Shown here: in pieces, positions 1 to 42,903 of the stretch
Layout: each line of letters opens with the position of its first letter
Numbering within the stretch: position 1 is the first letter of the stretch
NCBI GenBank assembly: GCA_023645945.1
Contig: JALAIB010000039.1
Location: 1 to 42,903, forward strand
Reading direction: 5' to 3'
DNA length: 42,903 nt
Source of the DNA: Diploschistes diacapsis
Taxonomy: Eukaryota
The notes under the pieces: generated by a model
The model's input: only the letters and a program-made list of their open reading frames with translations
Told to the model about the DNA's origin: nothing
Databases searched by the model: none
Made by a program: the position numbers and the translations under genes

Positions 1-355
1 CTGTATGAGTATGGGGTGGAGGATCGGGGGGATTGGGATAGTGAGGAGGATGAGATGTGAGGATTTGTTGAACAGAGGGGAAGGGGGAGAGGGATGGGGA
101 GAGGAAAGGCAGCAGTACTGAGCTAGGTGAAGGGCTGGGAATATATGCTTGTCCCGAGGGACTATCTCTGGGGGAAGGGGGTACGCGGGCCGATCTGCTG
201 AGCCTACGCAAGTGAATACAAGGAGCTCTCCTCACCCTTACTGTCGCCTGGGAATCACCTGTCCATCATTCACACACCGCGATAAAAATACTTTGCAGCC
301 CCGCCTTGGTTTCATACTTCCTAAGTTGTAATATAGTCCTGCGCTTCGCTTAGGA

Positions 356-443
356 ATGACATGTAACTAGGCTTGGCAAAGACTTGGCAATCTATACCTA
401 CTACATAAAGCTTCTTTTGCATCTTTAGAACTTAGAAATCTAC
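356..443 (+). repeat. Upstream direct repeat, copy 1 (partner at 2088-2159)
   Basis: ATGACATGTAACTAGGCTTGGCA (356-378) and TTTTGCATCTTTAGAACTTAGAAATCTAC (415-443) match 2088-2110 and 2131-2159 with 4 and 2 mismatches, all transitions. Confidence 0.85.
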
Positions 444-493
444 AAATACTTTTATTTATTAAGGAAACTGGATTCTGTCTCAGCAATCCGACT

Positions 494-1996
494 TTGAGGG
501 GCATAGCTGGCGAGGGAACTAGCCCAGTTTTCATTGAAGAAGCTCAAAAAATCACACCTGAACTATGGCTGATAATTCTTGCTTACTTCTGGCGGTCAAA
601 GATTTGCATGATCGGCGATGACATGCAGCTGAAAATCCCAAAGGTTGACACATGGAACAATCCAGCAGCGGTTTGCTTAGCAAGATCGCCCCTAGAACTG
701 CTGATAGCTCGCGGGCGCCCTCACGTCGTACTTGAATGTTCATACCGCGCAGCGAGCCCCCTGTGTCAATTCTTCACTGCAGCATGTTATCCCATTAGGT
801 CCATGCTTCCAGATTCTCGACGACCTTTGATGGAAAAAGTCCGTACGCTACACAAAGACTTTCCTGCGTTAGGAGACTGAGTCGGACATTCCCGTAGCAT
901 ATGTCAACACTGGGTCCACCGAAGAGGCACAGATTGGTCCTTACAAATCATCTTACAACTTTGGAGCCATCAACGCGGTCATTTATCTCATCAAGGCAGC
1001 CATCAAAATTGGTATCAAGGATACAGAAATTACTATTCTGTCCAATTACAGGGCACAGATCGACTTTTACCTAATCATTCTTCGACATGAGAAGCTCAAA
1101 GTGGAGGCCACCACGACTGACGGGTATCAAGGACGGGCTATCCATTATATTATCTTTGAGCTCGTTCGTACAAAGGCAGAAGGATATACTAACCACCCGG
1201 CAAATCATACTACTGCATACACTCAAGCGAAATCTAGACTAGCCATAATCATTAACGACAAAAAATGTACCCAGTACTGCAACAGGATGCCTCTCGAAAC
1301 CAAACCCTGCTGAAGGCTCGTAACTTCTGTCGGAAGCAGTCTCTGTACGTTGACTGGCCTCTTGGAAACAAGAAAATGAAGATTGACTATGCTAGTTAAT
1401 GCGGGAGGAATGCCCAAGATGTCTATGATCTCGAAGAAGGCATCCTCCGTAAAATAGAACGCAAGGCTGAGTTCGATCAAAAGATTAAGGAGTTGAACGA
1501 AGCAAATCCTGTTCAGGGCACACAATTCATGTCTGAGACCGATACAGAGGAGATGGCGTCCGTACCACCTAGTCCTATTCCTGAAGACATCGGAATTGAG
1601 CATCCCAATCCTCAAGCCAAGACAGACGAATGGAAACGTTCCAGTCCTAGTCCACCTCATCAATGGGGCAACCCTACTCTCAACCAGCCAGATCTCTCTA
1701 CACTAAACAAAGTCCCTGAGGCTGATCCTCAAATCGATGCAGACGAATGGGGATTTCTCGTGGCACAAGGTCAAGCAGGAAGTACTACAGGTTTCATCCA
1801 GACAGACTTCTCCAAGCCGGAGAAAACCCGCAGCACTGATGAAGCTAAGGCTCGCAAGTCCCCCTCCAAAATCAGCCACTCCCGACCATCTTTAGATGCT
1901 AGTGATAGCCCCTCGAAGAAACTGAAGTCTATATATCACACATCTCTCCCAGAGTTCATAAATCAGACATCACTCACTGATGAAAAACCTAGATAA
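494..1996 (+). pseudogene. Degraded SF1 UPF1/DNA2/NAM7-like helicase (C-terminal half) with low-complexity tail
   Basis: Motifs in order: VFIEEAQ (DEAxQ), IGDDMQL (GDxxQL), LECSYR, ITILSNYRAQ, TTDGYQGR...IIFELVRT, AYTQAKSRLAIIIND (degenerate ALTRAR..IVGD). Interrupted by a stop and frame change near 880, a frameshift near 1310 and an in-frame TAA near 1397. No Walker A seen. The 1493-1996 ORF continues the last frame. Confidence 0.8.
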
Positions 1997-2087
1997 GCTA
2001 TGAAGGAGGCATTGGTGCTACCGGTGCATACGTTGCAATCCTGACTTGAGAGACCTTGCACAAGGACAGTGAAGCACTGGCAATATT

Positions 2088-2159
2088 ATGGCACGTGGCT
2101 AGGCTTGGCACATTTGTGTAATAAAAGTTTTTTTGCATCTCTAGAACTTAGAAACCTAC
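2088..2159 (+). repeat. Upstream direct repeat, copy 2, about 55 nt before the caspase-like ATG
   Basis: ATGGCACGTGGCTAGGCTTGGCA...TTTTGCATCTCTAGAACTTAGAAACCTAC; this is the GC-richer version of 356-443. Confidence 0.85.
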
Positions 2160-2213
2160 TCACATACTTTCAAGTCCATACCTGAATCTCTCCAACAAAG
2201 TTGCTTCCAAAAC

Positions 2214-3585
2214 ATGGTATGTCCAGCCTTCACAGTTGAAATATATCGGCAGGATTTGGAAACTGATGTATATGTAGTCTGAAGCAAAGAAGCGCGTCTC
2301 TGACGCCTTACTCTACGACGATCATGAAGTAGATGAAGGGCCTCGTTCTAAAAGAGCGCTTTTGCCGCAATCGACAGTCGCGAATTTGAGCATCTTCAAG
2401 AGAGACATCAACGACTCTCTAAGTAAGATAGTGTCAAGTAACGAAAAGCGGTATACCAGCGCTGCAATCTTTGCAATCAGTTTCTCGAACAATGACATTC
2501 CAGCTGTGAAACCGTTGAGGGATGAACTTCTTACGACACTCGTGGACTTATATAACTGGCAACAGGAAGTCTACATAATCAACGCACAGAACTCATACCA
2601 AGAATGTGAACGGGACTTAGCGCGAGCTATGGCTGGATTCGCTGTTAAGTACGGATATCCTAAGTCAGGGAAGTCACTGTTAGTTTACTATTACTCTGGC
2701 CACGCTTCCAGAAAGCCTAGAAACCCCGCTGGAATATGTATTCAGTAAGTCCACGATCTAAGTTTTAATTGTTAGTTAACGAATCACAGTGGCTGCACCA
2801 GAAATGGTAGAATGGTGCCCCCCTTTTTCTCTTGGGACGACGTCTTTCGACATCGAGGCGCAGTACCGTTGGAGTTGCATCAGACTCTGTGTATTTTCGA
2901 CTCGTGCACCGCGGGCCTCGCCAGTCTAAACAGCGAAGTAGAATTGCTGGGAGCTTCTGCCTGGCACGTCTCAGCCTCCGCTCTTACCAATCTCAGCTAT
3001 ACTCGCTTTCTAATAGACGCCATCAAGGCGCAGGAAGGAGCCCCGATAACAGCTTCCCAATTGACATCCCACATGACATACAAAGATCAGCGGATATTGG
3101 AGACAGCTCAACCGATATTGCGGCGTGCTTACAACAAACACGAAGCGAGTGCTCTGTTTCACCGAATCGGCGAAGAGATCCAAGCGCCTACAACCACACC
3201 AACAGATTCTGAACGCGCGAAAGTTTCTATTATTGCCACAATCGCTAATGTGGAACGTCCCTTAAATGTAAACGCCTGGTCCCGTTGGTTGAGCTCTGAC
3301 CTCCCGCTGAATATTGCCTCAATTGAAGTTCAGACAGCGTGGCCTTCTAGCTCGATGAGTTTGCTTGTGGTTCTACCTCAGGAACTCTGGTTCTATCTCC
3401 CTAGTCACCCTGCATACATATATGTGGGCCCCGTGAAAGGTGGTTTTCTGAGCAATGAAGCTGTTCTAGCTCCCAGGCCCTCGGGGACAGAGAATATTCC
3501 TTTTGCAGCCCGCAGACCTGTGGCTGGAGCAGGGAGCTTGCCTAGCAAATCGACGGCGACGGGTTTACATGAAAGAAGCTTATGA
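2214..3585 (+). CDS. Caspase-like (peptidase C14/CHAT clan) protein
   Basis: ATG 2214. Introns 2217-2277 (GTATGT..TAG) and 2745-2789 (GTAAGT..CAG) join ORFs 2362-2748 and 2812-3585 in frame. His motif LLVYYYSGHA and Cys motif LCIFDSC match the YYxGHG/LDCC dyad of fungal caspase-like proteins. Confidence 0.75.
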
Positions 3586-4130
3586 AGATGTCTTGCTTGA
3601 AGGCAAGTGCACTGCGAGGTGTATGGCTACAAGGAATAGAAGTAGTGAGGTTGAAGGTCCAGCGATCAGCCGAGTTAGCAATAGAATATCAAAACAAAAT
3701 ATTCCGGTATTTTGGCGATAAGTTTGCTGCAAAAAAGCGGGTCATCCACTTCTGTACTCGCCAGAGACGTTGCAGACGTTCAAGAGATGGTCCGGATGGC
3801 GGCTAGGGGGCTACTGATAAGGGCGTTCAGAATGGGCATGTTCAAAAGTGTATTATGGCCTTTAAGCGAGACTCCTAGTGACAAAGTCGACCTAGATCTT
3901 TGATAGTATTAATATTTCTTTTCACGATTGCCTCAAGCATTTGAAATACCCCCGGCGCTTCGCGTACATTGATGCTACCCCCGTATTCAAACATAGGGAG
4001 AGAAGTTAATACCAAAAAAACCACCTTTAATCTCGGGCAAAATTGCGAGTCACATTTGGTATACATTTATTATATATCTAAATAGACTCGCTTTAAGAAT
4101 AAAAAGATCAATTAAATAATTAATTGACAT

Positions 4131-4248
4131 ACTATACCCTCCCACGCGGCATGTCGGCAGCGTAGTTAAATGATGTAGACAACCGCTGGCAGATCATTTC
4201 GAATATGATAAGGTTCAACTCCTATTGCTGACAACCGAGGGTAATAGT
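4131..4248 (+). other. tRNA-like / Pol III promoter-like element inside a long hairpin
   Basis: Exact B-box GGTTCAACTCC (4212-4222); A-box-like TAGTTAAATGA (4163-4173); stem TGTCGGCA/TGCTGACA (4152-4159/4226-4233); outer IR ACTATACCCTC/GAGGGTAATAGT. No well-paired anticodon arm. Confidence 0.45.
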
Positions 4249-6175
4249 GGGATAGGAACATTGTGGTTTGTATTTTTATGTAAGGAGTAAAACACCCTCG
4301 AGACACCGTCTTCAAACACCTTTCCTTCAGTAGCATATGTAACACCCAACACCTCGAAGCATGCCTGAAACCTCAAAACATTCAGCATCACCTGATATTG
4401 CGGCTGAATAAAAAAACCTTTGGTGGTGCTTCAATACTGCGAGTAAATTTTCGCCTCATTTAGCAGTTTTTCGAGCAAGATCTTGGGAGGTGCTTCGCAC
4501 TAGGTTTTCTGCTCAACGTTGATAAGGAATGCGAGTTCTAAAGTGGCCAAGTGCTCGAGAACTAATTCTAGTCTTTCCGAAAGTGATGATTCCGAGAAGT
4601 CCGTCGGGCAAGAAGGAACCCCTGCATTTCAATATCAATCAGGTTTGATGATAACGTAGGTTGATCGCCTCTCTCGTAATCAACTCCGGTTTGGGTCCGG
4701 CCACTCAATGTTCAGGCGCAATTCTCGCTTCAGCGTGCATGTCGTAATCTTTTCCGTGTTGTGTCAAGAGAAGTAATAACTCAAAATAGCCACTGCGCGC
4801 CTGTGGTTAATACCTCAGCCCAGCAAAATGCGGCGAGAGTCTACATTGCAGCAGCACTGCCATCTTGTGCTCCAATATCTAAGATGAGAGCCTTCATCTG
4901 TTATGTGGCCGCGATGAAACTGGATCTGCCCTTAGAAGGCACGACGATAGGGGCTGGGGCTAGAAACTTTGCCAGGCCACAGGCGCAGTGTGAGCATCTA
5001 ACTACATCGGCATTGGTGTACATCGAAGACTCCTGCTAGGAAATTGCGGGAAATGGGAGCTCGAACCATACTAGGAAAGAAGGCCAACCACTTCGACTCG
5101 CTACGACCAAAACTAGTCAGAGAGGTCCGTCCCGACAGTCAGTCGGCCCAATGTTTTGGCCGAGCTTTATTTCAAGGCCGAGGCACGGAATAAAGCAGTT
5201 TTCTGTCGAAGATCAGCCGAGGTCGTCCTCAATCCAAAAGCTCAGCTCGAAGGCAGCTTGCTCGGACGGAGAGAGTGTGTTGAAGTAGGAGGCAATAGAG
5301 TGCAAACAGTCTTGCTCAAGAGCCACGTATACGGGATGCCACAGAGAGGATTAGTGTAAACAAAAGGTTCTGTGAGACGGTAAACACGGAACAATTGGAG
5401 GTTACGTTAACGTGAGACAGTCATCAAGATGCCATTAATGGAGGGTGGGAGGTTACACCATAAAGGCGAGGCAGCTTGGGGAAGGGGCTAACCATGCTAC
5501 CCTGAATCCTAATGCCACGCGTGCTTTTACAAGACTTGAAAGCAAGTGCTGAACTTCAGTGGCGGCTCTCAGCCCTACGAAGCCCAACCAACCTGTCTTT
5601 CTTGATGCAGCAGCTGAATCCAAAGTGCTACCTCCAGCGGGATGAAGATGTCCATCATTACTAACCATGTTTTCATCTCCAGGCCATGGGTAAGTCATCT
5701 TTACAATGTTGATTGATGCATTTGGACCATCATGGCAATGAAATTTGTACTCACAGTGTCTTCGCTGTACCCCCGCAATAGCACAGCCTTGATCGTTGAA
5801 CCTGGACCGGCTTGATGTTATCGTTCACTGACTTTTTGAACCTGCGCCGGAGGCACTTGAAACGAGCATTAGTGCCCTCTGACCAACATTCAGAAGGTTT
5901 ATCTACCACGCTCATATCTAAGAGGTAAACACTGTCCGTCAGACATAGGTACTGGTCCCGGTGGACCATTCAAGACCATGGATATAAGACTATTCTCCTG
6001 CTCTTCGAGATCTTTGCTTTCCAGATCACAATTCGACTATCAACTATCATAGCCTACAAGCCGGACTTGTCATTGCTTTCCCTCTTACCGCCTTCAAGCA
6101 CGAGTCCTCGTTTCCCCCTCTTCAACCCCTTCACTTGCAGTGTATTTGTTATTCCTCATTGAAATTCTTTCCAAA

Positions 6176-7140
6176 ATGCAGTTCCTTTCATGCGGTCTGT
6201 GCTTGCTCGCAGCAACATCATTAGCTCTCGCGAACACAAGTATAACCAACAACAACGTCAAAGGCAATGACAACCAGGTGACGACAAAAACGGATCAGAA
6301 GCAGGAAACTAAAATCAAAGTCCCTTTGCGTCCTCGGGACCTCGAGTCTCGAGCCCTGTTGTCACTTATAAGACGGGATCCAGATTACGAATACGCAATG
6401 GAATTGCTTGGTCAGTGCCACTCCTGGAGGAATAACCTGAACTTTACTAATAGAAGCTTTTGGCAGCCCGCGGCCCACTACCAGCTTCAGCCGGGAAAGG
6501 TGCTGCAGCACCTCCCAAAGGGCAAACTCCAAACCCAGACGCACCGTCCCCCACAGATATTGCCAAGGTCGAAGCGCAAATCAAATCGGGTCAAGTCTCC
6601 GCGCCTGTGGTGGATGCTGCCATCAAAGCAGGTCACATCAAGAAGGCGGATGGCTTCACGCCCACCGCAGACACGACCGACGTCACCTCGATGAAGGTTG
6701 CAAAATGGCTGAACAATGGCGGCCCTCTCACGCCCGGCATAGAGAAGGCGTTGATTGATTCGAAGCATTACCTCGCCGTGAAGACGGATCAAACCCCCAA
6801 CCACCCACTGAGGGGATCGACCAAGGCACCACCACCGAATAAGACTCCCAAGGTCATACCGCGCGAGACCCTAGGACTCGATGCCCGTGACCTGGAGGAG
6901 GGATTTGGCGATTGGCTCTGGGCTCGCGACGCCTACTACGACACGAGTGACGTGCTCTCCGCCCGCGGCGCCTATGAAGACACAAATGACTTGTTCTACG
7001 CCCGTGACGCCTCCGACGACATGGGCGACTTGCTCTCGGCGCGCGATGCCAATGAGGATATCAGTGACCTGCTCTATGTCCGCGACGCCGACGCAATGGC
7101 CGCTGCGTACGACCTGGACTTTGAAGATTTATATATCTAG
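6176..7140 (+). CDS. Secreted protein with C-terminal 13-aa acidic AR-D tandem repeats (Kex2-processed repeat protein-like)
   Basis: Signal peptide MQFLSCGLCLLAATSLALA. Intron 6411-6466 (GTCAGT..ACTAAT..CAG) gives MELLARGPL and joins ORFs 6140 and 6460. AR/VR codons at 6883, 6922, 6961, 7000, 7039, 7078. TATA (TATAAG) near 5983. Confidence 0.85.
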
Positions 7141-8660
7141 CTGATGCCCCGTGCGCGGTTTGGTGATCTCTCTGGGCAGGTTTTGGGACAACAACGGTGA
7201 TGACATGATGTTTTGGGGGAGAGGGAGGATACTTGTATTTTTTAGCAGACGAGTCTGTGGCCGCTTGTGGTCACGGCGTTCGGTGGAGTTTCTGGAAATG
7301 GCTTTCGCGGCTACTTGGCGGTGTTTTGGTTGTTATCTTTGGACCCCGGGTGGATATGCTGTTCCTCTGTCTTGGCCTTGCTTCATAGCAGTTCCCATAG
7401 CAGTTTGTTCCTATCGCGGATAGGAGACGGACATTAAGTCATCAGACATCATTCTTTCAAACGGCGTGACCACAACCGTGAGATATACGTGCAGTGGCAA
7501 GCATGGCCCAGGTTAAGTAGAAAGCCAGCCTCCGTGAAAAGATTCCATAACCAAGTCTGAGATGGAAAGCGTTGTCATAAGGTGCAGAGAATCGGACCGG
7601 GATGACCATGAGCTTCTTTTGCTTGTACTGAACCAGGGGCTTACTTATTCTTGAACTTCCAGCCTAGGGCTGATGGCCCTTTTTGTTCGACCCCTTACTT
7701 GCGCAATCGGGCCGTTACTTTTCCGGGTAACCTAGTTCATCACTGGACGGGCGCACCTGCGTCCTATGCTACATAAGTTTATCCGTAACGGAGAAATGAG
7801 GTGCGCCGCCATCTTGTGATGAACTACGTTATACTACCCAGGCGCAAAATCTTTTTCCACATAGTTAGAGCTTCAAGGGCGCGCCTTCTATCCTGCTTTT
7901 GAATGTGCCTCCGAAGATGGCAAATGGAGCAAGTTCAGTCATCCTTGTTCTTATAAGCTACGGGAGGAGTGACTGACGCTGACATTGATTGGAATCTAGC
8001 CCCTCAAATTGCCCAAAGAAACAACGTGCACAGGTCGCGGTTTCTTTCCAAACTATCCCAGATACCAAACATGCAATCTTGTACATTCAAGCGCAGTATC
8101 GCGAGGTCTTGGTCATACTCATCCGCATCTCCTTTGACAACGCTTGCGTTGCGATACCCAACGGTAGGCTGACGCGCAAAGGACCCCGTCTTCGACGACG
8201 AGGAATATGCTCATAGCTTCAGGGATTGATCAAGAGGTAACATACTCTGTGAGATTAGCTTCCAACGCAGTGTACAGTACTTGAATGCGTATCGACTCTC
8301 ACTCAAAGAACTCGGCTAGCCAATTATGGCATACTGGCCACAAAGATGCGACTCTCAATCAGCAATCCTCGCTGCATGTCGCGAATACTTCGTGGAGGCA
8401 AACAACCGTTTGTCCTCAGCCTTTTCGACTCCGTGATTCGAAGCGCTCTGAAGAACTCACGGAGTGACTCGCATGTACTCTGGTTAAGATGGAAGAGCTC
8501 CAGACTGATGCGGCACTGATTGTTGTGCCGTCAAATGGTATCTGCTCTGTCATCGAAGCGCAGGGCCTATTGCGCTCCGTTCGAACCAACTTCATTGTGG
8601 TACCCACCGTCGACAAGCCAAGAGGCTTACCTTACCAGCAGTTTCAACATGTCGCCTCGC

Positions 8661-11600
8661 TTATGCCTTCCTCAGTAACATGAGTGGTTGGCCAGCCTGC
8701 ACGACATCGTTGGGCCTGACGAGCAGCTTTTCGACGGTCGTGTCTTCCTCCCTATCCACTGCTGCGTTGACATTGATCTCGAGTTTCATTGCTTCCAAGA
8801 TAGAGACCACCTGTCCATTCTTGACCTTATCCCCTTCTTTGACCTCGAGTTTCCACACGTTGGCATTGAGCGGCGCTTCGACTGGAAATATGCTTGGATC
8901 TGGAGGCTATCAGCGCTCTGCTCGAGGGTATATTCCTTCTCCTCACCGTTCAGTAATTCCTCAATCGTGTTTGTGCTGACTTTCCCCGCATTCTTTTCTT
9001 TGTTCCATTTCTCTAAGAGTTCCTTCTCTAGCTTCTCCATCTCGGACTGTGCCTGACGTTGCTTCGCTTTAACCTGCTTCACTTCTTCGGCGGTATCTCT
9101 CAGTAGCTGGTTGTGTTCCTTCATGTCAAATATTGTGTCTTCATATTCATACACATAATGACCGGTATGGAAACGCGCCAGCAGTTTATTGTACTCATCC
9201 TCGGAAACTTCGTAGAAAGTAATTTGATCGAAATCCTCGAACAGCCAAGGTTTCTGCTCGTTGAAGCTTCTCTTGTATCCGAGGATGTCCGCGCCGGGAA
9301 TGGATAGACCAATGTTCATGTAGCCGCCCGGCGACTCCACATTGTAGAGCGCCATGCATGACCCTCCCCATCCGACTTGGCCCTCTGGGGTGTGGACTCG
9401 CGATGGGTTCATCTTGGGACACTGGATTCGCTGACGAGGATCGATCGGCAAGGCAATCGGCAGCGCTACGAAAAATCCTACGCCAACGATCATGAGGGTT
9501 GATTGGATGAAAATTTCACGGAGCTATGTGCACGCATCAGCAATACACTTAGGAAAGCTTCATTGCTTCGTACCTGTTGTACAGTGAAAGCATTGTTCTT
9601 GGCAACAAACTCCGCGGTATCCGGCAGATAAGATGCATATGGTCTCTGCGTCTCAATATATCTTTGCAGGCTATCCTTCTGCTTTTGACTTTCAAACGTG
9701 ATGGGTAGTCTATACTTCCGGCTGGGAAACTGGGATTCGCTAAGATCGCCGAGCTCTTCCTCGAGCTTCACAAGATAGTTCATCATTCTTTCCCTACTGA
9801 CCCTAAGTGAATCGTAATAGAGCATCAGGGAGTTGCCGCAAGCCATGCCTGCATGCAATGTGCCCGTACTAAAAGAGATTTCGCCCTGTGATTCTTTAAG
9901 CTTCTGGTACAACGCAACTGCGCGGCATCTGTAGTTGAGATCGAACAGGCCGTTCCCATAGTCAACCAGGATGAAGTCATCGGCGCCTTGACGGTATGTG
10001 ACTAGGGGCTGTTTGCCTTCCTCGGGAATTCGACGTATTGTTGAGGGTCCCCACCCTTTAATTGCATTGAAGGGTAGGCGTTCCTGATACTGGAGAGGTA
10101 TGACGCTGTTAAAATTTGACTCTGATTTGCAACAGGCGTAAATGGAGTCCAGGAACGTTTCAACTTCTTCACGGCGGGCGATGGCGTCCGCATAGGAAAC
10201 CCTGTTGAACCGAACTTTGTTGCCAGCCTTCATCTGTCCTAGTCTCCAATAATCTGCTTTCGGAACTGTCGTGCTGCAAACGAAACCTCCAAAGTCAGGT
10301 GCATCGACTGGGAACAAACACGGATCATCACCAGTCCAGTTGATTGACCCGAGAGGGTAGCCATATTCGATTACGTTTGACGGATGAGCTCCACCTTCGC
10401 CGCCATCTGGACGGCTCCATTTCGGCTTTGGCCCAACAAGCCTGATGCCAGTACGGGTAGCATTATGCGAGATAGTCCAATCCGTAGTGTAAAACTCTTC
10501 AATCGATTCTTCTGCGATATAGCCTTCATCGTAAGGACCCGGCATTGCTGAAAGCTCCCATCGTTCAGGATAAGCTGGTATCAAGTGTCTGGGAATAGCA
10601 AGCTTGCCTTGAATATCAGGCGGATTCTGGGATATACCGAGCAGATCGCCGGCGGCAAGCGCTCGACCTTGGTAGCCGCCAACAGCAGTCATGGGTGCTG
10701 TAGACTTGGATCCAAACCAATCGGCAACGCTCGGGAAACCACCGTATATGCTGAGATAGGCTCTGCAGCCGCCTCCGATGGTCTTGCCAACGCTCAAACG
10801 TTGGCCAGCCTCAATCCTGATCCGTGTCCACATCGGCAAGGATTCTCCATCAAGCTTGACTGCCATAGGCGCGCCACAAATGGCGATAATGGCCGGCGCA
10901 AGGAATCGCAGGTCAGGGCCGGATAGAGTTATCTCGAGGCCTTCGGTGCCGGGGTTGTTACCAACAAGCGCATTCCCAATGCGGAAAGCAAGTGGATCCA
11001 TAGGTCCCGAGTGAGAAAAGCCTCTGGACACAGTCGGTCGGCCGGGCCAGTCCTGGACAAGAGTATACGCACCGCCAGCCAAAACATCGATTGCCGTTGG
11101 CTCATATTTGAAAGTTGTTAAGAACTTCGTCATGGTATTCCCAGAGACGAAGTCTGCATCTTCTAGAATAGCAGCTAGGATGTCCATGTTCGTGGGCGGC
11201 CCAAATATTTTGCTTCCATGCAAAAGTTCCAAAGCGCCCTTTATAGCATTATCTCGAGTTGAAGCGTGAACCATGGCCTTCGCAAGGAGTGGGTCATAGT
11301 TCACGGTCACCTTTGTCCCGGTGTGAATCCAGGTGTCAATCCTACGACCTTTCACCTGCTTCCAAGACACGTACTGAAGCGTTCCTGACGACGGTGCGTA
11401 ATCCCTAGCCGGGTTTTCCGCGTATATGCGGACCTCAATTGCCGCTCCGTTCGGAAACGACGATTGAAGCTTTTCAAGGTACTCTGCATCGAGACCTGCT
11501 CTTCCCTGAAGCTGCATATCGGCCTGCCTAAGCATCAATTCGACAATGTCAATGTTATAGCACATTTCGGTAATCCCGTGTTCGACTTGCAACCTCGTGT

Positions 11601-12527
11601 TCATCTCCAGAAAGAAGAAACGCCCAGTTTCATCATCGACAAGGTACTCAACAGTGCCCGCCGAACCATAGTTGATGCTCTCAGCCAATCGGACGGCGGC
11701 TTCTCCCAATTTCTCCCGCAACTCGGGTCGTTTGGTAACGAACGGGCTCGGGCATTCCTCAACGACCTTTTGATGCCGACGCTGGATTGAGCATTCGCGC
11801 TCGCCGAGATGGATCGCTCTACCTTGCCCATTTCCGAACACTTGAACTTCGATATGGTGGGATGAAGGATAGAATTTCTCGATGTATAGTCCAGGATTAC
11901 TATACAATGCCTCGCCACGAGACCGTACTGTTTGGAACGACTCCCGCGTTTGTTTCTCATGTTGGCAGCTCAAGAGTCCCATACCACCGCCTCCTGCCGT
12001 CGCTTTCAGAATGACCTGTCCAGGTGAGCAAGGTTCTTAAAAAGCCAGGTAACGGCGCGCACTGGATAGCCTAGCTTCTCTGCCACTTTCGCAGCTTCAT
12101 CTTCGGAATCCACAAGCCCCCGAGTACCTGGGACAACTGGCACATCCGCTTTCGAAGCGAGCTCTCGAGCTGTATGCTTAATACCAAAATCCTCGATGCA
12201 CTTGGGACTCGGACCAACAAAGACTATCCCAGCTTCATTTACCTTTCTCGCGAAGTCGGCGTTTTCAGATAAGAACCCGTAGCCAGGAATGATGGCATCA
12301 ACTCCCCTAGACTTTGCGATATTCACAATCTGCTTGCCATCTGAGTAAGCCCTAGAGTCAGGTCCTGCAAGGAGCACCGACTCATTAGCGCAGCTAACAT
12401 GAGCAGAGGTAGCGTCTGCGGTAGTATAGATCACGATAGTATGGATCCCCAGTTTTTTGGCAGTTCTATTAATTCGAACAGCTATCTCGCCTCTGTTAGC
12501 GATAAGAAGGGATTTGAGTTTCTCCAT
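8661..12527 (-). CDS. lamA: Urea carboxylase-family biotin enzyme without amidase domain (LamA-like)
   Basis: LIANRGEIA, PGYGFLSEN, KATAGGGGMG, ERECSIQRRHQK, EMNTRLQVEH; allophanate-hydrolase-type carboxyltransferase domains; biotinyl motif EAMKLE. Introns 12062-12016, 9573-9524, 8946-8900. Confidence 0.9.
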
Positions 12528-12902
12528 CGTATGGTTTGGCAGCACTATTGGCGGGTCGCTACATATCAAAAATGAGTTAAAAGCGAGCCTGAGATAAAGA
12601 CATATGCGGTCAAAAAAGTTATATTATCAAATGATAACCCATGTAGGTGCTCCTTTGCAAGTTGGGGAAGAGGAGGGGGTGTGATGCACTGGAGCGCAGT
12701 GCCGCGGCCGTTCCTGTTGTGACGTATAGCGGGCCTTACCGCATAGGAGGTCTTCTATGTGAATGGCATGTTAAGAAGCCTTTCTCACGTTGTGCTTATC
12801 GTCTTGTAGTTTTGCCCATAAAGAATTTCGATTATTCAGTCGAGATTGAACTGGCAGGTCGACATAGTATTGCAAGCCGCACCGATCCAGATATTCGAGG
12901 AT

Positions 12903-13771
12903 ATGGCTTCCTCTCCAATCCAACACAAAGCTTTCCTGAATGTCGATCTAGGGGAGGCTGTAAGAATCTTCTTTCGTTAGCAATGTAAGAAAATAATAAA
13001 AATATAGTATGGTAATTATGTTTGCGGGCCGGATCTCGAGCTTCTGCCCCTGATCGATCACGCAAACGTGGCATGCGGCTTTCACGCTGGAGACCCTCTC
13101 ATAATGATGGAGACGGTCAGAAATTGCAAGAAGCATAACATCAAAGTGGGTGCTCACCCGGGCCTGCCAGACATCCAAGGTAGAAGACACAGCAGCACTA
13201 TGTTCAATCTCCATTGCTCATACGTTACTGAGGATTCGGACGTCGTGAAATCAAGATGTCTCCAGACGAGCTAACAGCGAACACGAGATATCAAGTAGGA
13301 GCTCTGAAGGCGTTCTTAGACGTCGAAGAAGTTCCCTTGCACCATGTGAAGCCTCATGGAGTACTCTATGGTATGATGTGCCGGGACTATGAGACCGCAC
13401 GAGCCGTGATGGAAGGCATTCCCAAGGGCGTCCCTGTATTCGGACTGGCGGGAACCGAGATGGAGAAGGCTGCAAATGATCTGAAACTCCCTTTCTGGGC
13501 CGAAATGTACGGGGATGTCAAATATGACCGGCATGGAATGCTGGTCATCGATAGGAAAAAGAAAGCGTGGGCAATCGAGGACGTGCGAAAACATGTCGGC
13601 CAGCAGCTCAACTCGCAGTCTGTCACAGCTACCGATGGAAGCGTTGTTCAATTGCCTATCAGGGATTACCCTATTTCGGTGTGCTGCCATTCGGATTCAC
13701 CTGGGTGTCTAGATATAGTCAAGACGACGAAAGAGGTCATTGATGAATTCAACAAAGGACACGGAAGATAA
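12903..13771 (+). CDS. lamB: LamB/YcsF (PxpA-like) lactam utilisation protein
   Basis: [52 protein letters not shown]. Introns 12960-13007 and 13180-13232. Divergent from the lamA-like gene. Confidence 0.92.
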
Positions 13772-14204
13772 TCCTGTTGCAGGCATAATGGTATATGGGC
13801 GGTAATTCTAAATACTTCTATACAACTGTAGAAACGGAAGGAACCCTGTAAAGTTGATGCACATCATCCTGTACGTTCCAATTTTATCTCGAACGATTCA
13901 TCCAGGCGGTATCAACAATATCTTGCACACCAGATGGATTGTCTAGAAAGCAGCTTCAGATAATGTTGTTTTTTTGATTGGAGAAGCTATCGCACTTTCT
14001 ATTTTCATTGAAGTGTGCTAGCTCTAAAAAGAAGGTGCTTGCAGTATACCGACGAGGCTGAGTTCGTATGGTGCGCTGCATGGAGGCGCTGCCTACGTGC
14101 ATGTATCTACAGGATATAGATCTACCCCACTCTCCCCGTCAGGCATCCGAATAACCTTGTGAACCTACTCTGCGAAAGAATGTTGTAGGCTGCAGAAGGG
14201 GATT

Positions 14205-14235
14205 CTATATATATTCCTATATATATTCCTATATA
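14205..14235 (+). promoter_or_regulatory. Tandemly duplicated TATA-containing 12-mer upstream of the NLR
   Basis: CTATATATATTC x2 plus CTATATA, about 65 nt before ATG 14301. Confidence 0.5.
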
Positions 14236-14300
14236 GACTCCTTCACCCATGTACACTGCCAAGAGTCAACCGGCAACGTCACGCCCGATCGGACAAAACT

Positions 14301-17300
14301 ATGGCCGACGTACACCGGATCGGCTTCACGGAGCTTTCTGGCAGTCAAGGCGCTAGGGTTGATTTGCGGAGGGTCAAGTATTGGAGCCTGACTTACAGAG
14401 CTTGGTAGCACCCACACTAACGTAAGGCAGTATCATCTTAGTTCATGGTTTAAGAGGTCATCCGGTGGAGACATGGGAGAGCAGTCAAGAAGATGGCAAC
14501 AAACCCACGGCTGGCCCGTCAGGTTTGCGCCAGAGCGTCAGATCCCTCTTCAAATCCCACGCTTCCCCATCAAGAAGCGACAGCACACAGAACAATGCAA
14601 GTTCGGCGCAGCGGAAAGTTTTCTGGCTCCGAGATTTTCTTGTTGAGGACATTCCGCAGGCAAGAGTATGGACGTACGGGTACAACGCCGATGTGATTGG
14701 CGGTGTGTTTCAGGCAAACAACAAGAACAGCGTCTCGCAGCATGGTCGTGATCTCAAAGTTCGTCTCGAGCGCGACATTGAAAATGAGGTGATTCTAAAC
14801 GGGTTGGAGAGCTTCAGAGTACAGGCTCACGGGAATAGGACCCAATCATATTTGTGGCTCACAGCCTCGGGGGCATCATCGTCAAAGATGTATGAAAGCG
14901 GCTCTGTTCTCGAAGTATGGCGATGCAGGAATGCTGACGTTGGGTCACAGGCAATTACAAGATCTGAAAAGTGTCGGTCTCGAACGAAACTTATCGTCTT
15001 TCTTGGAACACCACATCGTGGCAGCGCAATGGCGGGATGGGGAGAAATTGCATCGAATCTTGCGCAATTGGCGTTCCAGGACTCGCATAAAAAGATCGTT
15101 CAGGCTCTGGACGTGGACAGCGAGGTGCTTAATAATATCCATGAGCAGTTTATAAGCACAGTGTATGACCACGGCATCCCCATACATTCCTTTCAGGAGG
15201 CTCGAGGAATGACTGGTATGAAGGGGCTGCATAAAAAGGTACGCAATTCCAAACTTGAGGGACGTTGCAACGTGACCAAGTACGTCGGTGATTGCAGGTA
15301 GTGGACGACTTCTCTTCGAAATTAGACTTGACCCAATCACTGGAGACCGTGGAGAGTATCGATGCGAATCATACTCAAATGTGTAGATGCGAAGACAAAA
15401 TGGACGCGCGCTATCGCGCCATTTCTGGAGTGTTGAAGCAGTCACTGAGGAGCGGCCTGCTTAATGTAGATACTCATGGAAGCCGGCTTATTACGACGCT
15501 AAGGTCTGATGTGCAAGTGCAGCAAGAAGTGGCAGGAGGTGGAGTAGGTGGTGGTGGTAGCGCAAGAGAAATTAGACGAAGCAGTTAGTGTATCTCTACT
15601 CTCAATGTTTCTGATTTGCGCAGGTCGCTAATCGCTTACAGCTCATGCCACAGGCTCTTGCTTTTATATTCCCTTTCTACGAAATCGACGATTCGTCGGT
15701 CGGATGAACTTACTGAAAGAGATTGGAGAAAAGCTGCTCACTAATGAACACTGCCAGAAGCTTGCAATTGTCGGCCTTGGTGGAGTGGGAAAGACACAGC
15801 TTGCGCTGGAGTTTGCATACGTGGTGAAGGAGCGCTGGCCTGGGTATTCCATTTTCTGGGTGCCGGCCGTAAGTAGTGAGACTTTTGAGCAGGCATACGG
15901 TGAGATAGCGACAAGATGCTCTGTTCCTGTGAATGAGAAAGAGGAGGACTTAAAAACAACTGTGCAGCGTTACTTGAGCGATAGCTCTGCAGGCAAATGG
16001 CTCCTGATCGTTGACAACTCAGACGAACGAGAGATCTTGTTTGGAACAACAGAGGAGCCAAAGGGTATAGCAGACTATCTACCGGAGAGCGAGAATGGGT
16101 TGACGTTGTTCACTACCCGTACCAGAGAGATGGCACAATCACTAGCAGGCAATGAGATCGTCGAGATCGACGAAATGAATCCCGAGGAAGCGAAAACCTT
16201 TCTTGAAAAGTCTTTGATTCAAACAGAGTTGCTTTCTGACACTGCCATCGTTTCAGAATTGCTGAGCGAGTTGACAAATCTGCCTTTAGCCATCGCACAA
16301 GCGGCGGCATACATCAATTCAATGCGGATTTCAATCCAAGTTTATCTGTCGCTTTTACGGGGTACTGAACACGATGCAATCAGCCTTCTAAGTCGAGAAT
16401 TCCATGACAACATGCGTTACAAAGGCTTGAGGAATGCTGTGGCCGCAACGTGGCTCGTGTCATTCAACCAGATTCAGCGATCAGACCCCATTGCTGCAGA
16501 TTTACTCTCCTTTATATCATGCATCGAAAACAAAGCGATTCCCCAATCGATGTTGCCTTCCTCGCAGCCGGCAGAGCGTATGATGCACGCCATCGGTACA
16601 CTTTCTGCCTATGCTTTCGTCATAAGACGCGACGCTAGCGACATTTATGACATCCATAGGCTTGTGCATCTAGCAACAAAAGTGTGGCTGGACAAGCATG
16701 GTCTCACAGAAAAGTGGAAAGAGAAAGCTGCTACACACTTACGGCAGATATTTCCTTCAGTTAAGTGGAGTAATCGAGCCATATGGAGTGAGTATTTACC
16801 TCATGCTCTCCGCTTTCTCAGAGACACTGAAGGGTGGGATAACAGCAATAGGTATATATTAAGTATGTTAGTTGGACAATGGTTTCACTTTAACGGGCGA
16901 TATGGTGAAGCAATGGTACATCTTTCAGAATCTTTCTCATGGATGAAATTGCATTTAGCAGAAGATCACCCTGATCGACTGATGTCGCAGCGCTCTTTTG
17001 CAAAGGCATATCTCAGTGAAGGGCGAGTTAAAGAGGCAATCGAGCTACTTGAGCAGGTTATTGCAATTGAAAAGGTGCTTGCAGAAGATAATCCTAATCA
17101 ACTATTGTCGCAGTGCGTTCTTGCGGAGGCATACTCTATTGACGGGCGAGCCAAAGAAGGAATCGAGCTACTTAAGCAGATTATTGCAATTAAAAAGGAG
17201 CTTGCAGAAGATCGTCCTGGTCAATTATTTTCGCAGCATGTGCTTCTTGCACACGCATATCTTCAAGACAGACAAGTTGAAAAGGCAGTTGAGCTGCTCG

Positions 17301-18097
17301 AGCATGTTGTTATAATCCGAAAAAAGATGTTTGCAGAAGATCATCCTAATCAACTATCGTCGCAGCATATGCTCGCAATGGCATATCTTGAAGACGGACG
17401 AGTTAAAAAGGCGGCTGAACTGCTCGAGCATGTTGTTACAATCCGAAAAAAGATGCTTGCAGAAGATCATCCTAATCAACTATGGTCGCAGCACATGCTC
17501 GCAATGGCATATCTTCAAGACGGACGAGTTGAAAAGGCAGTTAAGCTGCTCGAGCATGTTGTTACAATTCAAAAAAAGACATTTGCAGAAAATCATCCTG
17601 ATCGACTATGGTCGCAGCACGTGCTCGCAAAGGCATATCTTCAAGACGGACAAGTTGAAAAGGCAGTTGAGCTACTCGAGCATGTTGTTACAATTCAAAA
17701 AAAGACATTTGCAGAAAATCATCCTGATCAACTATCGTCACAGCACATGCTCGCAGAGGCATATCTTCAAGACGGACGAGTTGAAAAGGCAGTTAAGCTG
17801 CTCGAGCATGTTGTTACAATCCAGAAAAAGATGCTTGCAGAAAATCATCCTGATCAACTATGGTCGCAGCACATGCTCGCAATGGCATATCTTCAAGACG
17901 GACGAGTTGAAAAGGCAGTTGAGCTGCTCGAGCATGTTGTTACAATCCAGAAAAAGATGCTTGCAGAAGATCATCCCTCTCGAATCAGATCAGAACGTCT
18001 GCTTTCCAAATCTCATGAAGAGCAACGACGGAAGGAAACACTGGATCAACACAAGCAGACCAATGATAATCTCAATTCAAAGTCATGCCAAGTATGA
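14301..18097 (+). CDS. Fungal NLR: SesB-like alpha/beta hydrolase + NB-ARC + TPR
   Basis: IILVHGLRGHP, RVWTYGYNA, IIFVAHSLGG (nucleophile Ser), FLGTPHRGS, DANHTQM; P-loop GLGGVGKT; Walker B WLLIVDN; 42-aa TPRs. Introns 14378-14430, 14789-14838, 14890-14950, 15239-15297, 15584-15641 restore one frame (first donor least certain). Confidence 0.9.
16960..17980 (+). repeat. About eight 126-nt TPR-coding tandem repeats, the last five nearly identical
   Basis: Recurrent GCAGAARATCATCCT...TCGCAGCA...GCATATCTTCAAGACGGAC...GAGCATGTTGTTACAAT units. Confidence 0.92.
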
Positions 18098-19246
18098 TGG
18101 TTTCTAGCTCGAGGTTACTCCCATCTATTCAAGGAGGGAAATGGCAGTTAGAGGCACCATGAATCTTGCCGTAAGATGCAAGACAGTAACAGTGTGGTTC
18201 ATTGTCGAGAATCTCGAGCTCTGCTGTTTTCCCCTCTCAACCAATACCGCAACTCGTTTTGATATCACTTGATACTTTCCAATGCCAATAGCCTGCTATG
18301 GTTTTCAGGTCTCGCTCTTCCTCAACTTACTACCGTTGTCACTGCTATTATCTTGAGGCTTGCTTGGGAAAGAACGGTGGACGTTGTCAAAACTATGGTG
18401 GCGAAATATCGAAGTCACCATGCATCAGTATTGGCACCATGCTAATGCTGTAGCGGACGGCCAGGCAAACGGAGAATCTGTACAAGTGAGCCTTGCAGAG
18501 AGAAAGGTTGTTGGCACGAAGCATCTGGACTCGTTATAGATACTGTGTTATTTGAGGAACCTAGTTGATGGTGGCGGTCCGTCAAACGAGGTGAAGATGC
18601 TCCAAGCAAGGGTTTCCCCAAAGTACAGCAGCGAATTTGGTACTAGAGTAGGACAGATATTGGAAACGGATGAATCACAATCACAAGCGGCTATGAAACG
18701 CCAATTATGTGTATTAAAAAGCAGTTCACGAGAGTTATTGTCGTATTAGAACCGTGGTAGTAAGCGATAGTAAGAATAATTTGCATATCCAGCACCTCTT
18801 CTACTACTTTGTGGCGACACAAGAGCTCGAGAGATGCTTCAAAAACCAACTGTGATATAGACCTGAGATACATGAAGCTCTGCCGAACTTTTAAGTGTCT
18901 TTTCTGACTGATCTGAAGCATCTTTCCAACTCTTGTGTAGCCATAAAAGTGGTGAGAGAGGTACTGCTGGTGCAAATTATTCTCGACATGGTTAGTGCTA
19001 CCTCCGCGAAGGAGACGCGCATTAGTCCCCATTGAACGCGTTATCTTGACAGGAATCTCCTCCACTATAGTCCATAGAGGTCCGCTGCTGCCAACACTCT
19101 TTTGTCACTTCCAGCAGGCCCAGACCGAATGCTGCTGCCCATGTTTTGATTCTCGAACACGGCTGTGACGAGACTGTGAACTCCCTAATGCGGCTTTCCG
19201 GAGCGTACTAGCACCCTCTGATAACAAGTACGCATCTAGGGGAAGC

Positions 19247-20869
19247 ATGGAGTTGTGGAGAGGTTCTATACCTGCCATTGGGGAGGATACCGTTGAGTTG
19301 GATGGTGGGTTTGCTACATTCGTAACTTTGGAGCCAGTCTGATTTCGGGGAGATGTCCAGATTTGGAGTCTCGAAGAAGGGTCGAAGACAACACTTCCCC
19401 GTGGTACAGCTATTAAGTTCCTTTCATTAGTTGATCGTGGCCGGACGCCTCTGCATCTGATCGCGGGTAGGGCGTTCGAGGTGTGTACCGGAAGTGAAAA
19501 GACGGAAGCGTGGTTTGAGGAGAATTTATTGCACGATTTTCACTGCATGGGTATCAATGAGCGCGATGATGGCGTGCTCGACAACGGCTGCCGAGACTCG
19601 GATATCGCGATTCTACTGAGCGTTGAAGCGCCTGAAGAGGTGCGGACATGCGCATATGGGCCTCAAGTGACTGAGCTGTTGGTTTATGCTTCAGCGTCAC
19701 CGTGTCCCCTCTCTCAGCCTGCAGGCATATTCACGCCTCCTCGATCGTCGTCGCCGAATCCGGACGGCCGAGAGCACTCCCCCGCGACGCAGCCACTCAA
19801 CGTCAAGATCTATGCCTTGCCGCTTTCCTCGCAGCTTTTCTACAAACACAACCTAAACCAAGCTCCTCCATCCCCTCCACGCTCTGATGCTTCCTTGCCT
19901 CGCATCGAAGCCCGTTTCCTTCCTCCACAAGAGTTCTCCACGTCGCGGAAGCGTCAGCGGCTGAACAGTCTCTTTGATGGCGCCGCGCAGCAGACGAAAC
20001 GCATGAAGCGACATGGCGGACAGAAAGTGGGAAAGATGATGGCTACCTCGAAGCCCCAATCGCCCACGGCAATCGCATATGCTTCCAAAGATGCTAGACC
20101 GCAGCAGCAACCACCAATGCGTGTCCGCAGGGTTCCAAAGCCTCCACTTCGCTCACAGAGTACGGGCTGTATGCAGGAGCACAAGGAGACACACAGTCGT
20201 CGATCGCACAGTCGCAGCTACAGCGGAACTGGAGCGCTTGCGCGGACACAGAGATCTTCGTTACACCGAGTTACGAGCATGGGCGACATTGGAGGGCCAG
20301 GACCTACGGGAGGCGATTCACACATGCCTGACCTTCCAGAGTCGATATTGAATACCCACCCGCAGATGGAAGCCACATCCTTCCAAGCCAAGAACAAGAA
20401 CGCCCTTTCCCGGGTAATCATGGCGGGCATGCGTATGCACGGCCTTTCGCAGCGGAAGAAAACATTTCCGCCGCCAACGCCGATAATAGATCAGGAACCC
20501 TCGTCGCGTCCTACCACTGCATCAGGTACCACCATTGCAGCTGGGACCCCAAGTCTCGAGGACGAGTACAAGCTCGTCTACCACCAAACATACAAGGCCG
20601 CTGCGTTTACGCTGAGGCGGGAAATTGGATCGTGCCTCGTTAGCCAGGAGCGGATGCGAGATGTGTCGGATGTGCTGTTGAACTTGTTCTGTCGAGATTC
20701 CACCACAGCTGGCGGGGGGCTGGAAGAGGGGCACGATGTAGTTGGCGCGACTCGAGTAAAGGAACCGTTCGATCGGCCGAGTGTACCAGAGCTCCAAAAG
20801 GGACCTTCTCGGGAGCCCGTGACGCTTGAGCGCAGGGAGGAGGTCCTGGTAGAGCCAAGTAGGGCATGA
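19247..20869 (+). CDS. sld7: Sld7-like replication factor (Sld7 C-terminal domain)
   Basis: C-terminal NKNALSRVIMAGMRMHGL...EDEYKLVYHQTYKAAAFTLR...MRDVSDVLLNLFC. ATG 19247 and intron 19305-19352 join in frame to ORF 19481. Confidence 0.75.
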
Positions 20870-21193
20870 ATGCAGATAATGCTTCGTCTCACGCTCTATC
20901 TGCCTGGATTGATATTTTGGCTGATCTCGCTATGCTCGGTAGCTGGAAGCCAATATCCTCATACAAACCTGCACCTCGGCTGTCCCAACGCCTGCTGTGT
21001 ATTTCCAGTCTGCGCTTAATGGGCTTCTTGTTGGAAAGATGAGATAGACGTGTATATAGAGCAGCACACGATAGGCCGGAAGGCCTGGAAGGCGTATATA
21101 GTTGACTGTTGCTACCCGTTATAGAGGTGGAGCAAAGCAATGGCTATCGAGCCTGTGAAGAGAATTGAAATGAGAACTGAAACTCTGGCAATG

Positions 21194-21200
<7 letters not shown>

Positions 21201-21227
<27 letters not shown>
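21201..21227. repeat. (AG)n microsatellite
   Basis: About 13 AG units between two convergent genes. Confidence 0.95.
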
Positions 21228-21854
21228 TGTTGAGAGGAAAGATCATCTGAAAGCAAAACGCTGACGAGGGTAGCGAAGAATGTGCGTTCCTCCCTGCTGC
21301 ATACACGCGCGTAGATGCTGTGAGAATACCACGCAGGATACGTTGGTTGGTTACCTGGTATCGTATGTGAGAGACGTTCAGACCAGAATAGGATCTCTCG
21401 GGTAGATCAGAATTCCGTCCAAAAGGAAGAAAGAAAGTAAGTCAAAAAGGGAGCAAAGAGTGACCACCGCCTGATCTTTTTTTATATATAAAGACATCCC
21501 CGCATAATAGCAGCTGCGATTGCTTGAATCCCCTCGTTCCATTCGCTTGCTTGCTAGCCATCCCCGTTGGACGAAACAACATATATACAGAACCGCTCGA
21601 CGTCTGGTATCTCCACCCCCCAGCTTCCCTGTGTATAAATTCTGTGCCCGTGTCGTCCCCAAGACCCCGGGTCCTAATGCTGTGCCATGCCATGCCATGC
21701 CAGGCAATGCAGTGCAGTGTGACGTATTACGCCGCAACAAGCAAAATCATCGTAAAAGTCTTCGTCAATGTCTTCGCGTCCCTTGGCTTTCGAATACCCC
21801 GTTCTTTTCCTGCCCCGTCCCAACTCCCGCTTCTGCTCTTGCCCCACCCCATCA

Positions 21855-22823
21855 TCACCGCCGAACCTCCCCCCCGTCGAGCTCGTACCTCGTCCCCCTC
21901 TGCTCCGCCTCCACCGGCGCCTCCACCGCCCAACTGTCGCCCCCAAGCTCATTTATCGACTCCTGATGCAGTTCCGCCCTCATGTGTCCGCCCATGCCCT
22001 CAGCCTCCGCCTCCGCCGTCCCAGCCCTTACCGGATACGCGCCCTTTTTCTCGCTATAGACACCCGTCATAGGCCCATCGCTCTTCCTGCTCGCTCTCCT
22101 CCGCTGCCAGAGCAAAAAGCCCAGGGCGCCCAGCACCAACGCGGCCCCGACACCCACGCCGACGCCGACGCCGATCGTCGCCGGCTCCGAGAGGCCCCCG
22201 CTCGAGTCGTTGTTCGTATTACCCGCGTCGGGCACGGCGGTGGCCGTAGTCACGGCGTCGGTGCTGACGGGAAAACTGCTGATGCTGACGGGCACCTGGG
22301 TGGAGTTGGAGCTGGCGGGCTCGCTCGAGGTGGCGGAGGTGCTGCCGCCGCCCTGCTGCTGCAGGCGGTAGACGACAATGCAGTTGAAGCCGCCCTGCTT
22401 GTACAGCGTGCTGTCCGTGTCTCTCAGTACCAGATAGTTGATGCTGCCGTCGGTCGCGGTGCCGGCCTGGGCGTTGGTCGAGGCGTTCTTGTTGGAGATG
22501 TTCCAGTTTAGGGTGCCGCCGGCGGGGTCCGAGCACGAGCCGCCGTCCTCCCAGACGTAGTTGTTGCCTGGGGAGACGACGGTGCTGGAGTTGGGCGTGG
22601 CGCTGCCGAAATCGGTGGGGTAGGCGGAAAACCAGTCGACTTCGGACCGGGCGCCGGGGCTGGCCCAGCAGTTTACGAGGAAGGGGTAGCCTAGCTCGGG
22701 ATTGGAGGCGCGTCTCATGTGGGCGGATGGTGTGAAGAGGGAGAGAGGGTTGAGGGAGAAGGAAAGAGCAGTGGTGGCGACGAGGGAGAGGGTGAGGAGG
22801 AGGGCGCTCGTTCTCGAGGCCAT
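21855..22823 (-). CDS. Single-pass cell-surface protein (Mid2-like architecture)
   Basis: Signal peptide, Cys-containing ectodomain, Ser/Thr-rich stalk, TM segment IGVGVGVGVGAALVLGALGFLLW followed by RRR, cytoplasmic EL/EAP/YEL motifs. Intronless, GC-rich. Confidence 0.85.
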   Translation of the reverse strand: MASRTSALLLTLSLVATTALSFSLNPLSLFTPSAHMRRASNPELGYPFLVNCWASPGARSEVDWFSAYPTDFGSATPNSSTVVSPGNNYVWEDGGSCSDPAGGTLNWNISNKNASTNAQAGTATDGSINYLVLRDTDSTLYKQGGFNCIVVYRLQQQGGGSTSATSSEPASSNSTQVPVSISSFPVSTDAVTTATAVPDAGNTNNDSSGGLSEPATIGVGVGVGVGAALVLGALGFLLWQRRRASRKSDGPMTGVYSEKKGAYPVRAGTAEAEAEGMGGHMRAELHQESINELGGDSWAVEAPVEAEQRGTRYELDGGEVRR

Positions 22824-23430
22824 GGTGGATGGTTTGCGTTTGGAATATTTCTGATGGAGAAAGGCGACTCCAGGCGTCTGCTTGACACAAGACGGCTGTA
22901 GGAAAACAGGAGCAGACCTTGATTCAAAGAAGCGACGATGAAGGAACGAACTGGCTAAAGACAGAGTTGGCCAAAACTACGAGTAGGAAGACTCGAAAAC
23001 AGCAAGAAGGTTGGGAAAGTGGTGGCAGTAGGAAGGGGAACTCGGTCATTCGCTTTTCCCATGCTCTCTACCTTTGGAAGCGGAGGAGTGGTTCGCCAGT
23101 CCCAAATATGCATACCAAAGTATCTTACGGGGTTATTGGTTGTAGCAGTGAAGAATTCTAGCAGCATAACCAATCAATCAATCTTCAGGGACCTAAAACA
23201 CTGGGCATCCGGGCTGTGCGACATGCCGGCCCTTCGCATGATTGGTCTTGGTCTAGGTCTGGTCAAAGAATCAAGATATGGAGTAAGTAGTTGGTGATCA
23301 ATGGCTTCAAACTCCAACCTGGCTTATAAGTGTTATATAACCCCCTTTGAAACAGACTGCAATTAAAGACTATTACATACGCCCATTTTAATTTTAAGCT
23401 TATACAGCGCTACTAGATCGCTTACGCATA

Positions 23431-23640
23431 ACGTGTTTCACCATACAACGGAACACCCCACGAAGCGGATCACTACATTATAATGTAATTGCGCTAGATC
23501 GAGCGCTTCCATATTTGTACGAAGCTAAATCTGTTCTCAACCACACTACCCCGTTCTTCGGCCTTTAAGAAATACATTTTACGAAGGTGCAGGGATTGTG
23601 ATCCGCTTCGTGGGGTGATCCGTTGTGTGGTGAAACACGT
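23431..23640. mobile_element. 210-bp MITE, Tc1/mariner (Fot1/pogo-like) type
   Basis: 43-bp TIRs 23431-23473 and 23598-23640 (41/43 match) starting ACGT, flanked by TA at 23429-30 and 23641-42. No coding capacity. Confidence 0.9.
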
Positions 23641-23694
23641 TAAGTATACAACTCTCGCTTAAAAATCAAAAGCCACTTTTGCTCCCTCACAACG

Positions 23695-25513
23695 ATGCTC
23701 TGTGAAACGATATTCGACTAACCAGCCTGAATTCCGCGGCAAACACCCCGAGACGATTACGCATCTTCTCCTCGCTGCTACGTAAGATGGCCGCGGACTG
23801 TGCGCTTCGCTGACCAGCGGACTAGCTTCTAAGATCGCTGTGCATGCTGGTATGGACGAGAAGGTGGCAGCGGAATGGAATGGGCAGCGCCTCTGGACGT
23901 ACGAATGGGATCGCTACACTCGGGGCTCGTTTATACCGTCGAATTATCAAATTCTGCGGTATCAATCTCGCAATCCGAAGCTCGAGTACCGGGAATTCGC
24001 ACTGATACCCGCTGCGTTTGGGGAGGATGATCAAGCGTCTATTGACCAGGCTCTTAAGCGCGGTCGGCCAAGTCGTTTTATCGATAGCATTCAGAGCTGG
24101 AAGTCGATACGCCTTTCTTCTTCATGGTTGCAGACATGCTTGGAAGAGCATGCGGACTGTCCAAAAGCACAAAGTCCTTTAATTGCTACCTTTTGAAACC
24201 AGCTATGCCCAAAAGTATTCATGCCTGCCAGAAGATGTCCCTCCGCACTCCAGTACCAGCTGGCTCCCCAAACGCCTCATAGACAGATCCGACAATGAGA
24301 AGCTGCGTCTAATAGAAACCTCGGAGAGTGCCCCTATAGGCCAATACGCAACCCTAAGCTATTGCTGGGGCAAGAATCCTGACTTTCTAATGCTGACCGC
24401 TGATAACTTGCCCAAGCTGAAGAACCAGATCGCGGAGTTCTTAGTGCCGACGTTTAGAGATGCAATCAACGTAAGTAAGTGTTTGAACATTCGGTACTTG
24501 TGGATCGGCGCACTCTGCATCCTGCAGCGCGGCGAAGGCAGCGCCCAAGACTGGATAGACCATACTACCGCCATGCGGGACGTGTGCACACACTATCTCA
24601 TAAACATCTCTGCCGACAGAGCCGCTGGTGCCGGTGATGGATTCCTAATGCCCTGCAGTCTCGATCTCGTCTCCCCAGTCATTGTTGACCATCCTAAGCT
24701 ATCTGTTCACAGGATCGTGGATTTGGGCCTGGCCCACACCTGCATCAGCCGATCCCCCTTGGCGCAACGGGCATGGGTGCTGCAGGAACGCTGCTTTCCG
24801 GCGCGCGTCCCACACTTCACGGCGCAGCAGGCCTTTTGGGAATGCGTCAGTACAACGCTGGCTTCTGAGGCATTCCTCCAGCGAGTTCCGCTGGCATCCG
24901 ACTGCGGCGCATATTTCAGCGCCGTCCGCAAGACGATGAGCAGTGGAGTCCTGTCATCGCCCCCCTCAAATGGCTTGGGCTGTGATGGGCAGTCGCCACG
25001 GATGGTATCAGATACTCGAGGAATATACATCCGCAAAACTTACCTTTCCGGATAAGGACAAGTTTTATGCCCTGCCTGGCGTCGTGAGCCGAATGCAGCT
25101 TCAGTAGCCAGACGATCACACTGCTGGACTATTCCGGTCTGATTTCCCCCGAGGGTTGCTGTGGGGTATTGCGCCTGAAAGTAACGAGGGATGCCTCCAC
25201 GGTGGTGGCACAAGACGGCAAATACCTTACACCTACATGGAGCTGGGCCTCTCCGGACAGTCCAATAACTTACGCTCTAGCTAAGTCATGTCTTAGATAC
25301 CCACAGGACAAGATACAATTAGCAGATGTCCTCAAGGTGAGCTCGGCTCCCGTAGATCCCAGTCATCCACTGGGACCAGTGAGTGAAGGTGAGCTGCTGG
25401 TCCGCGGCCATGTGTGTAGTGTGTGCTGGGAGTTCGACAATTACGCTCTAGCGGGTGGCCTGCTACAACTTGTGCACCCAGAGGCTAGTCGATATCACCC
25501 CCTTTTGAATTAA
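23695..25513 (+). pseudogene. HET-domain (PF06985-type) heterokaryon incompatibility gene, disrupted
   Basis: WLQTCLEEHADC, WLPKRLID, YATLSYCWG, YLWIGALCILQ (conserved D replaced by G), PLAQRAWVLQER, PTWSWAS, spread over several frames with early stops and frameshifts. Confidence 0.85.
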
Positions 25514-26067
25514 GAAGTGCTTCAGATCGTCCGAAAATGTATTCGAAGTCGCTCGCAGGCATGGGCCCCCTCCTTCTGGTAGAGGTTCGCGAGCATGCTC
25601 TGTTTAGGGACATGGGTCTGCTGCTCGTTCCTTAACCTGGGAGCGATGAACAGAGATACTGTAGGATAGGCATATAGCTCGATCTTCGGAAAGATAGCGG
25701 AACAGCTGCGGCTGCTATCAAGGAGTGAGGAGCAGGTGCCCTGAAGATTGAATAAGGATCAGTCGGAGAATTACCAACCGTTTAGAAATGCGTAGAATTA
25801 GATATTTGATGTCTTTTTCGTGTGGTGCCTCATGCTTGGGGCTTGTATGACATGGATCGGTTAAGTAGAGTTCAGAGGTAACTCCAAACCCTTCAAGTTG
25901 TGCACTGGGTTCTGCCTTTAACTGTAGAATAACATCGGAAGGGAGTAGTCATTATACAAGAAAATGGTCGATACAATCAGCTCTTGAAGGCAACACTTTC
26001 TTATTCGTGCAATACCCTCAGCCTATGTTGCCTCTTGTCGAGTGAGTAGAGATCTCGGTAATGAGCC

Positions 26068-28263
26068 TCACATGCTCCCATTCGGTGCTGGTACAGCAGC
26101 AACAGCAGAGGGGTCGAAATACAACAATTGATTCCAGTCGTAGTCTGCCGTTGGATCGAACGATGCCGCCCAATCCATGCCCAGTTCAGCATCGCCGCCG
26201 TGGCCATCCCTAGGATTCAAATCAAAGGAAGTAAAGTAACCGGCGTTGAACTCCACGGAGTTAAAGAACGGGGAGGTCACCTGAGTAAGCACGGCACTGT
26301 TTTGGAGATTGCTCGAAGAGGCTTCAGATCGCACATGCGATCCGGCCCGCTCGATTCGACTTATGCGCACCTTTCCAAAGTATGGGATCGTCGTTTCGAA
26401 GGGCTCCGCGCCCAAGTACATACCGTGATAAGCCATTGTGAGATACTCAAGCACTTCCGCCCCTTGCTCTGCGACTCTGCACTTCATAGCCTTTGATAGT
26501 TGCCGCAGACTCTTGGTTAGCCCGTCGACAAGCGTCCAGTCTTCTGCGTCCTGGAAGTCGTCTCGTCTGGAGGTTGGGGAGAGCAGGCCAATCATAAGAA
26601 CGACAGCTGCACTGAAGGCTTCGAAGTCCATCAAGTCGCACATGATTACGGCGGACACGCTGTTGTTTCGCATGGCCTGATATGCCTTGATCATTTCCCT
26701 CGACGCAGTCAGCGCGCAGCTGCGGCTATGTTCAAAGCCGCTTTCGAAGGACGACTTGAGCATATAAGGTAAATGTAACATCTTGTAAAGCTTGTAGCAG
26801 AATAATTTAATGGTCTGGCGAAGGTAGATCTCTTCGAGAGGCATGGCAAGACTGGGCGATTCGCTCCACCATTCACTGGGAATTTCCTTGAGGTATTGTT
26901 GCACTTCCTGTTCGAGCTGCAAGGTGTGTGAATAGTCGAGGTTGCGTTGGTTCTGGTCTCGGTCAATGATGTGGCCACAGATAATGGCGAGTCCCGCTAA
27001 TAGCCTGGAGGCAGTGGAATAGTGCTTGTTATTTTCTATTGATATACTTGGATGAGAGTCTGATATTGCGTATGGGAAACCCAAGGTCATCGAAAGTTGT
27101 CTATCGAATTGCCATATATGCGCCCAAATCTCTGCATCCATCTCCCGGTTCCGCCTATCATGACGGTGAAGTCCCAAAGACAACGCTGTATTCAGGGCTC
27201 GGCGCACGCTCAGCCAACCCTTTCGTGGTTTGCCCATGTTGATAAACAATTTGGCTTTGAGCAGGAAACACTCCAGAACTTCGACACTGCTTTCCGACTC
27301 AGCGTCTACTGCGGCAAGAAGAATCTCTGCGCCATCCATATAGGCCCCCTGTAAAGTGTTCTGATCAGCCGGCATTTTAGTCTGTAACCAAATGTCTTCT
27401 GGAAGCTGCTGCACACACAAGGTCAGCCATAGTATAGCTTTGGCAATAGTAACAGGATCCTGAGACTGTAGCGAATTGAGAATGAAGTCCCTTCCTGCAG
27501 TCAATCGACTAGATTGGCTTAAGGTAGTTGAACTGAACGGAATGTTGGTAGCTGCGGGCTGCACAGGCCATATAAGCCAGAATTTCTCCGTCGAATCTAG
27601 TATTAACGTCAAATCGTTAGGCTGCGGTATAAGCGCCTTTAGAGCGTCAATGCTAGCTGTGATATGCCTCTTGTCCGCAGGACCAACATAACCTTCGTCA
27701 TCCCCCTCGTTCGTCGGCTGGATCACCATTGCCTCCTTAAACAGATTCAGAAGTGGTGCATCCTGAAGACGATCGGCCTCACTGGAGCATGGTCTGAGTT
27801 CATCCGGGTTGGACCGGGTATTTTGCTCGTCTGCTCGGTCTTTACGTGTAAACTCTCCCGCTCGGTCCTGGGTTGATGAATGCGAAGACACTAGGCGCCT
27901 CAGTGCTTCCGATGCTGTCGTTTCAAAGTCAGAGAGATTTGAGCATTCAACGTCAAGATCGACCGCTTTGCAGATACGTCGGACCATCTGTTCGAGATCG
28001 CCGAGTCTTTGCTGCAGATTTTCTGAGACCCCAGTGCCGTTATCGCCTGAATCAGAGCTGCTGAGGCCTTGCTTCCTACATGGAGTATTGTGTGCAGCGC
28101 ATTCCTTACACACTGAACTTTGATGGACAAAGACGCATCGAACCTTCCGCCGCCGGCATTCTATGCAGCTCCGTGTGCCCAAACGCATTTTCTTTGGCAA
28201 ATTCCTCTGCACGCCGTGCCGAAGAGCTTCATGGCCACGTTGGGTTTCTTCGAAGGTATTCAT
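26068..28263 (-). CDS. Zn(II)2Cys6 transcription factor
   Basis: CIECRRRKVRC-x7-CKEC-x6-C cluster; middle-homology motifs (ALSLGLHR, IWQFDRQLSMTLGFP, LHLPY). 731-aa intronless ORF. Confidence 0.93.
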   Translation of the reverse strand: MNTFEETQRGHEALRHGVQRNLPKKMRLGTRSCIECRRRKVRCVFVHQSSVCKECAAHNTPCRKQGLSSSDSGDNGTGVSENLQQRLGDLEQMVRRICKAVDLDVECSNLSDFETTASEALRRLVSSHSSTQDRAGEFTRKDRADEQNTRSNPDELRPCSSEADRLQDAPLLNLFKEAMVIQPTNEGDDEGYVGPADKRHITASIDALKALIPQPNDLTLILDSTEKFWLIWPVQPAATNIPFSSTTLSQSSRLTAGRDFILNSLQSQDPVTIAKAILWLTLCVQQLPEDIWLQTKMPADQNTLQGAYMDGAEILLAAVDAESESSVEVLECFLLKAKLFINMGKPRKGWLSVRRALNTALSLGLHRHDRRNREMDAEIWAHIWQFDRQLSMTLGFPYAISDSHPSISIENNKHYSTASRLLAGLAIICGHIIDRDQNQRNLDYSHTLQLEQEVQQYLKEIPSEWWSESPSLAMPLEEIYLRQTIKLFCYKLYKMLHLPYMLKSSFESGFEHSRSCALTASREMIKAYQAMRNNSVSAVIMCDLMDFEAFSAAVVLMIGLLSPTSRRDDFQDAEDWTLVDGLTKSLRQLSKAMKCRVAEQGAEVLEYLTMAYHGMYLGAEPFETTIPYFGKVRISRIERAGSHVRSEASSSNLQNSAVLTQVTSPFFNSVEFNAGYFTSFDLNPRDGHGGDAELGMDWAASFDPTADYDWNQLLYFDPSAVAAVPAPNGSM

Positions 28264-29351
28264 TCCAAAGAGCCGCTCATTTCGAGATTTTGGCTAAACG
28301 ATGTGGGCTAAGGCTCAACCTGATGGGTGAACATATTTGCCATTGAACCGTCAAAAGCTGATATTGAATTGTTTAGTGAAGGGCCAATGAGCTTTTTGGT
28401 TGTTGCCTAAAATGCATCTCCTGATTAGTAAGAGAGCATAGCAGTGAGCAGTAGCTTTCATAAAAGGGCACCAAATTAATGCAAACCCCGTGCATAAAAT
28501 TCACGTTCATTTTTGGCCCCTATTAAGCAATACTGAGCATCCAAAACCGCGGTGGATATCCGAACCTGTAACTCCCACATCCAGATAGTATTCTACATTC
28601 CTTGCATCCTTCGCAGGTGTTGCTGCTCTTTTTTCTGCTTGCCTTGCTCTGCCCTCATGACGTGTTCTGCCTACCTGCGGCCTCTCTCAGCCTTCTAAGA
28701 TAGGCGAAGTGAAGAGCGCAGGTACTTATTGAGAGCTTGAGGTGGCTCTTGAAGTGGGCTTTCTACATTGCTGTTGTCTGTGTGAGCTGCAGTGAGTGGC
28801 ACGGATGTGCCGCCTAGCACCTCTACCACAGTCCTTGGCCGGTACTCGAAACCCCATTGGCAACTCGAGACATCGTTGGCTGGTGATGGCACTGCTAAGC
28901 ACTCAAGATCCTGCTGGTTGCTCGAAGAATATGCGCCCAAACCTCAATCATTGATACAAGCTGCTCACCATCCTCAAGAATACTGACCAAGCGCGCTTGG
29001 TACGTCTGGGATCAATGTCTTCATAAGAATTGTGCGCGGTTATCGAGGCCCTCTATTCCATGGTCCGCAGTGCAAGCTTGGAAGTTGGTTGGAGGGGTTG
29101 CTTTAGAGTGACCTCTCTGCGTTCTCCACCTGTAGGTTTTGTTTGACTCGCGACGCTAAAGGAACCTGAGCCGCCTATGAATGATGAATAAGCACGCTAT
29201 TAGAGGTGGGGAGAACGTCGGTTTATGATAGAAGCTCAGATGCGAGCGTGAATAAGGCGGGTCAATCAAGCCCTTCAACAATTACTGCCCAGCGATGAGA
29301 TAGGAATCTGGTATTTTGAATGACAAATGATCAGTTGCTTGGTCACTCGCA

Positions 29352-29369
29352 CGAACTCGGTCGAGTTCG
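29352..29369. promoter_or_regulatory. Perfect palindrome upstream of TATA box
   Basis: CGAACTCG-GT-CGAGTTCG, about 45 nt upstream of TATATAAA (about 29413) of the peroxiredoxin-like gene. Confidence 0.45.
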
Positions 29370-29522
29370 GAAGCAGACCACCATTTACCAGACTAATACG
29401 GTAGTCGTCACCTATATAAATATTAGCCCAGATGCCCTGTGTTCTAGCAATTAGAACCCGGACAAAGTACCTCTATCACACAGAAGCAACTGTACAACAA
29501 AACCTCTACCGAACCCGGGAAC

Positions 29523-30173
29523 ATGAGTCTCGCAGCACAACTCGCCAATACCTTCGAAGCTTTCCAAAAGAATGCACCAGATGCAGCAAAGAACCCTATC
29601 ATCGCCGCCAAAGACAAACATGTACGAACCTTTGATACCTCCAAAGCCATTCAACCGGGCGAGAAGCTTCCCGAATTCGCCCTCCCTGACGCCACAGGCA
29701 AGGAGGTGAGTAGCAAGAAGCTGCTCTCTCAGGGCCCTTTGCTCATCACATTCTATCGTGGCGAATGGTGCCCCTTCTGCAACCTGGCCATTTCAGCCTT
29801 CCAGAAGCATTTGCCCGAAATCAAGGCCAAGGGGGTAAACCTTGTGGCCATCTCGCCCGAGCTACCCAACCAATCCCTCACCACAATGGAGAAGTACAAC
29901 CTCGAGTTTTCTGTGCTGTCCGACGAGAGCAACAAGCTCGCTAAGCAGCTAGGCTTGCTATTTGCCATGCCAGATACCCTGAAGCCAGTGTTTGAGATGT
30001 TCGGCACCGATCTGAAGAAGCGCAACGGAGATGACTCGTTTGAGGTTCCTGTTCCTGCCACAATGCTGGTGGATCAACACGGGATCGTCAGGAACACTTG
30101 GGTTGATCCAGACTATACCAAGAGATGCGATCCGAAGACGACACTCGAGTGGATTGGCGCTATGAAAGCATGA
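29523..30173 (+). CDS. AhpC/TSA peroxiredoxin-like thioredoxin-fold protein
   Basis: PEFALPD, LLITFYRGEWCPFC (CxxC), VAISPE, VLSD, PVPATMLVD. Intronless. Confidence 0.9.
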   Translation: MSLAAQLANTFEAFQKNAPDAAKNPIIAAKDKHVRTFDTSKAIQPGEKLPEFALPDATGKEVSSKKLLSQGPLLITFYRGEWCPFCNLAISAFQKHLPEIKAKGVNLVAISPELPNQSLTTMEKYNLEFSVLSDESNKLAKQLGLLFAMPDTLKPVFEMFGTDLKKRNGDDSFEVPVPATMLVDQHGIVRNTWVDPDYTKRCDPKTTLEWIGAMKA

Positions 30174-30399
30174 TTCAGGAAACGGGGGCTTTCTGCGCTT
30201 TCGATTGCTTGGCGTAGGAGGTTAGGGGCTTTAAATGCTGTGGTCGCGAGCTGGCAGGTCTAATAAATCCAGTCCACCCAGCAATAGCGTGTACCAGTAC
30301 CTGCATACTGCATCAACTAATACAAACAGAATAGTGCAACCATATCATCACACCAACATGAACATAAAGCCAGGGCACTCCCGACCATTTAATATCCAA

Positions 30400-31678
30400 T
30401 CAATCTTCCTTCTTCTGATGACCATGGGACACCTGGTAACCGCTCTGCATCTTTTCATGCTCCGGCAGCTCCCATCCTTTCACTTTCTCATTTAGAATCC
30501 ATCCAAAAATGAGATCCAGCCTCACGAGAGAGCCCAACCACATGAGCCGCTGCATGATAGCGATAGTAAAGGCATCCACGGTATTTTGTCGAAAAGGCTT
30601 GGTTGACCAACTCCCTTTCGTATTTGATTCATGAAGGGCCGGAACTTATCCTCATACGCCTTGAGCGCTATCGTAAGACACTGCTTGGTATCATCTCCTC
30701 GATCGGCAGCCCCTCCGCAGTGTCTCCCAATTTCCCCAGCTAAGACATAAGCACCTATAATAGCGCAAGTAGTGCCCATACCGATATCCGCCGATGGACA
30801 GTAGGCAGCGTCTCCCACAAGCGTTACACGGCCCTGGAACCAAGAATCCAACTTAACGAGGCCTTGACGCTCGCAGTAAAAGTTGTCAGCTTCGTTTGAT
30901 GACTCTGAGATGGCTTCGACTTGCCACCCTGCGCCTCGAAAACCTTTGCGAAAGCTTTTTTCTCCTCCCTGACGTCTCCCCTCCAAACACTGTTGAGTCG
31001 TTCCGAAATGCTCCTGCAGGTTATGTATACCTGCATTTCATGCCGGTTGTGCCTTCGGGTCATTACGGCCCGTCCTCCAGGAGCAATGTACGATGTAGCG
31101 ATGTACTCTTCTCCGTGTTGCATTGGCCGAGGAATTGTGAAGTATGCTACGCATTCATCGAGCGAGCGAAAACCGTCCGCGACGTCGGATCCGAGCATCA
31201 TCTTGCGGGTGCGCGATCCTTGGCCATGAGCACCGATAAGGATATCAAATCGGACCTCAAGAGAGCCACCCTTCTCTTCAAAGCTTTCAATCGACGTCCC
31301 AAAGATGTACTTTGCCCGATCTTTCGTAACGTCATACATAATCCAACAGAGGTCTCGTCTCATTATCTCGAAGTCGCTGGTGATACTTTGCACACCTTTG
31401 CCTGACTTGTTTGCTGGGAAATAGACCTGGCATCTTCCTGAGCGGTCAACCACCTGCAGACCCTGCTCCGGGGCTGCTTTGGAGCGAAAAGCATGTTCGA
31501 GACCTATACGCTTCCTGACTTCGCTTCCATGCCCATGTAGATCTAGCTGAAGGCCGTTGACCCTTAGGCCTGGGAAACGTTCGATGACGGTTACGTTGTG
31601 GCCGAGCTTCGAGAGCCAGAAGGCGACGGCGTTGCCGGCGATTCCTGCACCGTTGATGAGGACCTTCAGTCCCGCCAT
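30400..31678 (-). pseudogene. FAD-dependent monooxygenase (FAD_binding_3 type), frameshifted
   Basis: GAGIAG, LIGAHG (normally GADG), VTLVGDAAYCPS. Frameshift near 30940 (AKVF / RGAGWQ in different frames) and another near 30570. Confidence 0.8.
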
Positions 31679-32366
31679 AGTCTGACAATTGTTGTGAGCG
31701 CTCGAATTGTGACAGAGTTATCACATGAGATAGGTGGATCCTGGTCAGGTTGACGGTAAGAAGCGGTGTTGATATCAAGCAAGATCTCTGCTCGCTTAAG
31801 GCCGACCCCAAAGATCTCATCTGATTGGCACAAACGGCTAGTTTCAATTGAAAGTTGTTGAAAGAAGTTCCCAGACGATCCTCTCAATATGTCGGCGCAG
31901 GCAGTAACATCGTCATTTCAGCTTCGGATAGTATCAGACCTCGGAGTGCGAAGACCAGAACCACGTCGGGATTTCTCAATAACTTCCGAGTTGCCCACTC
32001 GGTCCCCTTTCTAAGGAAGAAGGTGAGAGAGCCGGCTTTGTCAGAGGTGGAGGTTCAGTCAGAACTTACAAACGAAATACTACTCCAATGAGTCGTCCCC
32101 CTTAGTAAGTTCTTCAAGGAGCCACGAATTAGGTGAGTTCCACAAATCTTAAGACGTATGGCTGCATCACACTAGGTCCTAAAGTGGACGAATCAACTTG
32201 AAGTACATGGACCGTGAACGCTGAGGCTGTTGCCCTATTCCTTTCATCGTCATATCATCGCTATCTAATGGTTTAGTAAGGTTTCCCTAACGAGCACTAT
32301 CGCGAGCCTTGTTGTTGTATGGACTCAACCGCGTTGATAGCCATAAGCCATCGATTGACTATCTGC

Positions 32367-33261
32367 TTACTTCTTCTTCTTGGTCACACCTCCATCCACA
32401 GTGATATCTTGTCCCGTAACAAAGCCCGCGTTAACAAGGTACTCCACCGCATCTGCAATGTCCTTTGGTCGCCCAGCGCGATTCGTTGGGTGATCTTCGA
32501 CATCCTTATCTTCGTTAAGCTCCGCCCACTGCGTGCCCTTCTCATCGCCATCCTTGCTCTCGTGCGCAACCTTGATGCGGCCCGGCGCCACCAGGTTGAC
32601 TCTAATGCCCCACTGCGACAAACTGATGGCCATGCTGTGCATGAGACCCAGCTGCCCGGCCTTGGTCGATGCGTAACCCTCTTGATTAGGATCTGACTGG
32701 AGCGCACGGAAGGAGCCGATGTGGATGATGCAGGGGCCGGCGTCCGACTCGTTGTGGTGGGCTGCGTCCTTGCTGTCTTCTTGCTTCATGTACGGCAGGC
32801 AGGCTTGTGAAACGGCAAACGGCGCTGTAAGGTTCGTTTCGATGTAGCTGGGCGCTCATATGTCAGTATAGTCGCAAACTAGCGTCGTAGATAGAGGTTC
32901 CTCTCATAACTTACGCTTGCCACTGAGAGATAGTATCGAATTCTGCCATGGTTTTCCCGTCGCCCCAGTTCGGTGTCGCAATACCACCGTTGTTGACAAG
33001 GACATCAATTCGGCCACCAAGCCAGTCTGCAGCTTGCTTGACCCTATCCCGGATCTCATCCACTGAGCGGAGGTTGCAGATGGTCGACTGGACTTGCTTC
33101 TTGTCGTAGTATTGCTTCAGGTGCACGGTAGTAGTGTGCTTGAGCTCTTCCTCGTCAATATCAAAGATGGAGACTTTGTAGCCGCGTTCGAGGAAGCGCC
33201 GAGCGATGCAGCGGCCAATACCCCTCGCACCGCCGCTGATAACTGCTGTCTTGGAAGACAT
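32367..33261 (-). CDS. Short-chain dehydrogenase/reductase
   Basis: SGGARGIG, VLVNNGG, YASTK, VNLVAPG, FVTGQDITVDGG. Intron 32914-32848. Confidence 0.92.
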
Positions 33262-34018
33262 TGTCGTCACAGCTTTGATTGTTGTTCCAATAGCTGAGAA
33301 CACACGTTGGCTTGTTGGTACAAAATGGTTGAGAGACGAAATTATTGGAGATCCGGCTTTCGAATAACTCGCCGTAATGTTGTTTCGTCATCGTGATGAA
33401 TATGGGGTTGTTCTTTCTTTTACACTGGATCAGTCTTCTTGCTGTGTACTACCTTCCCCTCTCAAAAGAATATTTTCCAGACTAACACGAAGCTTACAAC
33501 GATCGTGATATGGGCGGGCATGGAATAAGTAACCTCACCTCATCGAACGTGCTGAGTGTGGTTCCCTTTTTCAACTTAACTTGCAATGAAAACATATTGA
33601 TTATTCATTATTTCTGTACTAGAAGGTGGTAGGTTGGTGGCTTTTCCCTTCAATTGTCCTAGTCATCAATTGCTTCCACGAGAGATTCTCTAATCACCCA
33701 TGCGCTCCATGGGTATATATACCTTTATATCGCCATATATCTTGTAATTCGCTGGGTCTCTTATAAGGAAGAACAGCATGCTCTGGAAAATGACGTGCTG
33801 ATTGCACAAAACGCCGTTGTGGCCTTCAACTGAAATTCATTAACGAGCATGGGCGAGCTCAATATATCTCCTCCTGCACCCGCAACTTAGGGATGTGCTA
33901 GACACAGTACAACTCGTCCGCACCATCTTCCAGCAACGGCACTACAGATTAAAGATGCCACAGCAGGTTTCATGCCACCTGAATGGTCATCATCGTTGCA
34001 TTTCCTACCCGTGCGCAT

Positions 34019-34461
34019 TTAAGCCTGTGAGGTATCAGCAAGTAAACGCTTCGAACGAAGTGCCTTGGGCAGTACCTGAGCCTCTCTTTCCTCAACACCA
34101 TCAACATCTTCGGTGAAATTGGGTTGCCGGAATACCTACAATAGTTTTGTGAGCACACATACGACTTCAAAGTTTGCTTCGTACTTGAGCCTCTCTCGTC
34201 TCAACGCCATCAACGTTGTCAGTGAACGTGGGCTCACGGAATGCCTACAACCATTTAGTGAGTAACTAGGAGACTGACGTTTGAGCCATACTTGAGCTTC
34301 TCTTCGTTCGAGAATCTCCGGATCTTTCATCTCATGTCAGCCCAGTCCATTCCACTCCTGAATTATTTTTTCGACCTACAAGGATCTGGCCGAGTGATAG
34401 GCACAGCAGTGGCAAAGGCGCTCAAGGCAGCCAAGACTACAGAAACACATACGATATGCAT
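34019..34461 (-). CDS. 79-aa secreted repeat peptide precursor (putative RiPP precursor, UstA-like role)
   Basis: Exons 34461-34380, 34323-34292, 34244-34185, 34135-34076, 34024-34019, with four GT-AG introns of 47-56 nt carrying branch-like sites. Product MHIVCVSVVLAALSAFATAVPITRPDPYPEILERREAQAFREPTFTDNVDGVETREAQVFRQPNFTEDVDGVEEREAQA*. TATATAA at 34554-34548. Confidence 0.88.
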
Positions 34462-35191
34462 AATCGACGATCGGCCTTGGACGAAGAGATGTTCAAAGTA
34501 AGAGAGCAGAAAGCATCGATACTTCAGCTTTGGACGGGTCGAGGGCCTTATATAGGTCCACCCGGAAGCTTCGCAACAGAAATAAGAAGCGTTGCTAAGG
34601 TTCTATACACCGATCGTCCAGCATTACACTCATCGCACCCTTGCAGGCTTCGGGCAATGGAACAATGACAGGTAGACAGTGAGACATCTCCAGCCGGCGT
34701 GTCATACGGTATTTGAGATGGAACGGTACATCTTCAGTAGGCCCAAGACCAATTTTCCTAACCGTGTCCTGCAGTCTATAGCAATCGAGGACAGGACATT
34801 TACCCGATGAGTAGATCTGAGTTGGGCTTAGCGCTACTTGACTGGATGCCTTCGAAGGAAACCCGACGTTACATAGAGCTGCTGCAGTTTTGGCAGTTTC
34901 TTTGCTATCACCGGCCAGCCTCTTACGTGTAGGCCCACTGCTATAAGTCTTGGTTACTTGAACTAGTTTCTGCCAAGTCTGATGCAAATCTGGCTATAGG
35001 ATCCGTGCCTTGGTCCAATATCAACCCCTTTAAAGCAAGAATAGTACTTCCTCTTTTGAAAAGCAGAGGTCACAAGGGAAACGCGGCCCTGTTCGCAGCC
35101 TTATCTCTGCCGTTGGAAGCTTGGGGGGATCCAACGCGTACATTAAACCCGCGGTCAGTCTCTTGCCCTTGCGCGTTTTGAACACCTCACA

Positions 35192-36230
35192 ATGTCCGTT
35201 ATGTCCCCTCCAACTAGGATCGAACGCAAGTCACTCGACTGGGAGCTCCGCTCGGAGACTTCGAAAGACTTTCTTCTTGGCGCTGGCCAGAAATCACAAC
35301 CAGCAACCTTTCCGAAGAATCCAAAACGGCTCTTCATTGCCCTTACTGTCGGGAATGCAGTCTTCTTCATTGCAGGTTGTCTTGTATAGTTGCTTCTAAT
35401 CTCATCGAAACAAGATCACAAAAAGAAGTGGAAGGCTGTATCTCTATACTGTAAGCAGCAAAATATATACTGAGTGTCTACTCCTCTAACGGTGAGCAGC
35501 TCCCATCTTCGACAAAGGTATAAACTTCGACCTAAACGAATCCACCATGAATCGTACACTCTGGGCTATGGACGAGTCGACTTCAATATACATTCAGGAT
35601 CCGAGTCCCGAGGTCGACGCAGCTTGGGAGTATATCTCGGCCTATGCCAAGCCTATCATCACCATTGATCGAGCAGAGGTGACGGCCTTGGGGAGGGATC
35701 CAGATGTCATTGTCAAGGCACCTGATGAGTGGAATATGGGGGACGCTGCCTACCCAGCTCAAATTAACGTATTTCACGACATACATTGTCTCAACATGCT
35801 GCGCAAGGAGATGGTAACCGGTCCACTGAAATCGCCCTTGGTATCGCAGTCACTAACATGCAGAATATAGTGGTGGGATTACTATTACCGTTCAAGGTTT
35901 GGCGACCGTGCAAACCAGCCGTATCTTCACGTTAGGCACAAGCGGCACTGCCTCCGCAAGGTCCTCCAAGCACTAATGTGTAGCGCTGATGTGGACATCG
36001 TGACGCATAATTGGAGACGCGGGACCCTTCATCCAATAGCTGATTTTGACAACCCACGAAAATGTAGGAACTTTGAGAGCTTAGTAGATTGGAACAACAT
36101 AAATGGAGTTCCCGTCGACGAAGAAGCATGGCGCACCATCAAGCGGCCAGATAAGGCCGTAGTGCTGCCGAAGGCGACACCAAATTTGTACACGCCTGAA
36201 GACAGTGAGGAGTGGATAAACTCAATTTAG
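35192..36230 (+). pseudogene. UstYa-like DUF3328 oxidase with in-frame TAG
   Basis: N-terminal TM helix, SLYSP, PSPEVDAAWE, FHDIHCLNMLRK, HKRHCLRKVLQALMCSAD, CRNFESLVDW. Introns 35451-35499 and 35814-35870. Single TAG at 35387-35389 within the TM helix. Confidence 0.88.
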
Positions 36231-37858
36231 CTCAGCTATTGTCGGTTACAATCGCCACGTCGTCCAGGGTGTGATCTAGGAGGCAGGAACTTGTCCGCTT
36301 GCAGCCTTGGATATCGCAGCTCATCCTTGTTTGACTTGACTTCAGCGCGAGCGGCATCTTCGCCTCGACTGCTGACCCTAGAGTGAGTACGTGGGACTTT
36401 GAGATGCAAAACTGAGCGAGCTCGTAGTGCATACTCGGGTTGAGAAGTCTTCTCGCTTATATTGTATAATCGGCAGCGGTTATTGTGACGGTTAATTTTG
36501 GCAGATTGCAGACGCTAAGCTACGTTCCCTCGAAAAATACAGAGCTACTTAGATTTGTATGTAGATCCCATATCAATTGAAGTAGTACCCATAGTCTTCC
36601 CAGCCAGAGCAAACATTATGCATTTTATATTGCACTTTCTCTCACCCAAAATCCTCCCCCAGTTGCTGCTCATATCTTTGAAATCCAAGTATTTATTTGC
36701 CTTGCTTGCTGCTCCAGCCACTAACTACGCCAACCCACTTGTGTACACCCGATTTTGCACACTGCCAAGATAATGGTCAGAATCCTTTATTGCAGTTCCT
36801 AGCGATAGCGGCAGGTGTTCACACCTCAGCCATGACTATCTATCTAGAGTTAGTTATCTTAGAGCGATGGGACTAGCTGACAAGTTGTGGAGTGTGGACT
36901 AAATAAGCGAACTGAAAACTGCAACGTGGGCAGTCACATCATTTTAGACTATAACTAGTAGGAAGTAGAACACGTTGTGGATCCCGTCGTTACGTCAATC
37001 CGTAACTTCACATCAACTTGGGCCTGCTCGGCGATGCCTCAATCACATACTCGCAAGAAATAGGATCCAGGTTCGGAGGTGATGCTTTCCTGAAAAGCGG
37101 TAAGGGGGGATGACTACGTCCCCAAGCTACTTCCTAGGAATACAACTTGTGCTCGGCTAAATTACTCTTTCTCTTGCCATATGCTTCAAGGGATGGATCC
37201 TCGAGGCATCGAAGTGCGAATATACCCCTCAAGACGAAGACGGCTGGGCCGCAATCGGAGACGGAAACGCATAACATGGCAATTAATGGGGTCTTCACTG
37301 CATTCACTTGCGTGGTAGAATCTAACATATACGATTCTGGGGCGAAATAGCGTCAAATGCTAAGCGAAAATACTGCAGCGATAGCTCGCTGAGCTCCAGT
37401 CTCCTCGGCTGAAGCTCGCTATTCCCAGCTTTGCTTCCACCGCTTCTGCCAGGACTCTGTCTTGATCTAAATCTGACAGTCTGTGGCCATAGGAAGTAGA
37501 AACTAGGCACTGGAACTATAGCGCTAGACTGTGTGCAAGGTGGATTTCCAATGAACATATGAGACAAGCGGTCGGTCACGGCACGTCGATACGGATGGGT
37601 CATCCCGACCAGGATAACTGGGGGATTTATTGTCTTCTCTTATGCGGAGCCTCGTGGTGATTGTTCTGGTGATTAAAAGTATCTGGAGGTTCAGTTTGTG
37701 GAGTTCCACCGTGTCCTTCTTTCATCCTTCCATTTACCTGTCTCTACTCTTTGAACGTCGTTGCTTGATGGCCACTGGCTCACAAAGTCGACGTTAGACA
37801 ACACAATTTGACCTTATTCAGCACCGCTGTCTCTTGAGGGTCGGAAAGGCTATCAAGC

Positions 37859-38812
37859 ATGGCAATTTATTCTGAGCTCCCGCAGGAGGAGAGGTTTGTC
37901 CCTTTAGAACCGGATGTGGTAGGGAGCTCGGAGCGTCCATGGAAACGATTTGCTATTCTCTGCAGCAAGGTTACCATATGTCTTCTCGCTGTTTGGGGCA
38001 TATTTGACATCGCAAACACTTCGATAGTTGCAATATCAAAGACCAGAACGGCGGAGACAATGGCAGAGATCGCATCACTAACGATCCCTTCCTCGGCTAC
38101 CCAGATTGAGTCTATTGCGGCGTCGCGACCGGTCCTAGAAAACGGCTACGTGAAGCGTCCTTCGAAGAGCTCATGCAGATGCGGTAGTACAATCAGCGAG
38201 GCTCTTGCGAATGATTGCAAGTACGACTCTCATGCCACAGCTTGGTTGCCGCCTCACTGCCGGGATGATGAACTACTCGAAGAATGGGAACGGTCTGGTC
38301 GGGGTCCTAACGGGGCATGGGAGTACTTTGCATATCCAAGTCGAAATCAATCTCTCACCGTGGAAGAGGTATCAATGCTCGCGGACACAGGCGGATCCTT
38401 CTGGATGACCCATGAGTGGCACATTATGGTAAGCTCGCCCTACCTTTTCTTGCTTAGCTTGTGAATGTGGAAATGAACGAAAGGAAAGAGAAAAGCACCG
38501 CTACCATCTAAGGCATTACTGTATTTGCAGTTTTTTCTTGAATGGTAATGATTTACTCCCCTTGTTAATCCAGACAAACCTGCCTACCCCAAACCACTGA
38601 CGTTGTGATAGCACTGCGCATTCTCTTGGCGCAAGCTCTTACGGGCTCCGGTGACCGGAATCACAATAGATAGGCGTACCGACGGCCTTCACCATATCAA
38701 ACACTGCGAGAAGAATTTTCTGCGAAGAGTTGATATTCATCAGATCGTAACTGTCTCGGGCGTTTCTCTGGATGCAGATGAAGGAGAGGACATGGAAATT
38801 GGACCTGCATAG
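37859..38812 (+). CDS. Second HxxHC oxidase (DUF3328-related subfamily)
   Basis: TM helix; CGSTISEALANDCKYD..AWLPPHCRDDEL. Intron 38429-38611 joins WHIM|HCAFSWRK; second motif HIKHC; stop 38810-38812; 256 aa. Confidence 0.8.
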
Positions 38813-39877
38813 TGATTGTTGCATAGAATGCGAAAGCTCCCACAGCTAGTATGATTGGATTTGCATATGTGGGTTTTCTACGGAGATAAACCATTAAACC
38901 CGAAGACTTATTATAGTCCTGCGCTTCGATACAGCTCCATTGCAGCAAGCTTCGCGTGGCAGATGAACGCTTTGAGACATCTTTCAAGTCGAAGTTGCAA
39001 ATGGCTTCGGTGCCATTCGGAATAGAACAAGTCCGACCAGGGTCGCCCCTTTTGGAAGAATTTCGTCCTGGATTCTAAGTCGGATGTAACAGTGGCGATG
39101 TGATTAAAGAGGAAGGGCCTGGGAGGGAGGGGGAAGGGTGGTATAAATACTGGCCGGACTCGGAGTTTAGGGTTTGTACTTTTCTTGCACAACTTTTATG
39201 CTCCGCCTTAATTTAGGACATGTATATAAATGGCTTAACGTTTCGCTCGAGTAATGTAGTTCACATAACTTTACGGTTATGGTTTTATCTTCTACACCCA
39301 CCTGCATTCATTTTATTAAATCTTTTTTAGGCGTTGTTTTAAATCGAGCATAATAATCTTCTTTCATTTTTTCAGGGACGTGGAAACGTTTAATAGTATC
39401 TTGTTTGAGCTGAAAGGGGTGGCTATTTGCGGGCATAATGAATGCTTAGTATATGGATAAATTAGGGGACTAATTTATGCGATTAAAAAACTTATCCTCG
39501 GTATTTATAGCTTCAATATTAGTGGAATTATGTGAGTTTGGAAGTTGGATTTTGTATTCTTCTTTGTCTCGCTCCTCCTGCCACCATATATATGTTTTAC
39601 CATCACTCCTTGTTTACCTGTGCAGGCGGTCAGCCGGAGCAACAGAGGCTGCGATTGATTAGAAATAGCCGTTCCGTAGCCTGGAAGAAAGAAGCGACTG
39701 TGACCTCGATGACCTGATGTCGGCGATCGGCATCCTGTGTAATCAGCCTGGCTGTATCCGAGTTGACACTTGCGTCTTGCTTTAAAATGCCCGCTTCATC
39801 CACAATCAACAATCGAACCTTCAAAGGTGTACTGCTTTTCATCAAACATCCTGTTTGCAATAACTTTGCTCTTCGCC

Positions 39878-40935
39878 ATGTCCTATCCGGAAGCCATCTT
39901 CGGCTGCTCCAGTGTCGGAGAGTATTATATGACTCCTGAACAAGTCGAGGAGCTCGTCTCCGTCCTCCAAAAGGTCGGCATCACCCACCTCGATACCGCC
40001 GCCAGATATCCTCCAACCAACCCCGGCCATTCTGAAAAAGTACTGGGGGAGAACAATGTGCCATCTCGCTTCACCTTGGATACGAAGATAAAACTGGTCG
40101 GCTTCGATTCGAAGGGCTCGCTGACGGCGCAAGCCATCGACGACTCCATTGCCGAGCAGTTTTCCCGTCTCAAAGTTACTAGCGTCAACACACTCTACTG
40201 CCATGCTCCAGATACGCAGACTCCTCTTGAGGAGCAGCTGGCTGCTGTCGACAAGCATTATCGAGCCGGAAAGTTCAAGCATGTTTGTCATGCCTTCTCC
40301 AATCCCTCTACGCCTGTCCACTCACGAAATTGATGTAGCTTGGAGTAGCGAACTTCTCGGCTCAGATGGTCAATGAGATGATTCAAATCGCCGAGAAGAA
40401 GGGATATGTCAAGCCTACGGTCTATCAAGGGCACTACAATCTCATCTGCCGAGGGCCTGAAGCCGAGATCCTCCCATTGCTGAAAAGGCATGGGATTAAG
40501 TATAATGCTTACAGGTGTGTTCGCTCTCTGATGGTTAAGTTTGTTTAAAGCTAACAATTCGAAAGTCCTTTGGCTGGCGGCTTCCTTACCGGGAAACTGA
40601 CAAAAGGAGAAACATCCGACACTCGTTTCATGGAAGGTAATAAATTTGGCCAGTACTACAAAATGCTATACGATAAACCGGAGATGCACACAGCCATAAA
40701 AGAGCTTGAAAGCATTACTCAGGAGGCAAATCTCAGTATTACCGAGGCAGCTCTCCGTTGGATCTTCTACCACTCCGCCTTGGACAAGAACGACGGAGTC
40801 ATATTGGGAGGCAGTAAGCCCAGGTATCCTGAACAGAACATTGCAGATATGTCAAAGGGCCCGTTGCCGAAGTCGGTAGTGGATAGGCTCGACAAAATCT
40901 GGGGTGTTGTAGAGAATGCTGCCCCAGCTACATAG
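39878..40935 (+). CDS. Aldo-keto reductase (aflatoxin B1 aldehyde reductase/AKR7-like)
   Basis: LDTAARY, LDTK, LYCHAPD, LGVANF, PTVYQGHYN, AYSPLAGGFLTGK, AALRW. Introns 40283-40338 and 40515-40565. Confidence 0.92.
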
Positions 40936-41492
40936 AACAATGTCCAAGTTGTGGAATTTTGGCAAGCGGGAGGCCTTTGCTTAGCCAGAACAACTGTGGG
41001 AGCCCAATCTCTGGCCGTCTCATTCGGATATGTTAGTTCCGCTGTTAGCTGATAGTTGGACTTGGTAAGAAAGTAGACGCGGCTTGTAAGGAAAAACATC
41101 CTGCCGCACGGTTTTGCACCATGCATCAATTCTGTTCTTTGATACCTGTTATTCTGCAATAACATAGTCTTTGCCTACTCTGTCTTTGGGCGAGCCATAT
41201 CTCGGACGAGAGACTATGCATGGCACCTCGCCTCACATGGACTGGGATCAGCGATAGCTGATTGTCGAAGGCCATCTAATATGTCGCTCTACTACAACGC
41301 CATGACCGATTAAGCTTAAGCTTAAATGCTATGCTCTAGAGTCAAGAAGAAAAAGCGGTGAGAGATTGTCCTCCTTCCATGGATGAACTACGCAAGCCAT
41401 GTCCGTTGCTCAACAGCGGTCATAGACTCAAGAGGCCATAAGCCAGCGGAGCTCTGATATCTTGAAACTGCCACTCCACTTCGCTAGAACTC

Positions 41493-42903
41493 ATGTTGGT
41501 CTCTATACTTTCAGAATGAAGTCTGCTCACAGTCCTGCCGCTGTTCCACAGCCTTCCGGTATACTCAGTGCCCTCCTCGACAGAGAGCGGACTGTCTTGG
41601 AGCAACGTGAAGGAGAACCCAAGTTTCAAGGATGTCTCATGGATTCAGGCCGTTTGTGTGACAATTGTGACTCTGTACATTATAAGCAATATCTCTTCTG
41701 CCTTCACCAGCTTCAAAGCGCCTTTTGCTGGATACAGATCATGGCTCGAGCCATCGTGGCTTGTACGCTTACGCTTCTCCCGCGGAGCCCTTCCTATGAT
41801 CAATGGAGGCTACTCAAGGGTTACTTGTGCAAATGCAGTGCGAGCTAAACAAAGCTGACACGGTGGTTAGTTCAAGAATTCCATGTTCAAAATCTCGCGT
41901 AATGACGACGATATACTTATCATCTCCAACAAGTACGTGGAGGAACTACGAACCCTCCCAGATGAAAAAATCAGTGCCATTGGAGCACACATCAAGGTAT
42001 ACTATTGGATTGATAGGAAGATTTCGAGCTAATGAACAGTAGAACCTGCTAGGGAAATACTATTCGATTCTTATTCTTTTGGAGAGCGACTTACACAGTC
42101 GGATCCTGCAAACGAAGTTGACTCCCCAGCTGGCATCTTTCATATCCGTAGTCAAGAACGAGCTAGACTTTGCTTTCGGGGTTGAAGTCCCCAAATGCAA
42201 AGGTACATCCACCACAAACTCGCTGCTCGTTGATAGCCTTAACGAAGACATCTCAGATAGATGGGTCGAAGTCCAGATCTAGTAGATCCTTCTGCAGCTC
42301 ATTGCCCGCATCAGCGCGAGAGTCTTCCTCGGCTACCCAGCCTGCCGCAACCAAGAATGGCTTCACACCTCCATCAAGTACACAGAGAACGTCTTCGCGA
42401 CCGTCATCACTTTCCGCTTCCTCCCCTCGTACCTGCATCCTCTGATCGCCATGTTCCTGCCCCCAGCCTACAAAGTGCAGTCGAACCTTCGCCTAGCCAA
42501 GCGCATCATCGGCCCCATGGTCCGCGAGCGCCGCGCCAAAGCCGAGTCCGGCGACCCGACCTGGGAACGGCCCGACGACCTGCTGCAGTGGATGATCGAA
42601 GCGGCCAACGAGAACGACGGCACGCCTGACAAGCTCGCGCACAGGCAGCTGCTGCTCAGTCTGGCCTCGATCCACACCACCACCATGTCCGCCGCGCACG
42701 CCCTCTAGGATCTATGTGCACACCCGAAGTACTTCGAGCCGCTGAGGCAGGAGATTCTAGAAGTCCTCCGCGAGGACAATGGATGGCAGAAATCCACGCT
42801 GGGAAAGCTACGCAAGCTGGATAGCTTCCTCAAGGAGAGGCAGCGCATCAATCCCCCGAGTCTACGTAAGTGGCATCTCTAACAAAACCCTCCCCCCTCC
42901 TCC
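41493..42903 (+). pseudogene. Cytochrome P450 (ent-kaurene oxidase/CYP503-like), disrupted, truncated by window end
   Basis: GYRSWLEPSWLVRLRF, LESDLHSRILQTKLTP, ARISARVFLG, LSLASIHTT, KLDSFLKE. Introns near 41820-41870, 41997-42042, 42203-42256. In-frame TAGTAG 42280-42285, TAG 42706-42708, and TGA 41517 if ATG 41493 is the start. Confidence 0.88.

Follow-up and report, generated by a model that had tools for sequence, protein, structure and literature searches.

Proteins of the DUF3328 family are dimeric, membrane-anchored, O2-dependent two-copper enzymes in which the metal is bound by HxxHC motifs (PMC12435403). In the founding dikaritin systems, ustiloxin (ustA/ustYa/ustYb) and phomopsin, a DUF3328 protein with two such motifs accompanies a secreted repeat precursor (PMC6514808, PMC12048977), and the clusters encode a tyrosinase and a methyltransferase alongside two to five canonical DUF3328 proteins, while their many repeats contain Tyr and are bounded by Lys-Arg. 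The asperipin-2a cluster of Aspergillus flavus is very small and comprises the precursor gene aprA, the DUF3328 gene aprY, the transporter gene aprT and the reductase gene aprR (PMC6514808, PMC7329392); the AprA core is the Tyr-rich FYYTGY, set in Kex2-bounded repeats of about 8 residues. In the survey of Umemura (2020) 22% of 7878 KEP genes had a DUF3328 gene nearby, mostly adjacent, the position adjoining Kex2-processed repeat-peptide genes being the most frequent one for DUF3328 genes, and Tyr was required in three studied pathways (PMC7329392). For lichen-forming fungi, DUF3328-based RiPP clusters were described by Pasinato and Singh (2025), who reported HxxHC/DUF3328 genes to be widespread in Lecanoromycetes (PMC12048977). 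According to its supplement, Diploschistes diacapsis is among the 111 genomes of that survey and is thus already covered by it, while Diploschistes is not mentioned in its main text. Two conserved clans of that survey have no repeated precursor, whereas at the locus described here a two-repeat candidate adjoins the UstYa gene.

The locus lies in a stretch of 42,903 nucleotides of D. diacapsis DNA, here called the window, and the positions of its features are summarized in Table 1. A short-chain dehydrogenase/reductase (SDR), a small repeat-peptide gene, a UstYa gene, a second HxxHC protein, an aldo/keto reductase (AKR) and a cytochrome P450 are found within about 10 kb, or 16 kb if a Zn2Cys6 factor is included. 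Pfam searches and ORF reading placed all six genes where the original prediction had located them, and confirmed the divergent UstYa-like gene, the spacing of about 730 bp, and the Zn2Cys6 factor and FAD monooxygenase relic to the left. As also predicted, no tyrosinase, methyltransferase or transporter family was detected among the 38 ORF pieces scanned with Pfam. Like the ustiloxin and phomopsin systems, the locus combines a DUF3328 protein carrying two HxxHC motifs with a candidate secreted repeat precursor, and like the ustiloxin cluster it has a P450, a flavin monooxygenase (here a relic) and a transcription factor nearby (PMC6514808, PMC12048977); however, a single gene passes the DUF3328 profile. 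With asperipin-2a it shares the one canonical DUF3328 gene beside a signal-peptide repeat precursor and a nearby reductase gene (PMC6514808, PMC7329392), but its units are 20 residues long with Phe only, it lacks a transporter in the pieces scanned, and its UstYa frame is broken. The region is read here, with a slight preference, as a UstYa-type two-gene module of a secreted repeat peptide and a divergent UstYa, non-canonical and probably decaying, with neighbours that are not tied to it.

Table 1. Features of the D. diacapsis locus (positions in the window)
Feature	Position	Strand	Basis or remark
Zn2Cys6 transcription factor (ORF limits)	26068..28293	-	Zn_clus E 9.4e-5, Fungal_trans E 8.9e-9
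FAD-dependent monooxygenase relic	30522..31717	-	two overlapping frames, FAD_binding_3 on both pieces
SDR gene	32367..33261	-	ATG 33261, stop 32367, one intron
SDR exon 1	33261-32915	-	
SDR intron	32914-32848	-	
SDR exon 2	32847-32367	-	stop included
Small secreted repeat-peptide gene, candidate precursor	34019..34461	-	manual model
Peptide gene exon 1	34461-34380	-	predicted signal peptide; manual model
Peptide gene exon 2	34323-34292	-	manual model
Peptide gene exon 3, repeat unit 1, AFREPTFTDNVDGVETREAQ	34185..34244	-	exon of its own
Peptide gene exon 4, repeat unit 2, VFRQPNFTEDVDGVEEREAQ	34076..34135	-	exon of its own
Peptide gene 3' stretch	34075-34019	-	fourth intron and 6-nt last exon, or read-through tail
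Divergent intergenic region	34462..35191		730 bp, peptide-gene ATG 34461 to UstYa ATG 35192
UstYa/DUF3328 gene	35192..36230	+	PF11807, alignment with 11 homologues
UstYa exon 1	35192-35450	+	limits by homology
In-frame TAG in UstYa exon 1	35387..35389	+	translation; inside predicted membrane helix
UstYa intron 1	35451-35499	+	GTAAGC, CTAAC, CAG
UstYa exon 2	35500-35813	+	PF11807
UstYa intron 2	35814-35870	+	gene model
UstYa exon 3	35871-36230	+	PF11807; stop included
Second membrane protein, HxxHC-x25-HxxHC	37862..38812	+	two HxxHC motifs, no Pfam hit
Second HxxHC protein exon 1	37862-38428	+	gene model
Second HxxHC protein intron	38429-38611	+	gene model
Second HxxHC protein exon 2	38612-38812	+	gene model
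AKR gene, three exons	39878-40282, 40339-40514, 40566-40935	+	PF00248
Cytochrome P450 gene	41520..42903	+	PF00067; 3' part cut by window end

The small gene was modelled manually, and three or four short introns are required to read it, those between the repeat exons being 47-51 nt long. It is regarded as real enough because it was called independently as a deposited 71-aa model (P0233) with identical introns 2 and 3, the inter-repeat introns. Its N-terminus is hydrophobic (Kyte-Doolittle mean of 2.51 over residues 3-20). Only two full repeats are present, identical at 14 of 20 residues and 45 of 60 bases, with 9 of the 15 base differences at third codon positions. Tandem Repeats Finder called no repeat at the gene, while an nhmmer profile built from the two units matched no part of the window other than the units themselves (E ~1e-17; next match E 0.82). 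No Lys-Arg occurs between the repeats, and their borders carry Arg-Arg, Thr-Arg and Glu-Arg. If the read-through tail of the deposited model is included, the repeat region as a whole lies between Arg-Arg and Lys-Arg, so that Kex2 could free one long peptide. Since Lys-Arg does not bound the repeats, the gene probably fails the KEP definition, and it differs from KEPs with DUF3328 genes also in having its repeats on separate exons; the word 'intron' does not occur in the main text of the KEP survey (PMC7329392). Tyr is absent from both repeats, the aromatic residue being Phe, in contrast to Tyr in the relative described below. Within each unit, as delimited by its exon, Phe comes second, and the 'Phe-initial core' of the original prediction is at most a conjecture.

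The UstYa gene matched PF11807 with 70.1 bits in exon 2 and 65.7 bits in exon 3 (cut-off 25; E 3.1e-19 and 6.9e-18) and has 410 relatives at E <= 0.001. Both exons are intact and both HxxHC motifs (HDIHC, HKRHC) are kept, but exon 1 is interrupted by an in-frame TAG. This codon is assigned to coding sequence because the residues after it align with a conserved K..S.Y / SPIFD stretch of 11 homologues, because the following intron has the signals GTAAGC, CTAAC and CAG and is placed where three homologues keep one, and because exon 1 of an orthologue (L003, see below) is open across the same region. Comparison with this orthologue gave a pN of 0.21 and a pS of 0.82, which points to strong past purifying selection, so any loss would be recent. 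The genome is metagenome-derived, and the TAG may be an error of assembly. Alternative use of GTTGTC at 35376 as donor, with the same acceptor (35499), is in frame and removes the stop; however, this donor is poor.

A functional minimal pair would require the TAG to be such an error or to be spliced around, the oxidase to modify Phe repeats without Tyr ether chemistry, and release of the products to occur at single basic sites or at those bracketing the repeats. The intact exons and past selection on UstYa, the alternative splice, the retained identity of the repeats with changes mostly at third positions and the bracketing dibasic sites are in line with this explanation, as is the ability of DUF3328 enzymes to hydroxylate and halogenate C-H bonds as well (PMC12435403). 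Nevertheless, it is considered unlikely: the TAG position is coding in all aligned homologues, two positions of the alternative donor differ from the usual fungal one, and the repeats lack the Tyr that the three studied pathways needed (PMC7329392). A working canonical dikaritin cluster is doubted because of the in-frame TAG, the missing Lys-Arg between the repeats and the Phe in place of the relative's Tyr; of the canonical marks, the tyrosinase and methyltransferase are missing too in the ORF pieces scanned.

For comparison, 14 UstYa-bearing loci (149 kb in all) were used, namely four orthologous loci of one related species (L001-L004), each 5.8 kb at most, and ten more distant ones. In all four orthologous loci a UstYa sharing 69% identity with that of the window is preceded by a signal-peptide gene in divergent orientation. 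The peptide gene of L003 has a phase-1 intron after exon 1 at the matching place and fits the kind of KEPs with DUF3328 genes, with a signal peptide, Lys-Arg at residues 33 and 55, two AYGR motifs and Tyr-containing repeats. Aligned over their full length, the window and L003 peptides scored 49, which none of 2000 shuffles reached (23.6 +/- 4.3). For the mature parts alone the similarity was not significant, with 147 of 2000 shuffles reaching the score, so that it rests on the N-terminal part, and the window repeat profile had no match in L001-L004. In L001 and L002 a stop replaces the Cys of the second HxxHC motif of the UstYa orthologue, whereas L003 and L004 are intact. On sequence comparison, the peptide gene/UstYa pair is conserved between the window and the related species. 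Of the precursor-oxidase core proposed originally, the secreted repeat peptide divergent from UstYa thus stood as a credible pair, while an uninterrupted oxidase gene did not.

It is improbable that the small gene is no RiPP precursor at all but encodes some other, unrelated secreted protein of small size or is an artefact of gene prediction, beside a UstYa that is an orphan or a relic of another pathway. This would agree with the mere two repeats without intervening Lys-Arg, with the non-significant similarity of the mature parts, with a protein search in which none of 3 candidates was a homologue besides the window's own record, and with a crude scan around the ten more distant UstYa loci, in which Lys-Arg-rich ORFs yielded no repeat peptide; polyketide and non-ribosomal pathways likewise employ DUF3328 genes (PMC12048977). 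It is opposed by the introns common to the independent deposited model, by the divergent arrangement, signal peptide and intron phase shared with the related species, by the third-position bias between the units and by the enrichment of DUF3328 genes directly beside repeat-peptide genes (PMC7329392).

The second HxxHC protein was predicted to be another oxidase of the same kind. Its two motifs are present, but Pfam gave no match at E <= 0.01 for its two pieces, and the DUF3328 profile was thus matched by UstYa alone. Two of six homologues of the second protein had sub-threshold UstYa matches (best 18.4 bits, cut-off 25), and none of its 81 relatives has a Pfam domain on record. A remote relationship is suggested by hhalign against the UstYa profile (probability 61, E 8e-5) and by an AF2 model of a homologue (P0005, pLDDT 82.3) with the motifs on consecutive helices. 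The motifs are 25 residues apart in 53 of 57 family members, as opposed to 22-59 residues in 87 of 97 UstYa relatives. AF2 models of homologues suggest for both families the architecture of the characterised copper enzymes CctR, ApnU and AprY (PMC12435403), with an N-terminal membrane helix, a lumenal domain and the HxxHC motifs on two neighbouring helices; unlike these enzymes, the second family falls short of the Pfam cut-off and has the fixed spacing. By homology the protein is a member of a widespread unnamed Pezizomycotina family that is remotely UstYa-like. This family occurs across the Pezizomycotina, including Neurospora and Podospora, with about one named hit per species, so the gene looks conserved rather than a cluster-specific tailoring gene.

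The SDR (adh_short_C2 E 1.9e-23, adh_short E 8.3e-17; splice signals GTAAGT...ACTGAC...CAG) looks intact, as does the AKR, for which splice sites were read and all three ORF pieces matched PF00248 (E 1.7e-20, 1.1e-6 and 3e-14). For the P450, PF00067 matched two of six ORF pieces scanned (E 4.6e-6 and 2.4e-5), no in-frame ATG precedes the hydrophobic N-terminal segment in ORF 41520-41858, and the window end that cuts the gene is probably the contig end. Signs of decay recur in this material, in the UstYa orthologue disrupted in L001 and L002 and in the flanking FAD monooxygenase, which carries a frame shift between ...AKVFE and GAGWQ... with no space for an intron.

Homologues of the SDR, AKR, P450 and second HxxHC protein were found at none of the 14 UstYa loci (contig flanks of at most 2.7 kb either side), and the gene downstream of UstYa in L001 and L002 is a second true UstYa, not a member of the second HxxHC family. 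The 730-bp divergent region contains no CGG-N-CCG site and no word common to it and the other promoters of the locus. No 7-mer is present in all five promoters; nine are common to four of five (3.1 +/- 1.7 expected), without a CGG-type site among them. The genes for the SDR, AKR, P450, transcription factor and second HxxHC protein are themselves real, but at most candidate members of the module. If the locus were a functional multi-gene cluster of the dikaritin type, the peptide would be tailored by the SDR or AKR together with the P450 and the second HxxHC protein, and the Zn2Cys6 factor would act in regulation. This would agree with the close spacing of the genes, of which three (SDR, AKR and that of the second HxxHC protein) look intact, with the reductase beside one DUF3328 gene in the asperipin-2a cluster and with the P450 and flavin monooxygenases of the ustiloxin pathway (PMC6514808). 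Such a cluster is nevertheless improbable given the homologues missing from the 14 UstYa loci, the lack of common promoter words, the Pezizomycotina-wide distribution of the second family and the isoflavone-reductase type of AprR, which is neither SDR nor AKR (PMC6514808). The large undescribed dikaritin cluster of six to eight genes is therefore not supported.

In working relatives of the two-gene module, as judged from the family, the peptide would enter the ER via its signal peptide, a membrane-anchored, lumenal, dimeric two-copper oxidase would act with O2 on the side chains of every repeat, cross-linking or oxidising them, and Kex2-type cleavage at basic sites followed by trimming would free the products. 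The D. diacapsis locus represents an ordinary module of this already-known kind, which is probably degenerate.

Ordinary fungal DNA with 44-52% G+C makes up the right-hand 10.5 kb of the window, which carries six genes; these are listed in the table together with the genes to their left. The host, Diploschistes diacapsis, is a lichen-forming fungus of the Ostropales (Lecanoromycetes), and the assembly is a metagenome-assembled genome. All components named in the original prediction, namely an SDR, a precursor, a UstYa-like gene, a second HxxHC protein, an AKR, a P450, a Zn2Cys6 transcription factor and the relic of an FAD monooxygenase, were recovered with Pfam and hand models. The locus was read, with slightly more confidence than doubt, as a two-gene module of repeat peptide and UstYa that is probably decaying.

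Genes in the right-hand part of the window and the basis of their models
Feature	Position	Strand	Basis
Small repeat-peptide gene	34461-34019	-	Hand model from ORFs, splice signals and homologues
UstYa/DUF3328 gene	35192-36230	+	PF11807, 70.1 and 65.7 bits (cut-off 25)
Second membrane protein with two HxxHC motifs	37862-38812	+	Hand model; no Pfam match
SDR	33261-32367	-	Pfam adh_short_C2 (E 1.9e-23), adh_short (E 8.3e-17)
Aldo/keto reductase (AKR)	39878-40935	+	Pfam Aldo_ket_red
P450	about 41520 to window end	+	Pfam p450
Peroxiredoxin, Zn2Cys6 factor, FAD monooxygenase gene	left of the six-gene stretch		Pfam

The UstYa gene of the window is separated from the peptide gene by 730 bp and contains two HxxHC motifs (HDIHC and HKRHC). 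Behind the membrane helix, the alignment of UstYa homologues (n=11) shows a conserved K..S.Y / SPIFD stretch, with an insertion exactly ahead of PIFD in three that are unspliced. This stretch is also found in the window gene, where a textbook intron comes next (35451-35499; GTAAGC, CTAAC, CAG), and exon 1 was therefore placed at 35192-35450. This homology-supported exon contains an in-frame TAG at 35387-35389, within the hydrophobic helix, so that the reading frame is not open across the membrane anchor, whereas the orthologue at locus L003, a metagenome contig, is open across this region. The sole way round the stop is a splice from the poor donor GTTGTC at 35376 to the acceptor of the 35451-35499 intron, by which the frame is kept and the conserved stretch is lost. 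Since the membrane helix of characterised DUF3328 enzymes is required for lumenal placement and dimer formation, according to the available part of PMC12435403, a stop at this position should abolish function. Comparison of the window gene with that of L003 gave a pN of 0.21 and a saturated pS of 0.82, which indicates strong past selection and thus a recent break or else an assembly error. Decay is also seen nearby, as the neighbouring FAD monooxygenase gene (30522-31717) shifts frame between two conserved stretches that leave no room for an intron. The latter gene is apparently also shortened around its GxDG motif, which reads GAHG here instead of the usual form. Six-frame HMM scans of the window revealed no further relics of UstYa or of the family of the second HxxHC protein. 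Judged from its sequence, the UstYa gene of the window appears broken, the other possibilities being that the weak alternative splice is used or that the assembly is in error. That peptide gene and UstYa form a functional minimal pair, with strong past selection on the one side and the TAG on the other, was considered unlikely.

In the peptide gene, the frame from the ATG at 34461 encodes a hydrophobic N-terminus (Kyte-Doolittle mean of 2.51 for residues 3-20) and then reaches a stop. The reading continues via introns of 56, 47 and 49 nt, all of which have GT at the donor, AG at the acceptor and a branch-like CTRAY, into a short exon (ending in ERREAQ) and two exons of 60 nt. The products of the latter, AFREPTFTDNVDGVETREAQ and VFRQPNFTEDVDGVEEREAQ, represent units 1 and 2 of the candidate precursor, i.e. 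two repeats, the minimum number possible, of 20 residues each with 14 of 20 identical. At the DNA level 45 of 60 bases of the unit exons are identical and 9 of the 15 differences fall at third codon positions in this frame, while reading in either of the other frames yields stops or almost exclusively replacements. The introns 3′ of units 1 and 2 are alignable with indels and much more diverged than the exons; the duplicated unit was therefore an exon plus its intron. The deposited model of the gene (P0233, a hypothetical protein of 71 residues) contains both inter-repeat introns exactly as in the hand model. It differs from the hand model in that its ATG lies within the first intron of the latter, which leaves it without the putative signal peptide, and in that it reads through the putative fourth intron (51 nt, in frame and stop-free), which adds an 18-residue tail with one Lys-Arg; this intron has a weaker donor (GTACTG) than introns 1-3.

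A profile of the units detected no further copy in the window, and Tandem Repeats Finder returned 0 rows over 33800-34600; the repeats lie 109 nt apart and are too diverged. A protein search with an alignment of 53 columns, headed by the L003 exon, had P0233 as its sole match (1 hit among 3 candidates). Unit 1 is preceded by Arg-Arg, and the units are followed by Thr-Arg and Glu-Arg; Lys-Arg bounding each repeat, as in Kex2 sites, is absent from the window model and present only in the read-through tail. The repeats contain Phe and no Tyr, a single Tyr preceding them, and they hold Phe at the place where the L003 relative has Tyr. In ustiloxin, phomopsin and asperipin-2a, Tyr of the repeat is the residue cross-linked by an aryl ether, and it is needed for this purpose according to the available part of PMC7329392. 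With these borders and residues on the one side and the codon-wise conservation of the repeats on the other, it was regarded as improbable that the small gene is not a precursor at all.

The two-gene reading was further assessed in 14 loci on metagenome contigs with close UstYa relatives, which were obtained by a scan. Four of them (L001-L004) are mutually 98.7-99.6% identical over the peptide-gene region and were therefore counted as one species. Their UstYa is 69% identical to that of the window, and upstream of it, in divergent orientation, there is a small gene (in L003 with ATGs at 887 for the small gene and 1461 for UstYa). In L003 this gene encodes a hydrophobic N-terminus, and its phase-1 intron sits where that of the window gene does, so that the first exon and intron phase behind the putative signal peptide of the window agree with it. 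A single exon follows the intron; Lys-Arg occurs at residues 33 and 55 and AYGR twice, and the peptide has 3 Tyr after residue 27. The full-length peptide models of the window and L003 aligned with a score of 49 versus 23.6 +/- 4.3 for shuffled sequences, and 0 of 2000 shuffles reached 49. Without the signal peptides the similarity is not significant, the score being reached by 147 of 2000 shuffles. The window repeat profile and motif scans, applied to the 14 loci, found nothing in L001-L004, and the two Lys-Arg-rich ORFs near UstYa in L005-L014 are not repeat-like. As the repeat parts show no significant similarity, the case for orthology of the peptide genes draws on where they lie and how they are oriented, on the phase of the intron and on the N-terminal part, and it is thin. 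Repeats of such peptides diverge fast, which fits the dissimilar repeats of the window and L003. In the part of PMC7329392 available, DUF3328 genes peak at the position adjoining Kex2-processed repeat-peptide genes, and the pairing is therefore meaningful. Within the same species, L001 and L002 have a stop replacing the Cys of the second HxxHC motif of the UstYa orthologue, whereas L003 and L004 are intact; the segments concerned are L001 2777-3139 and L002 1642-2004, to be compared with the intact L003 2133-2495. A third, IYGR-containing stretch lies in L001 at 1138-1299 (-), in another frame 3′ of the stop of the peptide model and followed by a good GTAAGA donor. Judging from this, the peptide gene of L001 may be longer and spliced otherwise than in the 78-residue model.

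The remaining genes were considered with regard to the borders of the module. Matches of the SDR, AKR and P450 to adh_short, adh_short_C2, Aldo_ket_red and p450 were all above the Pfam cut-offs. At the 5′ end of the P450 (41380-41860), a hydrophobic N-terminal segment is encoded in the ORF 41520-41858, but no in-frame ATG lies ahead of it, and a convincing first exon was not found; the window end is probably also that of the contig, with nothing to its right in this assembly. The lack of a tyrosinase, a methyltransferase and a transporter, noted originally, held in a Pfam scan of 38 ORF pieces from the whole window, in which neither these families nor a peptidase turned up; tyrosinase, methyltransferase and transporter/peptidase belong to the five-gene definition quoted in the available part of PMC12048977. 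Homologues of the SDR, the AKR, the P450 and the second HxxHC protein are absent from the 14 UstYa loci, the orthologous contigs being at most 5.8 kb long. In a tblastx comparison of window 30000-42903 with these loci UstYa alone matched, within orthologous flanks of at most 2.7 kb on either side. A few short tblastx fragments that had been joined to the UstYa hits of L004 and L014 were taken as spurious. A count of promoter words in five intergenic regions, a weak test, gave no 8-mer in at least four and no 7-mer in all five of them, and CGG-type sites are absent from the peptide/UstYa spacer. Because both the synteny comparison and the word count were null, membership of the SDR, AKR, P450 and Zn2Cys6 factor in the module is unsupported, though not disproved. 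Thus, of the cluster originally proposed the peptide gene/UstYa pair stood, and the larger cluster, although its genes are all in place, was judged quite improbable in view of these comparisons. The proposed parallel between the SDR or AKR and the asperipin-2a reductase is loose, since the latter is of the isoflavone-reductase type in the available part of PMC6514808, whereas the reductases of the window are an SDR and an AKR. Elsewhere in the window, a biotin-carboxylase/carboxyltransferase gene (8786-13771; Biotin_carb_N, CPSase_L_D2, CT_A_B, CT_C_D) lies beside a divergent LamB/YcsF gene, a pair that presumably recalls 5-oxoprolinase or urea-amidolyase-type systems. An NLR-like NB-ARC and TPR repeat protein with near-identical 42-residue TPR repeats is encoded at 14426-18097 and a HET-domain gene at 24183-25513; both are typical fungal non-self-recognition genes.

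The second HxxHC protein is tied to the peptide gene by nothing but its position, 1.6 kb downstream. The PF11807 cut-off of 25 bits was reached neither by its two window pieces nor by six homologues, two of which gave sub-threshold UstYa matches (best 18.4 bits, E 0.0021). Hence, the second oxidase of the original prediction is borne out in its two HxxHC motifs and falls short of the DUF3328 profile. Its relatives comprise 81 hits (P0002-P0010, P0161-P0232) from Eurotiomycetes, Sordariomycetes and Dothideomycetes, a family widespread in Pezizomycotina; all 81 are annotated as hypothetical and none has a Pfam domain, PF11807 included, on record. The pattern HxxHC-x25-HxxHC is present in 53 of 57 members, and the motif spacing is 22-59 residues in 87 of 97 UstYa relatives; the family also has conserved cysteines. 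Comparison of the two families by hhalign (57 and 97 sequences) resulted in a probability of 61 and an E of 8e-5 over 81 columns, in which the two motifs line up; with 11 sequences per family, the E was 0.068. The AF2 model of the homologue P0005 (pLDDT 82.3) has a membrane helix at 41-67 and the motifs on helices 172-192 and 203-214. It shares with the AF2 model of a UstYa homologue (pLDDT 88.2), compared by element order only, a membrane helix, a short helix, a strand, two motif helices and strands. Motif counts and the P0005 model thus place HxxHC(x)nHxxHC on adjacent helices behind an N-terminal membrane helix. Foldseek of the AF2 model against the PDB yielded no match at E <= 0.001 (best E 3.8), and sequence searches of the PDB with the profile of either family returned 0 hits. 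Rather than to the Pfam family, the protein probably belongs to a distant branch of the DUF3328 superfamily, and its relatives could be a group of copper-dependent DUF3328 enzymes that has escaped recognition. Members of this family are absent from the 14 UstYa loci; L001 and L002 instead have a second true UstYa paralogue downstream of UstYa (L001 3786-4780). Being widespread and confidently modelled, with no Pfam entry or structural relative in the PDB, the family constitutes a separate lead.

The pair of peptide gene and UstYa resembles the dikaritin kind in that a gene for a DUF3328 protein with two HxxHC motifs lies close to a candidate precursor with repeats. Thousands of loci with a repeat peptide and a DUF3328 oxidase have been predicted, according to the available part of PMC7329392, and the present locus is of this known kind and probably non-functional in this genome. 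A 2025 survey of 111 lichen-fungal genomes found HxxHC/DUF3328 genes throughout the Lecanoromycetes and lists this species in its supplement; as far as its available text extends, it gives no precursor with repeats for its two conserved clans, Diploschistes is absent from the main text, and no RiPP is characterised from any lichen-forming fungus (PMC12048977). Among the six papers listed for Diploschistes biosynthetic gene clusters, none deals with a RiPP cluster, judged by title and abstract start. The novelty is modest: two species have a candidate precursor next to UstYa, each repeat occupies an exon of its own in the window gene, and this genome shows signs of decay. A far-reaching interpretation, regarded as a long shot, would see a lichen-fungal UstYa-peptide branch with one repeat per exon from a duplicated repeat-plus-intron, release at single basic residues instead of Lys-Arg and copper-dependent C-H chemistry on a Phe core, with the HxxHC-x25-HxxHC family as a second kind of DUF3328-like oxidase.

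The copy in the window mainly shows the decay of such modules and cautions against drawing cluster borders from neighbourhood only. The occurrence of the peptide gene/UstYa pair in two species provides a concrete test candidate for a lichen RiPP, for which the L003/L004 form, with its Lys-Arg sites, Tyr-containing repeats and a UstYa gene open across three exons, is the better subject.

What the first reader, a model, noticed from the sequence alone, without database searches (positions are those of the whole stretch)
34019..34461. Hidden five-exon RiPP-like precursor with Tyr-free Phe-x-x-Pro-x-Phe cores
Seen: manual splicing gives a 79-aa protein with a signal peptide, an RR-EA site, and two 20-aa repeats (AFREPTFTDNVDGVETREAQ, VFRQPNFTEDVDGVEEREAQ). 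No exon is long enough to appear correctly in the ORF track. Established: signal peptide + Kex2/Ste13-type (R-EA) repeats beside DUF3328 genes is the layout of dikaritin precursors (UstA, PhomA, AprA, VicA); most characterised cores cyclise through Tyr. Inference: processing would free Q(A/V)FR(E/Q)P(T/N)F plus an acidic follower, possibly pyroglutamate-capped. With no Tyr in the repeats, any crosslink must use another residue (Phe oxidation, as with the victorin core GLKLAF). I recognise no characterised product with this core.
Basis: partly seen in the sequence, partly recalled or inferred. Interest (0 to 1): 0.95.

Follow-up and report, generated by a model that had tools for sequence, protein, structure and literature searches.

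The report
Split-exon peptide precursor beside UstYa oxidase
A tiny, multi-intron gene in a lichen-forming fungus probably encodes a secreted repeat peptide that the neighbouring UstYa-type oxidase modifies, which would supply the precursor that lichen 'dikaritin-like' gene clusters were reported to lack, but nothing yet shows that it is expressed or modified.

Summary
The sequence features are real. On the minus strand, 34461-34019, five GT-AG-bounded exons give 240 nt (79 aa): a signal-like exon, a pro-segment ending RR, and two 20-aa repeats (14 of 20 identical), each on its own exon. A public ab initio model (P0001, "hypothetical protein", Diploschistes diacapsis MAG) uses the same introns 2 and 3. 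It lacks the signal exon and reads "intron 4" as coding, so the gene is only half hidden.

A Pfam-confirmed UstYa/DUF3328 gene (35192-36230) is transcribed divergently 730 nt away. Four near-identical metagenome contigs, effectively one lineage, carry its relative (62-69% identity). At the same divergent position they hold a small gene with a similar signal exon, a phase-1 intron one codon away, KR sites, and Tyr where this gene has Phe.

I read the gene as a dikaritin-type RiPP precursor variant (confidence 0.55).

Weak points:
- No RNA evidence is available.
- Only one site is dibasic, and there are only two repeats.
- Intron 4 is unsupported.
- The second "oxidase" is not shown to be DUF3328.
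- A conserved Tyr-x-x-Ile sits in the pro-segment.

Tyr-free repeats beside DUF3328 genes are common in published surveys. Interest is moderate.

The parts
34548..34554 (-). TATATAA box, 93 nt upstream of the exon 1 ATG
   Evidence: Read directly. Its function is inferred.
34380..34461 (-). Exon 1. It holds the first in-frame ATG and 27 codons plus 1 base, encoding MHIVCVSVVLAALSAFATAVPITRPDP (signal-like).
   Evidence: Hydropathy of 10-residue windows is 2.0-3.0 over residues 1-10, with Ala at -3 and -1 of a possible cut after residue 18. Similarity to the homolog's exon 1 was reached by 1 of 2000 shuffles.
34324..34379 (-). Intron 1 (56 nt, phase 1, GTAGGT...CTGAC...AAAG)
   Evidence: The homolog has a phase-1 intron (52 nt) one codon away, just before the conserved Tyr. 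The public model instead starts at the ATG at 34330, inside this intron.
34292..34323 (-). Exon 2. It completes the Tyr codon and then encodes PEILERREAQ. It holds the only dibasic (RR) site.
34245..34291 (-). Intron 2 (47 nt)
   Evidence: The public model P0001 uses the same intron. Codon score is negative in all three frames.
34185..34244 (-). Exon 3, repeat 1: AFREPTFTDNVDGVETREAQ
34136..34184 (-). Intron 3 (49 nt)
   Evidence: The public model P0001 uses the same intron.
34076..34135 (-). Exon 4, repeat 2: VFRQPNFTEDVDGVEEREAQ
34025..34075 (-). Either intron 4 (51 nt, GTACTG...CTGAT...CAG) or a coding tail (VLPKALRSKRLLADTSQ, which contains a KR site). Unresolved.
   Evidence: In frame, with no stop, and both readings end at the same TAA. 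The public model reads it as coding. In-frame codon score is +3.6 and GC is 0.51.
34019..34024 (-). Final Ala codon and the TAA stop
35192..36230 (+). UstYa/DUF3328 gene (called UstYa1 here). Exons are 35192-35375, 35500-35813 and 35871-36230. The protein is 285 aa, with a TM helix at 47-65 and HxxHC motifs at 154 and 189. It is divergent from the precursor, with 730 nt between the two ATGs.
   Evidence: Pfam PF11807 matches at E 3.1e-19 and 6.9e-18 on the two ORF pieces. The model is 61.3% identical (171 of 279) to P0002, which itself matches UstYa at 4.6e-51.
37859..38812 (+). Second membrane protein with two HxxHC motifs (HIMHC at 188, HIKHC at 218). Exons are 37859-38428 and 38612-38812; the protein is 256 aa. 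It may be a distant UstYa-like protein, but this is not shown.
   Evidence: No Pfam family at E up to 10. hhalign against the UstYa alignment gives probability 0.4%, E 0.16, although the HxxHC motifs line up. Relatives P0006-P0008 are 53-56% identical.
32370..33387 (-). Short-chain dehydrogenase/reductase gene immediately downstream of the precursor on the same strand. It is a possible accessory gene.
   Evidence: Pfam adh_short and adh_short_C2 on two ORF pieces. Its membership of the cluster is inference only. No counterpart was found in the 1.2 kb available downstream in L003.

Best explanation
The locus is a real small gene of a lichen-forming ascomycete. The source's own name for its public gene model is a Diploschistes diacapsis MAG.

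It encodes a secreted pre-pro-peptide of 79 aa, or 95 aa if the last 51 nt are coding. From the N-terminus it has:
- a signal peptide (exon 1)
- a 16-residue pro-segment holding a Tyr-x-x-Ile motif and ending Arg-Arg
- two 20-residue units, [A/V]-F-R-x-P-x-F-T-x-x-V-D-G-V-E-x-R-E-A-Q, each on its own exon

The proposed mechanism is inferred by analogy with dikaritins.
1. The propeptide enters the ER and Golgi.
2. There the divergently transcribed type-II membrane oxidase UstYa1, with two HxxHC motifs, oxidatively modifies the segment around the aromatic residue near the start of each unit. That residue is Tyr in the pro-segment and Phe in the two repeats.
3. A kexin cuts after Arg. The RR site is canonical; the TR and ER sites are weak. 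A Ste13-type dipeptidyl peptidase then trims Glu-Ala, and in unit 1 possibly Gln-Ala too. This releases short acidic peptides.

Shown here: the gene structure in the DNA, the UstYa identity of the neighbour, and conservation of the gene pair in one other lineage. Inferred: splicing, secretion, cleavage sites, and any modification.
For: 1. Coding signal. Differences between the repeat exons are biased to the third codon position (3/3/9, P=0.03). The exons are better conserved than the introns (45 of 60 ungapped against about 54% gapped). Codon log-odds are +17.0 in frame, against -8.9 and -52.6.
2. An independent public gene model uses introns 2 and 3.
3. The neighbour is a bona fide UstYa: Pfam E 3.1e-19 and 6.9e-18, two HxxHC motifs, an N-terminal TM helix, and 61.3% identity to a full-length UstYa protein.
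4. Conserved pairing. A UstYa1-based scan of metagenome contigs confirmed 4 of 100 pattern matches. These 4 contigs are near-identical to one another, so they count as one lineage. They are 69% identical to UstYa1 in exon 2 and 62-64% in exon 3. All 4 have, upstream and divergent, a small gene with these parts:
- exon 1, MHFMRVLGTMALLATISAALPIAD
- a 52-nt phase-1 intron
- an exon encoding YEGIEKTKR, then SPVDAYGRYTED(L/V)APPV(M/V)SSKR, then HEALAYGRKTDDVDEG...
5. Similarity of the two precursors. The full local score is 46, against 22.4 +/- 4.1 for shuffles (0 of 2000 reach it). For the signal exon alone, 1 of 2000 shuffles reaches the observed score. The phase-1 intron, the Tyr that follows it, Ile at +3 and the dibasic site all line up. 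The homolog's KR sites fall where this gene has RR, TR and ER.
6. In the literature, DUF3328 genes are enriched next to KEP genes, at a mean distance of 3.09 genes. Pheromone-type KEPs lack them, with three exceptions (PMC7329392 abstract).
7. A TATATAA box lies 93 nt upstream, and the exon 1 ATG is the first in-frame ATG.
Against: - There is no expression or splicing evidence.
- Only 1 of 3 Arg sites is dibasic.
- There are only two full repeats. The KEP definition needs at least 3, and dikaritin precursors average 5 (PMC10512285 passage).
- The repeats hold no Tyr. Tyr is stated to be mandatory for DUF3328 cyclisation in ustiloxin, phomopsin and asperipin-2a (PMC7329392 passage).
- A profile of the repeats found only the gene's own public model among 1,835,955,588 representative proteins. 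The public model as query found only itself. It also found no relative in metagenome contigs: 597 pattern matches, none confirmed.
- Beyond the signal exon, similarity to the positional homolog is weak. The score is 30 against 20.7 +/- 4.2, and 72 of 2000 shuffles reach it.
- No tyrosinase, methyltransferase, peptidase or transporter domain was seen. I scanned 58 of the 75 ORFs of at least 110 aa, plus 18 smaller ORFs near the locus.
- Loss of KR sites and of Tyr, relative to the homolog, would also fit a decaying gene.
Confidence: 0.55

Rival explanations
1. It is a secreted kexin/Ste13-processed repeat protein that releases unmodified linear acidic peptides, as a pheromone, signal or effector would. 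The adjacent UstYa serves another substrate or pathway.
For: The Arg-Glu-Ala motif is the alpha-factor style of processing site (PMC9769878 passages). The repeats lack Tyr. UstYa proteins also work in non-RiPP contexts, such as hydroxylation and chlorination in cyclochlorotine clusters (PMC12048977 passage). SDR, FAD-monooxygenase, aldo-keto reductase and P450 genes lie nearby.
Against: The precursor-UstYa pair is conserved, divergent and adjacent in a second lineage. Pheromone-type KEPs almost never sit beside DUF3328 genes (PMC7329392 abstract). The repeats have no Trp or Cys and no other resemblance I could recognise to ascomycete alpha-pheromones; that comparison is from recall and was not tested.
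Confidence: 0.15
2. The pathway's real core is the single Tyr- and Ile-containing pro-segment, with the Tyr at the exon 1/2 junction followed by P-E-I-L-E-R-R. UstYa1 would crosslink it through Tyr as in ustiloxin or phomopsin. The Phe repeats would be followers, spacers or inactive copies.
For: Outside the signal peptide, this segment is the part best conserved with the positional homolog. Tyr, Ile at +3, an acidic residue and then a dibasic site all align. Ustiloxin and phomopsin cores are Y-x-I-x and are cyclised between Tyr and Ile (PMC7329392 passages). In the homolog every segment carries [A/I]-Y, so the aromatic position is the conserved feature.
Against: The spacing is Y-x-x-I, not Y-x-I. 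The two Phe repeats show codon-level constraint of their own. Only one other lineage is available for comparison. No tyrosinase was found, although one is needed for ustiloxin and phomopsin cyclisation.
Confidence: 0.12
3. It is a silent or decaying gene. It would be a degenerate copy of a Tyr/KR-type precursor that has lost its crosslinking residues and two of three dibasic sites and makes no product. Alternatively, the exon 1 join is a coincidence and the public 71-aa, signal-less model is closer to the truth.
For: No RNA data are available. Relative to the homolog, Tyr has become Phe at both aromatic positions and KR has become TR or ER. The gene has no relatives among predicted proteins. 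Ab initio annotation of this contig is demonstrably imperfect: P0004 loses the second HxxHC motif.
Against: The open frame, four GT-AG pairs with branch-site-like CTRAY motifs, the third-position bias between repeats and the positive coding score all argue for maintained function. The exon 1 ATG precedes the public model's ATG on any transcript started near the TATA box, so scanning ribosomes would meet it first (inference). The homolog has the same signal exon and phase-1 intron.
Confidence: 0.13

Closest known systems
Dikaritin precursors of the ustiloxin, phomopsin and asperipin-2a type (UstA, PhomA, AprA) with their UstYa/DUF3328 oxidases
   Same: It has a signal-like N-terminus, repeated units bounded by basic sites, and an adjacent UstYa gene with two HxxHC motifs. 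Like the asperipin-2a cluster, it is compact and has a reductase-type neighbour. The asperipin cluster is described as four genes including a reductase in passages of PMC12048977 and PMC10512285.
   Different: There are two repeats rather than about 5-16. Only one site is dibasic. The repeats have no Tyr. Each repeat sits on its own exon, with roughly 50-nt introns between. No tyrosinase or methyltransferase was seen.
Victorin precursor (VicA; a core ending in Phe)
   Same: It is the only characterised dikaritin said to cyclise through a Phe side chain (review PMC9233826, passage). It is therefore the precedent for a Tyr-free core.
   Different: I made no sequence comparison. There is no evidence here of chlorination or of a copper amine oxidase.
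Epichloecyclin precursor GigA with GigB (DUF3328), GigC (SET) and KexB
   Same: It is a small secreted multi-repeat precursor in which a core is followed by a 'follower' peptide, and a DUF3328 protein is needed for cyclisation (PMC10540207, abstract and sections 1 and 3.1).
   Different: GigA has 27-aa units, LxKR sites and an almost invariant Tyr. Its cluster has a dedicated kexin and a SET methyltransferase. None of these was found in this window.
Kex2-processed repeat proteins (KEPs), including the alpha-factor type with Ste13 X-Ala spacers
   Same: It shares the signal peptide, the Arg then Glu-Ala junctions, a predicted N-terminal Gln that could form pyroglutamate, and tandem units (PMC9769878 passages).
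   Different: It fails the operational definition of at least 3 repeats between KR/KK/RK/RR. It sits beside a DUF3328 gene, which pheromone-type KEPs almost never do.
Unnamed positional homolog on metagenome contigs L001-L004
   Same: It has the same divergent position upstream of a UstYa relative that is 62-69% identical. It starts with the same 'MH' and has a similar signal exon, a phase-1 intron just before a conserved Tyr, Y-x-x-I followed by a dibasic site, and about 20-aa units with a T-[DE]-[DN]-V motif.
   Different: It has canonical KR sites and Tyr at both aromatic positions (A-Y-G-R-Y...). Its two clear units share one exon. A second canonical UstYa paralog lies downstream, rather than the non-Pfam HxxHC protein found here.

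Membership tests
Dikaritin / ustiloxin-type RiPP precursor | N-terminal ER signal peptide | tested here: inconclusive
   The hydrophobic core scores 2.0-3.0 (Kyte-Doolittle, 10-residue windows, residues 1-10), with Ala at -3 and -1 of a possible cut after residue 18. The exon is similar to the homolog's signal exon (1 of 2000 shuffles). No SignalP run was possible, and the exon 1 join is unverified by RNA.
Dikaritin / ustiloxin-type RiPP precursor | UstYa/DUF3328 gene close to the precursor gene | tested here: met
   PF11807 matches at E 3.1e-19 and 6.9e-18. The gene starts 730 nt from the precursor ATG on the other strand. The pairing is conserved on 4 of 4 related contigs.
Dikaritin / ustiloxin-type RiPP precursor | Tyr in the repeated core (the crosslinking residue in ustiloxin, phomopsin and asperipin-2a) | tested here: not met
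   There are 0 Tyr in the two 20-aa repeats. One Tyr lies in the pro-segment at the exon 1/2 junction. The positional homolog has Tyr at the matching positions.
Dikaritin / ustiloxin-type RiPP precursor | Product cyclised by the UstYa homolog | not testable with these tools
   This needs expression and mass spectrometry.
Kex2-processed repeat protein (operational definition of Umemura 2020) | At least 3 tandem repeats of at least 8 aa between KR, KK, RK or RR sites, after a SignalP-positive signal | tested here: not met
   There are two full repeats. The sites are RR, TR and ER. The definition was read in PMC7329392, section 13.
Ustiloxin/phomopsin subtype | Tyrosinase in the cluster | tested here: not met
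   No PF00264 match in 58 of the 75 ORFs of at least 110 aa, nor in 18 smaller ORFs near the locus. Split or short exons could have been missed.
Epichloecyclin (GigA) cluster | Dedicated kexin (KexB), SET methyltransferase (GigC) and 27-aa LxKR units | tested here: not met
   No peptidase S8 or SET domain in the scans. The units are 20 aa with R-EAQ junctions.
UstYa family (PF11807), gene 35192-36230 | Pfam match above the cut-off, two HxxHC motifs and an N-terminal membrane anchor | tested here: met
   The two ORF pieces score 70.1 and 65.7 bits against a cut-off of 25. HDIHC is at 154, HKRHC at 189, and the TM helix at 47-65.
UstYa family (PF11807), gene 37859-38812 | Pfam match, or profile similarity to UstYa | tested here: inconclusive
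   No Pfam family at E up to 10 for it or for three relatives. hhalign gives probability 0.4% and E 0.16, yet the two HxxHC motifs align. Both AlphaFold models were too poor to compare, with mean pLDDT of 46.8 and 35.3.

The most novel reading that the evidence does not exclude
A lichen mycobiont makes a new dikaritin-type peptide in which a UstYa oxidase crosslinks or oxidises non-phenolic Phe cores (F-R-x-P-x-F). These cores would have evolved from a Tyr-bearing ancestor, of which a relative with A-Y-G-R-Y cores survives. The cores are released at monobasic Arg-Glu-Ala junctions. Putting each core on its own mini-exon would also explain why surveys of lichen genomes found UstYa genes but no repeated-core precursors.
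Probability: 0.15. Interest if true: 0.8.

Novelty: new variant of a known kind. Interest (0 to 1): 0.5.

Why it matters
Only five dikaritins were listed as characterised in a 2022 review (PMC10512285 passage). A 2025 survey of 111 lichen-fungus genomes found widespread UstYa genes but no repeated-core precursor in the two conserved clans it examined (Parmeliaceae). [quoted passage not shown] That survey included this species' assembly (supplement).

This locus offers a concrete, testable candidate. It also suggests a reason for the gap. Pipelines that run SignalP and repeat finders on annotated proteins would miss it, because the public model lacks the signal exon and the protein has too few dibasic-bounded repeats.

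The Tyr-bearing relative and the Phe-bearing gene form a natural pair for asking what a UstYa oxidase does when the phenol is absent.

If the peptide is unmodified, the locus is an ordinary small secreted repeat protein.

Tried and rejected
- RNA evidence. No RNA holder was listed for 33800-36300.
- Whole genome. None is held.
- Tandem Repeats Finder found no array. The repeat was later seen by the repeat finder.
- Precursor relatives:
  - The profile search over 1.84 billion proteins returned only the gene's own public model.
  - The word-based search returned only the model itself among 2 candidates of 39-125 aa. Longer and shorter lengths were not searched.
  - The metagenome scan with P0001 gave 597 pattern matches, none confirmed.
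- In-window tblastn with the exon peptides found no further copy.
- Other window genes against L001-L004. Of 20 ORF queries, 2 hit, both UstYa1 exons. The UstYa1 exon 1 query in that call was one base out of frame, so its miss means nothing.
- Second HxxHC protein:
  - Pfam gave no family.
  - hhalign was non-significant.
  - The PDB sequence search gave only chance-level colicin-immunity hits.
  - No solved UstYa relative exists for P0002.
  - Both AlphaFold models had low confidence, with pLDDT of 46.8 and 35.3, so no fold search was run.
- DNA-level comparison of the intergenic and precursor regions with L003 gave only chance matches.
- Earlier findings of this scan held nothing on this genome or on UstYa.
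- Papers:
  - Bevan 1998 (PMC27903) and Kessler 2020 (PMC7533671) are not held.
  - My memory that Kex2 tolerates Thr or Glu at P2 therefore stays unverified.
  - The only matrix I could read gives P2 = K or R only (PMC2515848, Table 1).
  - Searches for the core motifs found 2 unrelated papers.
  - A search on Diploschistes with RiPP terms found no description of this locus.
- Complex prediction was not run. An enzyme with a peptide substrate, using a stand-in ortholog, was judged not worth the job.
- My own slips. One search used a wrong frame. One search used UstYa1 coordinates one base off, corrected.
Full report
**What is in the sequence.**

The candidate gene lies on the minus strand. 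Splicing by coordinates gives five exons: 34461-34380, 34323-34292, 34244-34185, 34135-34076 and 34024-34019. They total 240 nt, or 79 aa plus TAA.

The four introns are 56, 47, 49 and 51 nt. All are GT...AG, with CTRAY-like branch motifs 10-14 nt before the acceptor (read by eye).

- Exon 1 encodes MHIVCVSVVLAALSAFATAVPITRPDP.
- A Tyr codon is split by intron 1 (phase 1).
- Exon 2 adds PEILERREAQ.
- Exons 3 and 4 encode the two quoted 20-aa repeats, which share 14 of 20 residues.

The repeat finder reports the unit as 82 nt x2 at 77% identity with spacing 109. It also reports a 25-nt exon-end/donor element x3. These are the only direct-repeat families in 33400-39700. No further copy exists in the window.

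**Is it coding?**

Several measures say yes.

- The repeat exons are 45 of 60 nt identical without gaps. The introns are about 54% identical and need gaps.
- The 15 exon differences fall 3/3/9 by codon position (binomial P=0.03). There are 4 synonymous and 6 non-synonymous codon changes.
- The model frame keeps 13 of 19 residues, against 10 and 9 in the other frames.
- I built a codon-usage log-odds model from nine Pfam-supported ORFs of this window. It scores the spliced CDS at +17.0 in frame, against -8.9 and -52.6 out of frame. Introns 1-3 are negative in every frame.
- Intron 4 is different. It is in frame and stop-free, has a GC of 0.51, and scores +3.6. It may therefore be a coding tail (VLPKALRSKRLLADTSQ) that would add a canonical KR site.

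**Public annotation.**

A profile of the repeats, searched against 1,835,955,588 representative proteins, found exactly one hit. The hit is P0001, 71 aa. Its source names it 'MAG: hypothetical protein LQ340_000599 [Diploschistes diacapsis]', on a contig of 42903 bases, which is this window.

P0001 is reproduced exactly by 34330-34292 + 34244-34185 + 34135-34019.

The annotation of this contig is ab initio in quality. The neighbouring model P0004 skips the second HxxHC motif, which the ortholog P0002 retains. P0001 is therefore an independent prediction, not experimental support.

**Neighbours.**

I gave Pfam 58 of the 75 stop-to-stop ORFs of at least 110 aa. The 17 I left out were shorter ORFs overlapping those scanned.

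Two adjacent plus-strand pieces match UstYa (PF11807) at E 3.1e-19 and 6.9e-18. My model of this gene has these features:

- exons 35192-35375, 35500-35813 and 35871-36230
- 285 aa with no internal stop
- a TM helix at 47-65
- HDIHC at 154 and HKRHC at 189
- 61.3% identity (171 of 279) to P0002, a full-length UstYa protein (Pfam 4.6e-51)

The two ATGs are 730 nt apart and divergent.

A second gene (37859-38428 + 38612-38812, 256 aa) has a TM helix and two HxxHC motifs. It has no Pfam match. hhalign against a small UstYa alignment gives only probability 0.4%. Structure prediction failed to give usable models. 'Both oxidases' is therefore unproven.

Other neighbours are:

- an SDR immediately downstream of the precursor
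- a FAD monooxygenase
- a peroxiredoxin
- a Zn2Cys6 regulator
- an aldo-keto reductase
- a P450 fragment at the contig end

I saw no tyrosinase, methyltransferase, S8 peptidase or transporter domain.

**The comparative test.**

No fungal genome collection with context was available, so I scanned metagenome contigs.

With P0001 as query, nothing was confirmed (597 pattern matches).

With a UstYa1 exon 3 alignment, 4 of 100 pattern matches were confirmed. These are L001-L004. They are near-identical to one another, so they count as one lineage.

- They are 69% identical to UstYa1 in exon 2 and 62-64% in exon 3.
- In all four, upstream and divergent from the UstYa gene, lies a small gene with:
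  - an exon encoding MHFMRVLGTMALLATISAALPIAD
  - a 52-nt GT-AG phase-1 intron
  - an exon encoding (A)YEGIEKTKR, then SPVDAYGRYTED(L/V)APPV(M/V)SSKR, then HEALAYGRKTDDVDEGAISNRG
- Against the window's spliced protein, the local score is 46, where shuffles give 22.4 +/- 4.1 (0 of 2000 reach it).
- For the signal exon alone, 1 of 2000 shuffles reaches the observed score. For the part after the signal, 72 of 2000 do.

Several features line up between the two genes:

- the 'MH' start
- A-x-P-I at the end of the signal
- the phase-1 intron, one codon apart
- the Tyr that follows the intron
- Ile at +3
- the dibasic site
- the homolog's later KR sites, which fall where this gene has TR and ER

This supports the exon 1 join and the processing register.

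The comparison shows as well that the homolog has Tyr (A-Y-G-R-Y-T-E-D) where this gene has Phe (V-F-R-Q-P-N-F-T-E-D). L003 and L004 carry a second canonical UstYa paralog downstream, where the window has the non-Pfam HxxHC gene.

**Interpretation.**

The best reading is a dikaritin-type precursor variant acted on by UstYa1 (confidence 0.55). Secretion, cleavage after Arg, Ste13-type trimming of Glu-Ala (and perhaps Gln-Ala in unit 1) and any oxidation are inferences by analogy. The analogies are drawn from PMC7329392, PMC9233826 and PMC9769878, of which I read passages, abstracts and named sections.

The gene fails two membership features.

- It does not meet the operational KEP definition.
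- Its repeats hold no Tyr.

I therefore do not file it as a standard member.

Tyr-free repeats are not exotic in themselves. In Umemura 2020, 65.6% of repeats in DUF3328-linked KEPs contain Tyr, and three of the seven abundant linked types lack it. A review states that victorin cyclises through Phe.

Three rivals remain:

- linear unmodified peptides (0.15)
- the conserved Tyr-x-x-Ile pro-segment as the true core (0.12)
- a silent or decaying gene (0.13)

**Context and novelty.**

The 2025 lichen RiPP survey covered 111 genomes and includes this species' assembly in its supplement table. It reports UstYa genes with HxxHC motifs across Lecanoromycetes. It found no repeated-core precursor in the two conserved clans it examined. 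Its method ran SignalP, a Kex2-site screen and RADAR on annotated genes.

That pipeline would miss this gene. The public model has no signal exon, and the protein has one dibasic site and two repeats.

Literature searches found no description of this locus or of its core motifs.

I rate it a new variant of a known kind. Interest is moderate (0.5). It is a concrete, testable candidate with one comparative support, but it has no expression or chemistry behind it.

Noticed in passing
window 35192-36230 (+): The public gene model for the UstYa gene (P0004, 215 aa) joins exon 2 to the middle of exon 3 and so loses the second HxxHC motif. The 285-aa model given here keeps both motifs and matches the ortholog P0002 over its whole length.
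   Followed up: yes
window 37859-38812 (+); relatives P0006-P0008: This is a family of roughly 240-260-aa membrane-anchored proteins. They share a conserved C-x-C-G-S-T-I-x-E-A...A-W-L-P-P-H-C-R-D-D block and two HxxHC motifs about 30 residues apart. No Pfam family matches. It may be an unrecognised, distant UstYa-like family.
   Followed up: partly
L003 about 1138-1200 (-), and the same place in L001, L002 and L004: Downstream of the homolog's stop codon, in another frame, lies a third ...V-I-Y-G-R-H-G-D-K-E stretch followed by GTAAGA. It resembles the A-Y-G-R units. This suggests a further exon, or a decayed repeat, separated by an intron.
   Followed up: partly
L003 4080-4780 (+); L004 2946-3474 (+): A second UstYa paralog lies downstream of the UstYa1 relative and is 38-47% identical to UstYa1. 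Its second motif reads H-L-S-H-Y rather than HxxHC. In L004 the UstYa1-like exon 3 match splits into two pieces at residue 99, as a frameshift would.
   Followed up: no
window 34493-34516 (-): A 7-codon upstream ORF (ATG...TGA) lies between the TATATAA box and the exon 1 ATG. Whether it is on the transcript depends on the unknown start site.
   Followed up: no
window 8789-13771: A divergent gene pair. One is a large biotin carboxylase plus carboxyltransferase protein (Biotin_carb_N, CPSase_L_D2, CT_A_B, CT_C_D). The other is a LamB/YcsF protein. The pair looks like a lactam or 5-oxoproline utilisation pair.
   Followed up: no
window 15632-18094 (+) and 24183-25052 (+): An NB-ARC plus TPR protein (NLR-like) and a HET-domain protein. 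Both are typical fungal allorecognition-type genes.
   Followed up: no
window 22001-23000: This is the most GC-rich kilobase of the contig (0.629). It has long ORFs on both strands (for example 21858-22976 on the minus strand, 373 aa) and no Pfam match.
   Followed up: no
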